Below, one piece after another: positions 1 to 53,660 of a stretch of 53,660 nucleotides of DNA (positions are counted from its first letter, which is position 1; every line of letters begins with the position of its first letter). Both the position numbers and the translations under genes were made by a program. A model generated the notes under the pieces. It saw only the letters and a list, made by a program, of their open reading frames with translations. It ran no database searches and was not told where the DNA came from. This stretch comes from Eubacteriales bacterium (GTDB lineage: Bacteria > Bacillota > Clostridia > Oscillospirales > CAG-272): positions 1 to 53,660 of the forward strand of contig JAZLBM010000110.1 of NCBI GenBank assembly GCA_045613705.1, written 5' to 3'.

Positions 1-138
1 GACAAGTGCACCGTTAAGGCTTATAGCTCCAACGCGAAGTGGTTTGGCGTTACTTATGGCGACGATAAGCCCGTAGTTGTAAAGGGCATTCGCGAAATGA
101 TCGATGCGGGCGTATATCCCGACGGTCTTTGGAAATAA
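1..138 (+). CDS. 3' end of a CDS that starts upstream of the window; sugar-phosphate nucleotidyltransferase-like C-terminus (tentative)
   Basis: Frame 1 is open from base 1 to TAA 136-138 (...NAKWFGVTYGDDKPVVVKGIREMIDAGVYPDGLWK*). It lies 18 nt upstream of galE on the same strand. The family call rests only on recollection of similar C-termini. Confidence 0.4.
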   Translation, partial: DKCTVKAYSSNAKWFGVTYGDDKPVVVKGIREMIDAGVYPDGLWK

Positions 139-156
139 GAAAAGAGGTAAAATCAA

Positions 157-1170
157 ATGGCAATTCTTGTAACGGGTGGTACCGGCTTTATCGGTTCCCA
201 CACTCTCGTTGAGCTTCTGAACGACAACCGCGACGTGGTTGTTCTGGATAATTTCTGCAACAGTAAGCCTATCGTTCTGGATCGTATTCGTGAGATCACC
301 GGCAAGGACGTAAAGTTCTACGAGGCCGATCTTCTTGACTACGACGCAGTTGAAAAGGTTTTCCGGGAAAACAAGATCGACAGCGTGATCCATTTTGCAG
401 GTCTTAAGGCGGTTGGCGAGTCGGTTTCTATCCCTCTTCGTTACTATCACAACAATCTGACGGGCACCTTCAACCTTTGCTCCTTGATGCAGAAGTACGG
501 TGCAAAGCGTATGGTATTCAGCTCCTCCGCAACCGTTTACGGTAAGCCTGAGAGCGTACCGATCCGCGAGGATTTCCCCCTGTCCACCACCAACCCCTAC
601 GGCGAGACCAAGCTGATGATCGAGCGCATTCTGAAGGATCTTTACGTTTCCGATCCTGAGTTCAGCATCATCATTCTTCGCTATTTCAATCCCATCGGCG
701 CTCACAAGAGCGGTAGAATCGGCGAAGACCCCAAGGGTATTCCCAACAATCTGCTTCCTTACGTGACCCAGGTTGCTTCCGGTAAGAGAGATCATCTCTC
801 CATCTTCGGTAACGACTATGACACTCACGACGGCACGGGCGTGCGCGACTACATCCACGTAGTTGACCTTGCAAGAGCGCATCTGAAGGCCCTTGACCGC
901 GCCGCAAAGGTAACGGGTGTTGATTACTTCAACGTAGGTACCGGCGTCGGCTACTCGGTTCTTGACATTGTCAAGGCTTATGAGAAGGCTACCGGAATCT
1001 CCATTAAGTATGAATTCGCGCCCAGACGCCCCGGTGATATCGGCGAGTGCTATGCAGATCCCGCAAAGGCATACGAGCTTCTTGGCTGGAAGGCAGAGTA
1101 CAATATTGAAGATATGTGTCGCGATGCCAACAACTGGCAGATGAAGAATCCTGACGGTTACGGAGAATAA
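157..1170 (+). CDS. galE: UDP-glucose 4-epimerase
   Basis: 337 aa. Rossmann motif GGTGFIGSH, catalytic YGETK (YxxxK), full-length GalE-like sequence, AAGAGG RBS upstream of the ATG. Confidence 0.95.
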   Translation: MAILVTGGTGFIGSHTLVELLNDNRDVVVLDNFCNSKPIVLDRIREITGKDVKFYEADLLDYDAVEKVFRENKIDSVIHFAGLKAVGESVSIPLRYYHNNLTGTFNLCSLMQKYGAKRMVFSSSATVYGKPESVPIREDFPLSTTNPYGETKLMIERILKDLYVSDPEFSIIILRYFNPIGAHKSGRIGEDPKGIPNNLLPYVTQVASGKRDHLSIFGNDYDTHDGTGVRDYIHVVDLARAHLKALDRAAKVTGVDYFNVGTGVGYSVLDIVKAYEKATGISIKYEFAPRRPGDIGECYADPAKAYELLGWKAEYNIEDMCRDANNWQMKNPDGYGE

Positions 1171-1171
1171 G

Positions 1172-2233
1172 ATGAGCATCACCAAAAATCTGTTTGGAAC
1201 GCTTGAGGACGGTCGCGCCGTCTACGCTTACACCTTGACGAATAAGAACGGTATGCGCGTTGTGATCCTGGATCGCGGCGGCGTTATCTGTCAGCTTCAC
1301 GCTCCCGATAGGGCGGGAAGATTCGTTGACGTTGTAGGTGGATATGATAACCTGGATTATTACGTTAATGCTTCGGGCTATCAGGGCGCTCTCATCGGTC
1401 GGTTCGGTAACCGTATAGCAAATGCTGTATTTACCTTGGATGGCAAGGAGTATCCACTTTATGCCAACAACAACGGCAATCATCTTCACGGCGGCGAGTA
1501 TGGATTCAACAGTAAGATCTGGGACGTGATCGCGACGGACGGTGACGAGCCGACCTTGGCACTTTCCTATACCTCGCCCGACGGTGAGGAGGGCTATCCC
1601 GGAACACTTCGTGTCGACGTAACCTATCAGCTGACGGCGGATAACGCCCTCTCGATCCGGTACGTGGCCACTACCGATAAAAAAACCATTCTCAATCTTA
1701 CTAATCACGCGTACTTCAATCTGGGCGGTTATGCTTCGGGAACGGTTCGCAACCATCTTCTTCAGATGGACGCCGATAGTTATGTCAGAACCGACGAGAA
1801 ATTGATCCCAACGGGAGAGCTGGCAAGTGTTGATGGAACTCCCTTTGATTTCCGTGAAATGAAGGCGGTTGGCCGTGATATCGACGCTGATAACGTGGAT
1901 CTGAAGAACGCGGGTGGCTACGACCACTGCTTCAACTTCACAGGCGGCGAGACAAAGGAGCCCGTGCTTCGCGCCACATTGAAGGATCCCCGGTCGGGAC
2001 GTGTGATGAAGATGTACACCAATCAGCCTTGTGTGCAGTTGTATACAGGCAACTTCCTTACGGATGACGGCTATCCCTTCAAGGGTGGTCGCATCAAGGA
2101 AAAGCAGATGGCGCTGTGTCTTGAGACCCAGCATATGCCCGATAGCATCCACCACGATAATTTCACAAGCGTTGTTCTTGACGTTGGTGAGACCTATGAT
2201 TATACGACCATCTACGCATTTTCCGCAGAATAA
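1172..2233 (+). CDS. galM: aldose 1-epimerase (galactose mutarotase)
   Basis: 353 aa. NHLHGG and CLETQHMPDS motifs are typical of mutarotases. The ATG is 1 nt after the galE stop. Confidence 0.9.
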   Translation: MSITKNLFGTLEDGRAVYAYTLTNKNGMRVVILDRGGVICQLHAPDRAGRFVDVVGGYDNLDYYVNASGYQGALIGRFGNRIANAVFTLDGKEYPLYANNNGNHLHGGEYGFNSKIWDVIATDGDEPTLALSYTSPDGEEGYPGTLRVDVTYQLTADNALSIRYVATTDKKTILNLTNHAYFNLGGYASGTVRNHLLQMDADSYVRTDEKLIPTGELASVDGTPFDFREMKAVGRDIDADNVDLKNAGGYDHCFNFTGGETKEPVLRATLKDPRSGRVMKMYTNQPCVQLYTGNFLTDDGYPFKGGRIKEKQMALCLETQHMPDSIHHDNFTSVVLDVGETYDYTTIYAFSAE

Positions 2234-2240
2234 CAATTCA

Positions 2241-2265
2241 GCCCGCGCTAAAGCGCGGGCTTTTT
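2241..2265 (+). terminator. Rho-independent terminator after galM
   Basis: GCCCGCGC-TAAA-GCGCGGGC hairpin followed by TTTTT. Confidence 0.75.
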
Positions 2266-2327
2266 ACGTATAAATGGCGGAAGAACAAGCATATAGTGTA
2301 CCGAATCAATATGGGAGGAAGGGTACT

Positions 2328-3500
2328 ATGAAAGTGAAAATTTTGTCGTTTATTCTTGTATGTGCTATGCTGATAACTTGCTTGGTTGTTCCTGTGATGG
2401 CAGGAGACGCGGCTGAAGAGACGGTGGCGCAATCGTCTACATCTCTTGATCTTGCCTGCAAAAGCGCGATTTTAATGGATGCCGCTACGGGAGCGGTGCT
2501 TTACGAGCAGAATGCGGACGAGGCATTGCCGCCCGCATCAGTCACCAAGATCATGACGCTTCTCTTGGTGATGGAGGCAATTGACGCGGGCGCGATCAAG
2601 CTGGCGGATGTGGTAAGCACAAGTGCCAACGCGGCGTCTATGGGCGGCTCACAGATCTTCCTTGAGGAAGGAGAGCAGATGACTGTAGAGGATATGGTTA
2701 AGAGCGTGGTCATTTCCTCGGCCAACGATGCTGCTGTCGCCCTTGCCGAGTATGTGGCGGGTAGCGAGGAGTCATTTGTGGAGCGTATGAACAAGCGCGC
2801 CGAAGAGCTTGGCATGAAAAATACCCATTTTGAAAACACCAACGGGCTTGCCGACACGGTGGAAAATCACGTAACGTCGGCACGGGATATTGCCCTGATG
2901 TCCCGTGAGCTTATCAAGCACGACACCATTCTTAAATACAGCTCTATCTGGATGGACACCATCCGCGACGGCGCGTTTGGCCTTACCAACACCAATCGGT
3001 TGGTTCGCTTCTACAAGGACGCTACGGGGCTTAAAACGGGCTCCACGGCGAAGGCAGGCTTTTGCGTCAGTGCTACTGCGAAACGGGAAGGAATGCACCT
3101 TATCTGCGTGGTAATGGGTGCGGAGACCCGCGACATCCGCAACGCCATCGCAACGAAGCTTCTTGACTACGGCTTTGCAAGCTATTCGCTGTATCACGCC
3201 GACGGTCAGACGCTTGATGAGGTCAAGGTTCTTGGCGGTGTGGAAAGCACGTGCGGTATTTCCTACGGTGGATTTGACTGCATTATGCCAAAGGGAGCGG
3301 GGAAGAAGGTCACCTTTTCCATTGCGTTCGATGGAACGATCACGGCGCCCGTTAAGGTGGGAACCGAAGTGGGCAAGGTTGTTTACAGATCGGGCGAAGA
3401 GGTTCTTGGCGAGGTTCCCATTCTTACGACCGAGGAAATCGACAAAATCGATTTTTGGGGGCTCGTGGGGCGCATTCTTATGGGAATATTTATGAAATAA
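2328..3500 (+). CDS. D-alanyl-D-alanine carboxypeptidase (S11 penicillin-binding protein)
   Basis: 390 aa from ATG 2328, which follows a GGGAGGAAGG RBS (the ORF-track start at 2274 has none). N-terminal signal/TM segment [25 protein letters not shown]. SxxK (SVTK), SxN (SAND) and KTG (KTGST) motifs. Confidence 0.85.
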
Positions 3501-3580
3501 ATTTTGAAAAACCCTTGAAAACGCCACAGGAATGTAGTAGAATAAAAGAAATCAAATCTCCAAAAAGAGGTACATCAACA

Positions 3581-4918
3581 ATGACTTTAAAACTGAATGA
3601 AAATTACGTAAACGGATTCATCCGCGACGCGGAGTATGACAACATTCAGCCTATGGTAACGGCGGCTCACGAGATGCTTACAAGCAGAACGGGCGCGGGT
3701 AACGATTTCCTTGGCTGGACCACGCTTCCGTTTGACTATGATAAAGAGGAGTTTGCTCGCATTAAAGAGTGCGCAAAGAAGGTCAAGGATCTGTGTGACG
3801 TGTTTATCGTCATCGGCATCGGCGGCTCTTATCTCGGTGCCCGTGCTGCCATTGAGTTCGTTCGTTCTCCCCTTTATAACAATATGAAGAAGGATACGCC
3901 CGACATCTATTTCTCGGGCTGTAATATCAGCGCAGAGGCACTCTCCGAGCTTCTCGCCATTTGCGAGGGCAGAGACGTTTGTATCAACGTAATTTCCAAG
4001 TCCGGCACTACCACCGAGCCTGCGGTTGCCTTCCGTGTATTCCGCGAGCTTCTGGAAAAGAAGTATGGCGTGGACGGTGCACGCGAGAGAATTTTCGTAA
4101 CCACCGACAAGGCGCGCGGAACTCTCAAGAAGTTCTCCGACGAGCGCGGCTATGAAACCTTCGTCGTTCCGGATGACGTTGGCGGTCGTTTTTCTGTTTT
4201 GACCGCGGTTGGTCTTCTTCCCATTGCCGTTGCGGGCATTGACGTGGATGCTCTTATGAAGGGCGCGCAGGATGCGGCGAAGGCATACGGCGATCCCGAC
4301 ATCCGCAAGAACGATTGCTACAAGTACGCGGCTATGCGTAATATCCTTTACCGCAAGGGTAAGACTACCGAGATCCTGGTTGGCTACGAGCCTTCTAACC
4401 AGATGATGAACGAGTGGTGGAAGCAGCTCTTCGGCGAAAGCGAAGGTAAGGATCAGAGAGGCATTTATCCCTCTTCCGTCATCTTCTCCACCGACCTTCA
4501 CTCTCTTGGTCAGTACATTCAGGACGGTGTTCGTAACATTTTTGAGACTGTTCTCAACGTGGAAAGCACCGGCTATACCCTTGAGATCCCCTACGATGCA
4601 GAAAACGTAGACGGTTTGAATTTCCTTGCGGGCATGGATCTCAATAAGGTAAACAAGACCGCAATGCAGGGAACTCTCCTTGCTCACGTAGACGGCGGCG
4701 TTCCCAATATCGTCATCGATCTTGAGGACAAGAGCGAGCATTCTCTCGGTTACTTGATTTACTTCTTCGAGCTTGCTTGCGCGATCTCCGGCTATGTCCT
4801 TGGCGTGAACCCCTTTGATCAGCCCGGCGTTGAGGCTTACAAGAAGAATATGTTCGCTCTTTTGGGCAAGCCCGGCTACGAGGCCGAGCGCGAAGCGCTT
4901 CAGAAGCGTATCAAGTAA
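3581..4918 (+). CDS. pgi: glucose-6-phosphate isomerase
   Basis: 445 aa from ATG 3581 (AAAGAGG RBS). Full-length resemblance to Firmicute-type Pgi ([36 protein letters not shown]). Confidence 0.95.
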
Positions 4919-4956
4919 ACACCTGCAAATTTTTCGGAATATTTTTCGAAAAGCCC

Positions 4957-4985
4957 TTGATTTTTCAGGGCAGGTGTTGTATAAT
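4957..4985 (+). promoter_or_regulatory. sigma-A-type promoter for the 5030 gene
   Basis: TTGATT (4957-4962), 17-nt spacer, TATAAT (4980-4985), about 45 nt upstream of ATG 5030. Confidence 0.5.
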
Positions 4986-5029
4986 ATATCCAACCAAGAA
5001 ATTGGGGAAAGAAAACGGAGGTATCCCAC

Positions 5030-5437
5030 ATGTTGAAATTAATTATCGGTGTAAAGGGAACAGGAAAAACAAAGGCACTTATCAGTATGGTAAACGAGGC
5101 CGTTGACGCTTCGCACGGCGACGTTGTATGTATTGAAAAGGGAACGAAACTCCGCTTTGATATCAAGTATCAGGCAAGATTGATAAATACAGAGGAGTAC
5201 TGCATTGAGGACGCCAGCGCATTGTACGGCTTCGTTGCAGGTATTCTGGCAAGCAATCACGACGTAACCGATCTGTTTGTTGACTCTGCGCTGAAGATCT
5301 GCAAGAACGATGTTGCTGAGTTTGAGAAGATGGTTGTTGCTCTTGATAAGCTTCTTGCGGATTCTACCGTAAAGGTTACCATCACCTCCTCGATTCCTGT
5401 TGAAGAGGCTTCTGACGTAGTTAAGAAGTATCTTTGA
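5030..5437 (+). CDS. small stand-alone P-loop NTPase-like protein (function unknown)
   Basis: 135 aa. Walker A-like GVKGTGKT at residues 7-14 and a possible Walker B at DLFVDS. AGGT RBS region, own promoter and terminator. Confidence 0.6.
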   Translation: MLKLIIGVKGTGKTKALISMVNEAVDASHGDVVCIEKGTKLRFDIKYQARLINTEEYCIEDASALYGFVAGILASNHDVTDLFVDSALKICKNDVAEFEKMVVALDKLLADSTVKVTITSSIPVEEASDVVKKYL

Positions 5438-5455
5438 TCCAACCAATTCCATCAC

Positions 5456-5490
5456 AAGGGCTGTTGCATCGTAACAGCTCTTGTTTTTTT
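5456..5490 (+). terminator. Rho-independent terminator
   Basis: GGGCTGTT-GCATCG-TAACAGCTC imperfect hairpin followed by TTGTTTTTTT. Confidence 0.65.
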
Positions 5491-5562
5491 GTGAAATCTA
5501 TATACACAAGATGATTTTTGTGTTATAATGAGAAAAATACCGCAAAGGGGACGATTGGCAAA

Positions 5563-6738
5563 ATGGACTTTGTTGTAAAGAAAGAATATGATGTCGTTGT
5601 AGTTGGCGGAGGCGTTGCCGGAATCGCTGCATCTGTTGCCGCCGCGCGCAAAGGTGCATCTGTACTTTTACTTGAGAAAAGCGTGAATCTTGGTGGTCTC
5701 GCCACCATTGGACTTATTAGCTGGTACGAGCCTCTTTGTGACGGCGAGGGCAATCAGATGATAGCTTCCATTGCTGAGGAGCTCATCAAGCTTACAGCGA
5801 AGTACGGTTTCGACAGCATCCCCGAGCAATGGGGCGGCGAGGGTCCTTGTAAGAACGAGAGAGTTCGCTATACAAGCCGATTCTCCCCCACAATCTTTAT
5901 GCTCGCGCTTGACAGATATATGGATGAAAACGGCGTTGAGGTTCTTTACGACGCCTTGGCAACCTATCCCGATATGGATGGCGGTCATTGTAACGGCGTT
6001 ATTGTGGAAACGGTTGGCGGCACCGAGTATTACGGCGCAAAATACGTGATTGATGCCACGGGAACCGCCGTGATCATGAAGCGCGCAGGTGTCCCCACGG
6101 TAGACGGACTCAATTATATGTCTTACGTCGCGCACGGCTTTACCTATGAAGGTGCCAAGAAATACGTAGAGACCCAAAACATCAAAGCGTTCCGCACGTG
6201 GCTCAGCTCCGGAAGCAATCTTTACGGTGTTGGTCACCCCGAGGGAATGCCTATGGTAAAGGGAACTACGTCGGCTGACGTAACCTGGTTTGTAAAAGAA
6301 GGAAAACGCAGAATGCTGGAAAAGCTTGAAACGTCCGATCGCTTATCCCGCGATCTCATGGATATTCCCACGATGCCTCAGTATCGCAAGATTTGCCGCA
6401 TCGAAGGCGAATACGTTTTCATGGGAAATGAGTTTGACGTGAAGTTCGACGATGCCATTGGCTCTTGCGGTGATTTCCGCAAAGCGGGAAGCCATTTCCA
6501 GATTCCGTACCGTTGTCTTTACCATGGAAAATTCGACAATCTTCTTGCCGCGGGTCGCATCATCAGCGCCGAGGACGAAGGCTGGGAGGTTACCCGCGTG
6601 ATCCCCGTTGCCGCAATGACGGGCGAGGCCGCCGGTGTTGCCGCCGCGCTGTGTGTGAAGAGTAATTGTGCGGTAAGCGAGCTGGATATTGGTTTGCTCC
6701 AGGAAAAGCTGAAGGAAAACGGCGTTATATTCAGATAA
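5563..6738 (+). CDS. FAD-dependent oxidoreductase
   Basis: 391 aa from ATG 5563 (AAGGGGA RBS). N-terminal dinucleotide-binding motif VVVVGGGVAGIAASVAAARKGASVLLLEK. Confidence 0.85.
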   Translation: MDFVVKKEYDVVVVGGGVAGIAASVAAARKGASVLLLEKSVNLGGLATIGLISWYEPLCDGEGNQMIASIAEELIKLTAKYGFDSIPEQWGGEGPCKNERVRYTSRFSPTIFMLALDRYMDENGVEVLYDALATYPDMDGGHCNGVIVETVGGTEYYGAKYVIDATGTAVIMKRAGVPTVDGLNYMSYVAHGFTYEGAKKYVETQNIKAFRTWLSSGSNLYGVGHPEGMPMVKGTTSADVTWFVKEGKRRMLEKLETSDRLSRDLMDIPTMPQYRKICRIEGEYVFMGNEFDVKFDDAIGSCGDFRKAGSHFQIPYRCLYHGKFDNLLAAGRIISAEDEGWEVTRVIPVAAMTGEAAGVAAALCVKSNCAVSELDIGLLQEKLKENGVIFR

Positions 6739-6744
6739 ATAGAA

Positions 6745-6774
6745 ACTGCGGTCAAATGCGGCCGCAGTTTTTTA
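6745..6774 (+). terminator. Rho-independent terminator
   Basis: CTGCGG-TCAAATGCGG-CCGCAG hairpin followed by TTTTTT. Confidence 0.7.
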
Positions 6775-6818
6775 GATGCACAAAGGACACAAATTTAAAA
6801 TAATTTTAGAAAAAACAC

Positions 6819-6847
6819 TTGCAATTTTCTGCAAACTGTGATATAAT
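6819..6847 (+). promoter_or_regulatory. sigma-A-type promoter for tRNA-Val
   Basis: TTGCAA (6819-6824), 17-nt spacer, TATAAT (6842-6847), 16 nt upstream of the tRNA 5' end. Confidence 0.6.
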
Positions 6848-6863
6848 AAGCGAGTCGAATCGT

Positions 6864-6940
6864 GGAGGCATAGCTCAGCTGGTTAGAGTACATGCTTGAC
6901 ATGCATGGGGTCACTGGTTCGATTCCAGTTGTCTCCACCA
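6864..6940 (+). tRNA. tRNA-Val (anticodon GAC), CCA encoded
   Basis: 77 nt, folded by hand. Acceptor GGAGGCA/TGTCTCC (one G-U). D arm GCTC..GAGT. Anticodon stem CATGC/GCATG with loop TTGACAT. 5-nt variable loop. T arm ACTGG-TTCGATT-CCAGT. Discriminator A plus CCA. Confidence 0.9.
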
Positions 6941-6943
6941 ATC

Positions 6944-6976
6944 AAGCACCTGCAAACTGTTGTGGGTGCTTTTCTA
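6944..6976 (+). terminator. Rho-independent terminator after tRNA-Val
   Basis: AAGCACC ... GGTGCTT hairpin followed by TTTCT. Confidence 0.6.
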
Positions 6977-7018
6977 TTCAGAGTTTGCTGATTCGAACAC
7001 CCAAAAGGAGGATCTAAA

Positions 7019-8536
7019 ATGAAAACGTTCACAAAAATCGTAGCGCCAATGCTTGCGCTGATGATGCTTGTTGCCTCTTTTTCGGCATGTGGGGGTGAGG
7101 TGCCCTCCGAGACAGAAAGCGTGAAAGAAGAGACAGAGCAAACGCCGGAGTCCGAGAATTCGTCGGGCGCATATGTAAAGGACGACGTCCCCGAGGACCT
7201 TCGTTTCGATGGCCAAGCCGTCACCTTCTTTACCCGAGATGATACGGAAGCGTGGTTGTACGAAATGGACGTTGACCGCATTTTGAATGATACGCTTTTT
7301 GATGCGATCTACTACAGAAACTTAACTGTAGAAGAGAGATTGGGCGTTCAGATCAAAACCATTCACGCAAAAGGCGGACCTAACTATTATTCCGCTTGGA
7401 ATGATGCGTACAGAACTGCGGTAAATACCAAATCGGGCGATTTTGACGCGGCAGCTATGCATATGTCGCAAGGATCCGTTTTGGCTGTGGAAGGACTTTT
7501 CTACAACGTTGTCGATTTCCCCTACATCTCCTTGGATAAGCCTTGGTGGAATCAGACGCTTCGTGAGGAACTGACCCAGTTCAATACCCTGTATTATCTG
7601 GCAGGTGATATCACCATTTCTCAGATCTACTGTGGTGTGGCGGTATTTTATAACAAAGATCTGCTTGACAAGTATTTTGCAACCGACAACATTGATCTGT
7701 ACAAGGTAGTAGAGGATCAGAAGTGGACGATTGACTACATGTATGATCTCGTCGTAGGTGTTCACGAGGACGTTGACGGAAGCGGAACGATTAATGACGG
7801 AGACGTTGTCGGATATCTTGAGGCTGATTTTGCAACCACGGGTGAAGCAAACCGTGACGCTTGGATTGCCGCGTGTGGAATCGATATCACGCAGACGGTA
7901 GGCAAAATGCCCGAGTACACCTTCTATAGCGCACGCACGGTAGATGCGTTTGAAAAGGTAAAGCGTCTCGCGCTGTCCGCAGGCTCTCTTTGCCTGAGCG
8001 ATCCTGAGCGCACCAGGTTTGAAAACGGAAACGTACTTTTCGACGTGGATAGATTGAGCGCCGGTTCTCAGTTCCGCAATATGGAAAACCGATACGGCGT
8101 TCTTCCTCTTCCGATGTATGAAGAGAATCAGGAGGGCGGATATCATACGGTCGTATTTAACGGTGCTTCGATGACAACCATCCCGTCTTCTCTTGTCAAC
8201 GACAAAAAAGAAGTAGTTGGCGCAACGTTGGAGCTGATGGCTGCAGAGTCCTACCGACAGGTAAGACCCGCATACTGCGAGATCGCCCTCAAGGCCAAAT
8301 ATTCGGATGATCTTCAGGATGCCGCAATGTACGACTTGATCATCGATTCGTTCCAGTACAGCTTTGGCTACATGTATTCCACCAAGAGCCTCGGTGGAAT
8401 CGGATCTCTGTTCCGCAATTATTCTATAGACATTGCGCAGAAGTGGGAAGAGAACAGCGAAATGTACCAGGAGAAATTGGACCTCCTTATTGACGGATTG
8501 GATGAAGCATCCTTTATTGCAAATTACGGTAAATAA
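7019..8536 (+). CDS. ABC transporter extracellular solute-binding lipoprotein (carbohydrate type)
   Basis: 505 aa. AAAAGGAGGA RBS. Lipoprotein signal peptide with lipobox (LVASFSAC). Size and composition fit family-1-like sugar-binding proteins. No permease genes are adjacent. Confidence 0.8.
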   Translation: MKTFTKIVAPMLALMMLVASFSACGGEVPSETESVKEETEQTPESENSSGAYVKDDVPEDLRFDGQAVTFFTRDDTEAWLYEMDVDRILNDTLFDAIYYRNLTVEERLGVQIKTIHAKGGPNYYSAWNDAYRTAVNTKSGDFDAAAMHMSQGSVLAVEGLFYNVVDFPYISLDKPWWNQTLREELTQFNTLYYLAGDITISQIYCGVAVFYNKDLLDKYFATDNIDLYKVVEDQKWTIDYMYDLVVGVHEDVDGSGTINDGDVVGYLEADFATTGEANRDAWIAACGIDITQTVGKMPEYTFYSARTVDAFEKVKRLALSAGSLCLSDPERTRFENGNVLFDVDRLSAGSQFRNMENRYGVLPLPMYEENQEGGYHTVVFNGASMTTIPSSLVNDKKEVVGATLELMAAESYRQVRPAYCEIALKAKYSDDLQDAAMYDLIIDSFQYSFGYMYSTKSLGGIGSLFRNYSIDIAQKWEENSEMYQEKLDLLIDGLDEASFIANYGK

Positions 8537-8543
8537 TGAAACC

Positions 8544-8575
8544 AAAATCCCTCGGCTGACGCCGAGGGATTTTTC
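8544..8575. terminator. bidirectional terminator between convergent genes
   Basis: AAAATCCCTCGGC-TGAC-GCCGAGGGATTTTT, with an A-run and a T-run on either side. Confidence 0.75.
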
Positions 8576-8582
8576 ATATATA

Positions 8583-9422
8583 TCAGTTTCGTTTGAGGAT
8601 CTTTTCAACAAAGAAACAAATAAGAAAGGCGAAAATATCCGCTACAACGATCGTGGCTCCCGCGGGCGTTTCCGCAAGAATGGAGACACACAGCCCGAGC
8701 GCGGCACAGATGACGGAAAGAATCGCCGAGCAAAGCACGACAGACTTGAAATTTTTGAAAAGACGCATAGAGGAAAGCGCAGGGAAAATAACCAACGCCG
8801 CGATCAAAAGAGATCCGACCAGTCGCATAGCAAGAACGATGACGATGGCGGTGACTGAGGCAATCAGCAAATTGTATGCGCCGGAAGCAACACCGGACGC
8901 CTTGGCAAAGCTTTCATCAAAGGTTACCGCAAAGATCTTGTGATAGAAAAGAAGGTACATTAGAAGCACCAAGGCTGAAAGAACCACACAAGTAACAACG
9001 TCGGCGGTAGACAAGGTCAAGAACCGAGTAGAACCGAACAACGTTGTACAAACGTCTCCCGACACGTTTGAAGAGGAAGAGAAGACGTTAAGAAGAAGAT
9101 AACCGAGAGCCAGCGAACCGACCGAGATCATAGCCAGCGCGGCGTCTCCTTTGATCTTGGCGTTTTGTCCCATTCGCAAAAGAAGGACGGCTGAAAGAAT
9201 AGTGATCGGCAAAACGATGATCATACTGTTTGAAACGTTTGCCACGGTGGCAATAGCGATGGCGCCAAAGGCCACGTGAGAGAGGCCGTCGCCGATATAG
9301 GAATACCGCTTCAGAACTAGCGTCACACCGAGCAAAGAGGCACACAGTGATACGAGAATGCCAACGATCAGAGCGTGGCGTACGAAGGGGAACTGAAGGT
9401 ACGTAAACAGTTGATTAAGCAT
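8583..9422 (-). CDS. znuB: metal (zinc-type) ABC transporter permease
   Basis: 279 aa, polytopic, ABC-3 family-like. Third gene of the SBP-ATPase-permease operon. Overlaps the upstream ATPase gene by 8 nt. Confidence 0.8.
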   Translation of the reverse strand: MLNQLFTYLQFPFVRHALIVGILVSLCASLLGVTLVLKRYSYIGDGLSHVAFGAIAIATVANVSNSMIIVLPITILSAVLLLRMGQNAKIKGDAALAMISVGSLALGYLLLNVFSSSSNVSGDVCTTLFGSTRFLTLSTADVVTCVVLSALVLLMYLLFYHKIFAVTFDESFAKASGVASGAYNLLIASVTAIVIVLAMRLVGSLLIAALVIFPALSSMRLFKNFKSVVLCSAILSVICAALGLCVSILAETPAGATIVVADIFAFLICFFVEKILKRN

Positions 9423-10128
9423 TGTTGTCCTCCTTTCGGTTGCAAAAGATGCATCCGGAGGGGCTATCGTGATATTCCTGTGCCGTTCCGAAGAAGTGAC
9501 GGGATGAATTCACGTGAAGCACGTGAGAGGCATAACGAATGGCAGTTTTATCGTGGGAAACCATGATGATCGTGATGCCGTCCTTCTTATTGAGCTCTTC
9601 GATCAGATCATAGAGCTCGTCGGTTACCTTGGGATCAAGCCCCGCAACGGGCTCGTCCAAGAGAAGAATATCTTTGGCGGCACAAAGAGCACGTGCTAAA
9701 AGCACGCGTTGCTGCTGACCGCCCGAAAGTTCACGGTACGAGCGCTCAGCAAGATCTTGAATGCCAAGGCGCTCCATATTAGTCTTGGCAAGCAGCTTTT
9801 CAGCCTTTGTATAAAACGGACGAAATCCCATTCGTCCCACGCAACCCGAAAGCACGATTTCGTACACGGAAGCGGGGAAATCGCGCTGAAGCGGCGTCTG
9901 CTGAGGGAGATAGCCGAAGCATTTCCGAGAGGTGCCGTCTCCTATGGTGATGCGTCCGGATATAGGCTGATTCAATTGGAGAAGTGCCTTTACCAAGGTG
10001 CTTTTTCCCGATCCGTTTTCGCCTACAATACAAAGGTAGTCGCCTTTGTTAACGGAAAAAGACAGATTGCCGGCGACGGCGTTGCCGTCATAACCAAGGG
10101 TAAGATTTTCTACTGTGATCTGTGACAT
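9415..10128 (-). CDS. znuC: metal (zinc-type) ABC transporter ATP-binding protein
   Basis: 237 aa. Walker A GENGSGKST, signature LSGGQQQRV, Walker B LLLDEP. Confidence 0.85.
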   Translation of the reverse strand: MSQITVENLTLGYDGNAVAGNLSFSVNKGDYLCIVGENGSGKSTLVKALLQLNQPISGRITIGDGTSRKCFGYLPQQTPLQRDFPASVYEIVLSGCVGRMGFRPFYTKAEKLLAKTNMERLGIQDLAERSYRELSGGQQQRVLLARALCAAKDILLLDEPVAGLDPKVTDELYDLIEELNKKDGITIIMVSHDKTAIRYASHVLHVNSSRHFFGTAQEYHDSPSGCIFCNRKEDNNA

Positions 10129-10137
10129 ATTGTTTCC

Positions 10138-11091
10138 TTACAGTCCCAGCGCAACTTTGAGCGCCGATAGATTTTGTGTCATAGCTGATAAATAAGTGAA
10201 TCCGGATTCGATGCTTGCGCACGTTACCGATTGCATAGAATCCATAGTTACGATAACGGCAGACTTCGCATTCGTTGCGGCAACGATGGTTTTGGCCAGG
10301 GTGAGATCGGAGGACTCTAAAACGACAACCGCAGGGAGCGAAAATTCATTGATTGCTTCCGCAAGTGTGGAAATTGTCTTGAAGCTTGCCTCCGTTTCCG
10401 AGGAGCATCCGGGGAACGCCGCATAGCAGGCCAGGGAATAGTCGTGGAAAAGATAGGCAAAAGGGAAGCGATCAGCGAAGAGAATAGCCGTCGCGGAAGA
10501 AGCTCTTACCGCCTCCGCATAAGCAAGATCCAACTCTTCAAGTTGACGGATGTAATTCGCGCAATTCTCTCGATATACCGTCTCGTTTTCGGGGATCAAC
10601 GCAGAAAGCTTTTCACATATGGCGTTGCAGAAAATCATAGCATGCCGAAGAGATAACCACACGTGCTCGTCAAATTCTTCATTGTGGTCATGATGTCCAT
10701 CGTGGTGCTCCTCCGCGCAAAGAAGCTCTTCGTCCGCCAAAAGATCGGTCAACCGCACAACCAATCGTTCTTCAGAAGGAGAAAGAGAAAGCGCTTCGGT
10801 GATCCACTCATCGGAGGTTCCTCCCGTATAGATCAAAAGATCGCAGGTCGTTATTGTGATCATATCGTCAATGGAGGGCTGATAACTGTGCAGATCGGTT
10901 CCGCTTTCGGTAAGAAGAACGAGATTGACTTCGTCTACCGTTTCTCCTAAGATCTGACGCGCCCAATCATACTCGGCAAACACAGTCGTCACAATGGTGA
11001 TCTTATCTTGCTTACTTTGCGAATTGCCGCAAGAAACAAGGAAAGATGCCGTCAAAAACAGCATCAGGAAAGTGCAGAAAATACGTTTCAT
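10138..11091 (-). CDS. znuA: metal ABC transporter substrate-binding lipoprotein with His-rich loop (zinc-type)
   Basis: 317 aa. Lipobox FLVSCG. Cluster A-I SBP-like. His/acid-rich loop EEHHDGHHDHNEEFDEH is typical of Zn-specific ZnuA/AdcA proteins. Confidence 0.8.
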   Translation of the reverse strand: MKRIFCTFLMLFLTASFLVSCGNSQSKQDKITIVTTVFAEYDWARQILGETVDEVNLVLLTESGTDLHSYQPSIDDMITITTCDLLIYTGGTSDEWITEALSLSPSEERLVVRLTDLLADEELLCAEEHHDGHHDHNEEFDEHVWLSLRHAMIFCNAICEKLSALIPENETVYRENCANYIRQLEELDLAYAEAVRASSATAILFADRFPFAYLFHDYSLACYAAFPGCSSETEASFKTISTLAEAINEFSLPAVVVLESSDLTLAKTIVAATNAKSAVIVTMDSMQSVTCASIESGFTYLSAMTQNLSALKVALGL

Positions 11092-11122
11092 ATTATAACC
11101 TTTCAGGACTTTTTACCTGATT

Positions 11123-11152
11123 ATTATACTACATTTTTCAGCGCTTTGTCAA
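11123..11152 (-). promoter_or_regulatory. sigma-A-type promoter of the znuACB operon
   Basis: Minus strand reads TTGACA (11152-11147), 18-nt spacer, TATAAT (11128-11123), about 30 nt upstream of the znuA ATG. Confidence 0.6.
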
Positions 11153-11158
11153 TAGATT

Positions 11159-11173
11159 TGAGAATCATTTTCA
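11159..11173. promoter_or_regulatory. candidate Zur (Fur-family) operator
   Basis: TGAGAATCATTTTCA is a 7-1-7 inverted repeat (6/7 arms match) resembling the TGAAAATGATTTTCA-type Zur box. It sits 6 nt upstream of the -35 of the znu promoter. Confidence 0.5.
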
Positions 11174-11284
11174 TTTTTGAGCTGTGCGGAGTTTTTCAAG
11201 GAAAATTCCGCCAAGGTGTTGTTTTTTTCTTCAAAATATGATATGATATACTATATTTGATTTTCTAAAAAGGATTTTTTGACA

Positions 11285-12283
11285 ATGTACCACTCGATAT
11301 TGGATATCAAAACAACACAAAGAGCAATTAAGTCCTGCAAGGATTATTTTGAGCGAGAGCTGGCAAGAGAGCTGAATTTGGTTCGTGTCAGTGCGCCTCT
11401 TTTCGTTACGCCTGAGTCGGGTCTTAACGACCGTCTGAGCGGCGTAGAACGTCCCGTACAGTTCGATCTGCTTGAGACCGGTCGAGATGTACAGATCGTG
11501 CAGTCTCTTGCCAAATGGAAGCGTTTTGCGCTTGGTAAATACAGCTTTGATGCAGGCGAGGGTCTTTATACCGATATGAATGCTATCCGCCGTGACGAAA
11601 CCACGGACGCGATCCACTCTATTTACGTAGACCAGTGGGACTGGGAAAAAGCGATCACCAAAGAGCAGAGAACGCTTGACACCTTGAAAGAGACCGTCCG
11701 CGGCATCTATTCCGTGTTGAAAAACACGGAGCGCTATATGATCGCCGAGTACCCCGCGCTTGCCGAGGCCTTCTCCAAGAATCCTCTCCCTGAGGAAATC
11801 GCATTCGTTACCACGAGCGAGCTTGAAGAGCAGTATCCCTCGCTTACCGCGAAGGAGCGCGAACACACCTCTGCAAAAGAGCACGGTGCGGTTTGTATTA
11901 TGCAGATCGGTGGCAAGCTGAAATCCGGAATGCCCCACGACAGCCGCTCTCCCGACTATGACGACTGGTCGATGAACTGTGACATTATCCTTTACTTTGA
12001 CGTGCTTGATATCGGTCTTGAGATCTCCAGTATGGGCGTGCGCGTTGATGAGACCGCTCTTGCCAAGCAGTTGGACGAGGCCGGTTGTAACGATCGCCGC
12101 GAGCTTCCGTTCCACAAGGCGGTTCTTGAGGGCAAGCTCCCTTACTCCATCGGCGGCGGTATTGGTCAGTCGAGACTTTGCATGTTCTTCCTCAAGAAAA
12201 TGCACATCGGTGAGGTTCAGGCATCCGTTTGGCCCGAAGAACAGGAGAAAGCCCTTGCCGAGCAAGGATGTATGCTGTTATGA
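11285..12283 (+). CDS. asnA: aspartate--ammonia ligase (asparagine synthetase A)
   Basis: 332 aa from ATG 11285 (the ORF track begins at TTG 11279). Class II aaRS-like AsnA hallmarks: SAPLFV, QSLAKWKR, GGGIGQSRLCMF. Confidence 0.9.
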   Translation: MYHSILDIKTTQRAIKSCKDYFERELARELNLVRVSAPLFVTPESGLNDRLSGVERPVQFDLLETGRDVQIVQSLAKWKRFALGKYSFDAGEGLYTDMNAIRRDETTDAIHSIYVDQWDWEKAITKEQRTLDTLKETVRGIYSVLKNTERYMIAEYPALAEAFSKNPLPEEIAFVTTSELEEQYPSLTAKEREHTSAKEHGAVCIMQIGGKLKSGMPHDSRSPDYDDWSMNCDIILYFDVLDIGLEISSMGVRVDETALAKQLDEAGCNDRRELPFHKAVLEGKLPYSIGGGIGQSRLCMFFLKKMHIGEVQASVWPEEQEKALAEQGCMLL

Positions 12284-12900
12284 TAAAAACCAGACTTGTC
12301 ATTGTACGTCACGCACAGAGCGAAAGCAACAAGGCTCGTTTCTTTGCGGCTGCGACGAACGTGAATCTTACGGATCTTGGGCGCGAGCAAGCCGAAAAAA
12401 CGGCGGCGTTTCTGTCGAATTATACCTTTGATCGGGCATATTCGAGCCCAATGGTTCGTGTTCAGCAGACGGCAAAGCCCATCATCCGCGGGCGTGGTCT
12501 TTCGCTTGAGATCTGCGCCGATCTCCGCGAGATCCACGGCGGTATGTGGGAGGGTCTCCCTTACAGTGAGGTGGACGAGCTCTATCCCGACGAACGTGCG
12601 CTTTGGTACCACTCGCTTGGGGATTGTGTTTGCCCCGGCGGAGATAGTATGAGCGACGTGGATCAAAGAGTGCGCGCCGCATTTCTGAAGATCATTGCCG
12701 ACAACCCCGGCAAAACGGTTCTTGTGGCAACACACGCGACACCCATTCGTGTAATAACCAATTTTTTCTTGGGGAAGACCTTGAGAGAAATCGACGATCT
12801 GACGTGGGCAGGAAACGCCTCGGTTACCGTCGTTGATTGCTTTGAAGATGGACGCTATGAGGTAATTCTTCAAGGCTATGACGATCACTTAAATCAATAA
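12280..12900 (+). CDS. histidine phosphatase family protein (phosphoglycerate mutase-like)
   Basis: 206 aa from ATG 12280, which overlaps the asnA stop (ATGA). The RHAQSESN motif (RHG-type catalytic His) sits at the N-terminus. Confidence 0.85.
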   Translation: MIKTRLVIVRHAQSESNKARFFAAATNVNLTDLGREQAEKTAAFLSNYTFDRAYSSPMVRVQQTAKPIIRGRGLSLEICADLREIHGGMWEGLPYSEVDELYPDERALWYHSLGDCVCPGGDSMSDVDQRVRAAFLKIIADNPGKTVLVATHATPIRVITNFFLGKTLREIDDLTWAGNASVTVVDCFEDGRYEVILQGYDDHLNQ

Positions 12901-12930
12901 AAAAAGCCCCGCACAGCGGGGCTTTTTGTT
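12898..12930. terminator. bidirectional terminator
   Basis: AAAAAAAGCCCCGC-ACA-GCGGGGCTTTTT lies between convergent transcription units. Confidence 0.8.
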
Positions 12931-12934
12931 GTTC

Positions 12935-13054
12935 TTATGCATTAAACAAAAACATAATGGAGTAATACATAATGCTGGAGATCATCAGTGCGGAAAGCAG
13001 AATGCAGAAACCGCGAACCAGCCAAAGTTTTACCTTGTCTCTCTTATTTTTCAT
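12935..13054 (-). CDS. possible 39-aa small hydrophobic protein
   Basis: MKNKRDKVKLWLVRGFCILLSALMISSIMYYSIMFLFNA: a basic N-terminus followed by one TM-like helix. AAGGAGAA RBS 6 nt upstream of the ATG. Starts 11 nt after the topoisomerase gene stop. Below the ORF-track size cut-off and supported by no homology. Confidence 0.35.
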   Translation of the reverse strand: MKNKRDKVKLWLVRGFCILLSALMISSIMYYSIMFLFNA

Positions 13055-13065
13055 GGGAATTCTCC

Positions 13066-15294
13066 TTACTCAATTTTAAGTTGCATTGCGCTGATATCTT
13101 TTTCGGCAAGCAGGGTTCCGGATGCGGGAAGCTTATATTTGCGATATCCCTTATCATCCTGATCAGCAAGATCAATCGTTGCACCGGTTACGGTTTGTCC
13201 CTTCTTCAAGGTCATAAGAGCAACGCCGCCGGCGGTTCTCGTGGTCTTCTGCGGAATCAGGGACGATTTGAAGATGATAGCGCGATCTGCGGAATTGACC
13301 ATCATAATGTCAACGGGATCTTTTCCTTCGTGGAATGCGGCCACGATAGGAGAAGCATCGGAATAGGCACCTTGAAGCTTACGACGAACCGCCTTGGTCT
13401 CGTAAGCACTCATAGGAACGCGTACGCCCTTACCGTTCTCGAATATAAAGATCATATTCTCATCGGGGGAATAACCGTTCAAGATGCGCATAAAGATGGG
13501 CTTTTCTCCGGCGTCCATTCCCAGCTTTGCGGGGAGGAACTCGCCCATTGCGGAAGCCTTGGTGTTTTCAAACTCGGATACCTTCGCGCGGTACATACGG
13601 CACTTATCGGAGAAGAAGATGAGCTCGGCAGAATTGGTCGTATCAAAGGTATAGGCAAGGGAGTCACCCTCCTTAAACTTATGCTCATCGTTTCCGCGGA
13701 GGGAAAGCAGTGTGATCTTCTTGAAGTAGCCTTCCTTGGTAAGGTAAACCTTAACGTTGTAATCGTCCTCGGCAGCCTCTTCAACGTACTCTTCAATATC
13801 GGAAGCGTATTCCAGATAGGAGCGTCTTGGCTGACCGTACTTCTTCTTAATTTCGGTCAACTGCTTGGAGATGTAGGCCTTGATCTTGAGATCGTCGCCA
13901 AGAAGATCTTCGAGCTGAGCAATATCTGCCTTGAGCCCCTCGATCTCGTTGATTCGGTTCAGAATGTACTCTTTGTTGAAATGGCGCAGCTTGATTTCGG
14001 CGATGTACTCGGCCTGGAGCTGATCGACGTTGAAGCCATCCATCAGGTTCTGAATGACGGCAGAATCCTGCTCGGTGTTTCGAACGATGCGGATCGCCTT
14101 ATCGATATCAAGATAAACCGCCGCAAGACCCAAAAGAAGGTGGTATTTTTCGTTCTTCTTTTTCAGGTCATAGGTAAGCTCGCGGCGAACGCACTTCATG
14201 CGGAAGTTGATCCACTCATTGAGAATGTCGATCACGCCGAGCTGACGAGGCGTAGAATCGATCAGGATGTTGAAGTTACAACGGAAGCTGTCCTCAAGAG
14301 GCGTAAGCTTGTAGAGCTTTGCCATCAGCTTATCGGGATCGGCGCCCTTTCGAATGTCGATGGTAAGCTTGAATCCGTTCAAGTCGATCTCGTCACGGAA
14401 ATCGACGACCTCCTTCAGCTTTCCTTCCTTGACCAGATCCGAAATCTTCTTCATAATAAGCTCGATAGAGGTGGAGTAGGGGATCTGAAGAATATCGATG
14501 CAGTTTTGCACGCGGTCATAATTATAGCGTGCACGGATCTTTACGGCGCCCTGTCCGGTTTCGTAGATGGAGCGCATCTGCTCGCGGTCATAAATAATGG
14601 TTCCGCCGCCGGGGAAATCGGGCGCTTTGATGATATCCAGCATCTTTTCCACACCGGTTTTGGGATTCTTGAGGAGTGCGATGGTTCCGTCACAAATCTC
14701 TGCAAGGTTAAAAGAACAAATGGAAGATGCCATACCGACCGCTATGCCGGTATTGGGCATAACCAAAACGTTGGGGAAGGACGAAGGCAGAAGCACCGGC
14801 TCGGTCATAGTGTTATCGTAGTTGGGAATCAACTCAACCGCGTCCTTGTCTATGCCGCGGAACAATTCCGCGCAAAAGCTATCCAGCTTGACCTCGGTGT
14901 ATCGGGGGGCGGCGAACTTCATGTCCGAAGAATACTGCTTACCAAAGCTTCCCTTGGAATCGATCAGAGGGTGAAGAAGTGCCTCGTTTCCTCTTGTAAG
15001 ACGAACAAGCGTCTCATAGATCGACATATCGCCGTGGGGATGAAGCTTCATCGTTTGTCCGACTACGTTGGCGCTCTTGGTGCGGCTTCCCGTAAGCAAT
15101 CCCATCTTGTACATCGTATAAAGGAGCTTTCTGTGTGCCGGCTTCAAACCGTCGATTTCGGGGATCGCGCGGGATATAATAACGCTCATAACGTACGGCA
15201 TATAGTTTTTCTCGATGGTGTCGGTGATCAACTGCCGTTGCACGGGCGCGTATTTAATGGGGGCGTTTTCAATGACCTTACTTTTTCTTGCCAT
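13066..15294 (-). CDS. type IIA DNA topoisomerase subunit A (GyrA/ParC family)
   Basis: 742 aa. N-terminal ...MPYVMSVIISRAIPEIDGLKPAHRKLLY... and the active-site context AAPRYTEVKL (catalytic Tyr). GGAGGAAA RBS. Confidence 0.9.
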   Translation of the reverse strand: MARKSKVIENAPIKYAPVQRQLITDTIEKNYMPYVMSVIISRAIPEIDGLKPAHRKLLYTMYKMGLLTGSRTKSANVVGQTMKLHPHGDMSIYETLVRLTRGNEALLHPLIDSKGSFGKQYSSDMKFAAPRYTEVKLDSFCAELFRGIDKDAVELIPNYDNTMTEPVLLPSSFPNVLVMPNTGIAVGMASSICSFNLAEICDGTIALLKNPKTGVEKMLDIIKAPDFPGGGTIIYDREQMRSIYETGQGAVKIRARYNYDRVQNCIDILQIPYSTSIELIMKKISDLVKEGKLKEVVDFRDEIDLNGFKLTIDIRKGADPDKLMAKLYKLTPLEDSFRCNFNILIDSTPRQLGVIDILNEWINFRMKCVRRELTYDLKKKNEKYHLLLGLAAVYLDIDKAIRIVRNTEQDSAVIQNLMDGFNVDQLQAEYIAEIKLRHFNKEYILNRINEIEGLKADIAQLEDLLGDDLKIKAYISKQLTEIKKKYGQPRRSYLEYASDIEEYVEEAAEDDYNVKVYLTKEGYFKKITLLSLRGNDEHKFKEGDSLAYTFDTTNSAELIFFSDKCRMYRAKVSEFENTKASAMGEFLPAKLGMDAGEKPIFMRILNGYSPDENMIFIFENGKGVRVPMSAYETKAVRRKLQGAYSDASPIVAAFHEGKDPVDIMMVNSADRAIIFKSSLIPQKTTRTAGGVALMTLKKGQTVTGATIDLADQDDKGYRKYKLPASGTLLAEKDISAMQLKIE

Positions 15295-15313
15295 GGGTTT
15301 CCTCCGTGTTGAT

Positions 15314-16348
15314 TTATACCTTGCGTATTGTATGCGCCGCCGCGCGGATCATGCGGTTGTAAAGCGCAAGCCCGATGCCGTCCTTGGAGGGCAGATGGGC
15401 ATATATGATATCAACGCCCAGCTTATCCGCATCGCGGAGGGCGGTGAAGAGCTTTCTTGCTTGTGTCTCGGGATCGTCCGATCTGCCGAGGTCTATAGTG
15501 TTGGCGTCTCCGAGAATATCAACCTCTTCGGAGTAACACAGAATTGCGCAATTGCGCGCTTTTTGTTCTTCTTTTAAGAAGGCTATGACGTTTTCGTCAC
15601 TTCCTTCAAGGAGCACAAGGGGCACCTCCGGGGCGTAATGCCTGTATTTCATGCCCGGAGAAAGAGGTCGTTCGTTTTTGCCGAGTTCTTCAAGAACCGA
15701 AGGCGCAACGGTGACCGACGCACAAACGCACAAAAGCGCGTCGGCGGTAACGGCTCCCGGACGCAAAAGAACGGCATCATCACCGTCCAGACGAATGATG
15801 GTAGATTCAAGACCGATATCGCAGTCTCCGCCATCAATAATCACGTCTACGCGCCCGTCAAGATCTTCGATCACGTGGCGAGCACAGGTCGGGGAAGGCT
15901 TTCCCGAAAGATTGGCCGACGGTGCGGCAATCGGGATTCCTGCCGCCCGTATCAACGTGTGAGCCAAAGGATGTGAAGGACAACGGATGGCAACGGTATC
16001 AAGGCCTCCGGTGACGGAAAGCGGAACGGTATCCTTCTTGGGAAGAATTACTGTAAGCGGTCCCGGCATAAAGGCTTTGGCCAGTTTATAATACGTGTCG
16101 TTCGTCTCGGCGTATGCTTCGGCATCTTCGGGAGCTGCCACGTGCAGAATCAAAGGATTATCAGAAGGACGACCTTTTGCGGCATAGATCTTTTGTGCCG
16201 CCTCGGCATTGGTTCCGTTTCCACCGAGACCGTAAACCGTCTCGGTAGGGAAGACCACAAGCCCTCCCTCTCGAAGCGTGTTTGCCGAGAGGAGGAGGGC
16301 ATCGTTATCGATATGAATTCCGTCCGTTCGAATGATCTTGGTTGTCAA
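15314..16348 (-). CDS. tsaC: L-threonylcarbamoyladenylate synthase (Sua5/YwlC long form)
   Basis: 344 aa. VVFPTETVYGLGG and SANLSGKPS motifs plus a C-terminal Sua5 domain. TTG start behind an AGAAGG RBS. Confidence 0.9.
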   Translation of the reverse strand: MTTKIIRTDGIHIDNDALLLSANTLREGGLVVFPTETVYGLGGNGTNAEAAQKIYAAKGRPSDNPLILHVAAPEDAEAYAETNDTYYKLAKAFMPGPLTVILPKKDTVPLSVTGGLDTVAIRCPSHPLAHTLIRAAGIPIAAPSANLSGKPSPTCARHVIEDLDGRVDVIIDGGDCDIGLESTIIRLDGDDAVLLRPGAVTADALLCVCASVTVAPSVLEELGKNERPLSPGMKYRHYAPEVPLVLLEGSDENVIAFLKEEQKARNCAILCYSEEVDILGDANTIDLGRSDDPETQARKLFTALRDADKLGVDIIYAHLPSKDGIGLALYNRMIRAAAHTIRKV

Positions 16349-16367
16349 ATCCGTAAACCTTCTTTTG

Positions 16368-17432
16368 TTAATTGCTTTTCAGCCTTTCTGCCGTGTCGGC
16401 AGTGATCAAGGCATCGATCATCTCGCCGATGTTTCCGTTAAGGAAATTTTCAAGGGAGTACAAGGTGAGACCGATTCTGTGATCGGTGATTCGTCCTTGG
16501 GGGTAATTGTACGTGCGGATCCGCTCGCTTCTGTCACCGGTACCGACCTGGCTCTTTCTTTCCGAGGCGATCTTTTCCGATTGCTCGGCTTGCTTGATGT
16601 CGTACAGCTTGGTTCGAAGCATTTTTAAGGCTTTATCCTTGTTCTTGAACTGGCTCCGCTCCTCCTGGCACTCAATAATGATGCCGCTGGGCTTGTGAGT
16701 CAGTCTGACTGCTGATTCGGTTTTGTTGATATGCTGTCCGCCGGCGCCGCTGGATTTGCAGGATTCAAAGATCAAATCGGCAGGATTGATCTCGATCTCC
16801 ACGTCCTCGGCCTCGGGAAGAACGGCAACGGTTGCGGTGGACGTCTGGATACGTCCCTGGGATTCGGTCTCGGGGACGCGCTGTACGCGGTGAACGCCGC
16901 TTTCAAACTTAAAACGGGAGAACGCGCCGTCTCCTTCGATCATAAAGGTGACCTCGCGGAATCCGCCAAGCTCGGTTTCATTGGCGCTCATCAAGGACGT
17001 TTTGAATCCAACCGCTTCGGCATACATAGAATACATACGGTAAAGGACGGCCGCAAAAAGCGCCGCCTCTTCGCCACCCGCTCCTGCACGGATCTCCACC
17101 ATGACATTCTTGTCATCGTTAGGATCACGAGGAAGCAGAAGGACTTTAAGCTCCTCCAGAAGCGTCTCAGACTGCTTCTGGAGGGTTTTGTATTCTTCTG
17201 CGACCATTTCCCTCATATCCGCGTCAAGCGCCTCGTCGAGCATCTCACGGGCCTCTCGGCACTCGGTGTCGGTTCGCTTGTACTCGCGAAACTTTTCAAT
17301 GACAGGAGTGAGGGATTTGTATTCTTTCATGAGCTTGGTATAGTTCTCGGTGTCTGAGAAAATATCCGGCTCGGCAAGCTTGCTTTCAATGCCGACGTAT
17401 TTTTCCTCGGCAGACTTTAACTTTTCAAGCAT
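16368..17432 (-). CDS. prfA: peptide chain release factor 1
   Basis: 354 aa. GGQ motif (SGAGGQHINK) and PxT-type decoding loop (RVQRVPETESQGRIQTS). Confidence 0.95.
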   Translation of the reverse strand: MLEKLKSAEEKYVGIESKLAEPDIFSDTENYTKLMKEYKSLTPVIEKFREYKRTDTECREAREMLDEALDADMREMVAEEYKTLQKQSETLLEELKVLLLPRDPNDDKNVMVEIRAGAGGEEAALFAAVLYRMYSMYAEAVGFKTSLMSANETELGGFREVTFMIEGDGAFSRFKFESGVHRVQRVPETESQGRIQTSTATVAVLPEAEDVEIEINPADLIFESCKSSGAGGQHINKTESAVRLTHKPSGIIIECQEERSQFKNKDKALKMLRTKLYDIKQAEQSEKIASERKSQVGTGDRSERIRTYNYPQGRITDHRIGLTLYSLENFLNGNIGEMIDALITADTAERLKSN

Positions 17433-17458
17433 GAGGGTAAATTGACCTTTCTATGGGA

Positions 17459-18832
17459 TCAATACTTGGAGAATGCGCAGAATGCGCGGTAGGTCTCGTA
17501 AACGTCAACCTTGGACACGATTTCGTAGGGGGCGTGCATAGAGATCACGGGAACACCGAGGTCCACGGTATCAATGTTATGCTTGGCAATGAACTTGGCA
17601 ACCGTTCCGCCGCCTCCAACGTCAACCTTACCAAGCTCACCGGTCTGCCAAAGAACGTTGTCCTTTGCCATTACGCCGCGGAGCCAGCCGATAAATTCGG
17701 GGTTCGCATCACTGGTACCGCCCTTGCCGCGAGAACCGGTATACTTCATAAGGATAGCACCGCAGGAAAGCATAGGCGCGTTACGACGCTCAAACACCTC
17801 TGCGAAGTTGGGATCGTATGCCGCGGAAACGTCAGCAGAGAGACACTTGGAGTTTGCGCGAACCTTGATGGGATCTACGCCGAGAGCGGTAGAGATGGAT
17901 GCGATCAGATCCAGAATCAGATCGGACGACATACCGGTGTTTCCATCGCTTCCGGTCTCTTCCTTGTCGGCAAGGATGCACATAAGGGAGTGCTCGCCGC
18001 CTGCGTTATCAAAGAGAGCGGTAAGTGCGGGATAAGCGCATACTCTGTCGTCGTGACCATAGGCACCGATCATAGAGCGATCAAGACCTACGTCGCGAGC
18101 CTTCATAGCAGGAACAACGCAAAGCTCGGCAGAAAGGAAATCTTCCTCTACAATGCCGTACTTTTCGTTGAGAAGCTTCATAACGTTCAGCTTAATGGCG
18201 TCCTCGCCTTCGCCGCAGGGGATGCTGCCAACGAGAACGTTCAGCTTTTCGGCGGGAATTGCCTCGCCCATAGGCTTCTTGTCATCGCCGTGTCCAAGGT
18301 GAGGAAGAAGATCGTTGATGTAAAGCAGAGGATCGGAATCATCCTCGCCAATGGTTACGTTAACAACCGTTCCGTCTGCCTTCACAACAACACCGTGAAG
18401 AGCCAAGGGGATCGTGACCCACTGATACTTGCGGATTCCGCCGTAGTAATGGGTCTTGAAGAAGCTCATGCCACCTTCCTGGTAAAGAGGACAGGGCTTG
18501 AGATCGATGCGGGGAGAGTCAACGTGCGCCGCAGAAATGCGGAAGCCGTTCTCAAGGCTTTCCTTACCGATCGTGAATACAAAAAGGTTCTTGTCGCGGT
18601 TGTTGTAATAGTACTTACCGCCAACCTCCAGCTCCATACCGAAGGAGTAGGGAACGAAGCCGTTCTTTTCAGCGTCGGCGATGGAGCGTGCAACAGCCTC
18701 GCGCTCGGTCTTGGAGTCGTCAAGGTATGCGGCGTAGCCCTTGGCATACTCAAAGGCAGCCTTCAGTTCTTCTTCGCCAAACTGCTCGTAAAAGTCCTTT
18801 TTCTTGTAAAAGAGAGTGTCCTTAAGTTCCAT
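17459..18832 (-). CDS. M18-family aminopeptidase
   Basis: 457 aa. AHVDSPRIDLKP, GHDDRVC and ISMHAPYE motifs are characteristic of aspartyl/M18 aminopeptidases. Confidence 0.85.
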   Translation of the reverse strand: MELKDTLFYKKKDFYEQFGEEELKAAFEYAKGYAAYLDDSKTEREAVARSIADAEKNGFVPYSFGMELEVGGKYYYNNRDKNLFVFTIGKESLENGFRISAAHVDSPRIDLKPCPLYQEGGMSFFKTHYYGGIRKYQWVTIPLALHGVVVKADGTVVNVTIGEDDSDPLLYINDLLPHLGHGDDKKPMGEAIPAEKLNVLVGSIPCGEGEDAIKLNVMKLLNEKYGIVEEDFLSAELCVVPAMKARDVGLDRSMIGAYGHDDRVCAYPALTALFDNAGGEHSLMCILADKEETGSDGNTGMSSDLILDLIASISTALGVDPIKVRANSKCLSADVSAAYDPNFAEVFERRNAPMLSCGAILMKYTGSRGKGGTSDANPEFIGWLRGVMAKDNVLWQTGELGKVDVGGGGTVAKFIAKHNIDTVDLGVPVISMHAPYEIVSKVDVYETYRAFCAFSKY

Positions 18833-18861
18833 GGTAATATATCCTTTCGCTTATATAAATT

Positions 18862-19470
18862 TTATACGTTGAGAAGTCCTTCTTTTTCAAGGATCTTTTT
18901 CATCTGTCCTATCATGTTTTCCGCTTCCGAATCGTTTGTTATCACATAATCCGAGCGTACGGCGTAATAGGAATCTTCTTTTTGCGCGGAAATTCTGGCT
19001 TTAGCCTGAGCATCCGTAATATTGTCGCGGGCGATGATCCTGGCAATGCGAAGTTCGCGGGGCGCCAGTACCGATACGCAGAAGTCGCAAAGCAGTTGGA
19101 AATCCGCCTCGAACAAAAGCGGCGCGTCGATGATTACCGCCAAAGCACCTTGACTCTTGAAAAGATCAATCTGTCGCAGAGTTTCAGCCTTTACGAACTT
19201 GTGAGTGATCTGATTCAACCGTTCGGCTTTGTGTTTGGTACGGTCGGAAAACACGATATTTCCAAGTGCTTTTCTATCAACGCCGTGGTTACCGTTGAGA
19301 ATCTCCTGTCCGAATTCCGAAACCAGCTCACGAACACAAGGAGAATCCTTTTCTATCAGCGCGTGATAAACCTTATCGGCATCAATCACGGGAAAGCCGA
19401 CCGATTCAAGGAAGCGTGCGCAATAACTTTTTCCGGCACCGCTGGGACCGGTGAGTCCAATGATCTTCAC
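18862..19470 (-). CDS. coaE: dephospho-CoA kinase
   Basis: 202 aa from GTG 19470. P-loop GLTGPSGAGKS directly follows the start. The GTG overlaps the TGA of the upstream gene (GTGA). Confidence 0.9.
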   Translation of the reverse strand: MKIIGLTGPSGAGKSYCARFLESVGFPVIDADKVYHALIEKDSPCVRELVSEFGQEILNGNHGVDRKALGNIVFSDRTKHKAERLNQITHKFVKAETLRQIDLFKSQGALAVIIDAPLLFEADFQLLCDFCVSVLAPRELRIARIIARDNITDAQAKARISAQKEDSYYAVRSDYVITNDSEAENMIGQMKKILEKEGLLNV

Positions 19471-20618
19471 GTTGCACCTCCGACGGTAACCCAGACACCG
19501 CTCTCGGCAGATCTGTACGCGGCATCCATAACGCGCTGAACGTGGGCGGCATCCGCAAAATCGGGAGCCGTCTGAGCACCGCAAGCAACGGCGTTCAAAA
19601 AGTTGTACATACTACCCACGTGGCCTCTTATCCAACCGGAAGGCGCCTTGGGGGCAGGAAACGTTCCGCCGGGGGCGGGATATCTTCCCACACATTCGAT
19701 TGCCGTGTAACCGCGCATGCCGCCAAGAGGAGGCTCCTCAAGGGTGTTGTCGTAGAAATACAGGAAATTCGGATCCATTAACGAAAAACGGATCGAGCCT
19801 TTTTCTCCAAAGATCTCAAAGGAAAGGTCATCGTTGGCACCGGCAACGATCTTGCTTGCCGAAATCGTACCCATGGCGCCGTTTTCCAGTTTCGCAAGCA
19901 TATAAAATGCTTCATCGGCATTGGCCTTTCGTATCGATCCGTCGCGGAAGGTTCTTTCCGGATATACCGTCTGCGTCATGGCGCACACGGAAGAAAACGA
20001 GCCGCAAAGATGATATATAAGGTCAATGACGTGAGATCCAAGGTCAAAGAGAACGCCGCCACCGCAAATATTTTTGTCCTGCTTCCAACCAATCGGGCGT
20101 TCGGGATGTAAAGCGCTACTGTGTAGATATCCGGCAGAGAAGGAAATGATGCGTCCGATCCGTCCTTCTTCCATCAGCTCCTTTGCGCGAAGAACAGGAG
20201 CCAAAAAACGGTTGTTGAACACAATATTGCAAATGCTTTGCGGCCTGTCGCAGGAAAGACGAAGAATTTCCTCGGCTTGTTCTGCGGATATGCAAAGCGG
20301 TTTTTCGCAATAGACGTGCTTTCCCGCAGAAATCGCTTTTTTCAGCGTCTCGTAATGGAAGCAGTTAGGGGTACATATATCGATAACGTCAACGTCTGGT
20401 GAAAAGATAAGATCGTCCTCGTTATCAGTCGCTATTTCGAAATTGTACTTCTCTGCGACCGCGCGCGACTTTTCGATCGTGGTGGTGCAAACGCCGACCA
20501 CCTTAGCCGAAAAGGGAAGCGACTCAAAGTAAAAAGGAAGATTGCTGATCGCATAGGAATGCGCCTTGCCCATACTTCCAAAACCAAGTAATCCAACACG
20601 AATCATTTTCTTTTGCAT
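19467..20618 (-). CDS. Gfo/Idh/MocA family oxidoreductase
   Basis: 383 aa from ATG 20618 (GGGAGGAG RBS). N-terminal Rossmann IRVGLLGFGSMGKAH and an EKP motif (YCEKPL). Confidence 0.85.
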   Translation of the reverse strand: MQKKMIRVGLLGFGSMGKAHSYAISNLPFYFESLPFSAKVVGVCTTTIEKSRAVAEKYNFEIATDNEDDLIFSPDVDVIDICTPNCFHYETLKKAISAGKHVYCEKPLCISAEQAEEILRLSCDRPQSICNIVFNNRFLAPVLRAKELMEEGRIGRIISFSAGYLHSSALHPERPIGWKQDKNICGGGVLFDLGSHVIDLIYHLCGSFSSVCAMTQTVYPERTFRDGSIRKANADEAFYMLAKLENGAMGTISASKIVAGANDDLSFEIFGEKGSIRFSLMDPNFLYFYDNTLEEPPLGGMRGYTAIECVGRYPAPGGTFPAPKAPSGWIRGHVGSMYNFLNAVACGAQTAPDFADAAHVQRVMDAAYRSAESGVWVTVGGAT

Positions 20619-20798
20619 ATGGCACACTCCTCCCTTATACATATTTATATTATTATACATCAAAACCATTATATTTTCAAGTGCTTTTTGCAGTATAAGC
20701 AAAAAAACTATATACAAAAAAGAAAAAGTATGATATAATAGAACTATCATTTAATATGGAGTATTATACGGAATTTTGCCAAGAAAGGACGCGAGATT

Positions 20799-21638
20799 AT
20801 GCCGGAATTCAATAACAACAAAAACAGAAGCAAAGACAAGAAATATTACGACCGCAAAAAGCCTATTGAACGCCAAAGCCCCTCCGTCGCAGAGGAAGAG
20901 GGATGTGGTGCGATCATCGGCAGAAATGCGGTAAGAGAGCTTCTTCGTTCGGGACGTTCCATAGATAAAATCATGGTAAAAAGAGGCGAGCACGAGGGTT
21001 CTATCACCGTGCTTGTTGCGGAAGCCATCGAAAGAGGCATCCCCGTTATCGAGGTGGATAAGTCCAAGCTGGATGCCGTGTCCGGTTTTGCTCCCCACCA
21101 GGGCATCATTGCTATGGCGGCGGAAAAGGATTATTCCTCGGTCGAGGATATCTTGGCAATCGCCGAAGAGCGCGGAGAAAAGCCCTTGATCGTTATTTCC
21201 GACGGCATCACCGACCCATATAACCTGGGGGCACTCATTCGTTGCGCCGAAGGTGTAGGCGCTCACGGTCTGATCATTCCCAAGCGCCGCGCCACGGGTC
21301 TTACCCCTCTTGTAACAAAAGCGTCCGCGGGAGCCATTGAGCATCTCGCTATCGCTAAGGTGTCCAATATTGCATCCACCATCGAGACGCTCAAGAAATA
21401 CGGAATCTGGATCTACGCCGCGGAGGCCGGCGGAACCAACTATTTTGATACCGATTTCACGGGCGGTTGCGCCATTGTATTCGGTAGCGAAGGAAACGGC
21501 GTATCCAAGCTGGTTACCGAAAGAAGTGATTTCATTACGTCCATCCCTATGTATGGAAAGGTAAATTCCTTTAACGTTTCTACCGCCGCCGCCGTCATTC
21601 TCGCGGAGGCGTCCCGTCAGCAACGATTTGGAAAATGA
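20799..21638 (+). CDS. rlmB: 23S rRNA (guanosine-2'-O)-methyltransferase, TrmH/SpoU group 3 (RlmB-like)
   Basis: 279 aa. Basic N-terminal tail, L30e-like domain, SpoU methylase motifs (DPYNLGALIRCAEG, VFGSEGNGVS, SFNVSTAAAV). Confidence 0.85.
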   Translation: MPEFNNNKNRSKDKKYYDRKKPIERQSPSVAEEEGCGAIIGRNAVRELLRSGRSIDKIMVKRGEHEGSITVLVAEAIERGIPVIEVDKSKLDAVSGFAPHQGIIAMAAEKDYSSVEDILAIAEERGEKPLIVISDGITDPYNLGALIRCAEGVGAHGLIIPKRRATGLTPLVTKASAGAIEHLAIAKVSNIASTIETLKKYGIWIYAAEAGGTNYFDTDFTGGCAIVFGSEGNGVSKLVTERSDFITSIPMYGKVNSFNVSTAAAVILAEASRQQRFGK

Positions 21639-21666
21639 TTTTAATCCCGGGAAAGGAGTTTGTCGT

Positions 21667-24357
21667 ATGAAACAAACCTCAGATACCCAAAACAATGAAC
21701 TCATAAATCGACTCCTCGAAAACGTTACGTCAAAGAACGTTGAAGAGCCCGTCGAAAAGAATAGCGGCGCGACGGCAAATATGCCCTCGGATCAGCTTTT
21801 GGAAATGCTCAGATTGCAAATGGGAAGTTCTTCTGTGAGCACGGAAAACGACGATCCCTCTGCAAACGATTATGATATCAGCGGCTTCGAAATTGAAGAT
21901 CAAACGGAAGACGAGATCTCTGATGAGGTATATACGGATGCCGAACAGGAGATATCCACCACCAGCACGCCGGAGGAAGACGCTTCTCAAAACGCTCCCG
22001 CAGATGAAGCCTTACAAGCAGAAGACGACGTTCCGTGGGAGGTTGATAATGAGCCTTCGGCGGAAATTGTGCAGGTAGAAACAGTGACAGAGAGCACCGA
22101 ACCGAACGTCGAAAGCGCAGAAGAACCGCTTCCGGATGAATTCGATCTTTCGCTTGAAGAAGCAGACGAATCTCAAGAGCAAGAGGCTTTGAAAAAGCAG
22201 ATCGAGCTTTTTGTTGAAAAGACGATCGATCCCGATGAAGTGTTCGATTATTTCGAGGGTCTCGAGAAAAAATCCGCCCGAATGAAAAAATCTGATGAAG
22301 AAATGAGTGCGACAAAGACGTCGGAAGCTGTATCGGATATTGACGAGCCCAAGGCTGTGATCGGCTCAGCTGACGCTTCTGTCCTTATCTCAACCGAAGA
22401 TTTGTCGAACGAAGAGCCCTGCACAACACCGGAGGCTACAAGGTTTTTCTTCTGTCGCGAGGCATCGTTGCCGGAGCCTTCGGAAGCTTGCGAGGAAACC
22501 AAGGCGATAGACGACACAGATATCAATCTGCTGCTGGCGTTGGGGCAAAAACGTTCCCTGGAGCAATCCATCGGCTTTGTTCGCGTAAGAGAAGCTAAAA
22601 ATAATTTCTACGACCCCACGGACGAAGAATCTCTTGGCAATCATATTTTCGCTTATAACGGCGAGGAGTTCAGAGATCCTCAACAAGCGGACGAAATCAA
22701 GACGCGCTACCGCAAGGAAAAAAAGGACTTATGGCTTCGCTTTGCGGGAACGGTTGTGCTTGGTTTGGCGGCACTTTTCGTAGAGCTTTTGCATAGTTCA
22801 AAGGCTTTGTCAACCATCCTGGGAGCCATCCTTGCCCGGGAAACCAACTATCGACTGATCAGCTTGTTGCTGCTTCTTGGCGGAATGCTGATCTCATCCA
22901 AGCGCATTATAGACGGCGTTCGAGGCTTCTTTACTATGCGCGCGAACCGATTCACCCCTCTTGCTATGATCGCGCTCACAAACCTGCTTTATGAAGCAAT
23001 CACGCTACTATTTTTCAAAGAACAGACCGCCTCTTTTTATACGTTCGCGCTCCTGGCGCTTTTGGCACTTTCCATTGTGGGGGACGCGATCCGCTTAACA
23101 AAGGAGACCCTTACCTTTGACATCGTTTCTTCTCCTAAGGAAAAGTATGCGCTCGAAAAGGCTGATCCCGCACCCGAAATGAGCAGAGAAGAGCGAATCT
23201 TGTCGAAGCGCGATCTACTGGTGGAAAACGTAAGCTTTGTAGGCAAATACTTTGCCAGAACCGCGAGACGCTCCGCGGCAAATACCGAATATTTCATCGA
23301 GTATTTGGTATCCATCGTAATCGCAAGCTTTGTTGCTATCGGCGCTGCCGCGATTCAAAAAGAATTGTCCGTAGCGCTCAACGCCTTTAATGCAACGCTT
23401 TTGATTGCTATGCCAATGCAATATCTGATCGGAAGTTATCCCTTCGGAAGACTGTCCAAGATCCTTTATCGACACGAAAGCGCCGTGATCGGCGAAGCGG
23501 TTGACAGAGAGTACGTTGGTGCCAATACCGTTTATCTGGATGACACCGAGGTGTTCGGTCTTCACGGCGTGTCGGTTTCCGGACTCAGAACCTATAACGA
23601 AGCAAACTTCTATGAGGTGCTTTACCATTCGTTTGCCGTTTTCTCTCGTATGGAAGGTCCTCTCCAGCACGTGTTTGACAACTCTGCAGAAGAGATCGAA
23701 CCGGCAAAGGACGTAGAACTGATCAAGATCCACGCGAATGGCATTGAAGCATTGGTAGACAATCAAGCAAGCGTGCTGATCGGAAACGCCGCGTTTATGA
23801 AGAGCAAAAACATGAGGCCCAAGCAAACGGAGGAGGACGAGCAGAAGATAGAAAACGGAGAAGCCTCCATCCTCTATATGGCTGTCGACGGCGTTCTTTG
23901 CGCTAAATTCTATATGAAATACAATATCACAAAGCGATTTGAAACGTTTGTGAGCGAGATGCACGACAACGCCACAAGCGTCGGTGTACGAACGCTGGAT
24001 CCCGGCGTATCCGAAGAGATGATCGCGCGCCTGAGAAAAGGAAAGGACATTGCGGTATCGGTCGTTCGCCCGACACTCAACGATCTGATCCCTATCGGAC
24101 GCCGCTCGGACAGCAGCATCATTACCGCAAAGAATTCCCATATGATCGCGCGCATTCTCGCTCTGTGTGGTCGTGTAAAGCGAATCAATCGTCTTTGCAC
24201 GTTATTGCGCATTGGTGCAATGGTGCTTTCGCTTGCGGCAATATGCATTCTTCTCTTCACGGGACTTTTGACGCGCATCCCCTCTGTTTTAATCGTTATC
24301 TATCATCTGCTGTGGCTGATTCCTTCTATCGCATACACAGCAACAAAACTGAAATAG
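21667..24357 (+). CDS. large membrane protein: acidic disordered N-terminus plus degenerate P-type-ATPase-like body
   Basis: 896 aa from ATG 21667 (GGAAAGGAG RBS). The first ~330 aa are extremely D/E-rich. Multiple TM helices follow. The cytoplasmic loop has LDDTE where P-type ATPases have DKTGT, and TLDPG where they have TGD. Confidence 0.7.
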   Translation: MKQTSDTQNNELINRLLENVTSKNVEEPVEKNSGATANMPSDQLLEMLRLQMGSSSVSTENDDPSANDYDISGFEIEDQTEDEISDEVYTDAEQEISTTSTPEEDASQNAPADEALQAEDDVPWEVDNEPSAEIVQVETVTESTEPNVESAEEPLPDEFDLSLEEADESQEQEALKKQIELFVEKTIDPDEVFDYFEGLEKKSARMKKSDEEMSATKTSEAVSDIDEPKAVIGSADASVLISTEDLSNEEPCTTPEATRFFFCREASLPEPSEACEETKAIDDTDINLLLALGQKRSLEQSIGFVRVREAKNNFYDPTDEESLGNHIFAYNGEEFRDPQQADEIKTRYRKEKKDLWLRFAGTVVLGLAALFVELLHSSKALSTILGAILARETNYRLISLLLLLGGMLISSKRIIDGVRGFFTMRANRFTPLAMIALTNLLYEAITLLFFKEQTASFYTFALLALLALSIVGDAIRLTKETLTFDIVSSPKEKYALEKADPAPEMSREERILSKRDLLVENVSFVGKYFARTARRSAANTEYFIEYLVSIVIASFVAIGAAAIQKELSVALNAFNATLLIAMPMQYLIGSYPFGRLSKILYRHESAVIGEAVDREYVGANTVYLDDTEVFGLHGVSVSGLRTYNEANFYEVLYHSFAVFSRMEGPLQHVFDNSAEEIEPAKDVELIKIHANGIEALVDNQASVLIGNAAFMKSKNMRPKQTEEDEQKIENGEASILYMAVDGVLCAKFYMKYNITKRFETFVSEMHDNATSVGVRTLDPGVSEEMIARLRKGKDIAVSVVRPTLNDLIPIGRRSDSSIITAKNSHMIARILALCGRVKRINRLCTLLRIGAMVLSLAAICILLFTGLLTRIPSVLIVIYHLLWLIPSIAYTATKLK

Positions 24358-24367
24358 GAAGTTACAC

Positions 24368-26221
24368 ATGAAAAATTACAGCTCCATTATGAAGTCGGTC
24401 GAAAAACCCGGACGGTATTCGGGCGGCGAATATAATCAGATCATTAAGGATAAAAATAAAGTAAAGGCAAGATGGGCCTTTTGCTTCCCGGATTCCTACG
24501 AGATCGGAATGTCCAACCTCGGTGTTCGCATCCTCTACGGCGTTTTGAATCAGGAAGAGGACATATGGTGCGAGCGCGTATACACCCCCTGGGTGGATAT
24601 GCAAGAGCAAATGAAAAAGCACAATCTTCCTCTCACCGCTCACGAAAGCAAAGATCCCCTTACCGAATTTGACATCGTAGGATTTACACTTCAGTACGAG
24701 ATGTCTTACACCAACGTGTTGAATATGCTGAAGTTGGCAGGTATTCCGCTTCGCGCGGCCGACCGTGGCGATGAATATCCCATTATCATCGGTGGCGGCC
24801 CCTGCGCTTACAATGCGGAGCCTGTTGCGGATTTCTTCGACTGCTTCTCCATTGGAGAGGGAGAAGAAATGCTTGTTGAGTTTACAAAGCTCTACATCAA
24901 GATGAAAGAGGAGGGAACCTATACCAAAAAGGCGTTCCTTCACGAGGCCGCTAAAACGGTAAGCGGAACCTACGTGCCCTCCTTCTATGACGTTTCGTAT
25001 AATGAAGATAACACCATTAAGGCATATACCCCTATCTATGACGATATCCCCACGCGCATTACTAAGCGCATTATCAAGAATATGGATAAGGTATATTTTC
25101 CCGACAAGGTAGTTATGCCCTATATTGAGACGGTACATGACAGAATTATGCTTGAGGTCTACCGCGGATGCATTCGCGGATGTCGCTTCTGTCAGGCGGG
25201 AATGGTGTACCGTCCCGTTCGTGAAAAATCGGCAGAGGTGCTTAACCGGCAAGCCCGTTGCCTTTATGAGTCCACCGGATATGAGGAGGTTTCTTTGACC
25301 TCGCTCTCCATCAGCGACTACACGGAGCTGGAATCTTTGACCGATAAACTTCTGTCCTGGACCGACGAGAATATGGTAAACCTCTCGTTGCCCTCGCTCC
25401 GTGTTGACAGTTTTACCAAGGAGCTTATGGATAAGGTGGCAAGCGTTCGTTCATCGTCGCTTACCTTTGCACCCGAAGCGGGAACGCAGCGCCTTCGTGA
25501 CGTTATCAACAAAAACGTGCGCGAGGACGATCTGCTTCGCGCGGTCAACGTAGCATTTGAGGCCGGAAAGAATCAAGTGAAACTCTACTTTATGATGGGT
25601 CTTCCCACTGAGCAGTTGAGCGACCTTGACGGCATTGCCGCGCTTGCCAAGAGTGTTGTGGATGCTTATTATCAAAATCCCAAGAGAAATAAAGCCCGAT
25701 CGCCTCAGGTAACCGTCAGTGTTTCCTGCTTCATCCCCAAGCCCTTCACCCCCTTCCAGTGGGAGCCTCAGGACACGAGAGAGCAGTTGCAAATGAAGCA
25801 AAAGTATCTGGCCGAGAAGATCACCGATCGCAAGGTCAGATACATTCATCACGATTCGGCAACCTCTCACATTGAGGCGGTTCTTGCGCGAGGCGACAGA
25901 CGCCTTTCCGCCGCCCTTGAGCTTGCTGCCGAGGAAGGCTTTATGTTCGATTCCTGGGATGAATTCTTCAATTATGAAAACTGGCTTTCTGTTTTTGAAA
26001 GAACGGGAATCGACCCCGCCTTTTACGCCAACCGCCGTTTTGGTTTTGATGAGGTCCTTCCTTGGGATATCATCGATTGTGGCGTAGATAAGAGCTTCTT
26101 CCGCCGCGAATGCGAAAAAGCATACGGCGAGAATACCACCCCCAATTGTCGCGAAAAGTGCAGTGGTTGTGGTGCCAATAAATTGGGAGGTGAACGTTCA
26201 TGTTGTCCCAAGAGCAAGTAA
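24368..26221 (+). CDS. B12-binding-domain radical SAM protein (TIGR03960-like)
   Basis: 617 aa. Radical SAM cluster motif CIRGCRFC (CxxxCxxC). The N-terminal half resembles a cobalamin-binding-like domain. Confidence 0.9.
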   Translation: MKNYSSIMKSVEKPGRYSGGEYNQIIKDKNKVKARWAFCFPDSYEIGMSNLGVRILYGVLNQEEDIWCERVYTPWVDMQEQMKKHNLPLTAHESKDPLTEFDIVGFTLQYEMSYTNVLNMLKLAGIPLRAADRGDEYPIIIGGGPCAYNAEPVADFFDCFSIGEGEEMLVEFTKLYIKMKEEGTYTKKAFLHEAAKTVSGTYVPSFYDVSYNEDNTIKAYTPIYDDIPTRITKRIIKNMDKVYFPDKVVMPYIETVHDRIMLEVYRGCIRGCRFCQAGMVYRPVREKSAEVLNRQARCLYESTGYEEVSLTSLSISDYTELESLTDKLLSWTDENMVNLSLPSLRVDSFTKELMDKVASVRSSSLTFAPEAGTQRLRDVINKNVREDDLLRAVNVAFEAGKNQVKLYFMMGLPTEQLSDLDGIAALAKSVVDAYYQNPKRNKARSPQVTVSVSCFIPKPFTPFQWEPQDTREQLQMKQKYLAEKITDRKVRYIHHDSATSHIEAVLARGDRRLSAALELAAEEGFMFDSWDEFFNYENWLSVFERTGIDPAFYANRRFGFDEVLPWDIIDCGVDKSFFRRECEKAYGENTTPNCREKCSGCGANKLGGERSCCPKSK

Positions 26222-26934
26222 AAGCATGTTATCGCCGCAAGGAATGGCCGCTTCTGGAGGCACCCGTCAACGTAAGAGTGAAATTCCAAAAGATAGGCGA
26301 CCTTCAGTACATTTCCCATTTGGATCTTCAACGTACGCTTCACAGAATTCTTGTGAGAGCAGGAATTCCGATGTGGTATACCAAGGGCTTCAACCCTCAC
26401 GCAAAGATCGTCTTCTCGTCGCCTCTTTCTGTTGGTGCGCAAAGTGTTTGCGAGATGGTTGACATCCGTATCGACAGAGATATGCCTTGTGAAACGATTA
26501 AGGAGCTCTTGAATCGCGAGGTTACCGACGAGTTAAGAATTCTTGACGTATACGTTGCTGAAACCAAGTTCTCGGACATTGCGTGGGGCGCGTATGAGAT
26601 CGACATCCACGAGGAGGGAATTGCAAGCAAGGCGAGCTCCATTATGGCAATCACAAGCGAGCCCGAGCTTCCGGCCACGAAAAAGACAAAGTCGGGAGAG
26701 AAGGAAATCGATATTCTCCCCTTGATCCGTTCTATTACTACAGAGACCAACGAGGACGAGGACTATGTAAAAATCAAAACCGTCTTGAGTCTCGGATCTG
26801 ACAGTTATCTTAACCCCGAGCTCTTGCTTACTGTTTTGAAGCAGAAGACAGGAATCCTTGCCTCCGAAGACGCTTGGTATTCCATTATGCGAACCGCCTC
26901 CTTTATCGAGGACGGTATCACCGAATTCAGATAA
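26200..26934 (+). CDS. radical SAM-associated DUF2344 protein (TIGR03936-like)
   Basis: 244 aa. FQKIGDLQYISHLDLQRTLHRILVRAGIP is typical of this family. GGGAGGTG RBS. Overlaps the radical SAM gene by 22 nt. Confidence 0.8.
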   Translation: MLSQEQVKACYRRKEWPLLEAPVNVRVKFQKIGDLQYISHLDLQRTLHRILVRAGIPMWYTKGFNPHAKIVFSSPLSVGAQSVCEMVDIRIDRDMPCETIKELLNREVTDELRILDVYVAETKFSDIAWGAYEIDIHEEGIASKASSIMAITSEPELPATKKTKSGEKEIDILPLIRSITTETNEDEDYVKIKTVLSLGSDSYLNPELLLTVLKQKTGILASEDAWYSIMRTASFIEDGITEFR

Positions 26935-26955
26935 AATTCAAGAAAGGAAGTTGTT

Positions 26956-28683
26956 ATGGGGCTGTTTTCCATTTCGCAATCCCTGGGATTTGCCGGGAAA
27001 ATTTTTGACACAAGGGTAACGACTGAACCCATTATAGAGTTTCCCTCGCTCAAGCCGCACGCTTCCTTTAAGAATCGAAACGATCTTCCGCGATGCGCGC
27101 CGGAGCAAGAAGGAATCCCTTCCGCCGTTATTCAAAGCTTCCTGCAAGCACTCGCAGAGGATCGAACGCTGAATATGCACGGCGTGACCATCGCCAGGAA
27201 CGGAAAGATTATCTGCGAGGCGTCCTTCGGTGCGCATCGCCTTGACATATGGCAATACACCTTTTCCGCGTGCAAAAGCATTACCGCTTTGGCCATCGGA
27301 ATTCTCGCAGATGACGGCATAATCAGCCTGAACGATCGCGTTGTGGACCTTTTTCCCAAAGAAGCCGGCGCTATGGGAAGGATCAAATTCAAGGATCTTA
27401 CCATAGAGGATCTGCTCACCATGCGAAGCGGTGTCTTCTTCACGGAATTGGACTCGCTCGCCTCGGAAAACTGGCTGGAAGGCTTTTTTGACGCCCCTCT
27501 CAAGGGAGAAGTTGGAAAAACGTTCCGCTACAATAGCATGAACACGTACGTGCTCTCGGCGATCGTTGCCGCCAAGGCGGGGAAGTCACTTTCCGCATTT
27601 CTTAGCGAGCGGTTGTTCCGCCCACTCGGCATCAAGGATGATGACTGGTACTGGGAGCCTTGTCCCAAGGGCATTGAAAAAGGCGGCTGGGGCTTGTTCA
27701 TTCGTCCGGATGACTTTGTAAAGATCGCTCAGCTCGTTATGCAAAAGGGCGTATGGAACGGAACCCGTCTGATTTCAGAAGAATACGTTACGGCTGCAAA
27801 ATTTGCTCATGTGGACGTTACAGCGGAAAGCGAGTTGTTTGATTACGGATATCAGATCTGGGTAGGAAAGAACACCAACACCTTTTTGTTCAACGGTTTG
27901 TTTGGTCAAAACGTGCTTGGATTCCGCCGAAACGGCATTATTGTTGTCTCCAGCGCCGGAAACTGCGAACTGTTTCAGCAAAGCAACTTTTTCAAATACG
28001 TTCTTGCTCATTTCGATAAGGACTTCGCCAAAGAGTTGCCTCCCGACAGAAAAAATGCAAAAGCACTCGATCGCTATATCGCGTCTCGTTCTTTGTATTC
28101 GGGAAAAGCATTCGCGATGTCGCAAAGAAGGCAATGGGTGACCGGTCATCAATTTGTTTATAGCGAGGGGCACGAAAAGGCGGTTGGAATCCTTCCCTTG
28201 ATACTCCAAGCGGTGGAGAACCGATACACGTCGGGCTTTTCCGGCCTTGCGTTTTCCGTTCAAGACGACGCGTTGCATATGAGATATCAAGAAAAGGAGA
28301 CCGAGATCGATATTCGTCTTGGTACAGCCTCTCCCGCCGTCCAAACGATACAGATCGGAGAAATTCCTTTCACGGTTTCTGCATCGGCAAAATTCACATA
28401 TGACGAGGACGATAGGAAAGTGGTCATAATACGGATCGATTTTCTGGAATATCCGTCCTCTCGCGTGATCAAGCTGGTATTCTTGGATAGCGAAACTGTT
28501 TTAATGAAAAATGAAGAGCATCCGGGTGACGCGCTTGCCAAAGATGCGGTAGGACTCATTCTTGGTGAAATGCGCGATGCACCTCTGGTTACAGGTGTTA
28601 TGGATAAGATTGGAACCGACTATTTTATGTACAAAGCCGAGCAGGTCTTGTCTCCCAAGCTTATCCTCAAAAAGCTTCAATAA
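26956..28683 (+). CDS. serine hydrolase, beta-lactamase/transpeptidase-like fold
   Basis: 575 aa. SxxK motif (SACK in FSACKSITALAIG). Class C beta-lactamase-like N-terminal half with an extra ~200-aa C-terminal domain. Confidence 0.8.
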   Translation: MGLFSISQSLGFAGKIFDTRVTTEPIIEFPSLKPHASFKNRNDLPRCAPEQEGIPSAVIQSFLQALAEDRTLNMHGVTIARNGKIICEASFGAHRLDIWQYTFSACKSITALAIGILADDGIISLNDRVVDLFPKEAGAMGRIKFKDLTIEDLLTMRSGVFFTELDSLASENWLEGFFDAPLKGEVGKTFRYNSMNTYVLSAIVAAKAGKSLSAFLSERLFRPLGIKDDDWYWEPCPKGIEKGGWGLFIRPDDFVKIAQLVMQKGVWNGTRLISEEYVTAAKFAHVDVTAESELFDYGYQIWVGKNTNTFLFNGLFGQNVLGFRRNGIIVVSSAGNCELFQQSNFFKYVLAHFDKDFAKELPPDRKNAKALDRYIASRSLYSGKAFAMSQRRQWVTGHQFVYSEGHEKAVGILPLILQAVENRYTSGFSGLAFSVQDDALHMRYQEKETEIDIRLGTASPAVQTIQIGEIPFTVSASAKFTYDEDDRKVVIIRIDFLEYPSSRVIKLVFLDSETVLMKNEEHPGDALAKDAVGLILGEMRDAPLVTGVMDKIGTDYFMYKAEQVLSPKLILKKLQ

Positions 28684-28716
28684 AAAAGAACAGATGCATA
28701 GCATCTGTTCTTTTTT
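28682..28716. terminator. bidirectional terminator
   Basis: AAAAAAGAACAGATGC-ATA-GCATCTGTTCTTTTTT lies between convergent genes. Confidence 0.8.
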
Positions 28717-28717
28717 G

Positions 28718-28969
28718 TTACTGCTCAACGCAAGACTTAAGAGCCTGTGCAAGCTGATCGGGGCAAGAGGTGGACTTCATTCCACAACGGATGCCCTCGA
28801 GTCTGGCAATCGCTTCCTCGACCTTCATTCCTTTTACCAGTGCGCTGACGCCCTGTGTATTTCCCGAGCATCCGCCGATAAACTTTACCTCTACTACGGT
28901 GTTATCAGCGACCTCAAGTTCGATCTGGCGTGCACAAACGCCCTTGGTTGCATAAGTAAACTTAGCCAT
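28718..28969 (-). CDS. TSCPD domain-containing small protein (TIGR03905-like)
   Basis: 83 aa. GGCSGNTQG and MKSTSCPDQLAQAL motifs. AGGAGAA RBS. Confidence 0.85.
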   Translation of the reverse strand: MAKFTYATKGVCARQIELEVADNTVVEVKFIGGCSGNTQGVSALVKGMKVEEAIARLEGIRCGMKSTSCPDQLAQALKSCVEQ

Positions 28970-28981
28970 GTTTATTCTCCT

Positions 28982-29863
28982 TTACATTTGAATATAAAAT
29001 CCTAATATATTGACATCTTCACAGAACAAATGAAGATACATCAAAAACGTGTATACGCTTGATTTGGAAAACGAAAGCCGTATGGTGTCCACGCTGGCAT
29101 TTTCTCGGTAGGAAAGCGGTAGCATAGATAATTGAGTCAAGGCTCCACCTGCTTTTCCTGCGACGCCCAGCAATTCATTTCGTCTTTGCACATCCGAGAT
29201 AACGAGCGAAAACTCTATGCAGCGCAGGAAGTCGCCATCAAAAGCGCACAGATTTTTCGCAACCAACGCCAATCTTGTAACCACGTCGGTTTCCGTATCT
29301 TCCACGTCGCAGACAGCACAGATCCTGAGCTCGTTTCGGTCAAGCATTTTGTAAAACGCCGCAAGCCTTCCGTCCGTTGTATTTTCCAGCGGCACGATAC
29401 CGAAAGCACCGGTGCCGTTCGCCACAAAGTCACACACCTCCGAAAAGCTCTCTACATCGATCCTTCCGACGGATGAAAAAAGACTCGAAAATCTTTCATA
29501 TGCCGCAGAGGACATAGAATGCACGCCCCAAAGGACGATCTGTGCCGATTGTACGCCGGCTATGACTGAGTCAAGAGCGGCAGGAATCGACGGATAACGT
29601 TCCGCAAGCACCCGACAAAGCATCGCTTTTTCGTCCAGGGAAGGAGACTCGCTTTCGGAAACGGAAATCAAACGCTTGTATCCGCCAAGAACACTTTTGG
29701 ATGCGCGATCAAAACTCATTTCCGCAGAGATCAATGACGAGAAATACATTCTCAAGTACAGATCTTTTTCTTCAGAAAGCGCCGCCTCATCCCGTTGCAG
29801 CTTGCGCAGATTTTCCGTATAACACTCTGTCGTGCTTCGTTTTTCCTTATTTTGTTTCGTCAT
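28982..29863 (-). CDS. hypothetical protein with divergent prephenate-dehydratase-like and ACT-like regions (tentative)
   Basis: 293 aa. FGIVPLENTTDGRL resembles the GxVPxENSxxG motif of PDT domains, and the C-terminus is ACT-like. The ATG overlaps the htpG stop (ATGA). Coding status is solid; the family call is weak. Confidence 0.45.
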   Translation of the reverse strand: MTKQNKEKRSTTECYTENLRKLQRDEAALSEEKDLYLRMYFSSLISAEMSFDRASKSVLGGYKRLISVSESESPSLDEKAMLCRVLAERYPSIPAALDSVIAGVQSAQIVLWGVHSMSSAAYERFSSLFSSVGRIDVESFSEVCDFVANGTGAFGIVPLENTTDGRLAAFYKMLDRNELRICAVCDVEDTETDVVTRLALVAKNLCAFDGDFLRCIEFSLVISDVQRRNELLGVAGKAGGALTQLSMLPLSYRENASVDTIRLSFSKSSVYTFLMYLHLFCEDVNILGFYIQM

Positions 29864-31686
29864 AACCGTTCCAAAATAGAGAAGCTCTCGTCAAGGAAAT
29901 CGTTCATTTCCTCGGCTGACAAATGTCTTTGAGAGAGGAGCGCCAGCTTATAAATGTGGGTAGCAATTTGACCGGCGCGATCGTAATCTTCTGTTATCAA
30001 GGATTTCAATTTAGAGATCAAATCCGAGGCGACGTTGATTACCAGCGTTTCATCACGCCCCATACTCAAAGGCGCGCCTTCGCCGGCGGCATACATCTTC
30101 ATCATCTCCTCAAATCGACGGGATTCCTCGGATACGGTAAGAATGGCCGGTGTCTTGGAGGATTTCAAATTCTCAATACGCGTTTTGAGCTCGGAATTTC
30201 CGGATGCTTTCACAAACAAATCGATCAGAAGAGAGCAATCCTCTCCGTCAGTCTCACCCTTGAGAGCCTCGGCGATATCGGCATCCACGCGAACGAATCT
30301 GAGATTTTCCTCATTTTGCTCGATAAGGGACAGGAACTGCACCTCAAACGGTTTATCGAAACAGGCAACCTTGACGCCTTGCTCGGAAAGAAGCGTGATA
30401 TACTGCGCCTGAAGTGCCTTATCGGATGTATAATACACCGTGTTTTCGTTGGTCTCCTTGGATGCCTCCAGGTATTCCTTCACTGTCACGTAGGAACTGT
30501 CGGTCAGCTTCATCAAAATAGCATCTTTGACTCTGTCATAGAACTTTTTATCGCGCATACACGCATACTCGACAAAGATCTTAATGCTTTCCCATACCTT
30601 TTCATACGTATCACGCTCTGTATTATATAGCGCATTCAGCTTATCTGCTACTTTTTTCACGATGTGCGCGGATACACGGGAAACGTAGGTGTTTGTCTGA
30701 AGATAACTTCTGGAAACGTTCAGAGGCAATTCAGGACAGTCAAGAACGCCCTTCAGCATGATCATATAGTCGGGAATGACCTCTTTAATATTGTCAGAAA
30801 CAAAAACCTGATTGTAGTAAAGCTTAACCTGTCCCTCAATGGATTCATACTCCGTATTAATGGCAGGGAAGAAGAGAATGCCCTTGAAATTGAGAGGATA
30901 GTCCGCGTTTATGTGAATATAAAACAGAGGATCTCTGAAATCGCGGAAGACCTTCTTGTAGAATTCGTTATAATCCTCGGGCTTGCACTCGGAAGCGGGA
31001 CGAAGCCATAAGGGAACCGTTTCGTTCACGGGAGTCTCTTCATTGTCTGCACCGACCTCAGAAAAATAGATTTCGATGGGCATAAAGGAACAGTATTTAT
31101 CCAGCATTCCGCGAAGCTTGTTCGCGTCCAGATACTCCTCTTCGGCGGACGAAACGTGCATAATAACGGTTGTTCCACGATCGGATTTGTCGGACGCTTC
31201 CATTTCATACTCTCCGGCATCAGAGCAAATCCAATGCACGGCGGGAGCATCGGTATAGGACTTGGTAAGCACTTCCACCGAATCGCTGACCATAAAAGAA
31301 GAATAGAATCCAAGGCCAAAATGACCGATAATGCCGTCAGAGGCACCGTCGTTACCTTCGTATTTCTGAATAAAATCAAGCGCGCCGGACAAAGCGATCT
31401 GGCAGATATACTTGGAAAGCTCCTCCTCGCTCATACCGATACCGTTATCCTTGACCGTGATGGTCTTCTCATCTTTATCGACGATCACGTCGATACGGTA
31501 GGTGTCTTCGGTGGCAGGAATCTCGCCCAATGACTGAAGACGCTTCATCTTTGTAATGGCATCTGCGGCATTGGATACGATTTCACGGAGGAAAATATCC
31601 TTTTCCGAGTAGAGCCATTTTTTGATCACGGGGAATATGTGCTGTGTTTCAACCGAAATTCCGCCTTTTTTCATTCTTTCATCCAT
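29860..31686 (-). CDS. htpG: molecular chaperone HtpG (Hsp90)
   Basis: 608 aa. GHKL ATPase motifs DIFLREIVSNAADA and DNGIGM, and full-length Hsp90 architecture. Confidence 0.95.
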   Translation of the reverse strand: MDERMKKGGISVETQHIFPVIKKWLYSEKDIFLREIVSNAADAITKMKRLQSLGEIPATEDTYRIDVIVDKDEKTITVKDNGIGMSEEELSKYICQIALSGALDFIQKYEGNDGASDGIIGHFGLGFYSSFMVSDSVEVLTKSYTDAPAVHWICSDAGEYEMEASDKSDRGTTVIMHVSSAEEEYLDANKLRGMLDKYCSFMPIEIYFSEVGADNEETPVNETVPLWLRPASECKPEDYNEFYKKVFRDFRDPLFYIHINADYPLNFKGILFFPAINTEYESIEGQVKLYYNQVFVSDNIKEVIPDYMIMLKGVLDCPELPLNVSRSYLQTNTYVSRVSAHIVKKVADKLNALYNTERDTYEKVWESIKIFVEYACMRDKKFYDRVKDAILMKLTDSSYVTVKEYLEASKETNENTVYYTSDKALQAQYITLLSEQGVKVACFDKPFEVQFLSLIEQNEENLRFVRVDADIAEALKGETDGEDCSLLIDLFVKASGNSELKTRIENLKSSKTPAILTVSEESRRFEEMMKMYAAGEGAPLSMGRDETLVINVASDLISKLKSLITEDYDRAGQIATHIYKLALLSQRHLSAEEMNDFLDESFSILERL

Positions 31687-31766
31687 GATTCATTTTCCTT
31701 TTCATAAATAGAAGGTCTGCATATGCCCGACCCAAATGGGTCGGGCACAACAAACCATAAATGTTA

Positions 31767-33146
31767 TTATTCGTTGTCTTCAGAAGTATTCTTGGTGTCT
31801 TCGTCCTCAACGGTCGCATTTTCTTCGGGCGCTGCCCCCTTGCGGCGTCTCAGCTTTTGCGAAATGATATTTTTTTCTTTGCGGATCAATCTTTCGCCAA
31901 AATGGAATACTTTTGCCGACAAATGCTCGGGCTCCTTTTTCGGTTCCACCAACGCCTCCGAGCTATAATAATTGGAGAGCTCTGCGGGAAGCTCCTTCGT
32001 TTCCAGACGGCGACTGATAGCATTTTTGATAGAATTGCAAATCATTGCAAAAATCGGTACGCCGAGGAACATACCCAGAATGCCGAGGTAGCCACTCATG
32101 ATGGTAACGGCAACCAGGACGCCGAGAGAAGAAAGGCCAGTTCTGTCTCCTACGATCTTGGGTTCGATAACGTTAGCATCAAATTGCTGAACCACAAGAA
32201 GAAGGATAATGAAGGGGATCAGCTTGTCCGGCTCAGCAATAAAGATAATGAAACCGGAGGGTATCGCACCAATAAAGGGACCGAAGAAGGGGATAATGTT
32301 ACAAATACCGATGAACACCGCAACAAGAATGGAGTAGGGAATTCGAGCGATGCTAAATGCGATCGCACAAAGCACGATAACCGACGTAGCGTCAATCAAT
32401 TTACCTACGATGAAGCCGCCGAAGGTTTTATCTGCATAGCGGAACCACTCCTTGATTGCCTCGGCGCGTTTCTTGGGGAAAACAGCCGCAAGCATTCTGG
32501 TGGACTGTGCATACAAGCGATCCTTGGAAATGACAAAGTAAATAGAGAGCAGGAAACCAATGACAACGTTTTTCAGACCGTTCAGAATGTTTCCTCCGTA
32601 GGAAAGCGCCCAGTTGGCAATATTCTGAAGCAGATCTCCCGTGCTCTCGAAGAATCCGCTGAGCACCTGGGTAATCTTTTCCATGCTGACAAACTCAAAG
32701 GCCTCTTCGCCGCCAAAGGAAAGTACGTTATTCAAGAATTCGTTGATCGAATTGATCAAGGAGTTCAAATAGGTACCGTCACTGATCTTCTTTACCAGTT
32801 CTTCAAAGCTGGACAGCAGCTGGGGAATAATCAAAATGATAAAGACGGAGATGATAACAACAATCGAAACGTAGGCGCACAGGATAGAAAGCGTGCGACG
32901 CCAACGATTGCTTGCTACTTTTTTGAATACCCGTTTTTGGAAAAGGCGCACCAAGGAGTTGCTGATGTATGCAACGATTGCACCGATCAGAATGGGAGAA
33001 AGAACGGCAACCTTGTCGTTCAACCACTCATAGAATACGGCAAACCGGTCAAAGTTCGTAATAATGACGACCAGCAAAATAAGCACCGCATACGCGATGG
33101 AGCATATTGTAAATATTTTCTTTTTTCTATCGTCAAAACCAAACAT
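31767..33146 (-). CDS. AI-2E family transporter (PerM/YhhT-like)
   Basis: 459 aa, polytopic, with an IPFFGPFIGAIP motif. The hydrophilic C-terminal tail is about 70 aa. Confidence 0.85.
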   Translation of the reverse strand: MFGFDDRKKKIFTICSIAYAVLILLVVIITNFDRFAVFYEWLNDKVAVLSPILIGAIVAYISNSLVRLFQKRVFKKVASNRWRRTLSILCAYVSIVVIISVFIILIIPQLLSSFEELVKKISDGTYLNSLINSINEFLNNVLSFGGEEAFEFVSMEKITQVLSGFFESTGDLLQNIANWALSYGGNILNGLKNVVIGFLLSIYFVISKDRLYAQSTRMLAAVFPKKRAEAIKEWFRYADKTFGGFIVGKLIDATSVIVLCAIAFSIARIPYSILVAVFIGICNIIPFFGPFIGAIPSGFIIFIAEPDKLIPFIILLLVVQQFDANVIEPKIVGDRTGLSSLGVLVAVTIMSGYLGILGMFLGVPIFAMICNSIKNAISRRLETKELPAELSNYYSSEALVEPKKEPEHLSAKVFHFGERLIRKEKNIISQKLRRRKGAAPEENATVEDEDTKNTSEDNE

Positions 33147-33333
33147 TCGGTATCCTCAGTTGATAAAGGCTTCAACTTTTCCTTTCAAAGAATATAGTTA
33201 TACATTATTATTATATCCTTTTTTGTTCGGTAAGTCAATATCCATCTGCGTTTTCGAAAAAATATTTTGCATTTTTCTTTCTTTTCGGTTGATTTTATGA
33301 TACAATAAAGAAAATCAAGGAAGGTGAACACGA

Positions 33334-34215
33334 ATGATCGAACGCTTGGCATATGCAAAAATCAATCTGTTTCTTGACGTCGAAGGAATTCGCGACGACG
33401 GATATCATAATATTTTGAGCGTTATGCAAACGGTAAGCTGGGCCGACAAAATCACAATTCAGCAATGCGAAGAGCCCGGTATCCGTTTATTCTGCACAGA
33501 AAAGTCTATTCCCACCGACAACGCCAACACCGCTTATCGCGCGGCCGAGTTATTCTTGTCATATGCAGAAATCCCTATGGGCCTTCAGATCCATATCGAA
33601 AAGCACATTCCTTCCTCCGCAGGTCTCGCCGGAGGAAGCTCTGATGCCGCCGCCGTTCTTCTCGGCTTGAATAAAATGACGGGATCGCCATTCTCCTCAG
33701 AGCAATTATTGGAGCTCGGCGCCAAAATCGGCGCAGACGTTCCGTTTTGCATGGTTGGAGGTACACAAACAACTACCGGAATCGGAAACGTTATGGAGCC
33801 GTTCCCATCTATGCCCCGATGCTATCTCATATGCGCCAAAAAGGGGGATGGAGTTTCCACACCCGCGGCATATCGTGCCATCGATGAGCAGAATGACTTC
33901 TTCCGTGCACCGGACGTGCAATATAATAAGTTGAATTGTCTCCAGAATGGGTTTGCGCTCGGCGACTTGAGTTGTGTCAAAGACGGAATCTTCAACATTT
34001 TTGAAAAAAAGATTGAAAAGACGCACCCGGACGTCAGTCTCTTGAAAAAAGCTTTACTGGATTCGGGCGCAATCGCGGCAATGATGAGCGGAAGCGGACC
34101 TTCCGTATTTGGTATTTTCGCTGACGAAAAGAAGGCAGAACTGGCACGAGACACACTTCAAAATCTTGGCGCAACGTGCGCCGTATGTACACCTGTTGCA
34201 AGATTCGAGGGCTAA
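33334..34215 (+). CDS. ispE: 4-(cytidine 5'-diphospho)-2-C-methyl-D-erythritol kinase
   Basis: 293 aa. AKINLFL start and GHMP kinase motif PSSAGLAGGSSDAAA. Confidence 0.9.
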   Translation: MIERLAYAKINLFLDVEGIRDDGYHNILSVMQTVSWADKITIQQCEEPGIRLFCTEKSIPTDNANTAYRAAELFLSYAEIPMGLQIHIEKHIPSSAGLAGGSSDAAAVLLGLNKMTGSPFSSEQLLELGAKIGADVPFCMVGGTQTTTGIGNVMEPFPSMPRCYLICAKKGDGVSTPAAYRAIDEQNDFFRAPDVQYNKLNCLQNGFALGDLSCVKDGIFNIFEKKIEKTHPDVSLLKKALLDSGAIAAMMSGSGPSVFGIFADEKKAELARDTLQNLGATCAVCTPVARFEG

Positions 34216-34217
34216 AT

Positions 34218-35150
34218 ATGAGCATAATAACAGTTACGTTGAGCCCCGCCATTGACGTTCATTGTCATCTTCCGGAGCTTGTACCTGAGAAAGAACACCT
34301 TGCTATGGTTTCTTCGCGCGATTTCGGCGGCAAAGGCGTCAATATTTCTCGCGTTTTGACTGCAAACGGCGTAGAGAATACCGCGTTTGTTGTTATGGGT
34401 AAAGAAAGCGAAAGGGAATTCTCGGAAGGTCTTTCAAAAGAGGGAATCACCCATCGAGGTTTTCTTGTCGAAGGAAGAATCAGAGAAAACATAACCCTCC
34501 ATACAGATGACGGCAAAGAAACGAGAATCAGTTTCGCAAGTCCTGCCAAAATCAATGATGGCCTTTGGAGAAAAATCGAAAGCGACCTGCTCGCATCCGT
34601 CACCGAGGGCTCTGTTGTAACCATGACCGGGCGTGTGCCCGATGGGATTTCTATCGCCTCCGTCAAAGACACGCTTCTGCGTTTGAAGTCGCTTTCAATC
34701 AAAACCGTTATCGATTCCAAGTCCTTTTCCCTTGACGACTTAATTGCCTGCAAGCCTTGGCTTATCAAGCCTAACGAGGAAGAGATCGAGCAATATGTCG
34801 GCAAAAGAGTGACATCCCTCTCGGATGCAATAACAGCTGCAAAACGCCTGTATTCCGACGGCATCGACAACGTTATGATCAGTCTTGGCGCGCAAGGCGC
34901 AGTTTTAGTATGCGATAGCGGCTGCTATTGTGCCACGCCGCCGACAGTACAGGTAAAATCCACCGTGGGCGCCGGAGATAGCACGATTGCCGGATTTTTG
35001 ACAGGGATTGCAAGGGGAATGAGCCCCAATCAAGGTCTTGCATTTGCCGTATCTTGCGGAACTGCTTCGTGCATGACAGATGGAACCGCTGCGCCTCTTG
35101 AAGAAAATATTGCCACGATATTCGAGAAAACCACAATAAAGAGTATATAA
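34218..35150 (+). CDS. 1-phosphofructokinase-family hexose-phosphate kinase (PfkB family)
   Basis: 310 aa from ATG 34218, 2 nt after the ispE stop. PfkB signatures GGKGVN and GAGDSTIAGF. Confidence 0.85.
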   Translation: MSIITVTLSPAIDVHCHLPELVPEKEHLAMVSSRDFGGKGVNISRVLTANGVENTAFVVMGKESEREFSEGLSKEGITHRGFLVEGRIRENITLHTDDGKETRISFASPAKINDGLWRKIESDLLASVTEGSVVTMTGRVPDGISIASVKDTLLRLKSLSIKTVIDSKSFSLDDLIACKPWLIKPNEEEIEQYVGKRVTSLSDAITAAKRLYSDGIDNVMISLGAQGAVLVCDSGCYCATPPTVQVKSTVGAGDSTIAGFLTGIARGMSPNQGLAFAVSCGTASCMTDGTAAPLEENIATIFEKTTIKSI

Positions 35151-35178
35151 AAAACCGCACCTTTTCGGTGCGGTTTTA
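35149..35178. terminator. bidirectional terminator
   Basis: AAAAAACCGCACC-TTTT-CGGTGCGGTTTT lies between convergent genes. Confidence 0.8.
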
Positions 35179-35652
35179 CTATTTCAGTATATTCTTTACC
35201 GTTTGAACAACGGTTGCGTTTTGCACAGGATCTAAAATGGTATAAACCACACACAGTCCCACCGTAAAAACTTTTGCATTTTCAAACTTAGGATACTCGT
35301 TGGCGTTATAAACGATACCATTTTTGAATTGTTCTTTTCGTTTATCAAGATACGCACCAAGTCGTTCAACACAAGGCTTGACATCTTTCGCTTCTTCCAC
35401 AAGGAACACACCGAATTCACTGAAATTTGTGGAGTCGGCACACACCACGATGTGACTCTTACAAGCGTTTTGAAGAGAGGAAAACTCACGCTTCATCAAG
35501 TAATCGGTATTATCAACGTATCCGAATTCGGCGGGAACCGCAGATTGGATCGCCTTGGATAACGTTTCGGCCGAAATACTTTGCGCGTTGGCATAAGAAG
35601 CAGAGAAAAGCATCAAACTGACCGCAACGGCAAACAAACAGAGCTTCTTCAT
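35179..35652 (-). CDS. secreted DUF4358-like protein
   Basis: 157 aa. Signal peptide MKKLCLFAVAVSLMLFSASYANA. The ATG overlaps the stop of the upstream SGNH hydrolase gene (ATGA). The family name is from recollection. Confidence 0.7.
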   Translation of the reverse strand: MKKLCLFAVAVSLMLFSASYANAQSISAETLSKAIQSAVPAEFGYVDNTDYLMKREFSSLQNACKSHIVVCADSTNFSEFGVFLVEEAKDVKPCVERLGAYLDKRKEQFKNGIVYNANEYPKFENAKVFTVGLCVVYTILDPVQNATVVQTVKNILK

Positions 35653-36497
35653 GTCTCATGCTCCTCGGGATGCGCATGCGTACGAACATACTGCAAAACG
35701 GCTTGCAGACCTGCCTCGTTAAGGTGGATCCCGTCACCGCCGTTATCATAATCATAGAGAAGATAGCCGTTGGCGTCTGACAAGACCGACGCCGTATCCA
35801 AGTATTTGAGGCGATATTCTGTTGCCAGGTCCTTGAGCCAGGAATTGCACAACGCGATCCGCTCTGGTGTATACGCTGAAATTTTGCAGGCTTCGGCAAC
35901 GGGGAAGAGGGATTGCAGAATCACGTTCGTTTGTGCAGACGCACCTACAATCGTATTGAGGAGGATCCTGTAGCATTGCTTGAACTCATCCTCGGAATAA
36001 TAGGAAGCACCATTATTGAGCCCCAACGTAACGACCAAATATTCGGGTTGCTTTTTTCGAAGCGCATCGTATATCGTCTGCGCCGTACCGTCATCGGGAT
36101 AATAAAGTCGGGTTTGATTTATGGTTGGTGACAACGATAGCGTGCCGGCGCACCGAACGGAACCGTCCGTGCACGTAGCTCCTGTCCACACTTGAGTCGT
36201 TGCTTCACCGTCGGGGAGAAGACCGTAGCGCTGAAGACCATAGGTCGTAGATTCTCCAAAGAAGATGATTTTCCGAATATATTCATCGCCCGCGTCAACC
36301 GTTTCCGAAAGGACACACGAATCACTATTGCATTCGGCTGCTGTATCGGCAAGCCCATCTGCGCGGCTTAGATCAATCGCCTGTAGCTGTTTGCTCCCGC
36401 TGATTTTACCCAGGCAAAGAAACAACGGTAAAAGCGTAAGTGAAAGAAGGAGGATCGTAAAAACAGAAAGAATAAAGGAGTTCAGCTTCTTTTCCAT
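35649..36497 (-). CDS. SGNH/GDSL-family hydrolase with N-terminal membrane anchor
   Basis: 282 aa. N-terminal TM helix, block I FFGESTTYG (Ser nucleophile), block III GLNN, block V GGDGIHLN (DxxH). Confidence 0.8.
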   Translation of the reverse strand: MEKKLNSFILSVFTILLLSLTLLPLFLCLGKISGSKQLQAIDLSRADGLADTAAECNSDSCVLSETVDAGDEYIRKIIFFGESTTYGLQRYGLLPDGEATTQVWTGATCTDGSVRCAGTLSLSPTINQTRLYYPDDGTAQTIYDALRKKQPEYLVVTLGLNNGASYYSEDEFKQCYRILLNTIVGASAQTNVILQSLFPVAEACKISAYTPERIALCNSWLKDLATEYRLKYLDTASVLSDANGYLLYDYDNGGDGIHLNEAGLQAVLQYVRTHAHPEEHET

Positions 36498-36547
36498 ATT
36501 TCACCTTTTGTTTAAGATTAAATATGCAGGAAGCATATTCGCTATTA

Positions 36548-36985
36548 TTATTTCTTGTTTTCGTTTTTATATACGCTTACGTATTGTGTGCAATCTTGGG
36601 ACTGCTTCTTTCTGGAAGCAAAGAACAAGGCATAAACCACGGAACAAATCACGTAGAGAAGCGTAAAGAAGAAAAAGAGAATCAGAGCAACCGTTCCGTT
36701 TATGGTCTCTTTGTGAGGTAAACAGATGAAAAGACCTGCGGATGCTAAACAAACAACGTAACGAACAAGCGAACGCGCGAAGCCGCTCAGCTTGCTATTC
36801 AAAAGCACTCCGTTGGCCAATGAAATTGTAAAGCAAAGCGGATAAAACAAAAGAACAACAAAAACGGACATATTGGCGTTCGTATCGTATACACCGATCA
36901 TAATGAGCGAATATAAAAGAGTCAGCCCACAGAAACCGTAACAGGCGGAAGCGAGGGCGCGTTTTAAAACATTGGAAAATGGCAT
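36548..36985 (-). CDS. hypothetical integral membrane protein
   Basis: 145 aa with about 4 hydrophobic helices. AAAGG RBS. No family recognised. Confidence 0.6.
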   Translation of the reverse strand: MPFSNVLKRALASACYGFCGLTLLYSLIMIGVYDTNANMSVFVVLLFYPLCFTISLANGVLLNSKLSGFARSLVRYVVCLASAGLFICLPHKETINGTVALILFFFFTLLYVICSVVYALFFASRKKQSQDCTQYVSVYKNENKK

Positions 36986-37089
36986 AATACAAAACCTTTC
37001 TTTTCATTTCCTTCATTTTATCATAAAGTTCATCAAATTTCAACCTCATTTTGAAACTTTCATTGCATATGTAAAAAAGACGCAAACGA

Positions 37090-37118
37090 TTGACAAGGCC
37101 CTCTCTCCGTGATATAAT
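37090..37118 (+). promoter_or_regulatory. consensus sigma-A promoter of the TerB-N/ATPase/helicase cassette
   Basis: Perfect TTGACA (37090-37095), 17-nt spacer, TATAAT (37113-37118), 37 nt upstream of ATG 37156, which has a GAAAGGAGAG RBS. Confidence 0.7.
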
Positions 37119-37155
37119 TATAAGATAAGAAACCCCTGCAGAAAGGAGAGAAGCA

Positions 37156-38751
37156 ATGGCAGACGAAAGCAAAAGCCGCAAGGATGAATTGGACGCGTTC
37201 TGGGACATCGGACGACTGGTCCCACAAAAGAAAAAAGCACCGCAAACCGTTACGCAAAGACCGCAAAGAGTAGCTCCTCGAGCAGTATCCGTGCAGCCGC
37301 AACGAGCACCTGCTCCCGTTTCGCGCGATGAAAATCGCCTCACACGACAAAAGCCCGCAGAGCAAGCACCTGCTTTTGTCGAGCACCGTGACTTTTCTTC
37401 CTTTCTTGCAAACGTCAAGGTTACGAACTGGAAGAGCTCATATGATTATTATGAATTTTTCTGCAAGCAAGCGGCCGCCCTTCATAAAAAACACGGTGCG
37501 GATTGCCCCGAGACAACGCCTGTCCCTTTCTTTTCCTACGTAGCACAATATTCTCAGTTAAGTCGCAGACAGCTGGAATGGTATCTTTGGTGGCGCGAAT
37601 GTGTAAGAAACGGTCGATATCTCAAAACCGATGCCAGCTATATCAATCTTCTTATATTCGAGCTTATTAATCTCGGAAACTCGATTGATACACGCCAATC
37701 TTTGGATGTTTTGATAGGACTTTGGCAGCACTATAAAGAGGATTATCCACAGCTCAACAGTACGCTGGGCGAATGGATATGCGATTATAGTCTGATCCAC
37801 AACATCCCCATTCGCTTCCCGGACGCGCGCATTGGCATTGAACTTCCTTCCGTCACTTCACTGCCTGAGGCGTTCTATAATTTTGACATCAAAGATAAAC
37901 CGCTGTTTGCCAAGCTGCTTCTGTCATCTTGCTGTTCTCATAACTACAAAAAGAGCAAATTTTACAAGGATGAAGCCGTCGCGATTTACGATCAACATGT
38001 CCCCGGCGCCGTATATTATCTTCTCGAGCAAACCGACATCGATGCAATCCCCAATAAGCTTCCCAAAAAGACGGTTACACGAATGGCATATACCGGAGCA
38101 TTGTGCTCCTATAAAGCCAGAAAACATATTGAGGTGGAGTACGTCTCTCTCTCCGATTCGCAAGAAATCAAGTCCCGTCTCGGAGACATTGTAAAGTATG
38201 CCGAAAACAAGGTTCGCGCCTATCTTGGCATTCGTTCGCGCCTTGGAATTCGGGAGATCGATCCCCGTTCCGCTTCTATCATTGACGATTATTTTGCGCG
38301 TCATCTGGAAACCGTAGGGGGGACAAAGCCGCCGGAATACGAGAAGCTATACGACGTTTCGGATACCCAATTTTCCCTGACCTCCGCGCTTGAAATTGAA
38401 AAGCGATCCTGGGAAATCACAGAACGTCTGGTGGAAGCCTTTGAGGAAGAGGCTCCCGATATTCCGCCCCCAACCATTTCTGTTCACCCCATCATCGTTC
38501 CTGTTACCGAAAGCGGTTCAGAGCAAGAAGCTTTTATGCATTGCATCAAGGATCACAGCGATTTTTTTGCTCTCGTTTTAGCCGAAAATGGCAAGGAGCA
38601 GATCGCCTATGCGAAGAAATCGGGGGCCTTGCCGGAGGCCATTGTCGATATGATAAACGAAGCGGCCGTCGATTGCTTTGGCGATATTTTGATAGAAGAA
38701 GCGGATATTGGATACCGCATAATTGAAGAATACCGTTCCATATTTGAATAG
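37156..38751 (+). CDS. TerB-N / TerB-C domain protein (SngA-like)
   Basis: 531 aa. TerB-N signature FFSYVAQYSQLSRRQLEWYLWWRECVRNGRYLKTDASYINLLIFELINLG. TerB-C-like tail GALPEAIVDMINEAAVDCFGDILIEE. P/Q/R-rich N-terminal tail. Confidence 0.8.
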   Translation: MADESKSRKDELDAFWDIGRLVPQKKKAPQTVTQRPQRVAPRAVSVQPQRAPAPVSRDENRLTRQKPAEQAPAFVEHRDFSSFLANVKVTNWKSSYDYYEFFCKQAAALHKKHGADCPETTPVPFFSYVAQYSQLSRRQLEWYLWWRECVRNGRYLKTDASYINLLIFELINLGNSIDTRQSLDVLIGLWQHYKEDYPQLNSTLGEWICDYSLIHNIPIRFPDARIGIELPSVTSLPEAFYNFDIKDKPLFAKLLLSSCCSHNYKKSKFYKDEAVAIYDQHVPGAVYYLLEQTDIDAIPNKLPKKTVTRMAYTGALCSYKARKHIEVEYVSLSDSQEIKSRLGDIVKYAENKVRAYLGIRSRLGIREIDPRSASIIDDYFARHLETVGGTKPPEYEKLYDVSDTQFSLTSALEIEKRSWEITERLVEAFEEEAPDIPPPTISVHPIIVPVTESGSEQEAFMHCIKDHSDFFALVLAENGKEQIAYAKKSGALPEAIVDMINEAAVDCFGDILIEEADIGYRIIEEYRSIFE

Positions 38752-38761
38752 GAGGATAGTT

Positions 38762-40102
38762 ATGCAAAACAATACACATACAGTTCCCAAAAGGATCCTC
38801 TCGTCGCTGATTGCGTCGGTGTCCGCCGGTGTAGTGCCGCGCGCAGGAGCTCCGTACATGGCCATAGGAAGAAATGACGAGATCTCGGCACTCTTGAGCG
38901 ATCTGGAGCGCATCAGCGAGGGAGAGGGCGCCATTCGCTTCATTATTGGTCGTTACGGAAGCGGAAAGAGCTTTTTGATCCAGTTGGTTCGCGGATATGC
39001 CTTGGAAAAGGATTTCATCACCGCCGACGCCGATCTCTCACCCGAACGCCGTCTTTACGGAACAAACGGAAGCGGAATCGCCACCTACCGTGAGCTCATC
39101 AAAAACATGGCGTCCAAGTCTTCTCCCGATGGGGGCGCACTCGCCAAGTTGATCGCCAAGTGGATCACCTCGCTTCGCGTTCGTCTTATGGAGCAGGGAA
39201 TCACAGAAGAGTCTTCTGCTTTTATGACCAAGCTTTCGACAGAAGCGGCGCTTGCCCTGAAGGATATTGAATTCCTTGTGGGCGGTTTTGACTTTTCCCG
39301 CGTGATTTCTGAATACTACAGAGCTTACATCGAAGGAAATGACGAAAGACAGAGCGCCTGTCTCCGTTGGCTTCGCGGCGAATACAGTAACAAGACCGAA
39401 GCCAGACACGAGCTTGGTTTCCCGGTATCAGTCATTATCAACGATGAAAATTGGTACGACTTTATCAAGCTTTGGGCGGTTCTGGTAAGAAAAATGGGAT
39501 ACCGCGGTCTTGTGGTCTTCATTGATGAATGTGTGAATCTGTATAAGATCAGCAATCGCATCAGCCGCGAAAACAATTACGAAAAGATCCTGTCCATGTT
39601 TAACGATACGCTGCAGGGACACGCCGAAGGCCTTTCCATCGTTTTTGCCGGAACGCCTCAGTTCCTTGACGATACACGCCGCGGTCTCTTCAGCTATGAA
39701 GCGCTTCGCAGTCGACTTTGCGACAGCCGCTATGACATGCAGGGCGTCAAAAATCTCAACTCCCCGATCATTCGCCTTATGCGCTTGAATGACAACGAGT
39801 TGTTCGCGCTTCTGCGCCGAATGACCGATCTCTTTTCGCAGTATCACGGTTGGAATGCTACCTTGACCGATGAGGAGATCGCCACGTTCCTTCAGTCCAA
39901 TCTCAATCGCATAGGAAGCGATACAATGGTCACCCCAAGAGAGATCATTCGCGATTATATGACGGTGTTGAACATTCTCCTGCAAAACCCCGAAATCTCA
40001 TTTTCGAGCATTATGAAAAACAAGGAGCAAGACCGCCCGTCGCCCGTCGAAGCCCCCGCAGAGCCCACGAGAAGGATCAGCGCCGCTGACATCAATTTTT
40101 AA
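38762..40102 (+). CDS. DUF2791 / BREX BrxD-like P-loop ATPase (SngB-like)
   Basis: 446 aa from ATG 38762 (AGGAGGA RBS, 10 nt after the upstream stop). Walker A GRYGSGKS (aa 63-70) and Walker B LVVFIDE. The N-terminal VPRAGAPYMAIGRNDEISALL block is typical of the family. Confidence 0.8.
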   Translation: MQNNTHTVPKRILSSLIASVSAGVVPRAGAPYMAIGRNDEISALLSDLERISEGEGAIRFIIGRYGSGKSFLIQLVRGYALEKDFITADADLSPERRLYGTNGSGIATYRELIKNMASKSSPDGGALAKLIAKWITSLRVRLMEQGITEESSAFMTKLSTEAALALKDIEFLVGGFDFSRVISEYYRAYIEGNDERQSACLRWLRGEYSNKTEARHELGFPVSVIINDENWYDFIKLWAVLVRKMGYRGLVVFIDECVNLYKISNRISRENNYEKILSMFNDTLQGHAEGLSIVFAGTPQFLDDTRRGLFSYEALRSRLCDSRYDMQGVKNLNSPIIRLMRLNDNELFALLRRMTDLFSQYHGWNATLTDEEIATFLQSNLNRIGSDTMVTPREIIRDYMTVLNILLQNPEISFSSIMKNKEQDRPSPVEAPAEPTRRISAADINF

Positions 40103-40117
40103 GAGGAGGATAGATTT

Positions 40118-42337
40118 GTGACCAAAGCAGATATACTGTTTGAACGGTTTCCCGAATATATCCAACGCTTTATTTATGAAAATCAGTGGAGCGAGCTTCG
40201 ACAGGTTCAGCTTGCCGCGGCAGACAGTCTTTGGAACGGCGAGAACAATCTCCTGCTTTGCTCGTCAACGGCCAGCGGAAAAACAGAGGCAGTCTTCTTT
40301 CCCATATTAACTGAGCTTGAGGAACGTCCCGCAAATAGTATCGCCGTCCTTTATATTGCGCCGCTGAAGAGCTTGATCAACGACCAATTTCTCCGAATGG
40401 AAGAACTCTTGGAGGAAAGTGGCGTTCCCGTCTTTCATTGGCACGGAGACGTTTCGTCTTCTCATAAAAAGCAGCTTCTCGAAAACCCTCGCGGAATCCT
40501 TCAGATCACGCCTGAGTCTTTTGAGTCTATGCTGCTCAACCGCTCCAATGACGCTGTACGCCTTTTCCACGATCTGCGATATATTATTATCGACGAGATC
40601 CACGCCCTCATCGGAAGCGACAGAGGCAGCCAAATTCTTTGTCAGCTGTCACGCCTGGGAAGACTGATCGGCAGGCATCCTCGTCGTATCGGTCTTTCCG
40701 CTACCATTGGCGAGGCTGAAACAGTGGCAAAATGGATGGCGCAAGGAAGCAACCGAGGAGTAGATATTCCCGATCTCGCCCAAAATCGAATCGCCTGGCG
40801 TCTTGGCCTTGAGCATTTTTACATTCAGGATCAAAGCTTCAATCAAACAGAGCGGGGAAGACCCAAGACCGGCGAATCTCAAAAAGCCAATTTCGACGCA
40901 GGCTTCGAATATATGTATGACTGCGTCAAGGACACCAAGTCTCTTGTTTTCTCCAATTCGCGCGAGGAAACCGAATACGTCACCGCCACGATGCGCCAAA
41001 TTGCCAAAAAACGGGGCGACAAGGACGTGTTCCTGATACATCACGGAAATTTGTCTGCCAGTCTCCGTGAAGAGGCGGAAGGGAAAATGAAGGGCGAGGA
41101 CGAGCCCTTTGTCACCTGTGCCACAGTAACAATGGAGCTTGGCATCGATATAGGAAAGCTTCAGCGCGTGCTCCAGTACGGATCCCCCAATACGGTTTCC
41201 GGATTTCTGCAAAGACTGGGACGCTCGGGCCGAAGAAACGATCCTCCCGAAATGATGATGGTCTTTCGCGAGGACGAGCCATTGCCGGATGCACCGTTGC
41301 CGCAGTTGATCCCGTGGGATCTTTTGCGAGCAATTGCCATCGTTCAGCTCTATATTGAGGAGCGTTTTATTGAGCCTCCAAGCATAAAAAAGATGCCTAT
41401 GAGTCTTCTTTTCCACCAGACACTCAGCATGATTTGCGCGAGCGGCGAGCTGACGGCACGCCAACTGGCCGAGCGCATCTTGGCGCTCCCACCATTCTTC
41501 AACGTGGAAAAGGAAGATTACCGCACGCTTCTTGTATCAATGGTCAACAACGACCTGTTGGAAATGACAGAAGATGGAGGCCTCATCATCGGCCTCGAAG
41601 GTGAAAAATTGATCAACAGCTTCAAGTTTTATGCCGTTTTCAAGGATAGCGAGGATTTTACGGTTCGATGTTCATCCGACGAGATCGGAACCATCACCAC
41701 GCCACCGCCTCCCGGAGACAGATTTGCCTTAGCGGGGCGTGTGTGGGAGGTCGAAGAGGTGGACACCTCGCGCCGTTTGGTCTACGTGCACGAAGTGGAA
41801 GGCAAAATGGAAGTGTCCTGGCCGGGAGATTACGGCGAGATCCACACACGAATTCTGGAGCGTATGAAGCGAGTTCTTGAGGAAGAGATCTGCTATCCGT
41901 ATTTAATGGAGAATGCGATCACACGACTCACCGACGCCCGCATTCTCTCAAAAAACACGCATCTCACTACAAAATCGTTAGTTAGCCTCGGCGGAATTAC
42001 AAAATGCTGGTTCCCATGGCTTGGAACGCGTTCCTTCCGCACTCTTGTCAGATATCTCAAAGTAAACGCCAACAAATTCGGAATCAGCAACATCTCCTAT
42101 GACGGATGCAACTATATCTGCTTCCGCTTGGATCGCGGAACGGAAGAGCAGTTGATTGCAAAGATGAAGGAAGACGTTCTCAAGAGAGGAATCCGCTGTG
42201 AAGAGTTAATTTTTTCCGGCGAAACCCCCATTATTGACAAATATGATCCTCATATTCCTTCCGAGCTTTTGCAAAAAGCATATTCCGTTGACCGACTTCG
42301 TGCCGACGAGGTTGAAAAACGAATTTTATCTATGTAA
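40118..42337 (+). CDS. Lhr-like SF2 DExH-box helicase (SngC-like)
   Basis: 739 aa from GTG 40118 (GAGGAGGA RBS). Motif I TASGKT (aa 51-56), Ia APLKSL, II DEIH, III SAT, VI QRLGRSGRR. A ~365-aa C-terminal region follows. Confidence 0.85.
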   Translation: MTKADILFERFPEYIQRFIYENQWSELRQVQLAAADSLWNGENNLLLCSSTASGKTEAVFFPILTELEERPANSIAVLYIAPLKSLINDQFLRMEELLEESGVPVFHWHGDVSSSHKKQLLENPRGILQITPESFESMLLNRSNDAVRLFHDLRYIIIDEIHALIGSDRGSQILCQLSRLGRLIGRHPRRIGLSATIGEAETVAKWMAQGSNRGVDIPDLAQNRIAWRLGLEHFYIQDQSFNQTERGRPKTGESQKANFDAGFEYMYDCVKDTKSLVFSNSREETEYVTATMRQIAKKRGDKDVFLIHHGNLSASLREEAEGKMKGEDEPFVTCATVTMELGIDIGKLQRVLQYGSPNTVSGFLQRLGRSGRRNDPPEMMMVFREDEPLPDAPLPQLIPWDLLRAIAIVQLYIEERFIEPPSIKKMPMSLLFHQTLSMICASGELTARQLAERILALPPFFNVEKEDYRTLLVSMVNNDLLEMTEDGGLIIGLEGEKLINSFKFYAVFKDSEDFTVRCSSDEIGTITTPPPPGDRFALAGRVWEVEEVDTSRRLVYVHEVEGKMEVSWPGDYGEIHTRILERMKRVLEEEICYPYLMENAITRLTDARILSKNTHLTTKSLVSLGGITKCWFPWLGTRSFRTLVRYLKVNANKFGISNISYDGCNYICFRLDRGTEEQLIAKMKEDVLKRGIRCEELIFSGETPIIDKYDPHIPSELLQKAYSVDRLRADEVEKRILSM

Positions 42338-42369
42338 AAAAGGTGTCTTGCGACACCTTTTTCTTTTTA
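42336..42369 (+). terminator. Rho-independent terminator closing the cassette
   Basis: AAGGTGTC-TTGC-GACACCTT hairpin followed by TTTCTTTTT, immediately after the helicase stop. Confidence 0.75.
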
Positions 42370-42442
42370 TAGCAATTTCTTTGACGAATTTTCGCTCTTT
42401 GCGCCGCAAATAATAAAGCAGAACAAAAAGAAAGGGGATTCT

Positions 42443-43225
42443 ATGAAAAGATTTCTTATTTTCTCCCTATGCGCGTTGTTTTTAACAAGTGCACTGACTT
42501 ACGGAGCACCCGCCCAAGCCGAAGGCAAATGCTACAGCTGGTACTGTGTAAGAAACAGAGATCATAAACAACCGCGACTCGATAGCGAAGTTTCTTTTAT
42601 AGAACAGTACAACGGATACCACGTTGATAAGCGACACGGAGATGACTGTTCGGAGAAAATCGTGTATTTAACCTTCGATGCAGGCTATGAAAACGGGAAC
42701 GTAGAAAAAACACTGGACGTTCTCAAGGAAGAACAAGTTCCCGCGGCCTTTTTTATCTTGGGGCACTTGGTAATGTCAAACACAGATCTTGTTACAAGAA
42801 TGTTCCAAGAAGGGCACACCGTTTGCAATCACACTTATTCGCATAAGGATCTTACGTCTTGCTCAAAAGAAGAATTCGCTAATGAACTTGCACGACTCGA
42901 GGCGGTTTATCAGGAATACACAGGGAAAGCCATGGCAAAATATTATCGCCCTCCGGAGGGGAAATTTTCGCAGGCAACTATGCAATATGCGGACGAACTT
43001 GACTATAAAACTATATTTTGGAGCTTTGCTTATGCCGACTGGGATAACAATAAGCAAATGTCTCCGGGCGATGCAAAAAACAAGATTTTATCCAATATCC
43101 ACAACGGCGCGATTCTGCTGCTTCATCCTACCTCAAGCACCAACGCCATAATACTCGGCGACGTGATTCGCGAATTGAAAGCACAAGGCTATGCATTTGG
43201 CACATTGGATCAGCTTACAGTATAA
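42443..43225 (+). CDS. pdaA: delta-lactam-biosynthetic de-N-acetylase-like polysaccharide deacetylase
   Basis: 260 aa. Signal peptide and NodB domain (LTFDAGYENG, CNHTYSH). The YSWYCVRNRDHKQP opening resembles PdaA orthologues. Confidence 0.75.
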   Translation: MKRFLIFSLCALFLTSALTYGAPAQAEGKCYSWYCVRNRDHKQPRLDSEVSFIEQYNGYHVDKRHGDDCSEKIVYLTFDAGYENGNVEKTLDVLKEEQVPAAFFILGHLVMSNTDLVTRMFQEGHTVCNHTYSHKDLTSCSKEEFANELARLEAVYQEYTGKAMAKYYRPPEGKFSQATMQYADELDYKTIFWSFAYADWDNNKQMSPGDAKNKILSNIHNGAILLLHPTSSTNAIILGDVIRELKAQGYAFGTLDQLTV

Positions 43226-43895
43226 TCGCTTATTGCGCATTTTTTGCTTCCTCACGGCAATGCTTTTAGTTGCCGCGCTTTCGATCCCCACACAAGCCGA
43301 GCAGGGAAGCAGGGACGTTTATCGGAAGCACGAGAACAGCGAAATGAAGATTTCGCTGACCTTTGATGATGGTCCTCACCCTATCCTGACACCTAAAATT
43401 TTAGAAATTCTGGCGCGATATCAGATCAAAGCCACCTTTTTCCTGGTCGGCGAAAACGTGAAGAATTATCCGACCGTTGTGGAGCAGATCCTTACCGAAG
43501 GCCACGAGATCGGCAATCACACCTTTTCTCACGATCATATCAACGCGCAGGAAATTGAGGATTGTGAACAAGCAATTTATGAAATAACCGACTACAAAAC
43601 AAAACTTTTTCGTCCTCCGCAAGGCTTTATCGATGAAACGGTAAAAAGCATGTCGCACTCGCTCGGATACGACATCATTCTTTGGAGCATCGATACCAGA
43701 GACTGGGATCACACGCCGCCCCGGCAAATTTGCGATTTGGTCATCCGCGAAATCACTTCAGGAAGTATTATTCTGATGCACGATTATATAGGCCATCATA
43801 GTCCTACGCCACAGGCGCTTGAACAACTTATCCCGGCAATAATAGCTCTCGGATATCAATTTGTCCCCGTCAGCGAGCTAATAGGCACAAATTAA
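43191..43895 (+). CDS. polysaccharide deacetylase (NodB homology domain)
   Basis: LTFDDGPHP and GNHTFSH motifs. The start is uncertain. ATG 43191 overlaps pdaA by 35 nt. In-frame TTG 43233 would give a cleaner signal peptide (RIFCFLTAMLLVAALSIPTQA). Confidence 0.8.
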   Translation: MHLAHWISLQYNRLLRIFCFLTAMLLVAALSIPTQAEQGSRDVYRKHENSEMKISLTFDDGPHPILTPKILEILARYQIKATFFLVGENVKNYPTVVEQILTEGHEIGNHTFSHDHINAQEIEDCEQAIYEITDYKTKLFRPPQGFIDETVKSMSHSLGYDIILWSIDTRDWDHTPPRQICDLVIREITSGSIILMHDYIGHHSPTPQALEQLIPAIIALGYQFVPVSELIGTN

Positions 43896-43938
43896 AGCAA
43901 GCCCCGACTCGCGATTTTGCGAATAGGGCTTGCTTTGT
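43896..43938. terminator. hairpin between convergent genes
   Basis: AAGCAAGCCC ... GGGCTTGCTT long-loop hairpin followed by TGTTTT. Confidence 0.5.
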
Positions 43939-43939
43939 T

Positions 43940-44887
43940 TTATTCTTCTACATCCGTTTCATCCGAAGCGGTTTTCGCATACGGAGACGGATCGATCATA
44001 TAGCGCCGGATGACAGGATATGCCGCATACGCCGTGGTAAACATAGGTAAAGAAACAATATAGAACAGAGGCATGATCAGTCCAAGAGGCAGGAGCCAGT
44101 TAAGAACAAAGAGATTCGCGCCAAGGAGAACTGCAATCCACAAAATGGCCAACAGATTGCGCTTGATACCAAGCATAACAAAAATCAGCGCATTCTTGAT
44201 GATCTTGGTAATCTTCATATCAAACGTGATCGCCATAAGGTAGATATAAAATCTCATGATTGCATAAATGATAGCAATTGCGAGATTCGCCACGTAGGAT
44301 ACATCGCCTACAAAACCGGCCATGGTTCCGCCGGACAGGCTGGTGAGATTGGTATAAAGAATATAGATAATGGCAAAATCCATCAAGCCGAGCCAAAATC
44401 CCTGCTTTGCGTTCTTCTTGATAGCATGCTTCAAATCAGAAAGAATGAACACAGGGCGCCCGTTGATAAGCTCGCGCATCAGATACGTAAATCCTACGTT
44501 AAACCATCCGAATGTGACCGCAAAGACGAGGAGAAGGGAAATATAAGCAATATTCAATCCCCAGGAAGCCACCGGTATGTTATACTGCGGAGAGCACAGA
44601 GTCAAAAGAATTTGATTTCCCGGCGTAGGATCCAGCGTGGCAATGCCGTTCATCAAAGGAAAGTTCAAGCAGTCTGCCGAAACAGAGGGGGTGGTATCTG
44701 CCCAGAAAAAGACGAAATACGCCACAACAAGAGGGATAAATTGGAATACGCCAAACAAGTTGATCGAGATCAATCTTACAAGCTTTCTCCAAAGCAGCTT
44801 AAAATAATACTTGACAGTTGGCGTCGTATCCTCCTCAAGCTCAAGCTCTTCGGGCTCTACATCGCGATTAAACAGTTTGAATTTCAT
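43940..44887 (-). CDS. hypothetical polytopic membrane protein (possibly YesL/DUF624-like)
   Basis: 315 aa with about 6-7 hydrophobic helices and an acidic N-terminal segment. The family guess is weak. Confidence 0.6.
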   Translation of the reverse strand: MKFKLFNRDVEPEELELEEDTTPTVKYYFKLLWRKLVRLISINLFGVFQFIPLVVAYFVFFWADTTPSVSADCLNFPLMNGIATLDPTPGNQILLTLCSPQYNIPVASWGLNIAYISLLLVFAVTFGWFNVGFTYLMRELINGRPVFILSDLKHAIKKNAKQGFWLGLMDFAIIYILYTNLTSLSGGTMAGFVGDVSYVANLAIAIIYAIMRFYIYLMAITFDMKITKIIKNALIFVMLGIKRNLLAILWIAVLLGANLFVLNWLLPLGLIMPLFYIVSLPMFTTAYAAYPVIRRYMIDPSPYAKTASDETDVEE

Positions 44888-44980
44888 TTTTACATCCTAA
44901 CGTTAACAATAAACTAAGAAAAGTATACCATAAATATTTTAACAAATCAAGAATAAGCAGGAAACATTCGCTCTTTATGA

Positions 44981-45769
44981 TCAGCGATTTTGTCGATAAA
45001 TCTCGTAAACCATAATGGTGGCCGCAGAAGCCGCCGAAAGGGAACCGCGAAAGTCTCTTCCATACTCAATACGAACTACGGAATCGGCCTCGCTCTCTAT
45101 TTTGGCCGAGATCCCGCGTTTTTCGCCGCCTACAATCAAAAACAAGGGTTTTGTCAAGTCCGCATCATACATAGAAACGGAATTTCGAATTCCGGAACAC
45201 ACGATTTTATATCCGTGCTCACGGAACAAGCGAATCGCATCCGCAGGATCGGCGATATACATATCCATCAGCTCCGAAGCACCGGCCGAGGATTTCGAAA
45301 CGATTCCTGCAACCTCCATCCAGTTTCTGGGAGAAAGAATGATTCCGTCAGCGCCCGAAGCATATATGGAACGCACGGAATAACCGAAATTATACGGATC
45401 CTCAATACCATCAAGCATAACATACACACCGTCGGGACGAATTTCGTCCATATAATTGATAAGTAGTGGAATTTCCTTTGGAGCACACTCGGCGATGATT
45501 CCTCCGTGTGTTGTACCTGTTGTGAGCGCATCAATCTGCTCTGAATCCACAAAACACACCGAAAAACCGTGTTTTTGGGCCATTTTTTGCAGATAAGACA
45601 CCTCACGAGCCTTGGAATGGGCCTTTTTTTCGTCTACAAGCACGCGAACAACCGTTCTTGTTGACCTGTTAACATTTTGTTCACATTTGTTCAAAATTGC
45701 AGAAATAGAGGTCATTCCTTCAAAAATATTGGAATTGGGGCAAGTTAAATAGGTTTCTTTTTTTATCAT
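44981..45769 (-). CDS. TrmH/SpoU-family RNA 2'-O-methyltransferase (group 3)
   Basis: 262 aa. DPYNFGYSVRS, IVGGEKRGIS and SLSAASAATI motifs. Second paralogue of this family in the window. Confidence 0.85.
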   Translation of the reverse strand: MIKKETYLTCPNSNIFEGMTSISAILNKCEQNVNRSTRTVVRVLVDEKKAHSKAREVSYLQKMAQKHGFSVCFVDSEQIDALTTGTTHGGIIAECAPKEIPLLINYMDEIRPDGVYVMLDGIEDPYNFGYSVRSIYASGADGIILSPRNWMEVAGIVSKSSAGASELMDMYIADPADAIRLFREHGYKIVCSGIRNSVSMYDADLTKPLFLIVGGEKRGISAKIESEADSVVRIEYGRDFRGSLSAASAATIMVYEIYRQNR

Positions 45770-45846
45770 ATGGCATTCCTTTGTGCGTTATAAATAAAAA
45801 ACTTCTCACATAAGATAGAGTAAAGTAAATGAACAAGAGAGGCTTT

Positions 45847-46122
45847 ATGACATACATATCCACCGCAAAAGAACGATGCATCGTCCTTGGAACCTATTTG
45901 GTTGAAAACAATTCAACCGTACGATCCGCTGCGCAAAAATTTGATATCAGCAAAAGCACAGTCCACAAAGACGTCACACAAACGCTCAAGAAGATCAATC
46001 CGTCACTATATGCAGACGTGAAGCGCGTACTGGACAAAAACAAGCAAGAGAGACACTTGAGAGGCGGCGAAGCAACGCGACAGAAATATAAGCACAATAA
46101 ACTCAACGATAGTAATCAATGA
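45847..46122 (+). CDS. spoIIID: sporulation transcriptional regulator SpoIIID
   Basis: 91 aa from ATG 45847 (AGAGAGG RBS). The HTH region TVRSAAQKFDISKSTVHKDV and HLRGGEATRQKYK closely match SpoIIID. The ORF-track start at 45829 would add 6 aa. Confidence 0.9.
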   Translation: MTYISTAKERCIVLGTYLVENNSTVRSAAQKFDISKSTVHKDVTQTLKKINPSLYADVKRVLDKNKQERHLRGGEATRQKYKHNKLNDSNQ

Positions 46123-46579
46123 GATTATTATAGCATAATTTTTTCGTTTTGTGTAGAGATTTCTAAAATAAAATAATTGACTTGACCAAGATATGGAACG
46201 AATCCGGCATTTAAGCAGATACATGCGCCAAAATCGCACGCAACCTCCATTTTTTGCGATTTTGCTCCCCTGTATGATATAAAATTTGTATTTTGTATAG
46301 TATGACCAATTCTTATGTTGGGAGCTTTTTGAGGCTCCCTTCCGGTGTTTGCTCATCCTAAACAAAATATGGTTTTGTACAATGTTGCACCCTTCGCGAT
46401 TCACACTTGCCATTGTTGGTATACTAAATCCATTCACTTAATTTTCTATATGAATGTAAATGAAATTTATTATATCCTTCGCAAAGCATTGCACTAATAA
46501 AAGGCCCCAATCTTGTCAAGCCAACATTGTCAAGGCGGTTCCTTACCGCATTAAAATTTGCATCGAAAAGCAAGGCAAG

Positions 46580-46668
46580 AAAAAAGTCGTTACCCGTAAG
46601 GATAACGACTAACACTCAAAGCCGATAGGAATCGGCACGATGGGGAGTGTTGCAGCACTCCCTACCAC
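46580..46668 (-). ncRNA. candidate ~90-nt small RNA (family unknown)
   Basis: Minus strand. The promoter at 46703-46675 is followed by hairpin GGGAGUG-CUGCAA-CACUCCC (46662-46643). Next comes hairpin GCCGAU-UCCU-AUCGGC (46636-46621). Last is the terminator AGUCGUUA..UAACGACU plus UUUUUU (46610-46580). No ORF follows on that strand. Confidence 0.35.
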
Positions 46669-46674
46669 ATTACA

Positions 46675-46703
46675 AGTATATCACAGAAAATTTGATTTGT
46701 CAA
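46675..46703 (-). promoter_or_regulatory. sigma-A-type promoter of the sRNA candidate
   Basis: Minus strand TTGACA (46703-46698), 17-nt spacer, TATACT (46680-46675). Confidence 0.5.
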
Positions 46704-46751
46704 GGCAATCCATTATAGTTTTTTGTTGTAATAGGATTTTTTCAAAAACGC

Positions 46752-46780
46752 TTGCAATTCCCTGCTATAAATGGTATAAT
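46752..46780 (+). promoter_or_regulatory. sigma-A-type extended -10 promoter for the 46812 gene
   Basis: TTGCAA (46752-46757), 17-nt spacer, TGgTATAAT (46772-46780). Confidence 0.65.
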
Positions 46781-46811
46781 GATGATAATATCAAATGTTC
46801 GGAGGTCTATT

Positions 46812-47240
46812 ATGGCACTTAAGATGCGTTTCCTTTATGCTTCCAAGCAGGCAAAAATGAAGGCTCTCGGTCAGGCAATTAAAACGGAGTTCGATCTCTC
46901 TGCAAACAACAATGCGGTTGACATCATTCCTCCCGCATATTCTTGCGAAAAAGAGCGTCTTGTTATTCTCGGTATTTCTACCAAGGGTGACCTTCCTGAT
47001 TCCGTCAGAAGATTCTGCTGCGAGCTGAATCCCAAGAAGGCAACCAACGTTGCCGTTATTATCGACGGTAATGAGGCGGGCGCCGCAAAGGTTCTTGATG
47101 CACTCAAGATCGCAGGAACCAATATCGTTGACGAGCCCAAGTATCTGGCTTGCGGTTTGTTCAAGTCCAAACTCACGGAAGAGGAGCAGTCTTCCCTTCT
47201 TGCTTGGATCCACGATATCATCGACAACAAGCTTGTTTAA
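46812..47240 (+). CDS. hypothetical protein
   Basis: 142 aa from ATG 46812 (GGAGG RBS at 46801-46805). Soluble, no family recognised. Strong promoter and terminator. Confidence 0.6.
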   Translation: MALKMRFLYASKQAKMKALGQAIKTEFDLSANNNAVDIIPPAYSCEKERLVILGISTKGDLPDSVRRFCCELNPKKATNVAVIIDGNEAGAAKVLDALKIAGTNIVDEPKYLACGLFKSKLTEEEQSSLLAWIHDIIDNKLV

Positions 47241-47249
47241 GCAACAGAT

Positions 47250-47285
47250 ACCGCTTGAAGGATTTTCCTTCAAGCGGTTTTTTCT
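47250..47285 (+). terminator. Rho-independent terminator
   Basis: CCGCTTGAAGG-ATTTT-CCTTCAAGCGG hairpin followed by TTTTTTC. Confidence 0.8.
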
Positions 47286-47845
47286 TACTCAAACACTTTT
47301 CGGCATTGCGCACCGCTCAATGCAAGCTTGAGCGTTTCGGGTAATCTACTGAAATTAGCAACCAAGGAATGAGGTTTGTTTTGCGGATCGTCCTGGATCA
47401 TGGGCACAAAATAAACACATTTTCTCGATAATAGCGTACCTATGTTCCGAAGGTTTGCCGACATAGCATCGTTGGATGCCAAGGCAATTACCAAGGGTCT
47501 ATCGCTCCTCAAATGCGCCTTTGCCGCCATACAAACAGCTGTATCCGTAAGGCCATTGGCAAGCTTGGCTAACGTATTGCCGGTACAGGGGCTGATCACC
47601 AAGGCATCCAGTTGAATTTTCGGGCCAAGGGGCTCAGCGCCGACAATCGTGTGAATGATTTCCTTGCCGCAGAGCTCACGAACCCGCGCGATCAAATCGT
47701 TTGCTGTCCCGAACTTTGTATTCGTGCCGTACACACATTCGCTCATAATCGGCTGTATATCATATCCTTCGGTCAATAACCGCTCCATAAGTTCGACGGA
47801 TTTTTGATGGGTACAAAATGACCCACAAAACGCATATCCGATCAC
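47285..47845 (-). CDS. dpaB: dipicolinate synthase subunit B
   Basis: 186 aa. Flavoprotein-like IGYAFCGSFCT start and a CTGNTLAKLANG motif, typical of SpoVFB. Confidence 0.9.
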   Translation of the reverse strand: MIGYAFCGSFCTHQKSVELMERLLTEGYDIQPIMSECVYGTNTKFGTANDLIARVRELCGKEIIHTIVGAEPLGPKIQLDALVISPCTGNTLAKLANGLTDTAVCMAAKAHLRSDRPLVIALASNDAMSANLRNIGTLLSRKCVYFVPMIQDDPQNKPHSLVANFSRLPETLKLALSGAQCRKVFE

Positions 47846-48750
47846 GACGTCACCCCTTCCTCCAGTATGTGTATCACAGTCTTGGCAACGATTTCGCCTG
47901 CCGTTTTAGGAGAATATTTTCCCGGGAGCGACTGCACCGAATGGATGGTTAACCCGTGTTCTTTTGCCGCGCAAAGATCGATTCCCCCGGGGGCAGAAGC
48001 GAGATCAATAATTACTGTCTCGCGGGAAATTTTTGTAACGACCGATTCGTCGATTACCCACGCAGGAACCGTATTGAATATTACGTCATAGCCCTCCGAA
48101 AGCTTTTCAAGTGAATTTTTGCCATCACGAATGCGTATTGGCAGACTCCTCATGCCTGCGTTTTCTATCAAAGCAAGATCCGCGCTTTTCCGCGCGGCCA
48201 CCGTCACATTGGCATCCAGGCATTTCAGCTTTTGCGCCAGCACTTTTCCTATGCGTCCATATCCTACAACGGCTATTTTGGCGCCGGCAATAGTAATGGG
48301 CAGTTGACTCATTGCGAAAGCAATCGCTCCCTCTGCCGTAGGGACGGCATTTTTGATTTGGAACTCTTCCCTTTCATAATAATCTATAACGCGGAAGCCT
48401 TTTTCTTCTATCATTTTTTTGATTGCCGGGTTAAATCTACCGCCAAATATCGGCGTGTTTCCCGGAAGAAGATCCACAATTTTTGCCAATTTTACACTTT
48501 CCGGCGAATGCAACAACGGGCAGTTGATACGAACACCGTCTCCCGAAACCGGAAGGGGCAAAATCAGTGCTGAGCAACCAGAAATAGCTTCGCCCCAGTT
48601 TTCACAAATCTCAAAGACCTCCTTTTCCGCCTCAAATCCCGCATCAATTCCCCAAAGACTGACACAAAAACCTTGCTGCGCCAGAACTCTCGCCGCGGAA
48701 AGCTGACGCAAATCCCCACCCAATAATGCAAGCTTCATATTCACAGGCAT
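47842..48750 (-). CDS. dpaA: dipicolinate synthase subunit A
   Basis: 302 aa. LLGGDLRQ N-terminus and NAD-binding VVGYGRIGK, typical of SpoVFA. Overlaps dpaB by 4 nt. Confidence 0.9.
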   Translation of the reverse strand: MPVNMKLALLGGDLRQLSAARVLAQQGFCVSLWGIDAGFEAEKEVFEICENWGEAISGCSALILPLPVSGDGVRINCPLLHSPESVKLAKIVDLLPGNTPIFGGRFNPAIKKMIEEKGFRVIDYYEREEFQIKNAVPTAEGAIAFAMSQLPITIAGAKIAVVGYGRIGKVLAQKLKCLDANVTVAARKSADLALIENAGMRSLPIRIRDGKNSLEKLSEGYDVIFNTVPAWVIDESVVTKISRETVIIDLASAPGGIDLCAAKEHGLTIHSVQSLPGKYSPKTAGEIVAKTVIHILEEGVTS

Positions 48751-48803
48751 ATTATCTCCTTTTCAAAAACTATTATAGTATATGTCACAAAAACAAAACA
48801 AGC

Positions 48804-48834
48804 AACAAAAAAGCGTATGCAATGCATACGCTTT
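48804..48834 (-). terminator. Rho-independent terminator after tadA
   Basis: Minus strand AGCGTATGCA-TT-GCATACGCT hairpin followed by TTTTTTGTT. Confidence 0.7.
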
Positions 48835-49281
48835 TTATCTCCGTTTTTGAAAAAAGTTTTGTAAAAGTTCTCTGCTTTGCTCTTCGCAAATGCCATTGTA
48901 AACCTCAGGCTTCGAAAACAAGGGATACGAACGAAGGTCAAGAACGCTTCCAAGTGCTCCTCCTCTTGCATCCTTAGCGCCGTAAAACACCCGATCCACT
49001 CTGGCGTTAACAATTGCGCCCGCACACATAGGGCACGGTTCCAAAGTAACGTAAAGATCGCACCCGGACAGGCGCCAGGTACCCAATTTCTCGCACGCCT
49101 CGCGAACGGCCAGCAGTTCCGCGTGTGCTGTGGCATCCTTGCCATTCTCTCTCATGTTGTGAGCGCGCGCGATGATCTCTCCATCTTTCACAATGACTGC
49201 CCCAACGGGAACTTCTCCCATGTCGGCTGCTAACGCCGCCAATCGCAAAGCCTCTTGCATATACATTTCGCGATTTTCCAT
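48835..49281 (-). CDS. tadA: tRNA adenosine(34) deaminase
   Basis: 148 aa. Zinc-binding deaminase motifs HAELLAVR and PCPMCAGA. Confidence 0.9.
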   Translation of the reverse strand: MENREMYMQEALRLAALAADMGEVPVGAVIVKDGEIIARAHNMRENGKDATAHAELLAVREACEKLGTWRLSGCDLYVTLEPCPMCAGAIVNARVDRVFYGAKDARGGALGSVLDLRSYPLFSKPEVYNGICEEQSRELLQNFFQKRR

Positions 49282-49284
49282 ACA

Positions 49285-50289
49285 TTACACTCCGCCCATC
49301 TCTATTGCCAGAGTCAGCATAGTCGAAACGCAAATAACGATGTAAATGATTATTGTCGGTGACCAAAACGCAGAATAAACAATTCGTTTTTCGCGTACGA
49401 GGACCATTTCTGCACATTCATCTTTATTTGAACGAAAAATGCCAAGCTCAGTTAACGTTTTGGGGGCAACCTTTTTTCTCGAAACATAATAAAGCACCGA
49501 ACCAAGCAAAATGCCACCCACGGCAACCATCAGCGTTATTGCGATATAAAGCACCTCTCCGGTTCGTTCATCAAAGCGTTCCAGCAAATAACTTTGGATT
49601 ACAGAAAGAAGATTGTTAAAGAAATGAACCAACACACCGGCCCAAATGCTTCCCGTTTTGACGCGCAATATACCAAGAATTACGCCAAGGGCCGTAGTGT
49701 AAAACAGCTGATATGGCGTTTGGTGCATCAGACCAAACAGCAACGCGCTGATCAGAACAGCTCCGCTTTCGCTATACGGTCTGATAGAGGAAAGGATGGT
49801 TCCGCGAAACAGCAGCTCTTCCACCAAAGCGGGGATGATTGCCGAAGAAATAAACATAAGGGCTATCGCGTAATTGCCGCGAATCTCACTTGTAAAGAAG
49901 GCCTCTGAAACCTCTTCGGATATCGGGAAAAGCATAGAGTTTGCATATGACGTTGCAAAACAAGCTCCGGTGCCCAAGAATATCATCGCCACAGTAGAAA
50001 GCGTAGGGCATTTCGAAGAAAAACCGAGTTGAAGCCCAAACGGCTCTATGGGCTTATTCTTTGATATTGCCAAGAAAAACCAAACCGGAAGCAAAAACGC
50101 GACGGCATATGCGCCCGCATTTAAGAGCTCTGACAAAACATACACGCTTCTTGCCCCCGACAAGGCTTGTAATTCCTCACCAAGCAAATAGGCGCCTCCG
50201 CAAAGTATATTTGTAGTCAGGAGGAAGAAAAGCATCATTCCTCCAATTCTATTAAAAAGATTTCCCAACTCTCTTTTGTATGCAGTCAT
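49285..50289 (-). CDS. CPBP-family intramembrane glutamic endopeptidase (CAAX protease/Abi-like)
   Basis: 334 aa from ATG 50289 (AAGGGAAGGAGA RBS). Motifs EELLFRG, FGLMH and HFFNN. Confidence 0.85.
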   Translation of the reverse strand: MTAYKRELGNLFNRIGGMMLFFLLTTNILCGGAYLLGEELQALSGARSVYVLSELLNAGAYAVAFLLPVWFFLAISKNKPIEPFGLQLGFSSKCPTLSTVAMIFLGTGACFATSYANSMLFPISEEVSEAFFTSEIRGNYAIALMFISSAIIPALVEELLFRGTILSSIRPYSESGAVLISALLFGLMHQTPYQLFYTTALGVILGILRVKTGSIWAGVLVHFFNNLLSVIQSYLLERFDERTGEVLYIAITLMVAVGGILLGSVLYYVSRKKVAPKTLTELGIFRSNKDECAEMVLVREKRIVYSAFWSPTIIIYIVICVSTMLTLAIEMGGV

Positions 50290-50349
50290 AGAAATCTCCT
50301 TCCCTTTTTGTGTATTTTCATTATACCGCAGGATAAGGTAAAAGTCAAT

Positions 50350-50386
50350 AAAAAAGCGACTGAACTCCAAAGAATTCAGTCGCTGA
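50350..50386 (-). terminator. Rho-independent terminator after the ABC ATPase gene
   Basis: Minus strand CAGCGACTGAA-TTCTTTGGAG-TTCAGTCGCT hairpin followed by TTTTTTATT. Confidence 0.75.
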
Positions 50387-50399
50387 TTTCACTTGAAAA

Positions 50400-51512
50400 T
50401 TAGTGGATTACGCAACGCTCGGTATCCTTATCAAAGATATGGAGTCTCGAGGTATCGAATGCAACCTTGATGGTATCGCCTGCGCGAGAAGCGGAACGAG
50501 ACGATACACGAGCAATCAGATTGGTCTCACCGATGTTGAGGTAGAGATAAATCTCTGCACCCATAAGCTCGGTAACGTCAACAAATGCATCAACGGTGCT
50601 ATCTGCAAGAGCTGCAAGCTGCATAGGCTCGTCGTGGATACACTCGGGACGAAGACCTGCAACAACTTCCTTGCCAATGTACTCCTGAAGAGCGGGATTG
50701 TTTGCCTTGTCTGCGGGAAGCTTGATAGCGTTGTCCTCAAAGTTGAAGAATACGTCATCGCCCTTCTTCTCAAGCGTACCGTTGATAAAGTTCATCTGAG
50801 GAGTTCCAATGAATCCTGCAACGAAAATGTTAACGGGGCTATCGTAAAGATTCTGAGGAGTGTCAACCTGTTGGATAAGACCGTCCTTCATAACAACGAT
50901 TCTGGTTGCCATGGTCATTGCCTCTACCTGGTCATGGGTAACGTATACGAAGGTAGTACCAACGCGGTTATGAAGCTTGGTAAGCTCAGTTCTCATCGCT
51001 GCACGAAGCTTTGCGTCCAGGTTGGAGAGAGGCTCGTCAAGAAGGAATACCATGGGGTTACGAACGATTGCACGACCGAGTGCAACACGCTGCTTCTGAC
51101 CACCGGAAAGAGCCTTGGGCTTTCTGTCAAGAAGGTGGGTGATATCAAGGATACGAGCTGCTTCTTCAACTCTGCGCTTGATCTCCTCCTTGGGAGTCTT
51201 GTTCAGCTTAAGACCGAACGCCATGTTCTCATATACGGACATGTGAGGATAAAGTGCGTAGTTCTGGAAAACCATCGCGATCTTTCTATCCTTAGGAGCT
51301 ACGTCGTTGACCAGACGGTCACCGATGAAAAGCTCGCCCTCGGTGATCTCCTCAAGACCTGCGATCATACGAAGAGTGGTGGTCTTACCACAACCGGAAG
51401 GACCAACGAGAACCAGGAATTCCTTATCCTTGACTTCAAGGTTGAAGTCGGAAACCGCGGTAACACCGCCGGGATACTTCTTATAAATGTGCTTCAGAGA
51501 CAAACTTGCCAT
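50400..51512 (-). CDS. sugar ABC transporter ATP-binding protein (MsmK/MsmX/UgpC type)
   Basis: 370 aa. Walker A GPSGCGKTT, signature LSGGQKQRV, Walker B FLLDEP, C-terminal MalK-like regulatory domain. AAGGAGGAA RBS. No adjacent permease. Confidence 0.9.
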   Translation of the reverse strand: MASLSLKHIYKKYPGGVTAVSDFNLEVKDKEFLVLVGPSGCGKTTTLRMIAGLEEITEGELFIGDRLVNDVAPKDRKIAMVFQNYALYPHMSVYENMAFGLKLNKTPKEEIKRRVEEAARILDITHLLDRKPKALSGGQKQRVALGRAIVRNPMVFLLDEPLSNLDAKLRAAMRTELTKLHNRVGTTFVYVTHDQVEAMTMATRIVVMKDGLIQQVDTPQNLYDSPVNIFVAGFIGTPQMNFINGTLEKKGDDVFFNFEDNAIKLPADKANNPALQEYIGKEVVAGLRPECIHDEPMQLAALADSTVDAFVDVTELMGAEIYLYLNIGETNLIARVSSRSASRAGDTIKVAFDTSRLHIFDKDTERCVIH

Positions 51513-51723
51513 TTGGTTATATTCCTCCTTGATTTAGAACCATATTTCGGGTATAATTACCTATCTTTTAACATCTAATATTATAACAGATTTCCCCTCA
51601 AAATGAAAGATGTCAATCTTCCAAATTTTGAGCGCGCTATTTGTTCACATTGCACAATTTTGGTGTGTGATTTGTGAATTGCGACCCATTGCTGCAAGGC
51701 AAAGGTTTAATATATTAAAATTA

Positions 51724-53660
51724 TCAAATCTGCTTCATACTAAGAGAGATTCGCTTCTTTGCGGTATCCACTCCAAGCACGCGAACACTTACCACGTCGC
51801 CAACAGAGAGCACGTCAGAGGGATGCTTCACAAACTTATTGGAAATTTCAGAAATGTGAACTAGACCGTCCTGGTGAACGCCGATATCTACAAACGCGCC
51901 GAAGTCAATCACGTTGCGAACGGTTCCCGTAAGGATCATTCCGGGCTTCAGATCTGCCATATCCAGAACGTCATCACGAAGAACGGGCGCGGGCAAAGAA
52001 TCACGGATGTCTCTTCCGGGCTTTTCAAGCTCACCCAAGATATCGTTTAACGTAGGCTCACCAACGCCAAGCTCTTCGCAAAGCTTTTTAATGCCATATG
52101 CCGTAGCTTTGCCACGAATATCCTTGAGACCACCGGCGCTGATATCCTCGTTTGTATATTCAAATTTCGAGATCAATGCCAGTGCGGAATCGTAAGATTC
52201 AGGATGCACTCCGGTATTGTCCAAAGGCGTCTTACCGCCGGGAATGCGAAGGAAGCCCGCGCACTGCTCGAAAGCCTTTGCACCAAGGCGCGGCACCTTC
52301 AACAGCTGGGCACGAGTCTTGAACTCTCCGTTCTCTTCCCTATACTTAACAATGTTCTTTGCCATGGTAAGATTGATTCCGGAGATATAGGAAAGAAGCG
52401 AGTAGGATGCGGTGTTTACATCAACACCAACACTGTTTACACAATCCTCAACTACGCCACCAAGGGCGCCGTCAAGTCTGGCAGGCTTCATATCGTGCTG
52501 ATACTGTCCTACGCCAATGGACTTTGGCTCGATCTTAACAAGCTCCGCAAGGGGATCCTGCATTCTTCTTGCAATCGATACTGCCGAGCGCTGCATAACG
52601 TCAAACTCGGGGAATTCTTCTGCGGCCAGCTTGGATGCCGAATATACCGAAGCACCGGCCTCGCTGATCACGGCGTATTTCACGTCGCGGTCAATCTCAC
52701 GAAGCAGCTCTGCAATAAAGATCTCGCTCTCTTTGGATGCCGTTCCGTTACCAATAGCCACCACGTCAACGCCGTGAGTGCGGATCATTCTGCCCAGAAT
52801 GCGCTTTGCTTCTTCAATGCGCGATTTGGACTTGGTCGTGGGATAAACAACGGCGGTATCGATCACCTTTCCCGTACGGTCTACAACTGCCGTCTTACAT
52901 CCGTTTACGTATCCTGGGTCGAAGCCGAGAACCGTTTTTCCTTTAAGAGGCGGCTGCATCAGCAAATGCTTGAGATTGTCAGAGAAAAGCTTAATAGCGC
53001 CTTCACTGGCAGCCTCAAACAGATCGGAGCGAATTTCGCGTTCTACCGAAGGGGCGATCAATCTGTCATAGCCGTCCTCAATAGCCTCAACGATATACTT
53101 CTGCGCAGGTGTTTTCTTTCCCACAAGAATCTGATTGTACAAGTAGTTGAGGATCAGATTAGGATCCACTTCAACGGAAACCTTAAGGAATTCCTCCTTT
53201 TCACCACGGTTGATCGCCAATACGCGGTGAGAGGGGATCTTGTTGATCTTCTCATTGTAATCGTAGTACGGCGCATAAACGGAATCCTCTTCCTTTGCCC
53301 CCTTGGAAACGATAAAACCAAAATCATTGGTCAGCGCTCTGATCTCCTTGCGGAATTCCGCATTATCGGAAACGGTTTCCGCAATGATATCCATCGCACC
53401 CTTGAGCGCATCTTCTGCGCTTGCGACGCCTTTTTCTTCATCCACAAAGGCCTCAGCTTGCTCTTCTATGGAAGGCTCGTAAGCCTCGTTTTGAAGCATA
53501 ATAAGCTCTGCCAATGGTTCGAGACCTCTTTCACGAGCAACCGATGCACGGGTCTTTCTGTGGGGACGGAAGGGGCGGTAAATGTCATCCACCTCGGTAA
53601 TGGTCTTTGCCGCGTCGATTGCGGCACTGATCTCATCGGTCAGCTTCTCCTGCGCAGCAA
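51724..53660 (-). CDS. tex: Tex-like RNA-binding transcription accessory protein (5' end outside the window)
   Basis: The frame stays open from 53592 to the window edge (..QEKLTDEISAAIDAAKTITEVDDIYRPFRP..). YqgF/RuvC-like, HhH and C-terminal S1 domain (GMILTGTVRNVIDFGAFVDIGVHQDGLVHISE). Confidence 0.9.
   Translation of the reverse strand, partial: AAQEKLTDEISAAIDAAKTITEVDDIYRPFRPHRKTRASVARERGLEPLAELIMLQNEAYEPSIEEQAEAFVDEEKGVASAEDALKGAMDIIAETVSDNAEFRKEIRALTNDFGFIVSKGAKEEDSVYAPYYDYNEKINKIPSHRVLAINRGEKEEFLKVSVEVDPNLILNYLYNQILVGKKTPAQKYIVEAIEDGYDRLIAPSVEREIRSDLFEAASEGAIKLFSDNLKHLLMQPPLKGKTVLGFDPGYVNGCKTAVVDRTGKVIDTAVVYPTTKSKSRIEEAKRILGRMIRTHGVDVVAIGNGTASKESEIFIAELLREIDRDVKYAVISEAGASVYSASKLAAEEFPEFDVMQRSAVSIARRMQDPLAELVKIEPKSIGVGQYQHDMKPARLDGALGGVVEDCVNSVGVDVNTASYSLLSYISGINLTMAKNIVKYREENGEFKTRAQLLKVPRLGAKAFEQCAGFLRIPGGKTPLDNTGVHPESYDSALALISKFEYTNEDISAGGLKDIRGKATAYGIKKLCEELGVGEPTLNDILGELEKPGRDIRDSLPAPVLRDDVLDMADLKPGMILTGTVRNVIDFGAFVDIGVHQDGLVHISEISNKFVKHPSDVLSVGDVVSVRVLGVDTAKKRISLSMKQI

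Follow-up and report, generated by a model that had tools for sequence, protein, structure and literature searches.

A Shango operon at a conserved chromosomal locus in uncultured gut Clostridia: probable vertical inheritance and a proposed role in nucleic-acid surveillance

A three-gene operon in a Eubacteriales bacterium (assembly GCA_045613705.1, contig JAZLBM010000110.1) raises the question of whether an anti-phage system has been brought into the genome as a mobile cassette or has long been resident there. The stretch that was analysed, referred to here as the window, is 53,660 nucleotides long. The original prediction, made from the sequence of the window, described the three genes as an autonomous, accessory-looking, Shango-like cassette wedged between unrelated envelope genes. 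In what follows the operon is called sngABC.

The three genes are tightly packed on the plus strand (37156-42337), with gaps of 10 nt between sngA and sngB and 15 nt between sngB and sngC, and they lie between one promoter on the 5' side and one intrinsic terminator on the 3' side. The promoter is of the sigma-A type (37090-37118, plus strand) and matches the consensus at 12 of 12 positions, with the -35 element TTGACA at 37090-37095, a spacer of 17 nt, an extended -10 TG at 37110-37111 and the -10 element TATAAT at 37113-37118. No other 12/12 match occurs within 35.5-44 kb. A further conserved element, GATAAG, is located downstream of the -10 element at 37124-37129. Since TTGAC, TGnTATAAT and ATAAG are unchanged across eight orthologous loci in which the remaining intergenic DNA is ~41% identical, the promoter is more than a chance match. 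The ribosome-binding sites read from the plus strand are GGAG for sngA (37145-37148, 7 nt upstream of the ATG), GGAGG for sngB (38751-38755) and GAGGAGG for sngC (40103-40109). The site of sngB overlaps the stop codon of sngA, and translational coupling of the two genes is therefore likely on this sequence reading. The operon is closed by an 11-bp hairpin, AAAAAGGTGTC-TTGC-GACACCTTTTT, at 42337-42362, followed by a T-run (the terminator as a whole spans 42337-42369, plus strand). The gene packing, the perfect promoter, a strong GGAG-type ribosome-binding site for each gene and the GC hairpin with its T-run had all been claimed originally, and each was found again.

All three proteins match the PADLOC Shango models near full length and in the canonical A-B-C order, so that the proposed Shango identity has been borne out and membership of the family is well supported at the sequence level. 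The anti-phage activity of Shango has been demonstrated in E. coli (Millman et al. 2022) and in P. aeruginosa PA14 cDHS1 (Johnson et al. 2023). Papers up to 2025-26 continue to call its mechanism unknown, as the original prediction did. Surveys that use DefenseFinder/PADLOC routinely report Shango in Clostridia and in rumen and gut genomes; as the prediction had stated for clostridial versions, no experimental test of any Firmicutes Shango was found in the literature searched. The operon has the three components of Shango in the gene order of that system, with the catalytic motifs of SngB and SngC intact. A PADLOC-positive triad on a Klebsiella plasmid encodes SngB and SngC proteins that are 41% and 31% identical to those described here. 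The operon differs from Shango in that it lies outside defence islands and mobile elements, at a fixed and highly conserved chromosomal locus.

SngA (531 amino acids; 37156-38751, plus strand) is matched by the PADLOC SngA model over residues 78-529 (E 3.9e-47) and by the Pfam families TerB_N (6e-16) and TerB_C (9e-7). Both signatures had been predicted, although the description was imprecise in one respect, as the TerB domain proper (PF05099) has no match in SngA even at E<=10. No transmembrane segment is predicted either. The proteobacterial plasmid form of SngA has both a TerB domain and an N-terminal transmembrane helix, whereas the SngA encoded here is, as judged from its sequence, a soluble form that lacks the TerB domain. 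It is uncertain whether the two are functionally equivalent as sensor subunits, because the TerB domain is absent and BLASTP finds no similarity to a canonical TerB-containing plasmid SngA. The protein consists of an N-terminal helix and motif (residues 1-25), a disordered linker (26-72), a structured core (73-430), a second linker (431-455) and a C-terminal helical domain (456-531), and its AlphaFold2 model (pLDDT 85.7) has no PDB neighbour at E<=1e-3. The N-terminal short linear motif, ELDAFWDIGRLVPQK (residues 11-25; 37186-37230, plus strand), was identified by alignment and falls outside the Pfam and PADLOC matches; in an alignment of 66 sequences (35-71% identity) D13, F15, W16, L21 and P23 are invariant, and family matches mostly begin at profile positions 1-13. 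TerB_N and TerB_C domains are also part of the vocabulary of Bunzi BnzA, Dionysus DinB and the ter tellurite-resistance cluster, but the locus described here lacks a TerB domain and any transmembrane or pore-forming partner, and TerC, TerD and TerZ are missing from its neighbourhood. The "membrane surveillance" idea proposed for TerB-containing systems has no sequence support in the case of sngABC.

SngB (446 amino acids from the ATG; 38762-40102, plus strand) is predicted to be a BrxD-like AAA+ ATPase of the ORC/Cdc6 type. A longer reading from a TTG at 38723 was rejected, as orthologous loci give products of 442-455 amino acids from the equivalent downstream start. Pfam PF10923 (formerly DUF2791, now BrxC_BrxD) matches the protein at 7.7e-152, in agreement with the predicted DUF2791/BrxD-like assignment. 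The Walker A motif GRYGSGKS (residues 63-70; 38948-38971), the Walker B motif VVFIDE (residues 251-256; 39512-39529) and a C-terminal tail, RRISAADINF (40070-40099), which follows a variable linker, are kept in eight orthologues. The pairing of this ATPase with the helicase SngC recalls the BrxD-BrxHI pair of type-2 (Pgl) and type-6 BREX, which is homologous, has the same gene order and likewise combines an ORC/Cdc6-type AAA+ protein with an SF2 helicase that carries a winged helix, a small beta-barrel and an Lhr-CTD-like domain. BrxD-BrxHI is a tightly linked dyad of type-2 BREX that has been suggested to work as a helicase loader (PMC12839542), and SngC has been grouped with BrxHI, DruE and DpdJ (PMC12278908). 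The operon could accordingly be read as a remnant or satellite of BREX, a BrxD-BrxHI pair that is missing its partners, and PADLOC does match SngB to BrxD (9e-49) and SngC to BrxHI (1.9e-127). This reading is extremely improbable: the Sng models score far above the Brx models (3.1e-164 for SngB and 1.3e-235 for SngC), the NCBIfam BrxD equivalog model gives 166 bits against a cut-off of 350, the BREX core proteins BrxC, PglX, PglZ and PglW are absent from the neighbours and from the other large open reading frames, and the partner is instead a TerB_N/TerB_C protein with which the pair is conserved as a triad.

SngC (739 amino acids with a GTG start; 40118-42337, plus strand) is an SF2 helicase of the Lhr-Core/BrxHI-like kind. 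Pfam recovers DEAD and Helicase_C together with a weak Lhr winged helix, in keeping with the Lhr-like helicase that was predicted. Motifs I (TASGKT, residues 51-56; 40268-40285), II (DEIH, residues 159-162; 40592-40603), III (SAT, residues 194-196; 40697-40705) and VI (QRLGRSGRR, residues 365-373; 41210-41236) are invariant among 53 homologues; with these, all of the motifs quoted originally for SngB and SngC are present. The AlphaFold2 model (pLDDT 81.4, pTM 0.81) consists of RecA1 and RecA2, a winged helix (residues ~428-499), a small beta-barrel (~514-559) and an alpha/beta C-terminal domain (~577-739). In a Foldseek search M. smegmatis Lhr-Core ranks first (5v9x, E 5e-28, TM 0.66), matching the model along its entire length, and MrfA and Hel308 come next. 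The modelled protein is a complete Lhr-Core-type fold. This whole-length fold is shared with the repair helicases Lhr-Core and MrfA (YprA; 6znp), but SngC is ~18% identical to these in sequence, scores far under the NCBIfam Lhr equivalog cut-offs, lacks the long C-terminal extension of Lhr, has no DUF1998 (the C-terminal domain of MrfA) among its Pfam matches and is always encoded together with SngA and SngB. As had been claimed, the operon was found to contain neither a nuclease nor a toxin domain; the SngC model can be superposed in its entirety on Lhr-Core.

Whether the operon arrived recently can be judged from its surroundings. The flanking genes are those named originally. On the minus strand, divergent from sngA, lies a block (35179-36985) made up of genes for a DUF4358 protein (35179-35652), an SGNH/GDSL hydrolase (35649-36497) and a 145-amino-acid membrane protein (36548-36985). 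Downstream on the plus strand are a pdaA-like polysaccharide deacetylase gene (42443-43225) and an overlapping tandem copy, pda2 (43191-43895), both of which match Polysacc_deac_1. The prediction had proposed comparing the interval between the SGNH hydrolase and pdaA in relatives, with fixed neighbours to count against a cassette, and fixed neighbours are largely what the comparison shows. The operon occurs at the same locus in seven other lineages (L084, L085, L086, L090, L092, L093 and L094; SngA 40-71% identical), in a comparison that samples Sng-bearing loci rather than absences within the clade since the loci were retrieved via SngA. The upstream block adjoins sngA in all seven, and pdaA-pda2 follows sngC, either directly or after a single inserted gene, in L085, L086, L090, L093 and L094. 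Synonymous divergence has reached saturation in the sng genes as well as in the flanking ones (pS 0.61-0.85), and the pairwise divergence of SngC follows that of the flanks (Spearman rho 0.84 for SGNH, 0.89 for pdaA and 0.78 for IspE). The GC content is 0.495 for sng and 0.482 for the whole window, and comparison of GC and GC3 with the neighbours and the window revealed no compositional anomaly. Neither mobile-element genes (integrase, transposase) or repeats nor other defence genes were found close to the operon. Intact within-species variants of sngABC are present in several samples. By a flank-anchored proxy, which is indirect and covers close relatives only, contigs with a close SGNH orthologue equal the Sng-bearing ones in exact size (5/5 at >=50 kb, 6/7 at >=20 kb).

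The reading of sngABC as a recently acquired, autonomous and mobile accessory defence cassette draws on its self-contained layout, on the differing single genes that relatives hold between sngC and pdaA, and on its absence beside pdaA in 67 species representatives that are more distant. The family is mobile elsewhere: 697 plasmid records carry SngB homologues, and plasmid triads homologous to sngABC have IS elements and a relaxase gene on their flanks, with neighbours unlike those of this locus. For the lineage studied here, however, the shared locus, the saturation and flank-tracking divergence, the promoter conserved in situ, the ordinary composition and the lack of nearby mobile-element genes or repeats largely refute a recent arrival, which we regard as very improbable. 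Because the operon holds the same locus in seven lineages with saturated synonymous sites, divergence that tracks the flanks, SngB and SngC more conserved than housekeeping neighbours such as IspE, and a promoter conserved in place, the view that it is a vertically inherited, long-resident chromosomal operon is largely supported.

Such constancy of neighbours could also mean that the upstream block, sngABC and pdaA-pda2 form one larger envelope or spore-cortex module that, for example, triggers a DNA response when the wall or membrane is perturbed. In L094 the eight-gene block is intact despite wholly different outer flanks, and sngA shares a divergent promoter region with the membrane-protein gene. 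We consider a functional link of this kind highly unlikely, as slow rearrangement alone can explain the kept adjacency, the triads in L095 and on plasmids have neighbours unrelated to this locus, L092 has no pdaA downstream of the operon and SngA, SngB and SngC all lack membrane segments.

A more serious competitor is that SngABC is in this lineage primarily a housekeeping DNA-repair or replication-stress complex, similar to Lhr or MrfA, whose likeness to Shango reflects common ancestry. The locus is fixed across deep divergence without defence-island or mobile-element context, and the conserved consensus promoter implies steady expression. SngB and SngC are the slowest-evolving genes at the locus (dN lowest, 0.09-0.14) and, among the syntenic relatives, are more conserved (68-86% and 64-87% identity) than essential neighbours (IspE 46-66%, PfkB 47-65%; pdaA 55-71%). 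By sequence the closest solved structures to SngC are those of the repair helicases MrfA and Lhr, and a 2012 comparative-genomics paper cited in the Millman preprint links, by its title, Ter-dependent systems to DNA-processing. Against this, the Shango models score best for all three proteins, and the family, whose anti-phage activity has been demonstrated, is abundantly plasmid-borne elsewhere; the absence beside pdaA in 67 + 14 more distant relatives indicates that the operon is not universally essential; and SngA evolves much faster than its partners (among the three closest relatives that have the whole operon, 55-71% identity compared with 81-87% for SngB and SngC), which fits an arms-race component. 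A primarily housekeeping role is rather unlikely.

We favour as probable the explanation that sngABC is a constitutively transcribed Shango operon, inherited vertically at one locus in a deep clade of uncultured spore-forming gut Clostridia and acting as a surveillance machine. By analogy with helicase-loader systems, SngA, SngB and SngC would form a cytoplasmic complex that surveys nucleic acids. SngB, as an AAA+ ATPase homologous to BrxD, may oligomerise on ATP and load or activate SngC, which would translocate 3'-to-5' in the manner of Lhr and BrxHI on single-strand-containing or otherwise aberrant DNA; candidate substrates are phage replication or recombination intermediates and RNA:DNA hybrids. 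The rapidly diverging SngA would confer specificity or regulate the complex, and it is probably held to its partners by short conserved peptides, namely its own ELDxFWDIxxLxPxK motif and the KISAxDIxF tail of SngB. As the operon encodes no nuclease or toxin, interference might be exerted by the motor itself, through stripping or unwinding of replication intermediates, or by the passing of DNA to host nucleases. This loader and motor scheme is the most likely model, and it is built on the BrxD-BrxHI scheme, itself a proposal.

Long-term vertical inheritance, very strong purifying selection and a setting outside defence islands are atypical of defence systems, and they weaken the case for defence as the function under selection in this lineage. 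The unusual evolutionary stability of the operon suggests that the system has become entrenched in these Clostridia, possibly through an added role in the maintenance of host DNA.

The three genes of the cassette are found on the forward strand as sngA (37156-38751, 531 aa), sngB (38762-40102, 446 aa), and sngC (40118-42337, 739 aa, GTG start), in the order A-B-C; the genes are 10 and 15 nt apart and share a single promoter and a single terminator. The ribosome binding sites read from the sequence, all strong and on the same strand, are GGAG for sngA (37145-37148), GGAGG for sngB (38751-38755, overlapping the sngA stop codon), and GAGGAGG for sngC (40103-40109). A TTG at 38723 was considered as the start of sngB and was rejected. 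The promoter (37090-37118, +) is a TTGACA-17-TATAAT sequence that agrees with the consensus at all 12 of 12 positions and carries an extended -10 TG, and the terminator (42337-42369, +) is an 11-bp hairpin followed by a T-run. The regions upstream of sngA in eight lineages share ~41% identity overall, and within them the TTGAC of the -35 element, the TGnTATAAT of the extended -10 element, and a downstream ATAAG are invariant. With these elements invariant in eight otherwise diverged regions, the promoter is genuine and has stayed at consensus strength. Long antisense ORFs within the cassette (e.g. 40649-41464 and 39428-39985, minus strand) are shadows, since their translated conservation is 45-52%, far under the 81-87% of the sense frames. 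The upstream flank on the opposite strand (35179-36985) encodes a DUF4358 protein, an SGNH/GDSL hydrolase, and a 145-aa membrane protein, and the downstream flank holds two tandem polysaccharide deacetylase genes, pdaA and pda2 (42443-43225 and 43191-43895, 35-nt overlap). The ORFs, gaps, ribosome binding sites, promoter, terminator, sequence motifs, and flanking genes were all found as the original prediction had described them.

That prediction had also named the triad as a candidate for Shango, an anti-phage family, and near full-length matches to the PADLOC models agree with this. SngA matched PDLC03958 (3.9e-47, protein aa 78-529, model 74-522 of 528), SngB matched PDLC03959 (3.1e-164, model 4-420 of 439) with a weaker match to the BrxD model (9e-49), and SngC matched PDLC03960 (1.3e-235, model 6-713 of 720) with a weaker match to the BrxHI model (1.9e-127). 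The proposed profile searches likewise recovered the expected Pfam domains: TerB_N and TerB_C in SngA, PF10923 BrxC_BrxD (formerly DUF2791) in SngB, and DEAD and Helicase_C in SngC. With the SngA, SngB, and SngC families all present, adjacent, and on one strand, as PADLOC and DefenseFinder ask, sngABC is, judged by sequence profiles, a Shango system under the current HMM definition. No match to PHROG families was found for SngA or SngB. A TerB domain in the first protein is a descriptive trait of Shango that stands outside the HMM definition; PF05099 is absent from SngA even at E<=10, and with no TerB domain in SngA and no Ter-family neighbors there is no sign of a Ter cluster (TerB, TerC, TerD, TerZ).

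The weaker BrxD and BrxHI matches raise the reading that the operon is what is left of a BREX system. None of the core genes of BREX type 2 or type 6 (brxC, pglX, and pglZ, plus pglW in type 2) were found in the neighbors or in the ten other largest ORFs, and SngB scores 166 bits against the cut-off of 350 for the BrxD equivalog NCBIfam NF033438, which makes a BREX remnant the most improbable of the readings considered here. SngC also falls far below cut-off for the NCBIfam Lhr and ligase-associated DEXH equivalogs (best 214 bits vs 850 and 100 vs 1496).

Shango was reported by Millman et al. 2022 in E. coli and by Johnson et al. 2023 in P. aeruginosa PA14 (cDHS1), with an anti-phage activity that is modest and broad. 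Its trigger, effector, and mechanism are still called unknown or unclear in papers up to 2025-26. Surveys that mention Shango already span Clostridium perfringens and rumen and gut MAG collections, and no experimental test of any Firmicutes Shango was found in the literature searched. The operon described here is one that standard tools would call, belonging to a system already named, catalogued, and widely detected, and the locus reveals no new kind of system.

The Walker A (GRYGSGKS) and Walker B (VVFIDE) motifs of SngB are invariant across orthologues. The AF2 model of SngC (pLDDT 81.4, pTM 0.81) was matched by Foldseek over its whole length to M. smegmatis Lhr-Core 5v9x (E 5.2e-28, TMq 0.66, 824 aligned columns), and the RecA1-RecA2-WH-domain 4 fold of Lhr and Lhr-Core is present; the next structural matches are MrfA and Hel308/Hjm/Brr2. 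In SngC the RecA1-RecA2 pair is followed by a winged helix, then by a small beta-barrel, and finally by an alpha/beta C-terminal domain; this is the architecture given for BrxHI in a 2026 BREX analysis (PMC12839542). That analysis describes BrxD-BrxHI as a tightly linked dyad in which BrxD, an ORC/Cdc6-type AAA+ ATPase, is proposed to be a helicase loader or activator. SngC has been clustered with BrxHI, DruE, and DpdJ in a defence-associated SF2 clade (PMC12278908). SngB and SngC are paralogues of the BrxD-BrxHI dyad. No nuclease-like domain was seen in the SngC model, in keeping with the earlier observation that no nuclease domain is recognizable in the cassette.

The AF2 model of SngA is confident (pLDDT 85.7). 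Its N-terminal helix leads through a disordered P/Q/R-rich linker (aa 26-72) into a structured core (73-430), which a second linker joins to a C-terminal helical domain (456-531). Foldseek found no neighbor of this model in the PDB at E<=1e-3, and sequence searches of the PDB found no solved relative for SngA or SngB. Local matches to a LysR-type winged helix were weak (probability <=0.44) and were not accepted as kinship. SngA contains no TM segment and is a short, soluble, TerB-less form. This differs from the SngA of a Klebsiella plasmid, a protein of 769 aa (PADLOC SngA 2.6e-104) with an N-terminal TM helix and TerB_N, TerB (PF05099), and TerB_C domains. The two SngA proteins share no BLASTP similarity, whereas SngB and SngC of the same systems are 41% and 31% identical end to end. 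The 533-aa SngA of Clostridium estertheticum likewise has no TerB domain. Because the plasmid SngA differs in its domains and TM helix while SngB and SngC align throughout, SngA is regarded as the variable module of the family. A minimal soluble version that does without TerB speaks against a need for TerB or for membrane association in the core mechanism.

Two short peptides at the protein termini are conserved. The N-terminal motif of SngA, ELDxFWDIxxLxPxK (37186-37230, aa 11-25), has D13, F15, W16, L21, and P23 invariant in a 66-sequence alignment, and a search with the SngA profile found 3155 clusters (50% identity level), 938 of them at E<=1e-30; in most, the match begins at profile positions 1-13. 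The C-terminal tail of SngB, (r)KISAaDIxF (40070-40099, aa 437-446), follows a variable linker and is conserved in 8 orthologues. A variable disordered linker stands between each peptide and the folded part of its protein, and both peptides lie outside the Pfam and PADLOC matches. The two may be inter-subunit docking motifs; as candidates for subunit docking they are obvious and simple to mutate.

Elsewhere the Shango family is mobile. SngB homologues (40-49% identical) are found on 697 plasmid records, of which 542 are predicted to be conjugative, in hosts that include Klebsiella, Salmonella, Escherichia, rhizobia, Bacillus, Paenibacillus, Clostridium estertheticum, and haloarchaea. IS1 and IS66 elements border the triad on the Klebsiella plasmid, and the C. 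estertheticum triad lies beside a relaxase gene and IS110, with a gene for a UvrA-like ABC ATPase after it. This 848-aa ATPase (L097:9596-12142, plasmid pCF002-344) is encoded on the same strand 17 nt past sngC and resembles mad3 in PADLOC (5e-68); it could belong to the triad as a fourth component or represent a separate, neighboring system.

The cassette had originally been taken for an accessory-looking module, and comparison of the interval between the SGNH hydrolase gene and pdaA in relatives speaks against this. Genomic contexts were collected for SngA homologues at falling identity (71% in L084, 58% in L085, 55% in L086-L089, 51% in L090, 45% in L092, 43% in L093, and 40% in L094), and in all of these relatives, which represent seven other lineages, sngABC occupies the same locus. 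The divergent upstream block is DUF4358-SGNH-(membrane protein), usually preceded by TSCPD-PDT-HtpG-AI-2E-IspE(-PfkB), and downstream of sngC, except in L092, stand pdaA-pda2 followed by membrane-protein, SpoU, and SpoIIID genes. At 36-37% SngA identity (L095) the context is unrelated. Conservation at the locus is highest in SngB (68-86% identity) and SngC (64-87%), ahead of IspE (46-66%), PfkB (47-65%), pdaA (55-71%), and SpoU (72-78%), and SngA is far more divergent (36-71%). Because dS was saturated in every comparison, dN/dS ratios are unusable, and dN and pS were used. SngB and SngC have the lowest dN at the locus (0.09-0.14), and pS is saturated alike in the sng and flanking genes (0.61-0.85). 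Across pairs of loci, SngC divergence is correlated with the divergence of SGNH (rho 0.84), pdaA (0.89), and IspE (0.78); together with the equal saturation this is a signature of co-divergence and argues against recent transfer. No integrase, transposase, or other PADLOC-positive gene was found among the neighbors or the ten other largest ORFs, and the composition of the cassette is unremarkable (GC 0.495 vs 0.482 for the window). The siting in defence islands or mobile elements and the patchy spread among close relatives that are typical, not defining, of defence systems were not seen. With a fixed locus, flank co-divergence, unremarkable composition, and no mobile-element genes nearby, a recently acquired accessory cassette is highly improbable.

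The syntenic loci (ASCERTAINMENT) were located through SngA and are hence by construction blind to absences. Scans anchored on pdaA (67 species representatives and 14 metagenome loci) found no sng genes within reach; these scans covered distant relatives only (pdaA <=68% identical, SpoU ~50%). As a flank proxy, the longest contigs of SGNH-orthologue clusters were matched by exact size to SngA and SngC clusters among the best 120 matches per list. Among SGNH orthologues with a full-length identity of 60% or more, 5 of 5 contigs of at least 50 kb and 6 of 7 of at least 20 kb pair exactly with SngA/SngC clusters. On the basis of the proxy matches and the empty pdaA-anchored scans, sngABC appears to be fixed among the nearer members of the clade, and in more distant families it appears to be missing or to sit at another genomic site. 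In one distant clade (L002, L006-L014) the homologue of positions 20751-26934, which include a radical-SAM protein gene (24368-26221), is inverted and lies directly upstream of pdaA, so the neighborhood has been rearranged at that evolutionary distance, between genera. The arrangement shows that an inversion or other rearrangement took place here long ago and that one of its breakpoints was the upstream boundary of pdaA.

Close variants of the locus were also found. Exact-protein look-ups gave no match for SngB (both possible starts) or pdaA; for the 145-aa membrane protein they found two 1.2-kb contigs, derived from other samples and ~98% identical in DNA, that carry the same membrane-gene/promoter/sngA junction. 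Eight contigs bear three more intact variants of SngA (96-97% identical), whose differences lie mainly in the disordered linkers. The spacer between the sngC terminator and pdaA (42370-42442) is empty in the window and is a variable slot in relatives, holding a LOR-family gene (L085:7952-8428), a class-I methyltransferase gene (L086:15246-16181), or a nucleotidyltransferase gene on the opposite strand (L090:14380-15039). In L086 a Peptidase_M23 gene (8906-9904) is inserted between the membrane gene and sngA.

In the most distant syntenic relative (L094, 6840-15829) the inner eight-gene block of DUF4358-SGNH-membrane protein, sngABC, and pdaA-pda2 is whole while the outer flanks are wholly other, with GlyRS on one side and ClpX-ClpP-Tig on the other. 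Retention of the block may reflect a functional link or merely slow rearrangement, and a functional link of sngABC with the envelope and cortex genes around it is considered very unlikely. A spoIIID orthologue (45829-46122) and dpaB/dpaA (dipicolinate synthase) orthologues (47285-48750) lie further downstream of the deacetylases, and their closeness is consistent with spore formation by the host, a member of an uncultured gut Clostridia lineage. Elsewhere in the window, a tRNA-Val (GAC; 6864-6940, +) is the sole Rfam or ARAGORN match in 53.6 kb, and four ORFs of 498-909 aa (7019-8536, 12988-15312, 17453-18949, and 21628-24357, all +) have no Pfam match at E<=1e-5 and no PADLOC match; counterparts of the 909-aa ORF in related loci are only ~24% identical. 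The mechanical GTG start (34176) of the PfkB-family kinase ORF (34176-35150, +) falls inside ispE, and because gene calls in relatives give 309-310 aa the true start is placed near 34218, just past the ispE stop.

Family membership, operon anatomy, motif integrity, folds, solubility, and evolutionary pattern are observed here, and beside them we infer how complex formation, loading, substrate, and outcome might fit together. In the preferred model SngABC would be a constitutively expressed cytoplasmic complex in which SngB loads or activates SngC, a putative Lhr-type 3'-5' motor, on ssDNA-containing or aberrant DNA. SngA, the fastest-evolving subunit, would give specificity or regulation, and the conserved terminal peptides would serve as tethers between subunits. 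Because no nuclease is encoded, interference would come about through motor action on replication or recombination intermediates, or through hand-off to host nucleases. The main rival, judged unlikely, is that in this lineage sngABC chiefly serves to maintain host DNA, as its core-like behavior would suggest; the fast evolution of SngA, the best matches being to Shango models, and the plasmid-borne relatives all favor defence. A 'defence system' that acts as a core operon (syntenic, co-diverging, and more conserved than IspE) nevertheless raises the question of whether some Shango systems serve host DNA maintenance.

What sets the locus apart is its soluble TerB-less SngA, the two conserved terminal peptides, and the fact that a system known elsewhere as mobile is here unusually stable, strongly constrained, and inherited vertically. 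More speculatively, and with low confidence, a Shango-type machine in this gut-Clostridia clade may have turned into an entrenched, effectively core genome-maintenance or immunity complex, in which short linear motifs tether a soluble TerB-less SngA to a loader-helicase pair of the BrxD/BrxHI kind and which has been under constraint above that of its essential neighbors throughout the history of the lineage. If this is true, the mobile TerB- and TM-containing versions of Proteobacteria and the chromosomal version would be functionally divergent branches of one ancient DNA-processing module, and the chromosomal branch would provide a clean nuclease-free model for learning what Shango senses.
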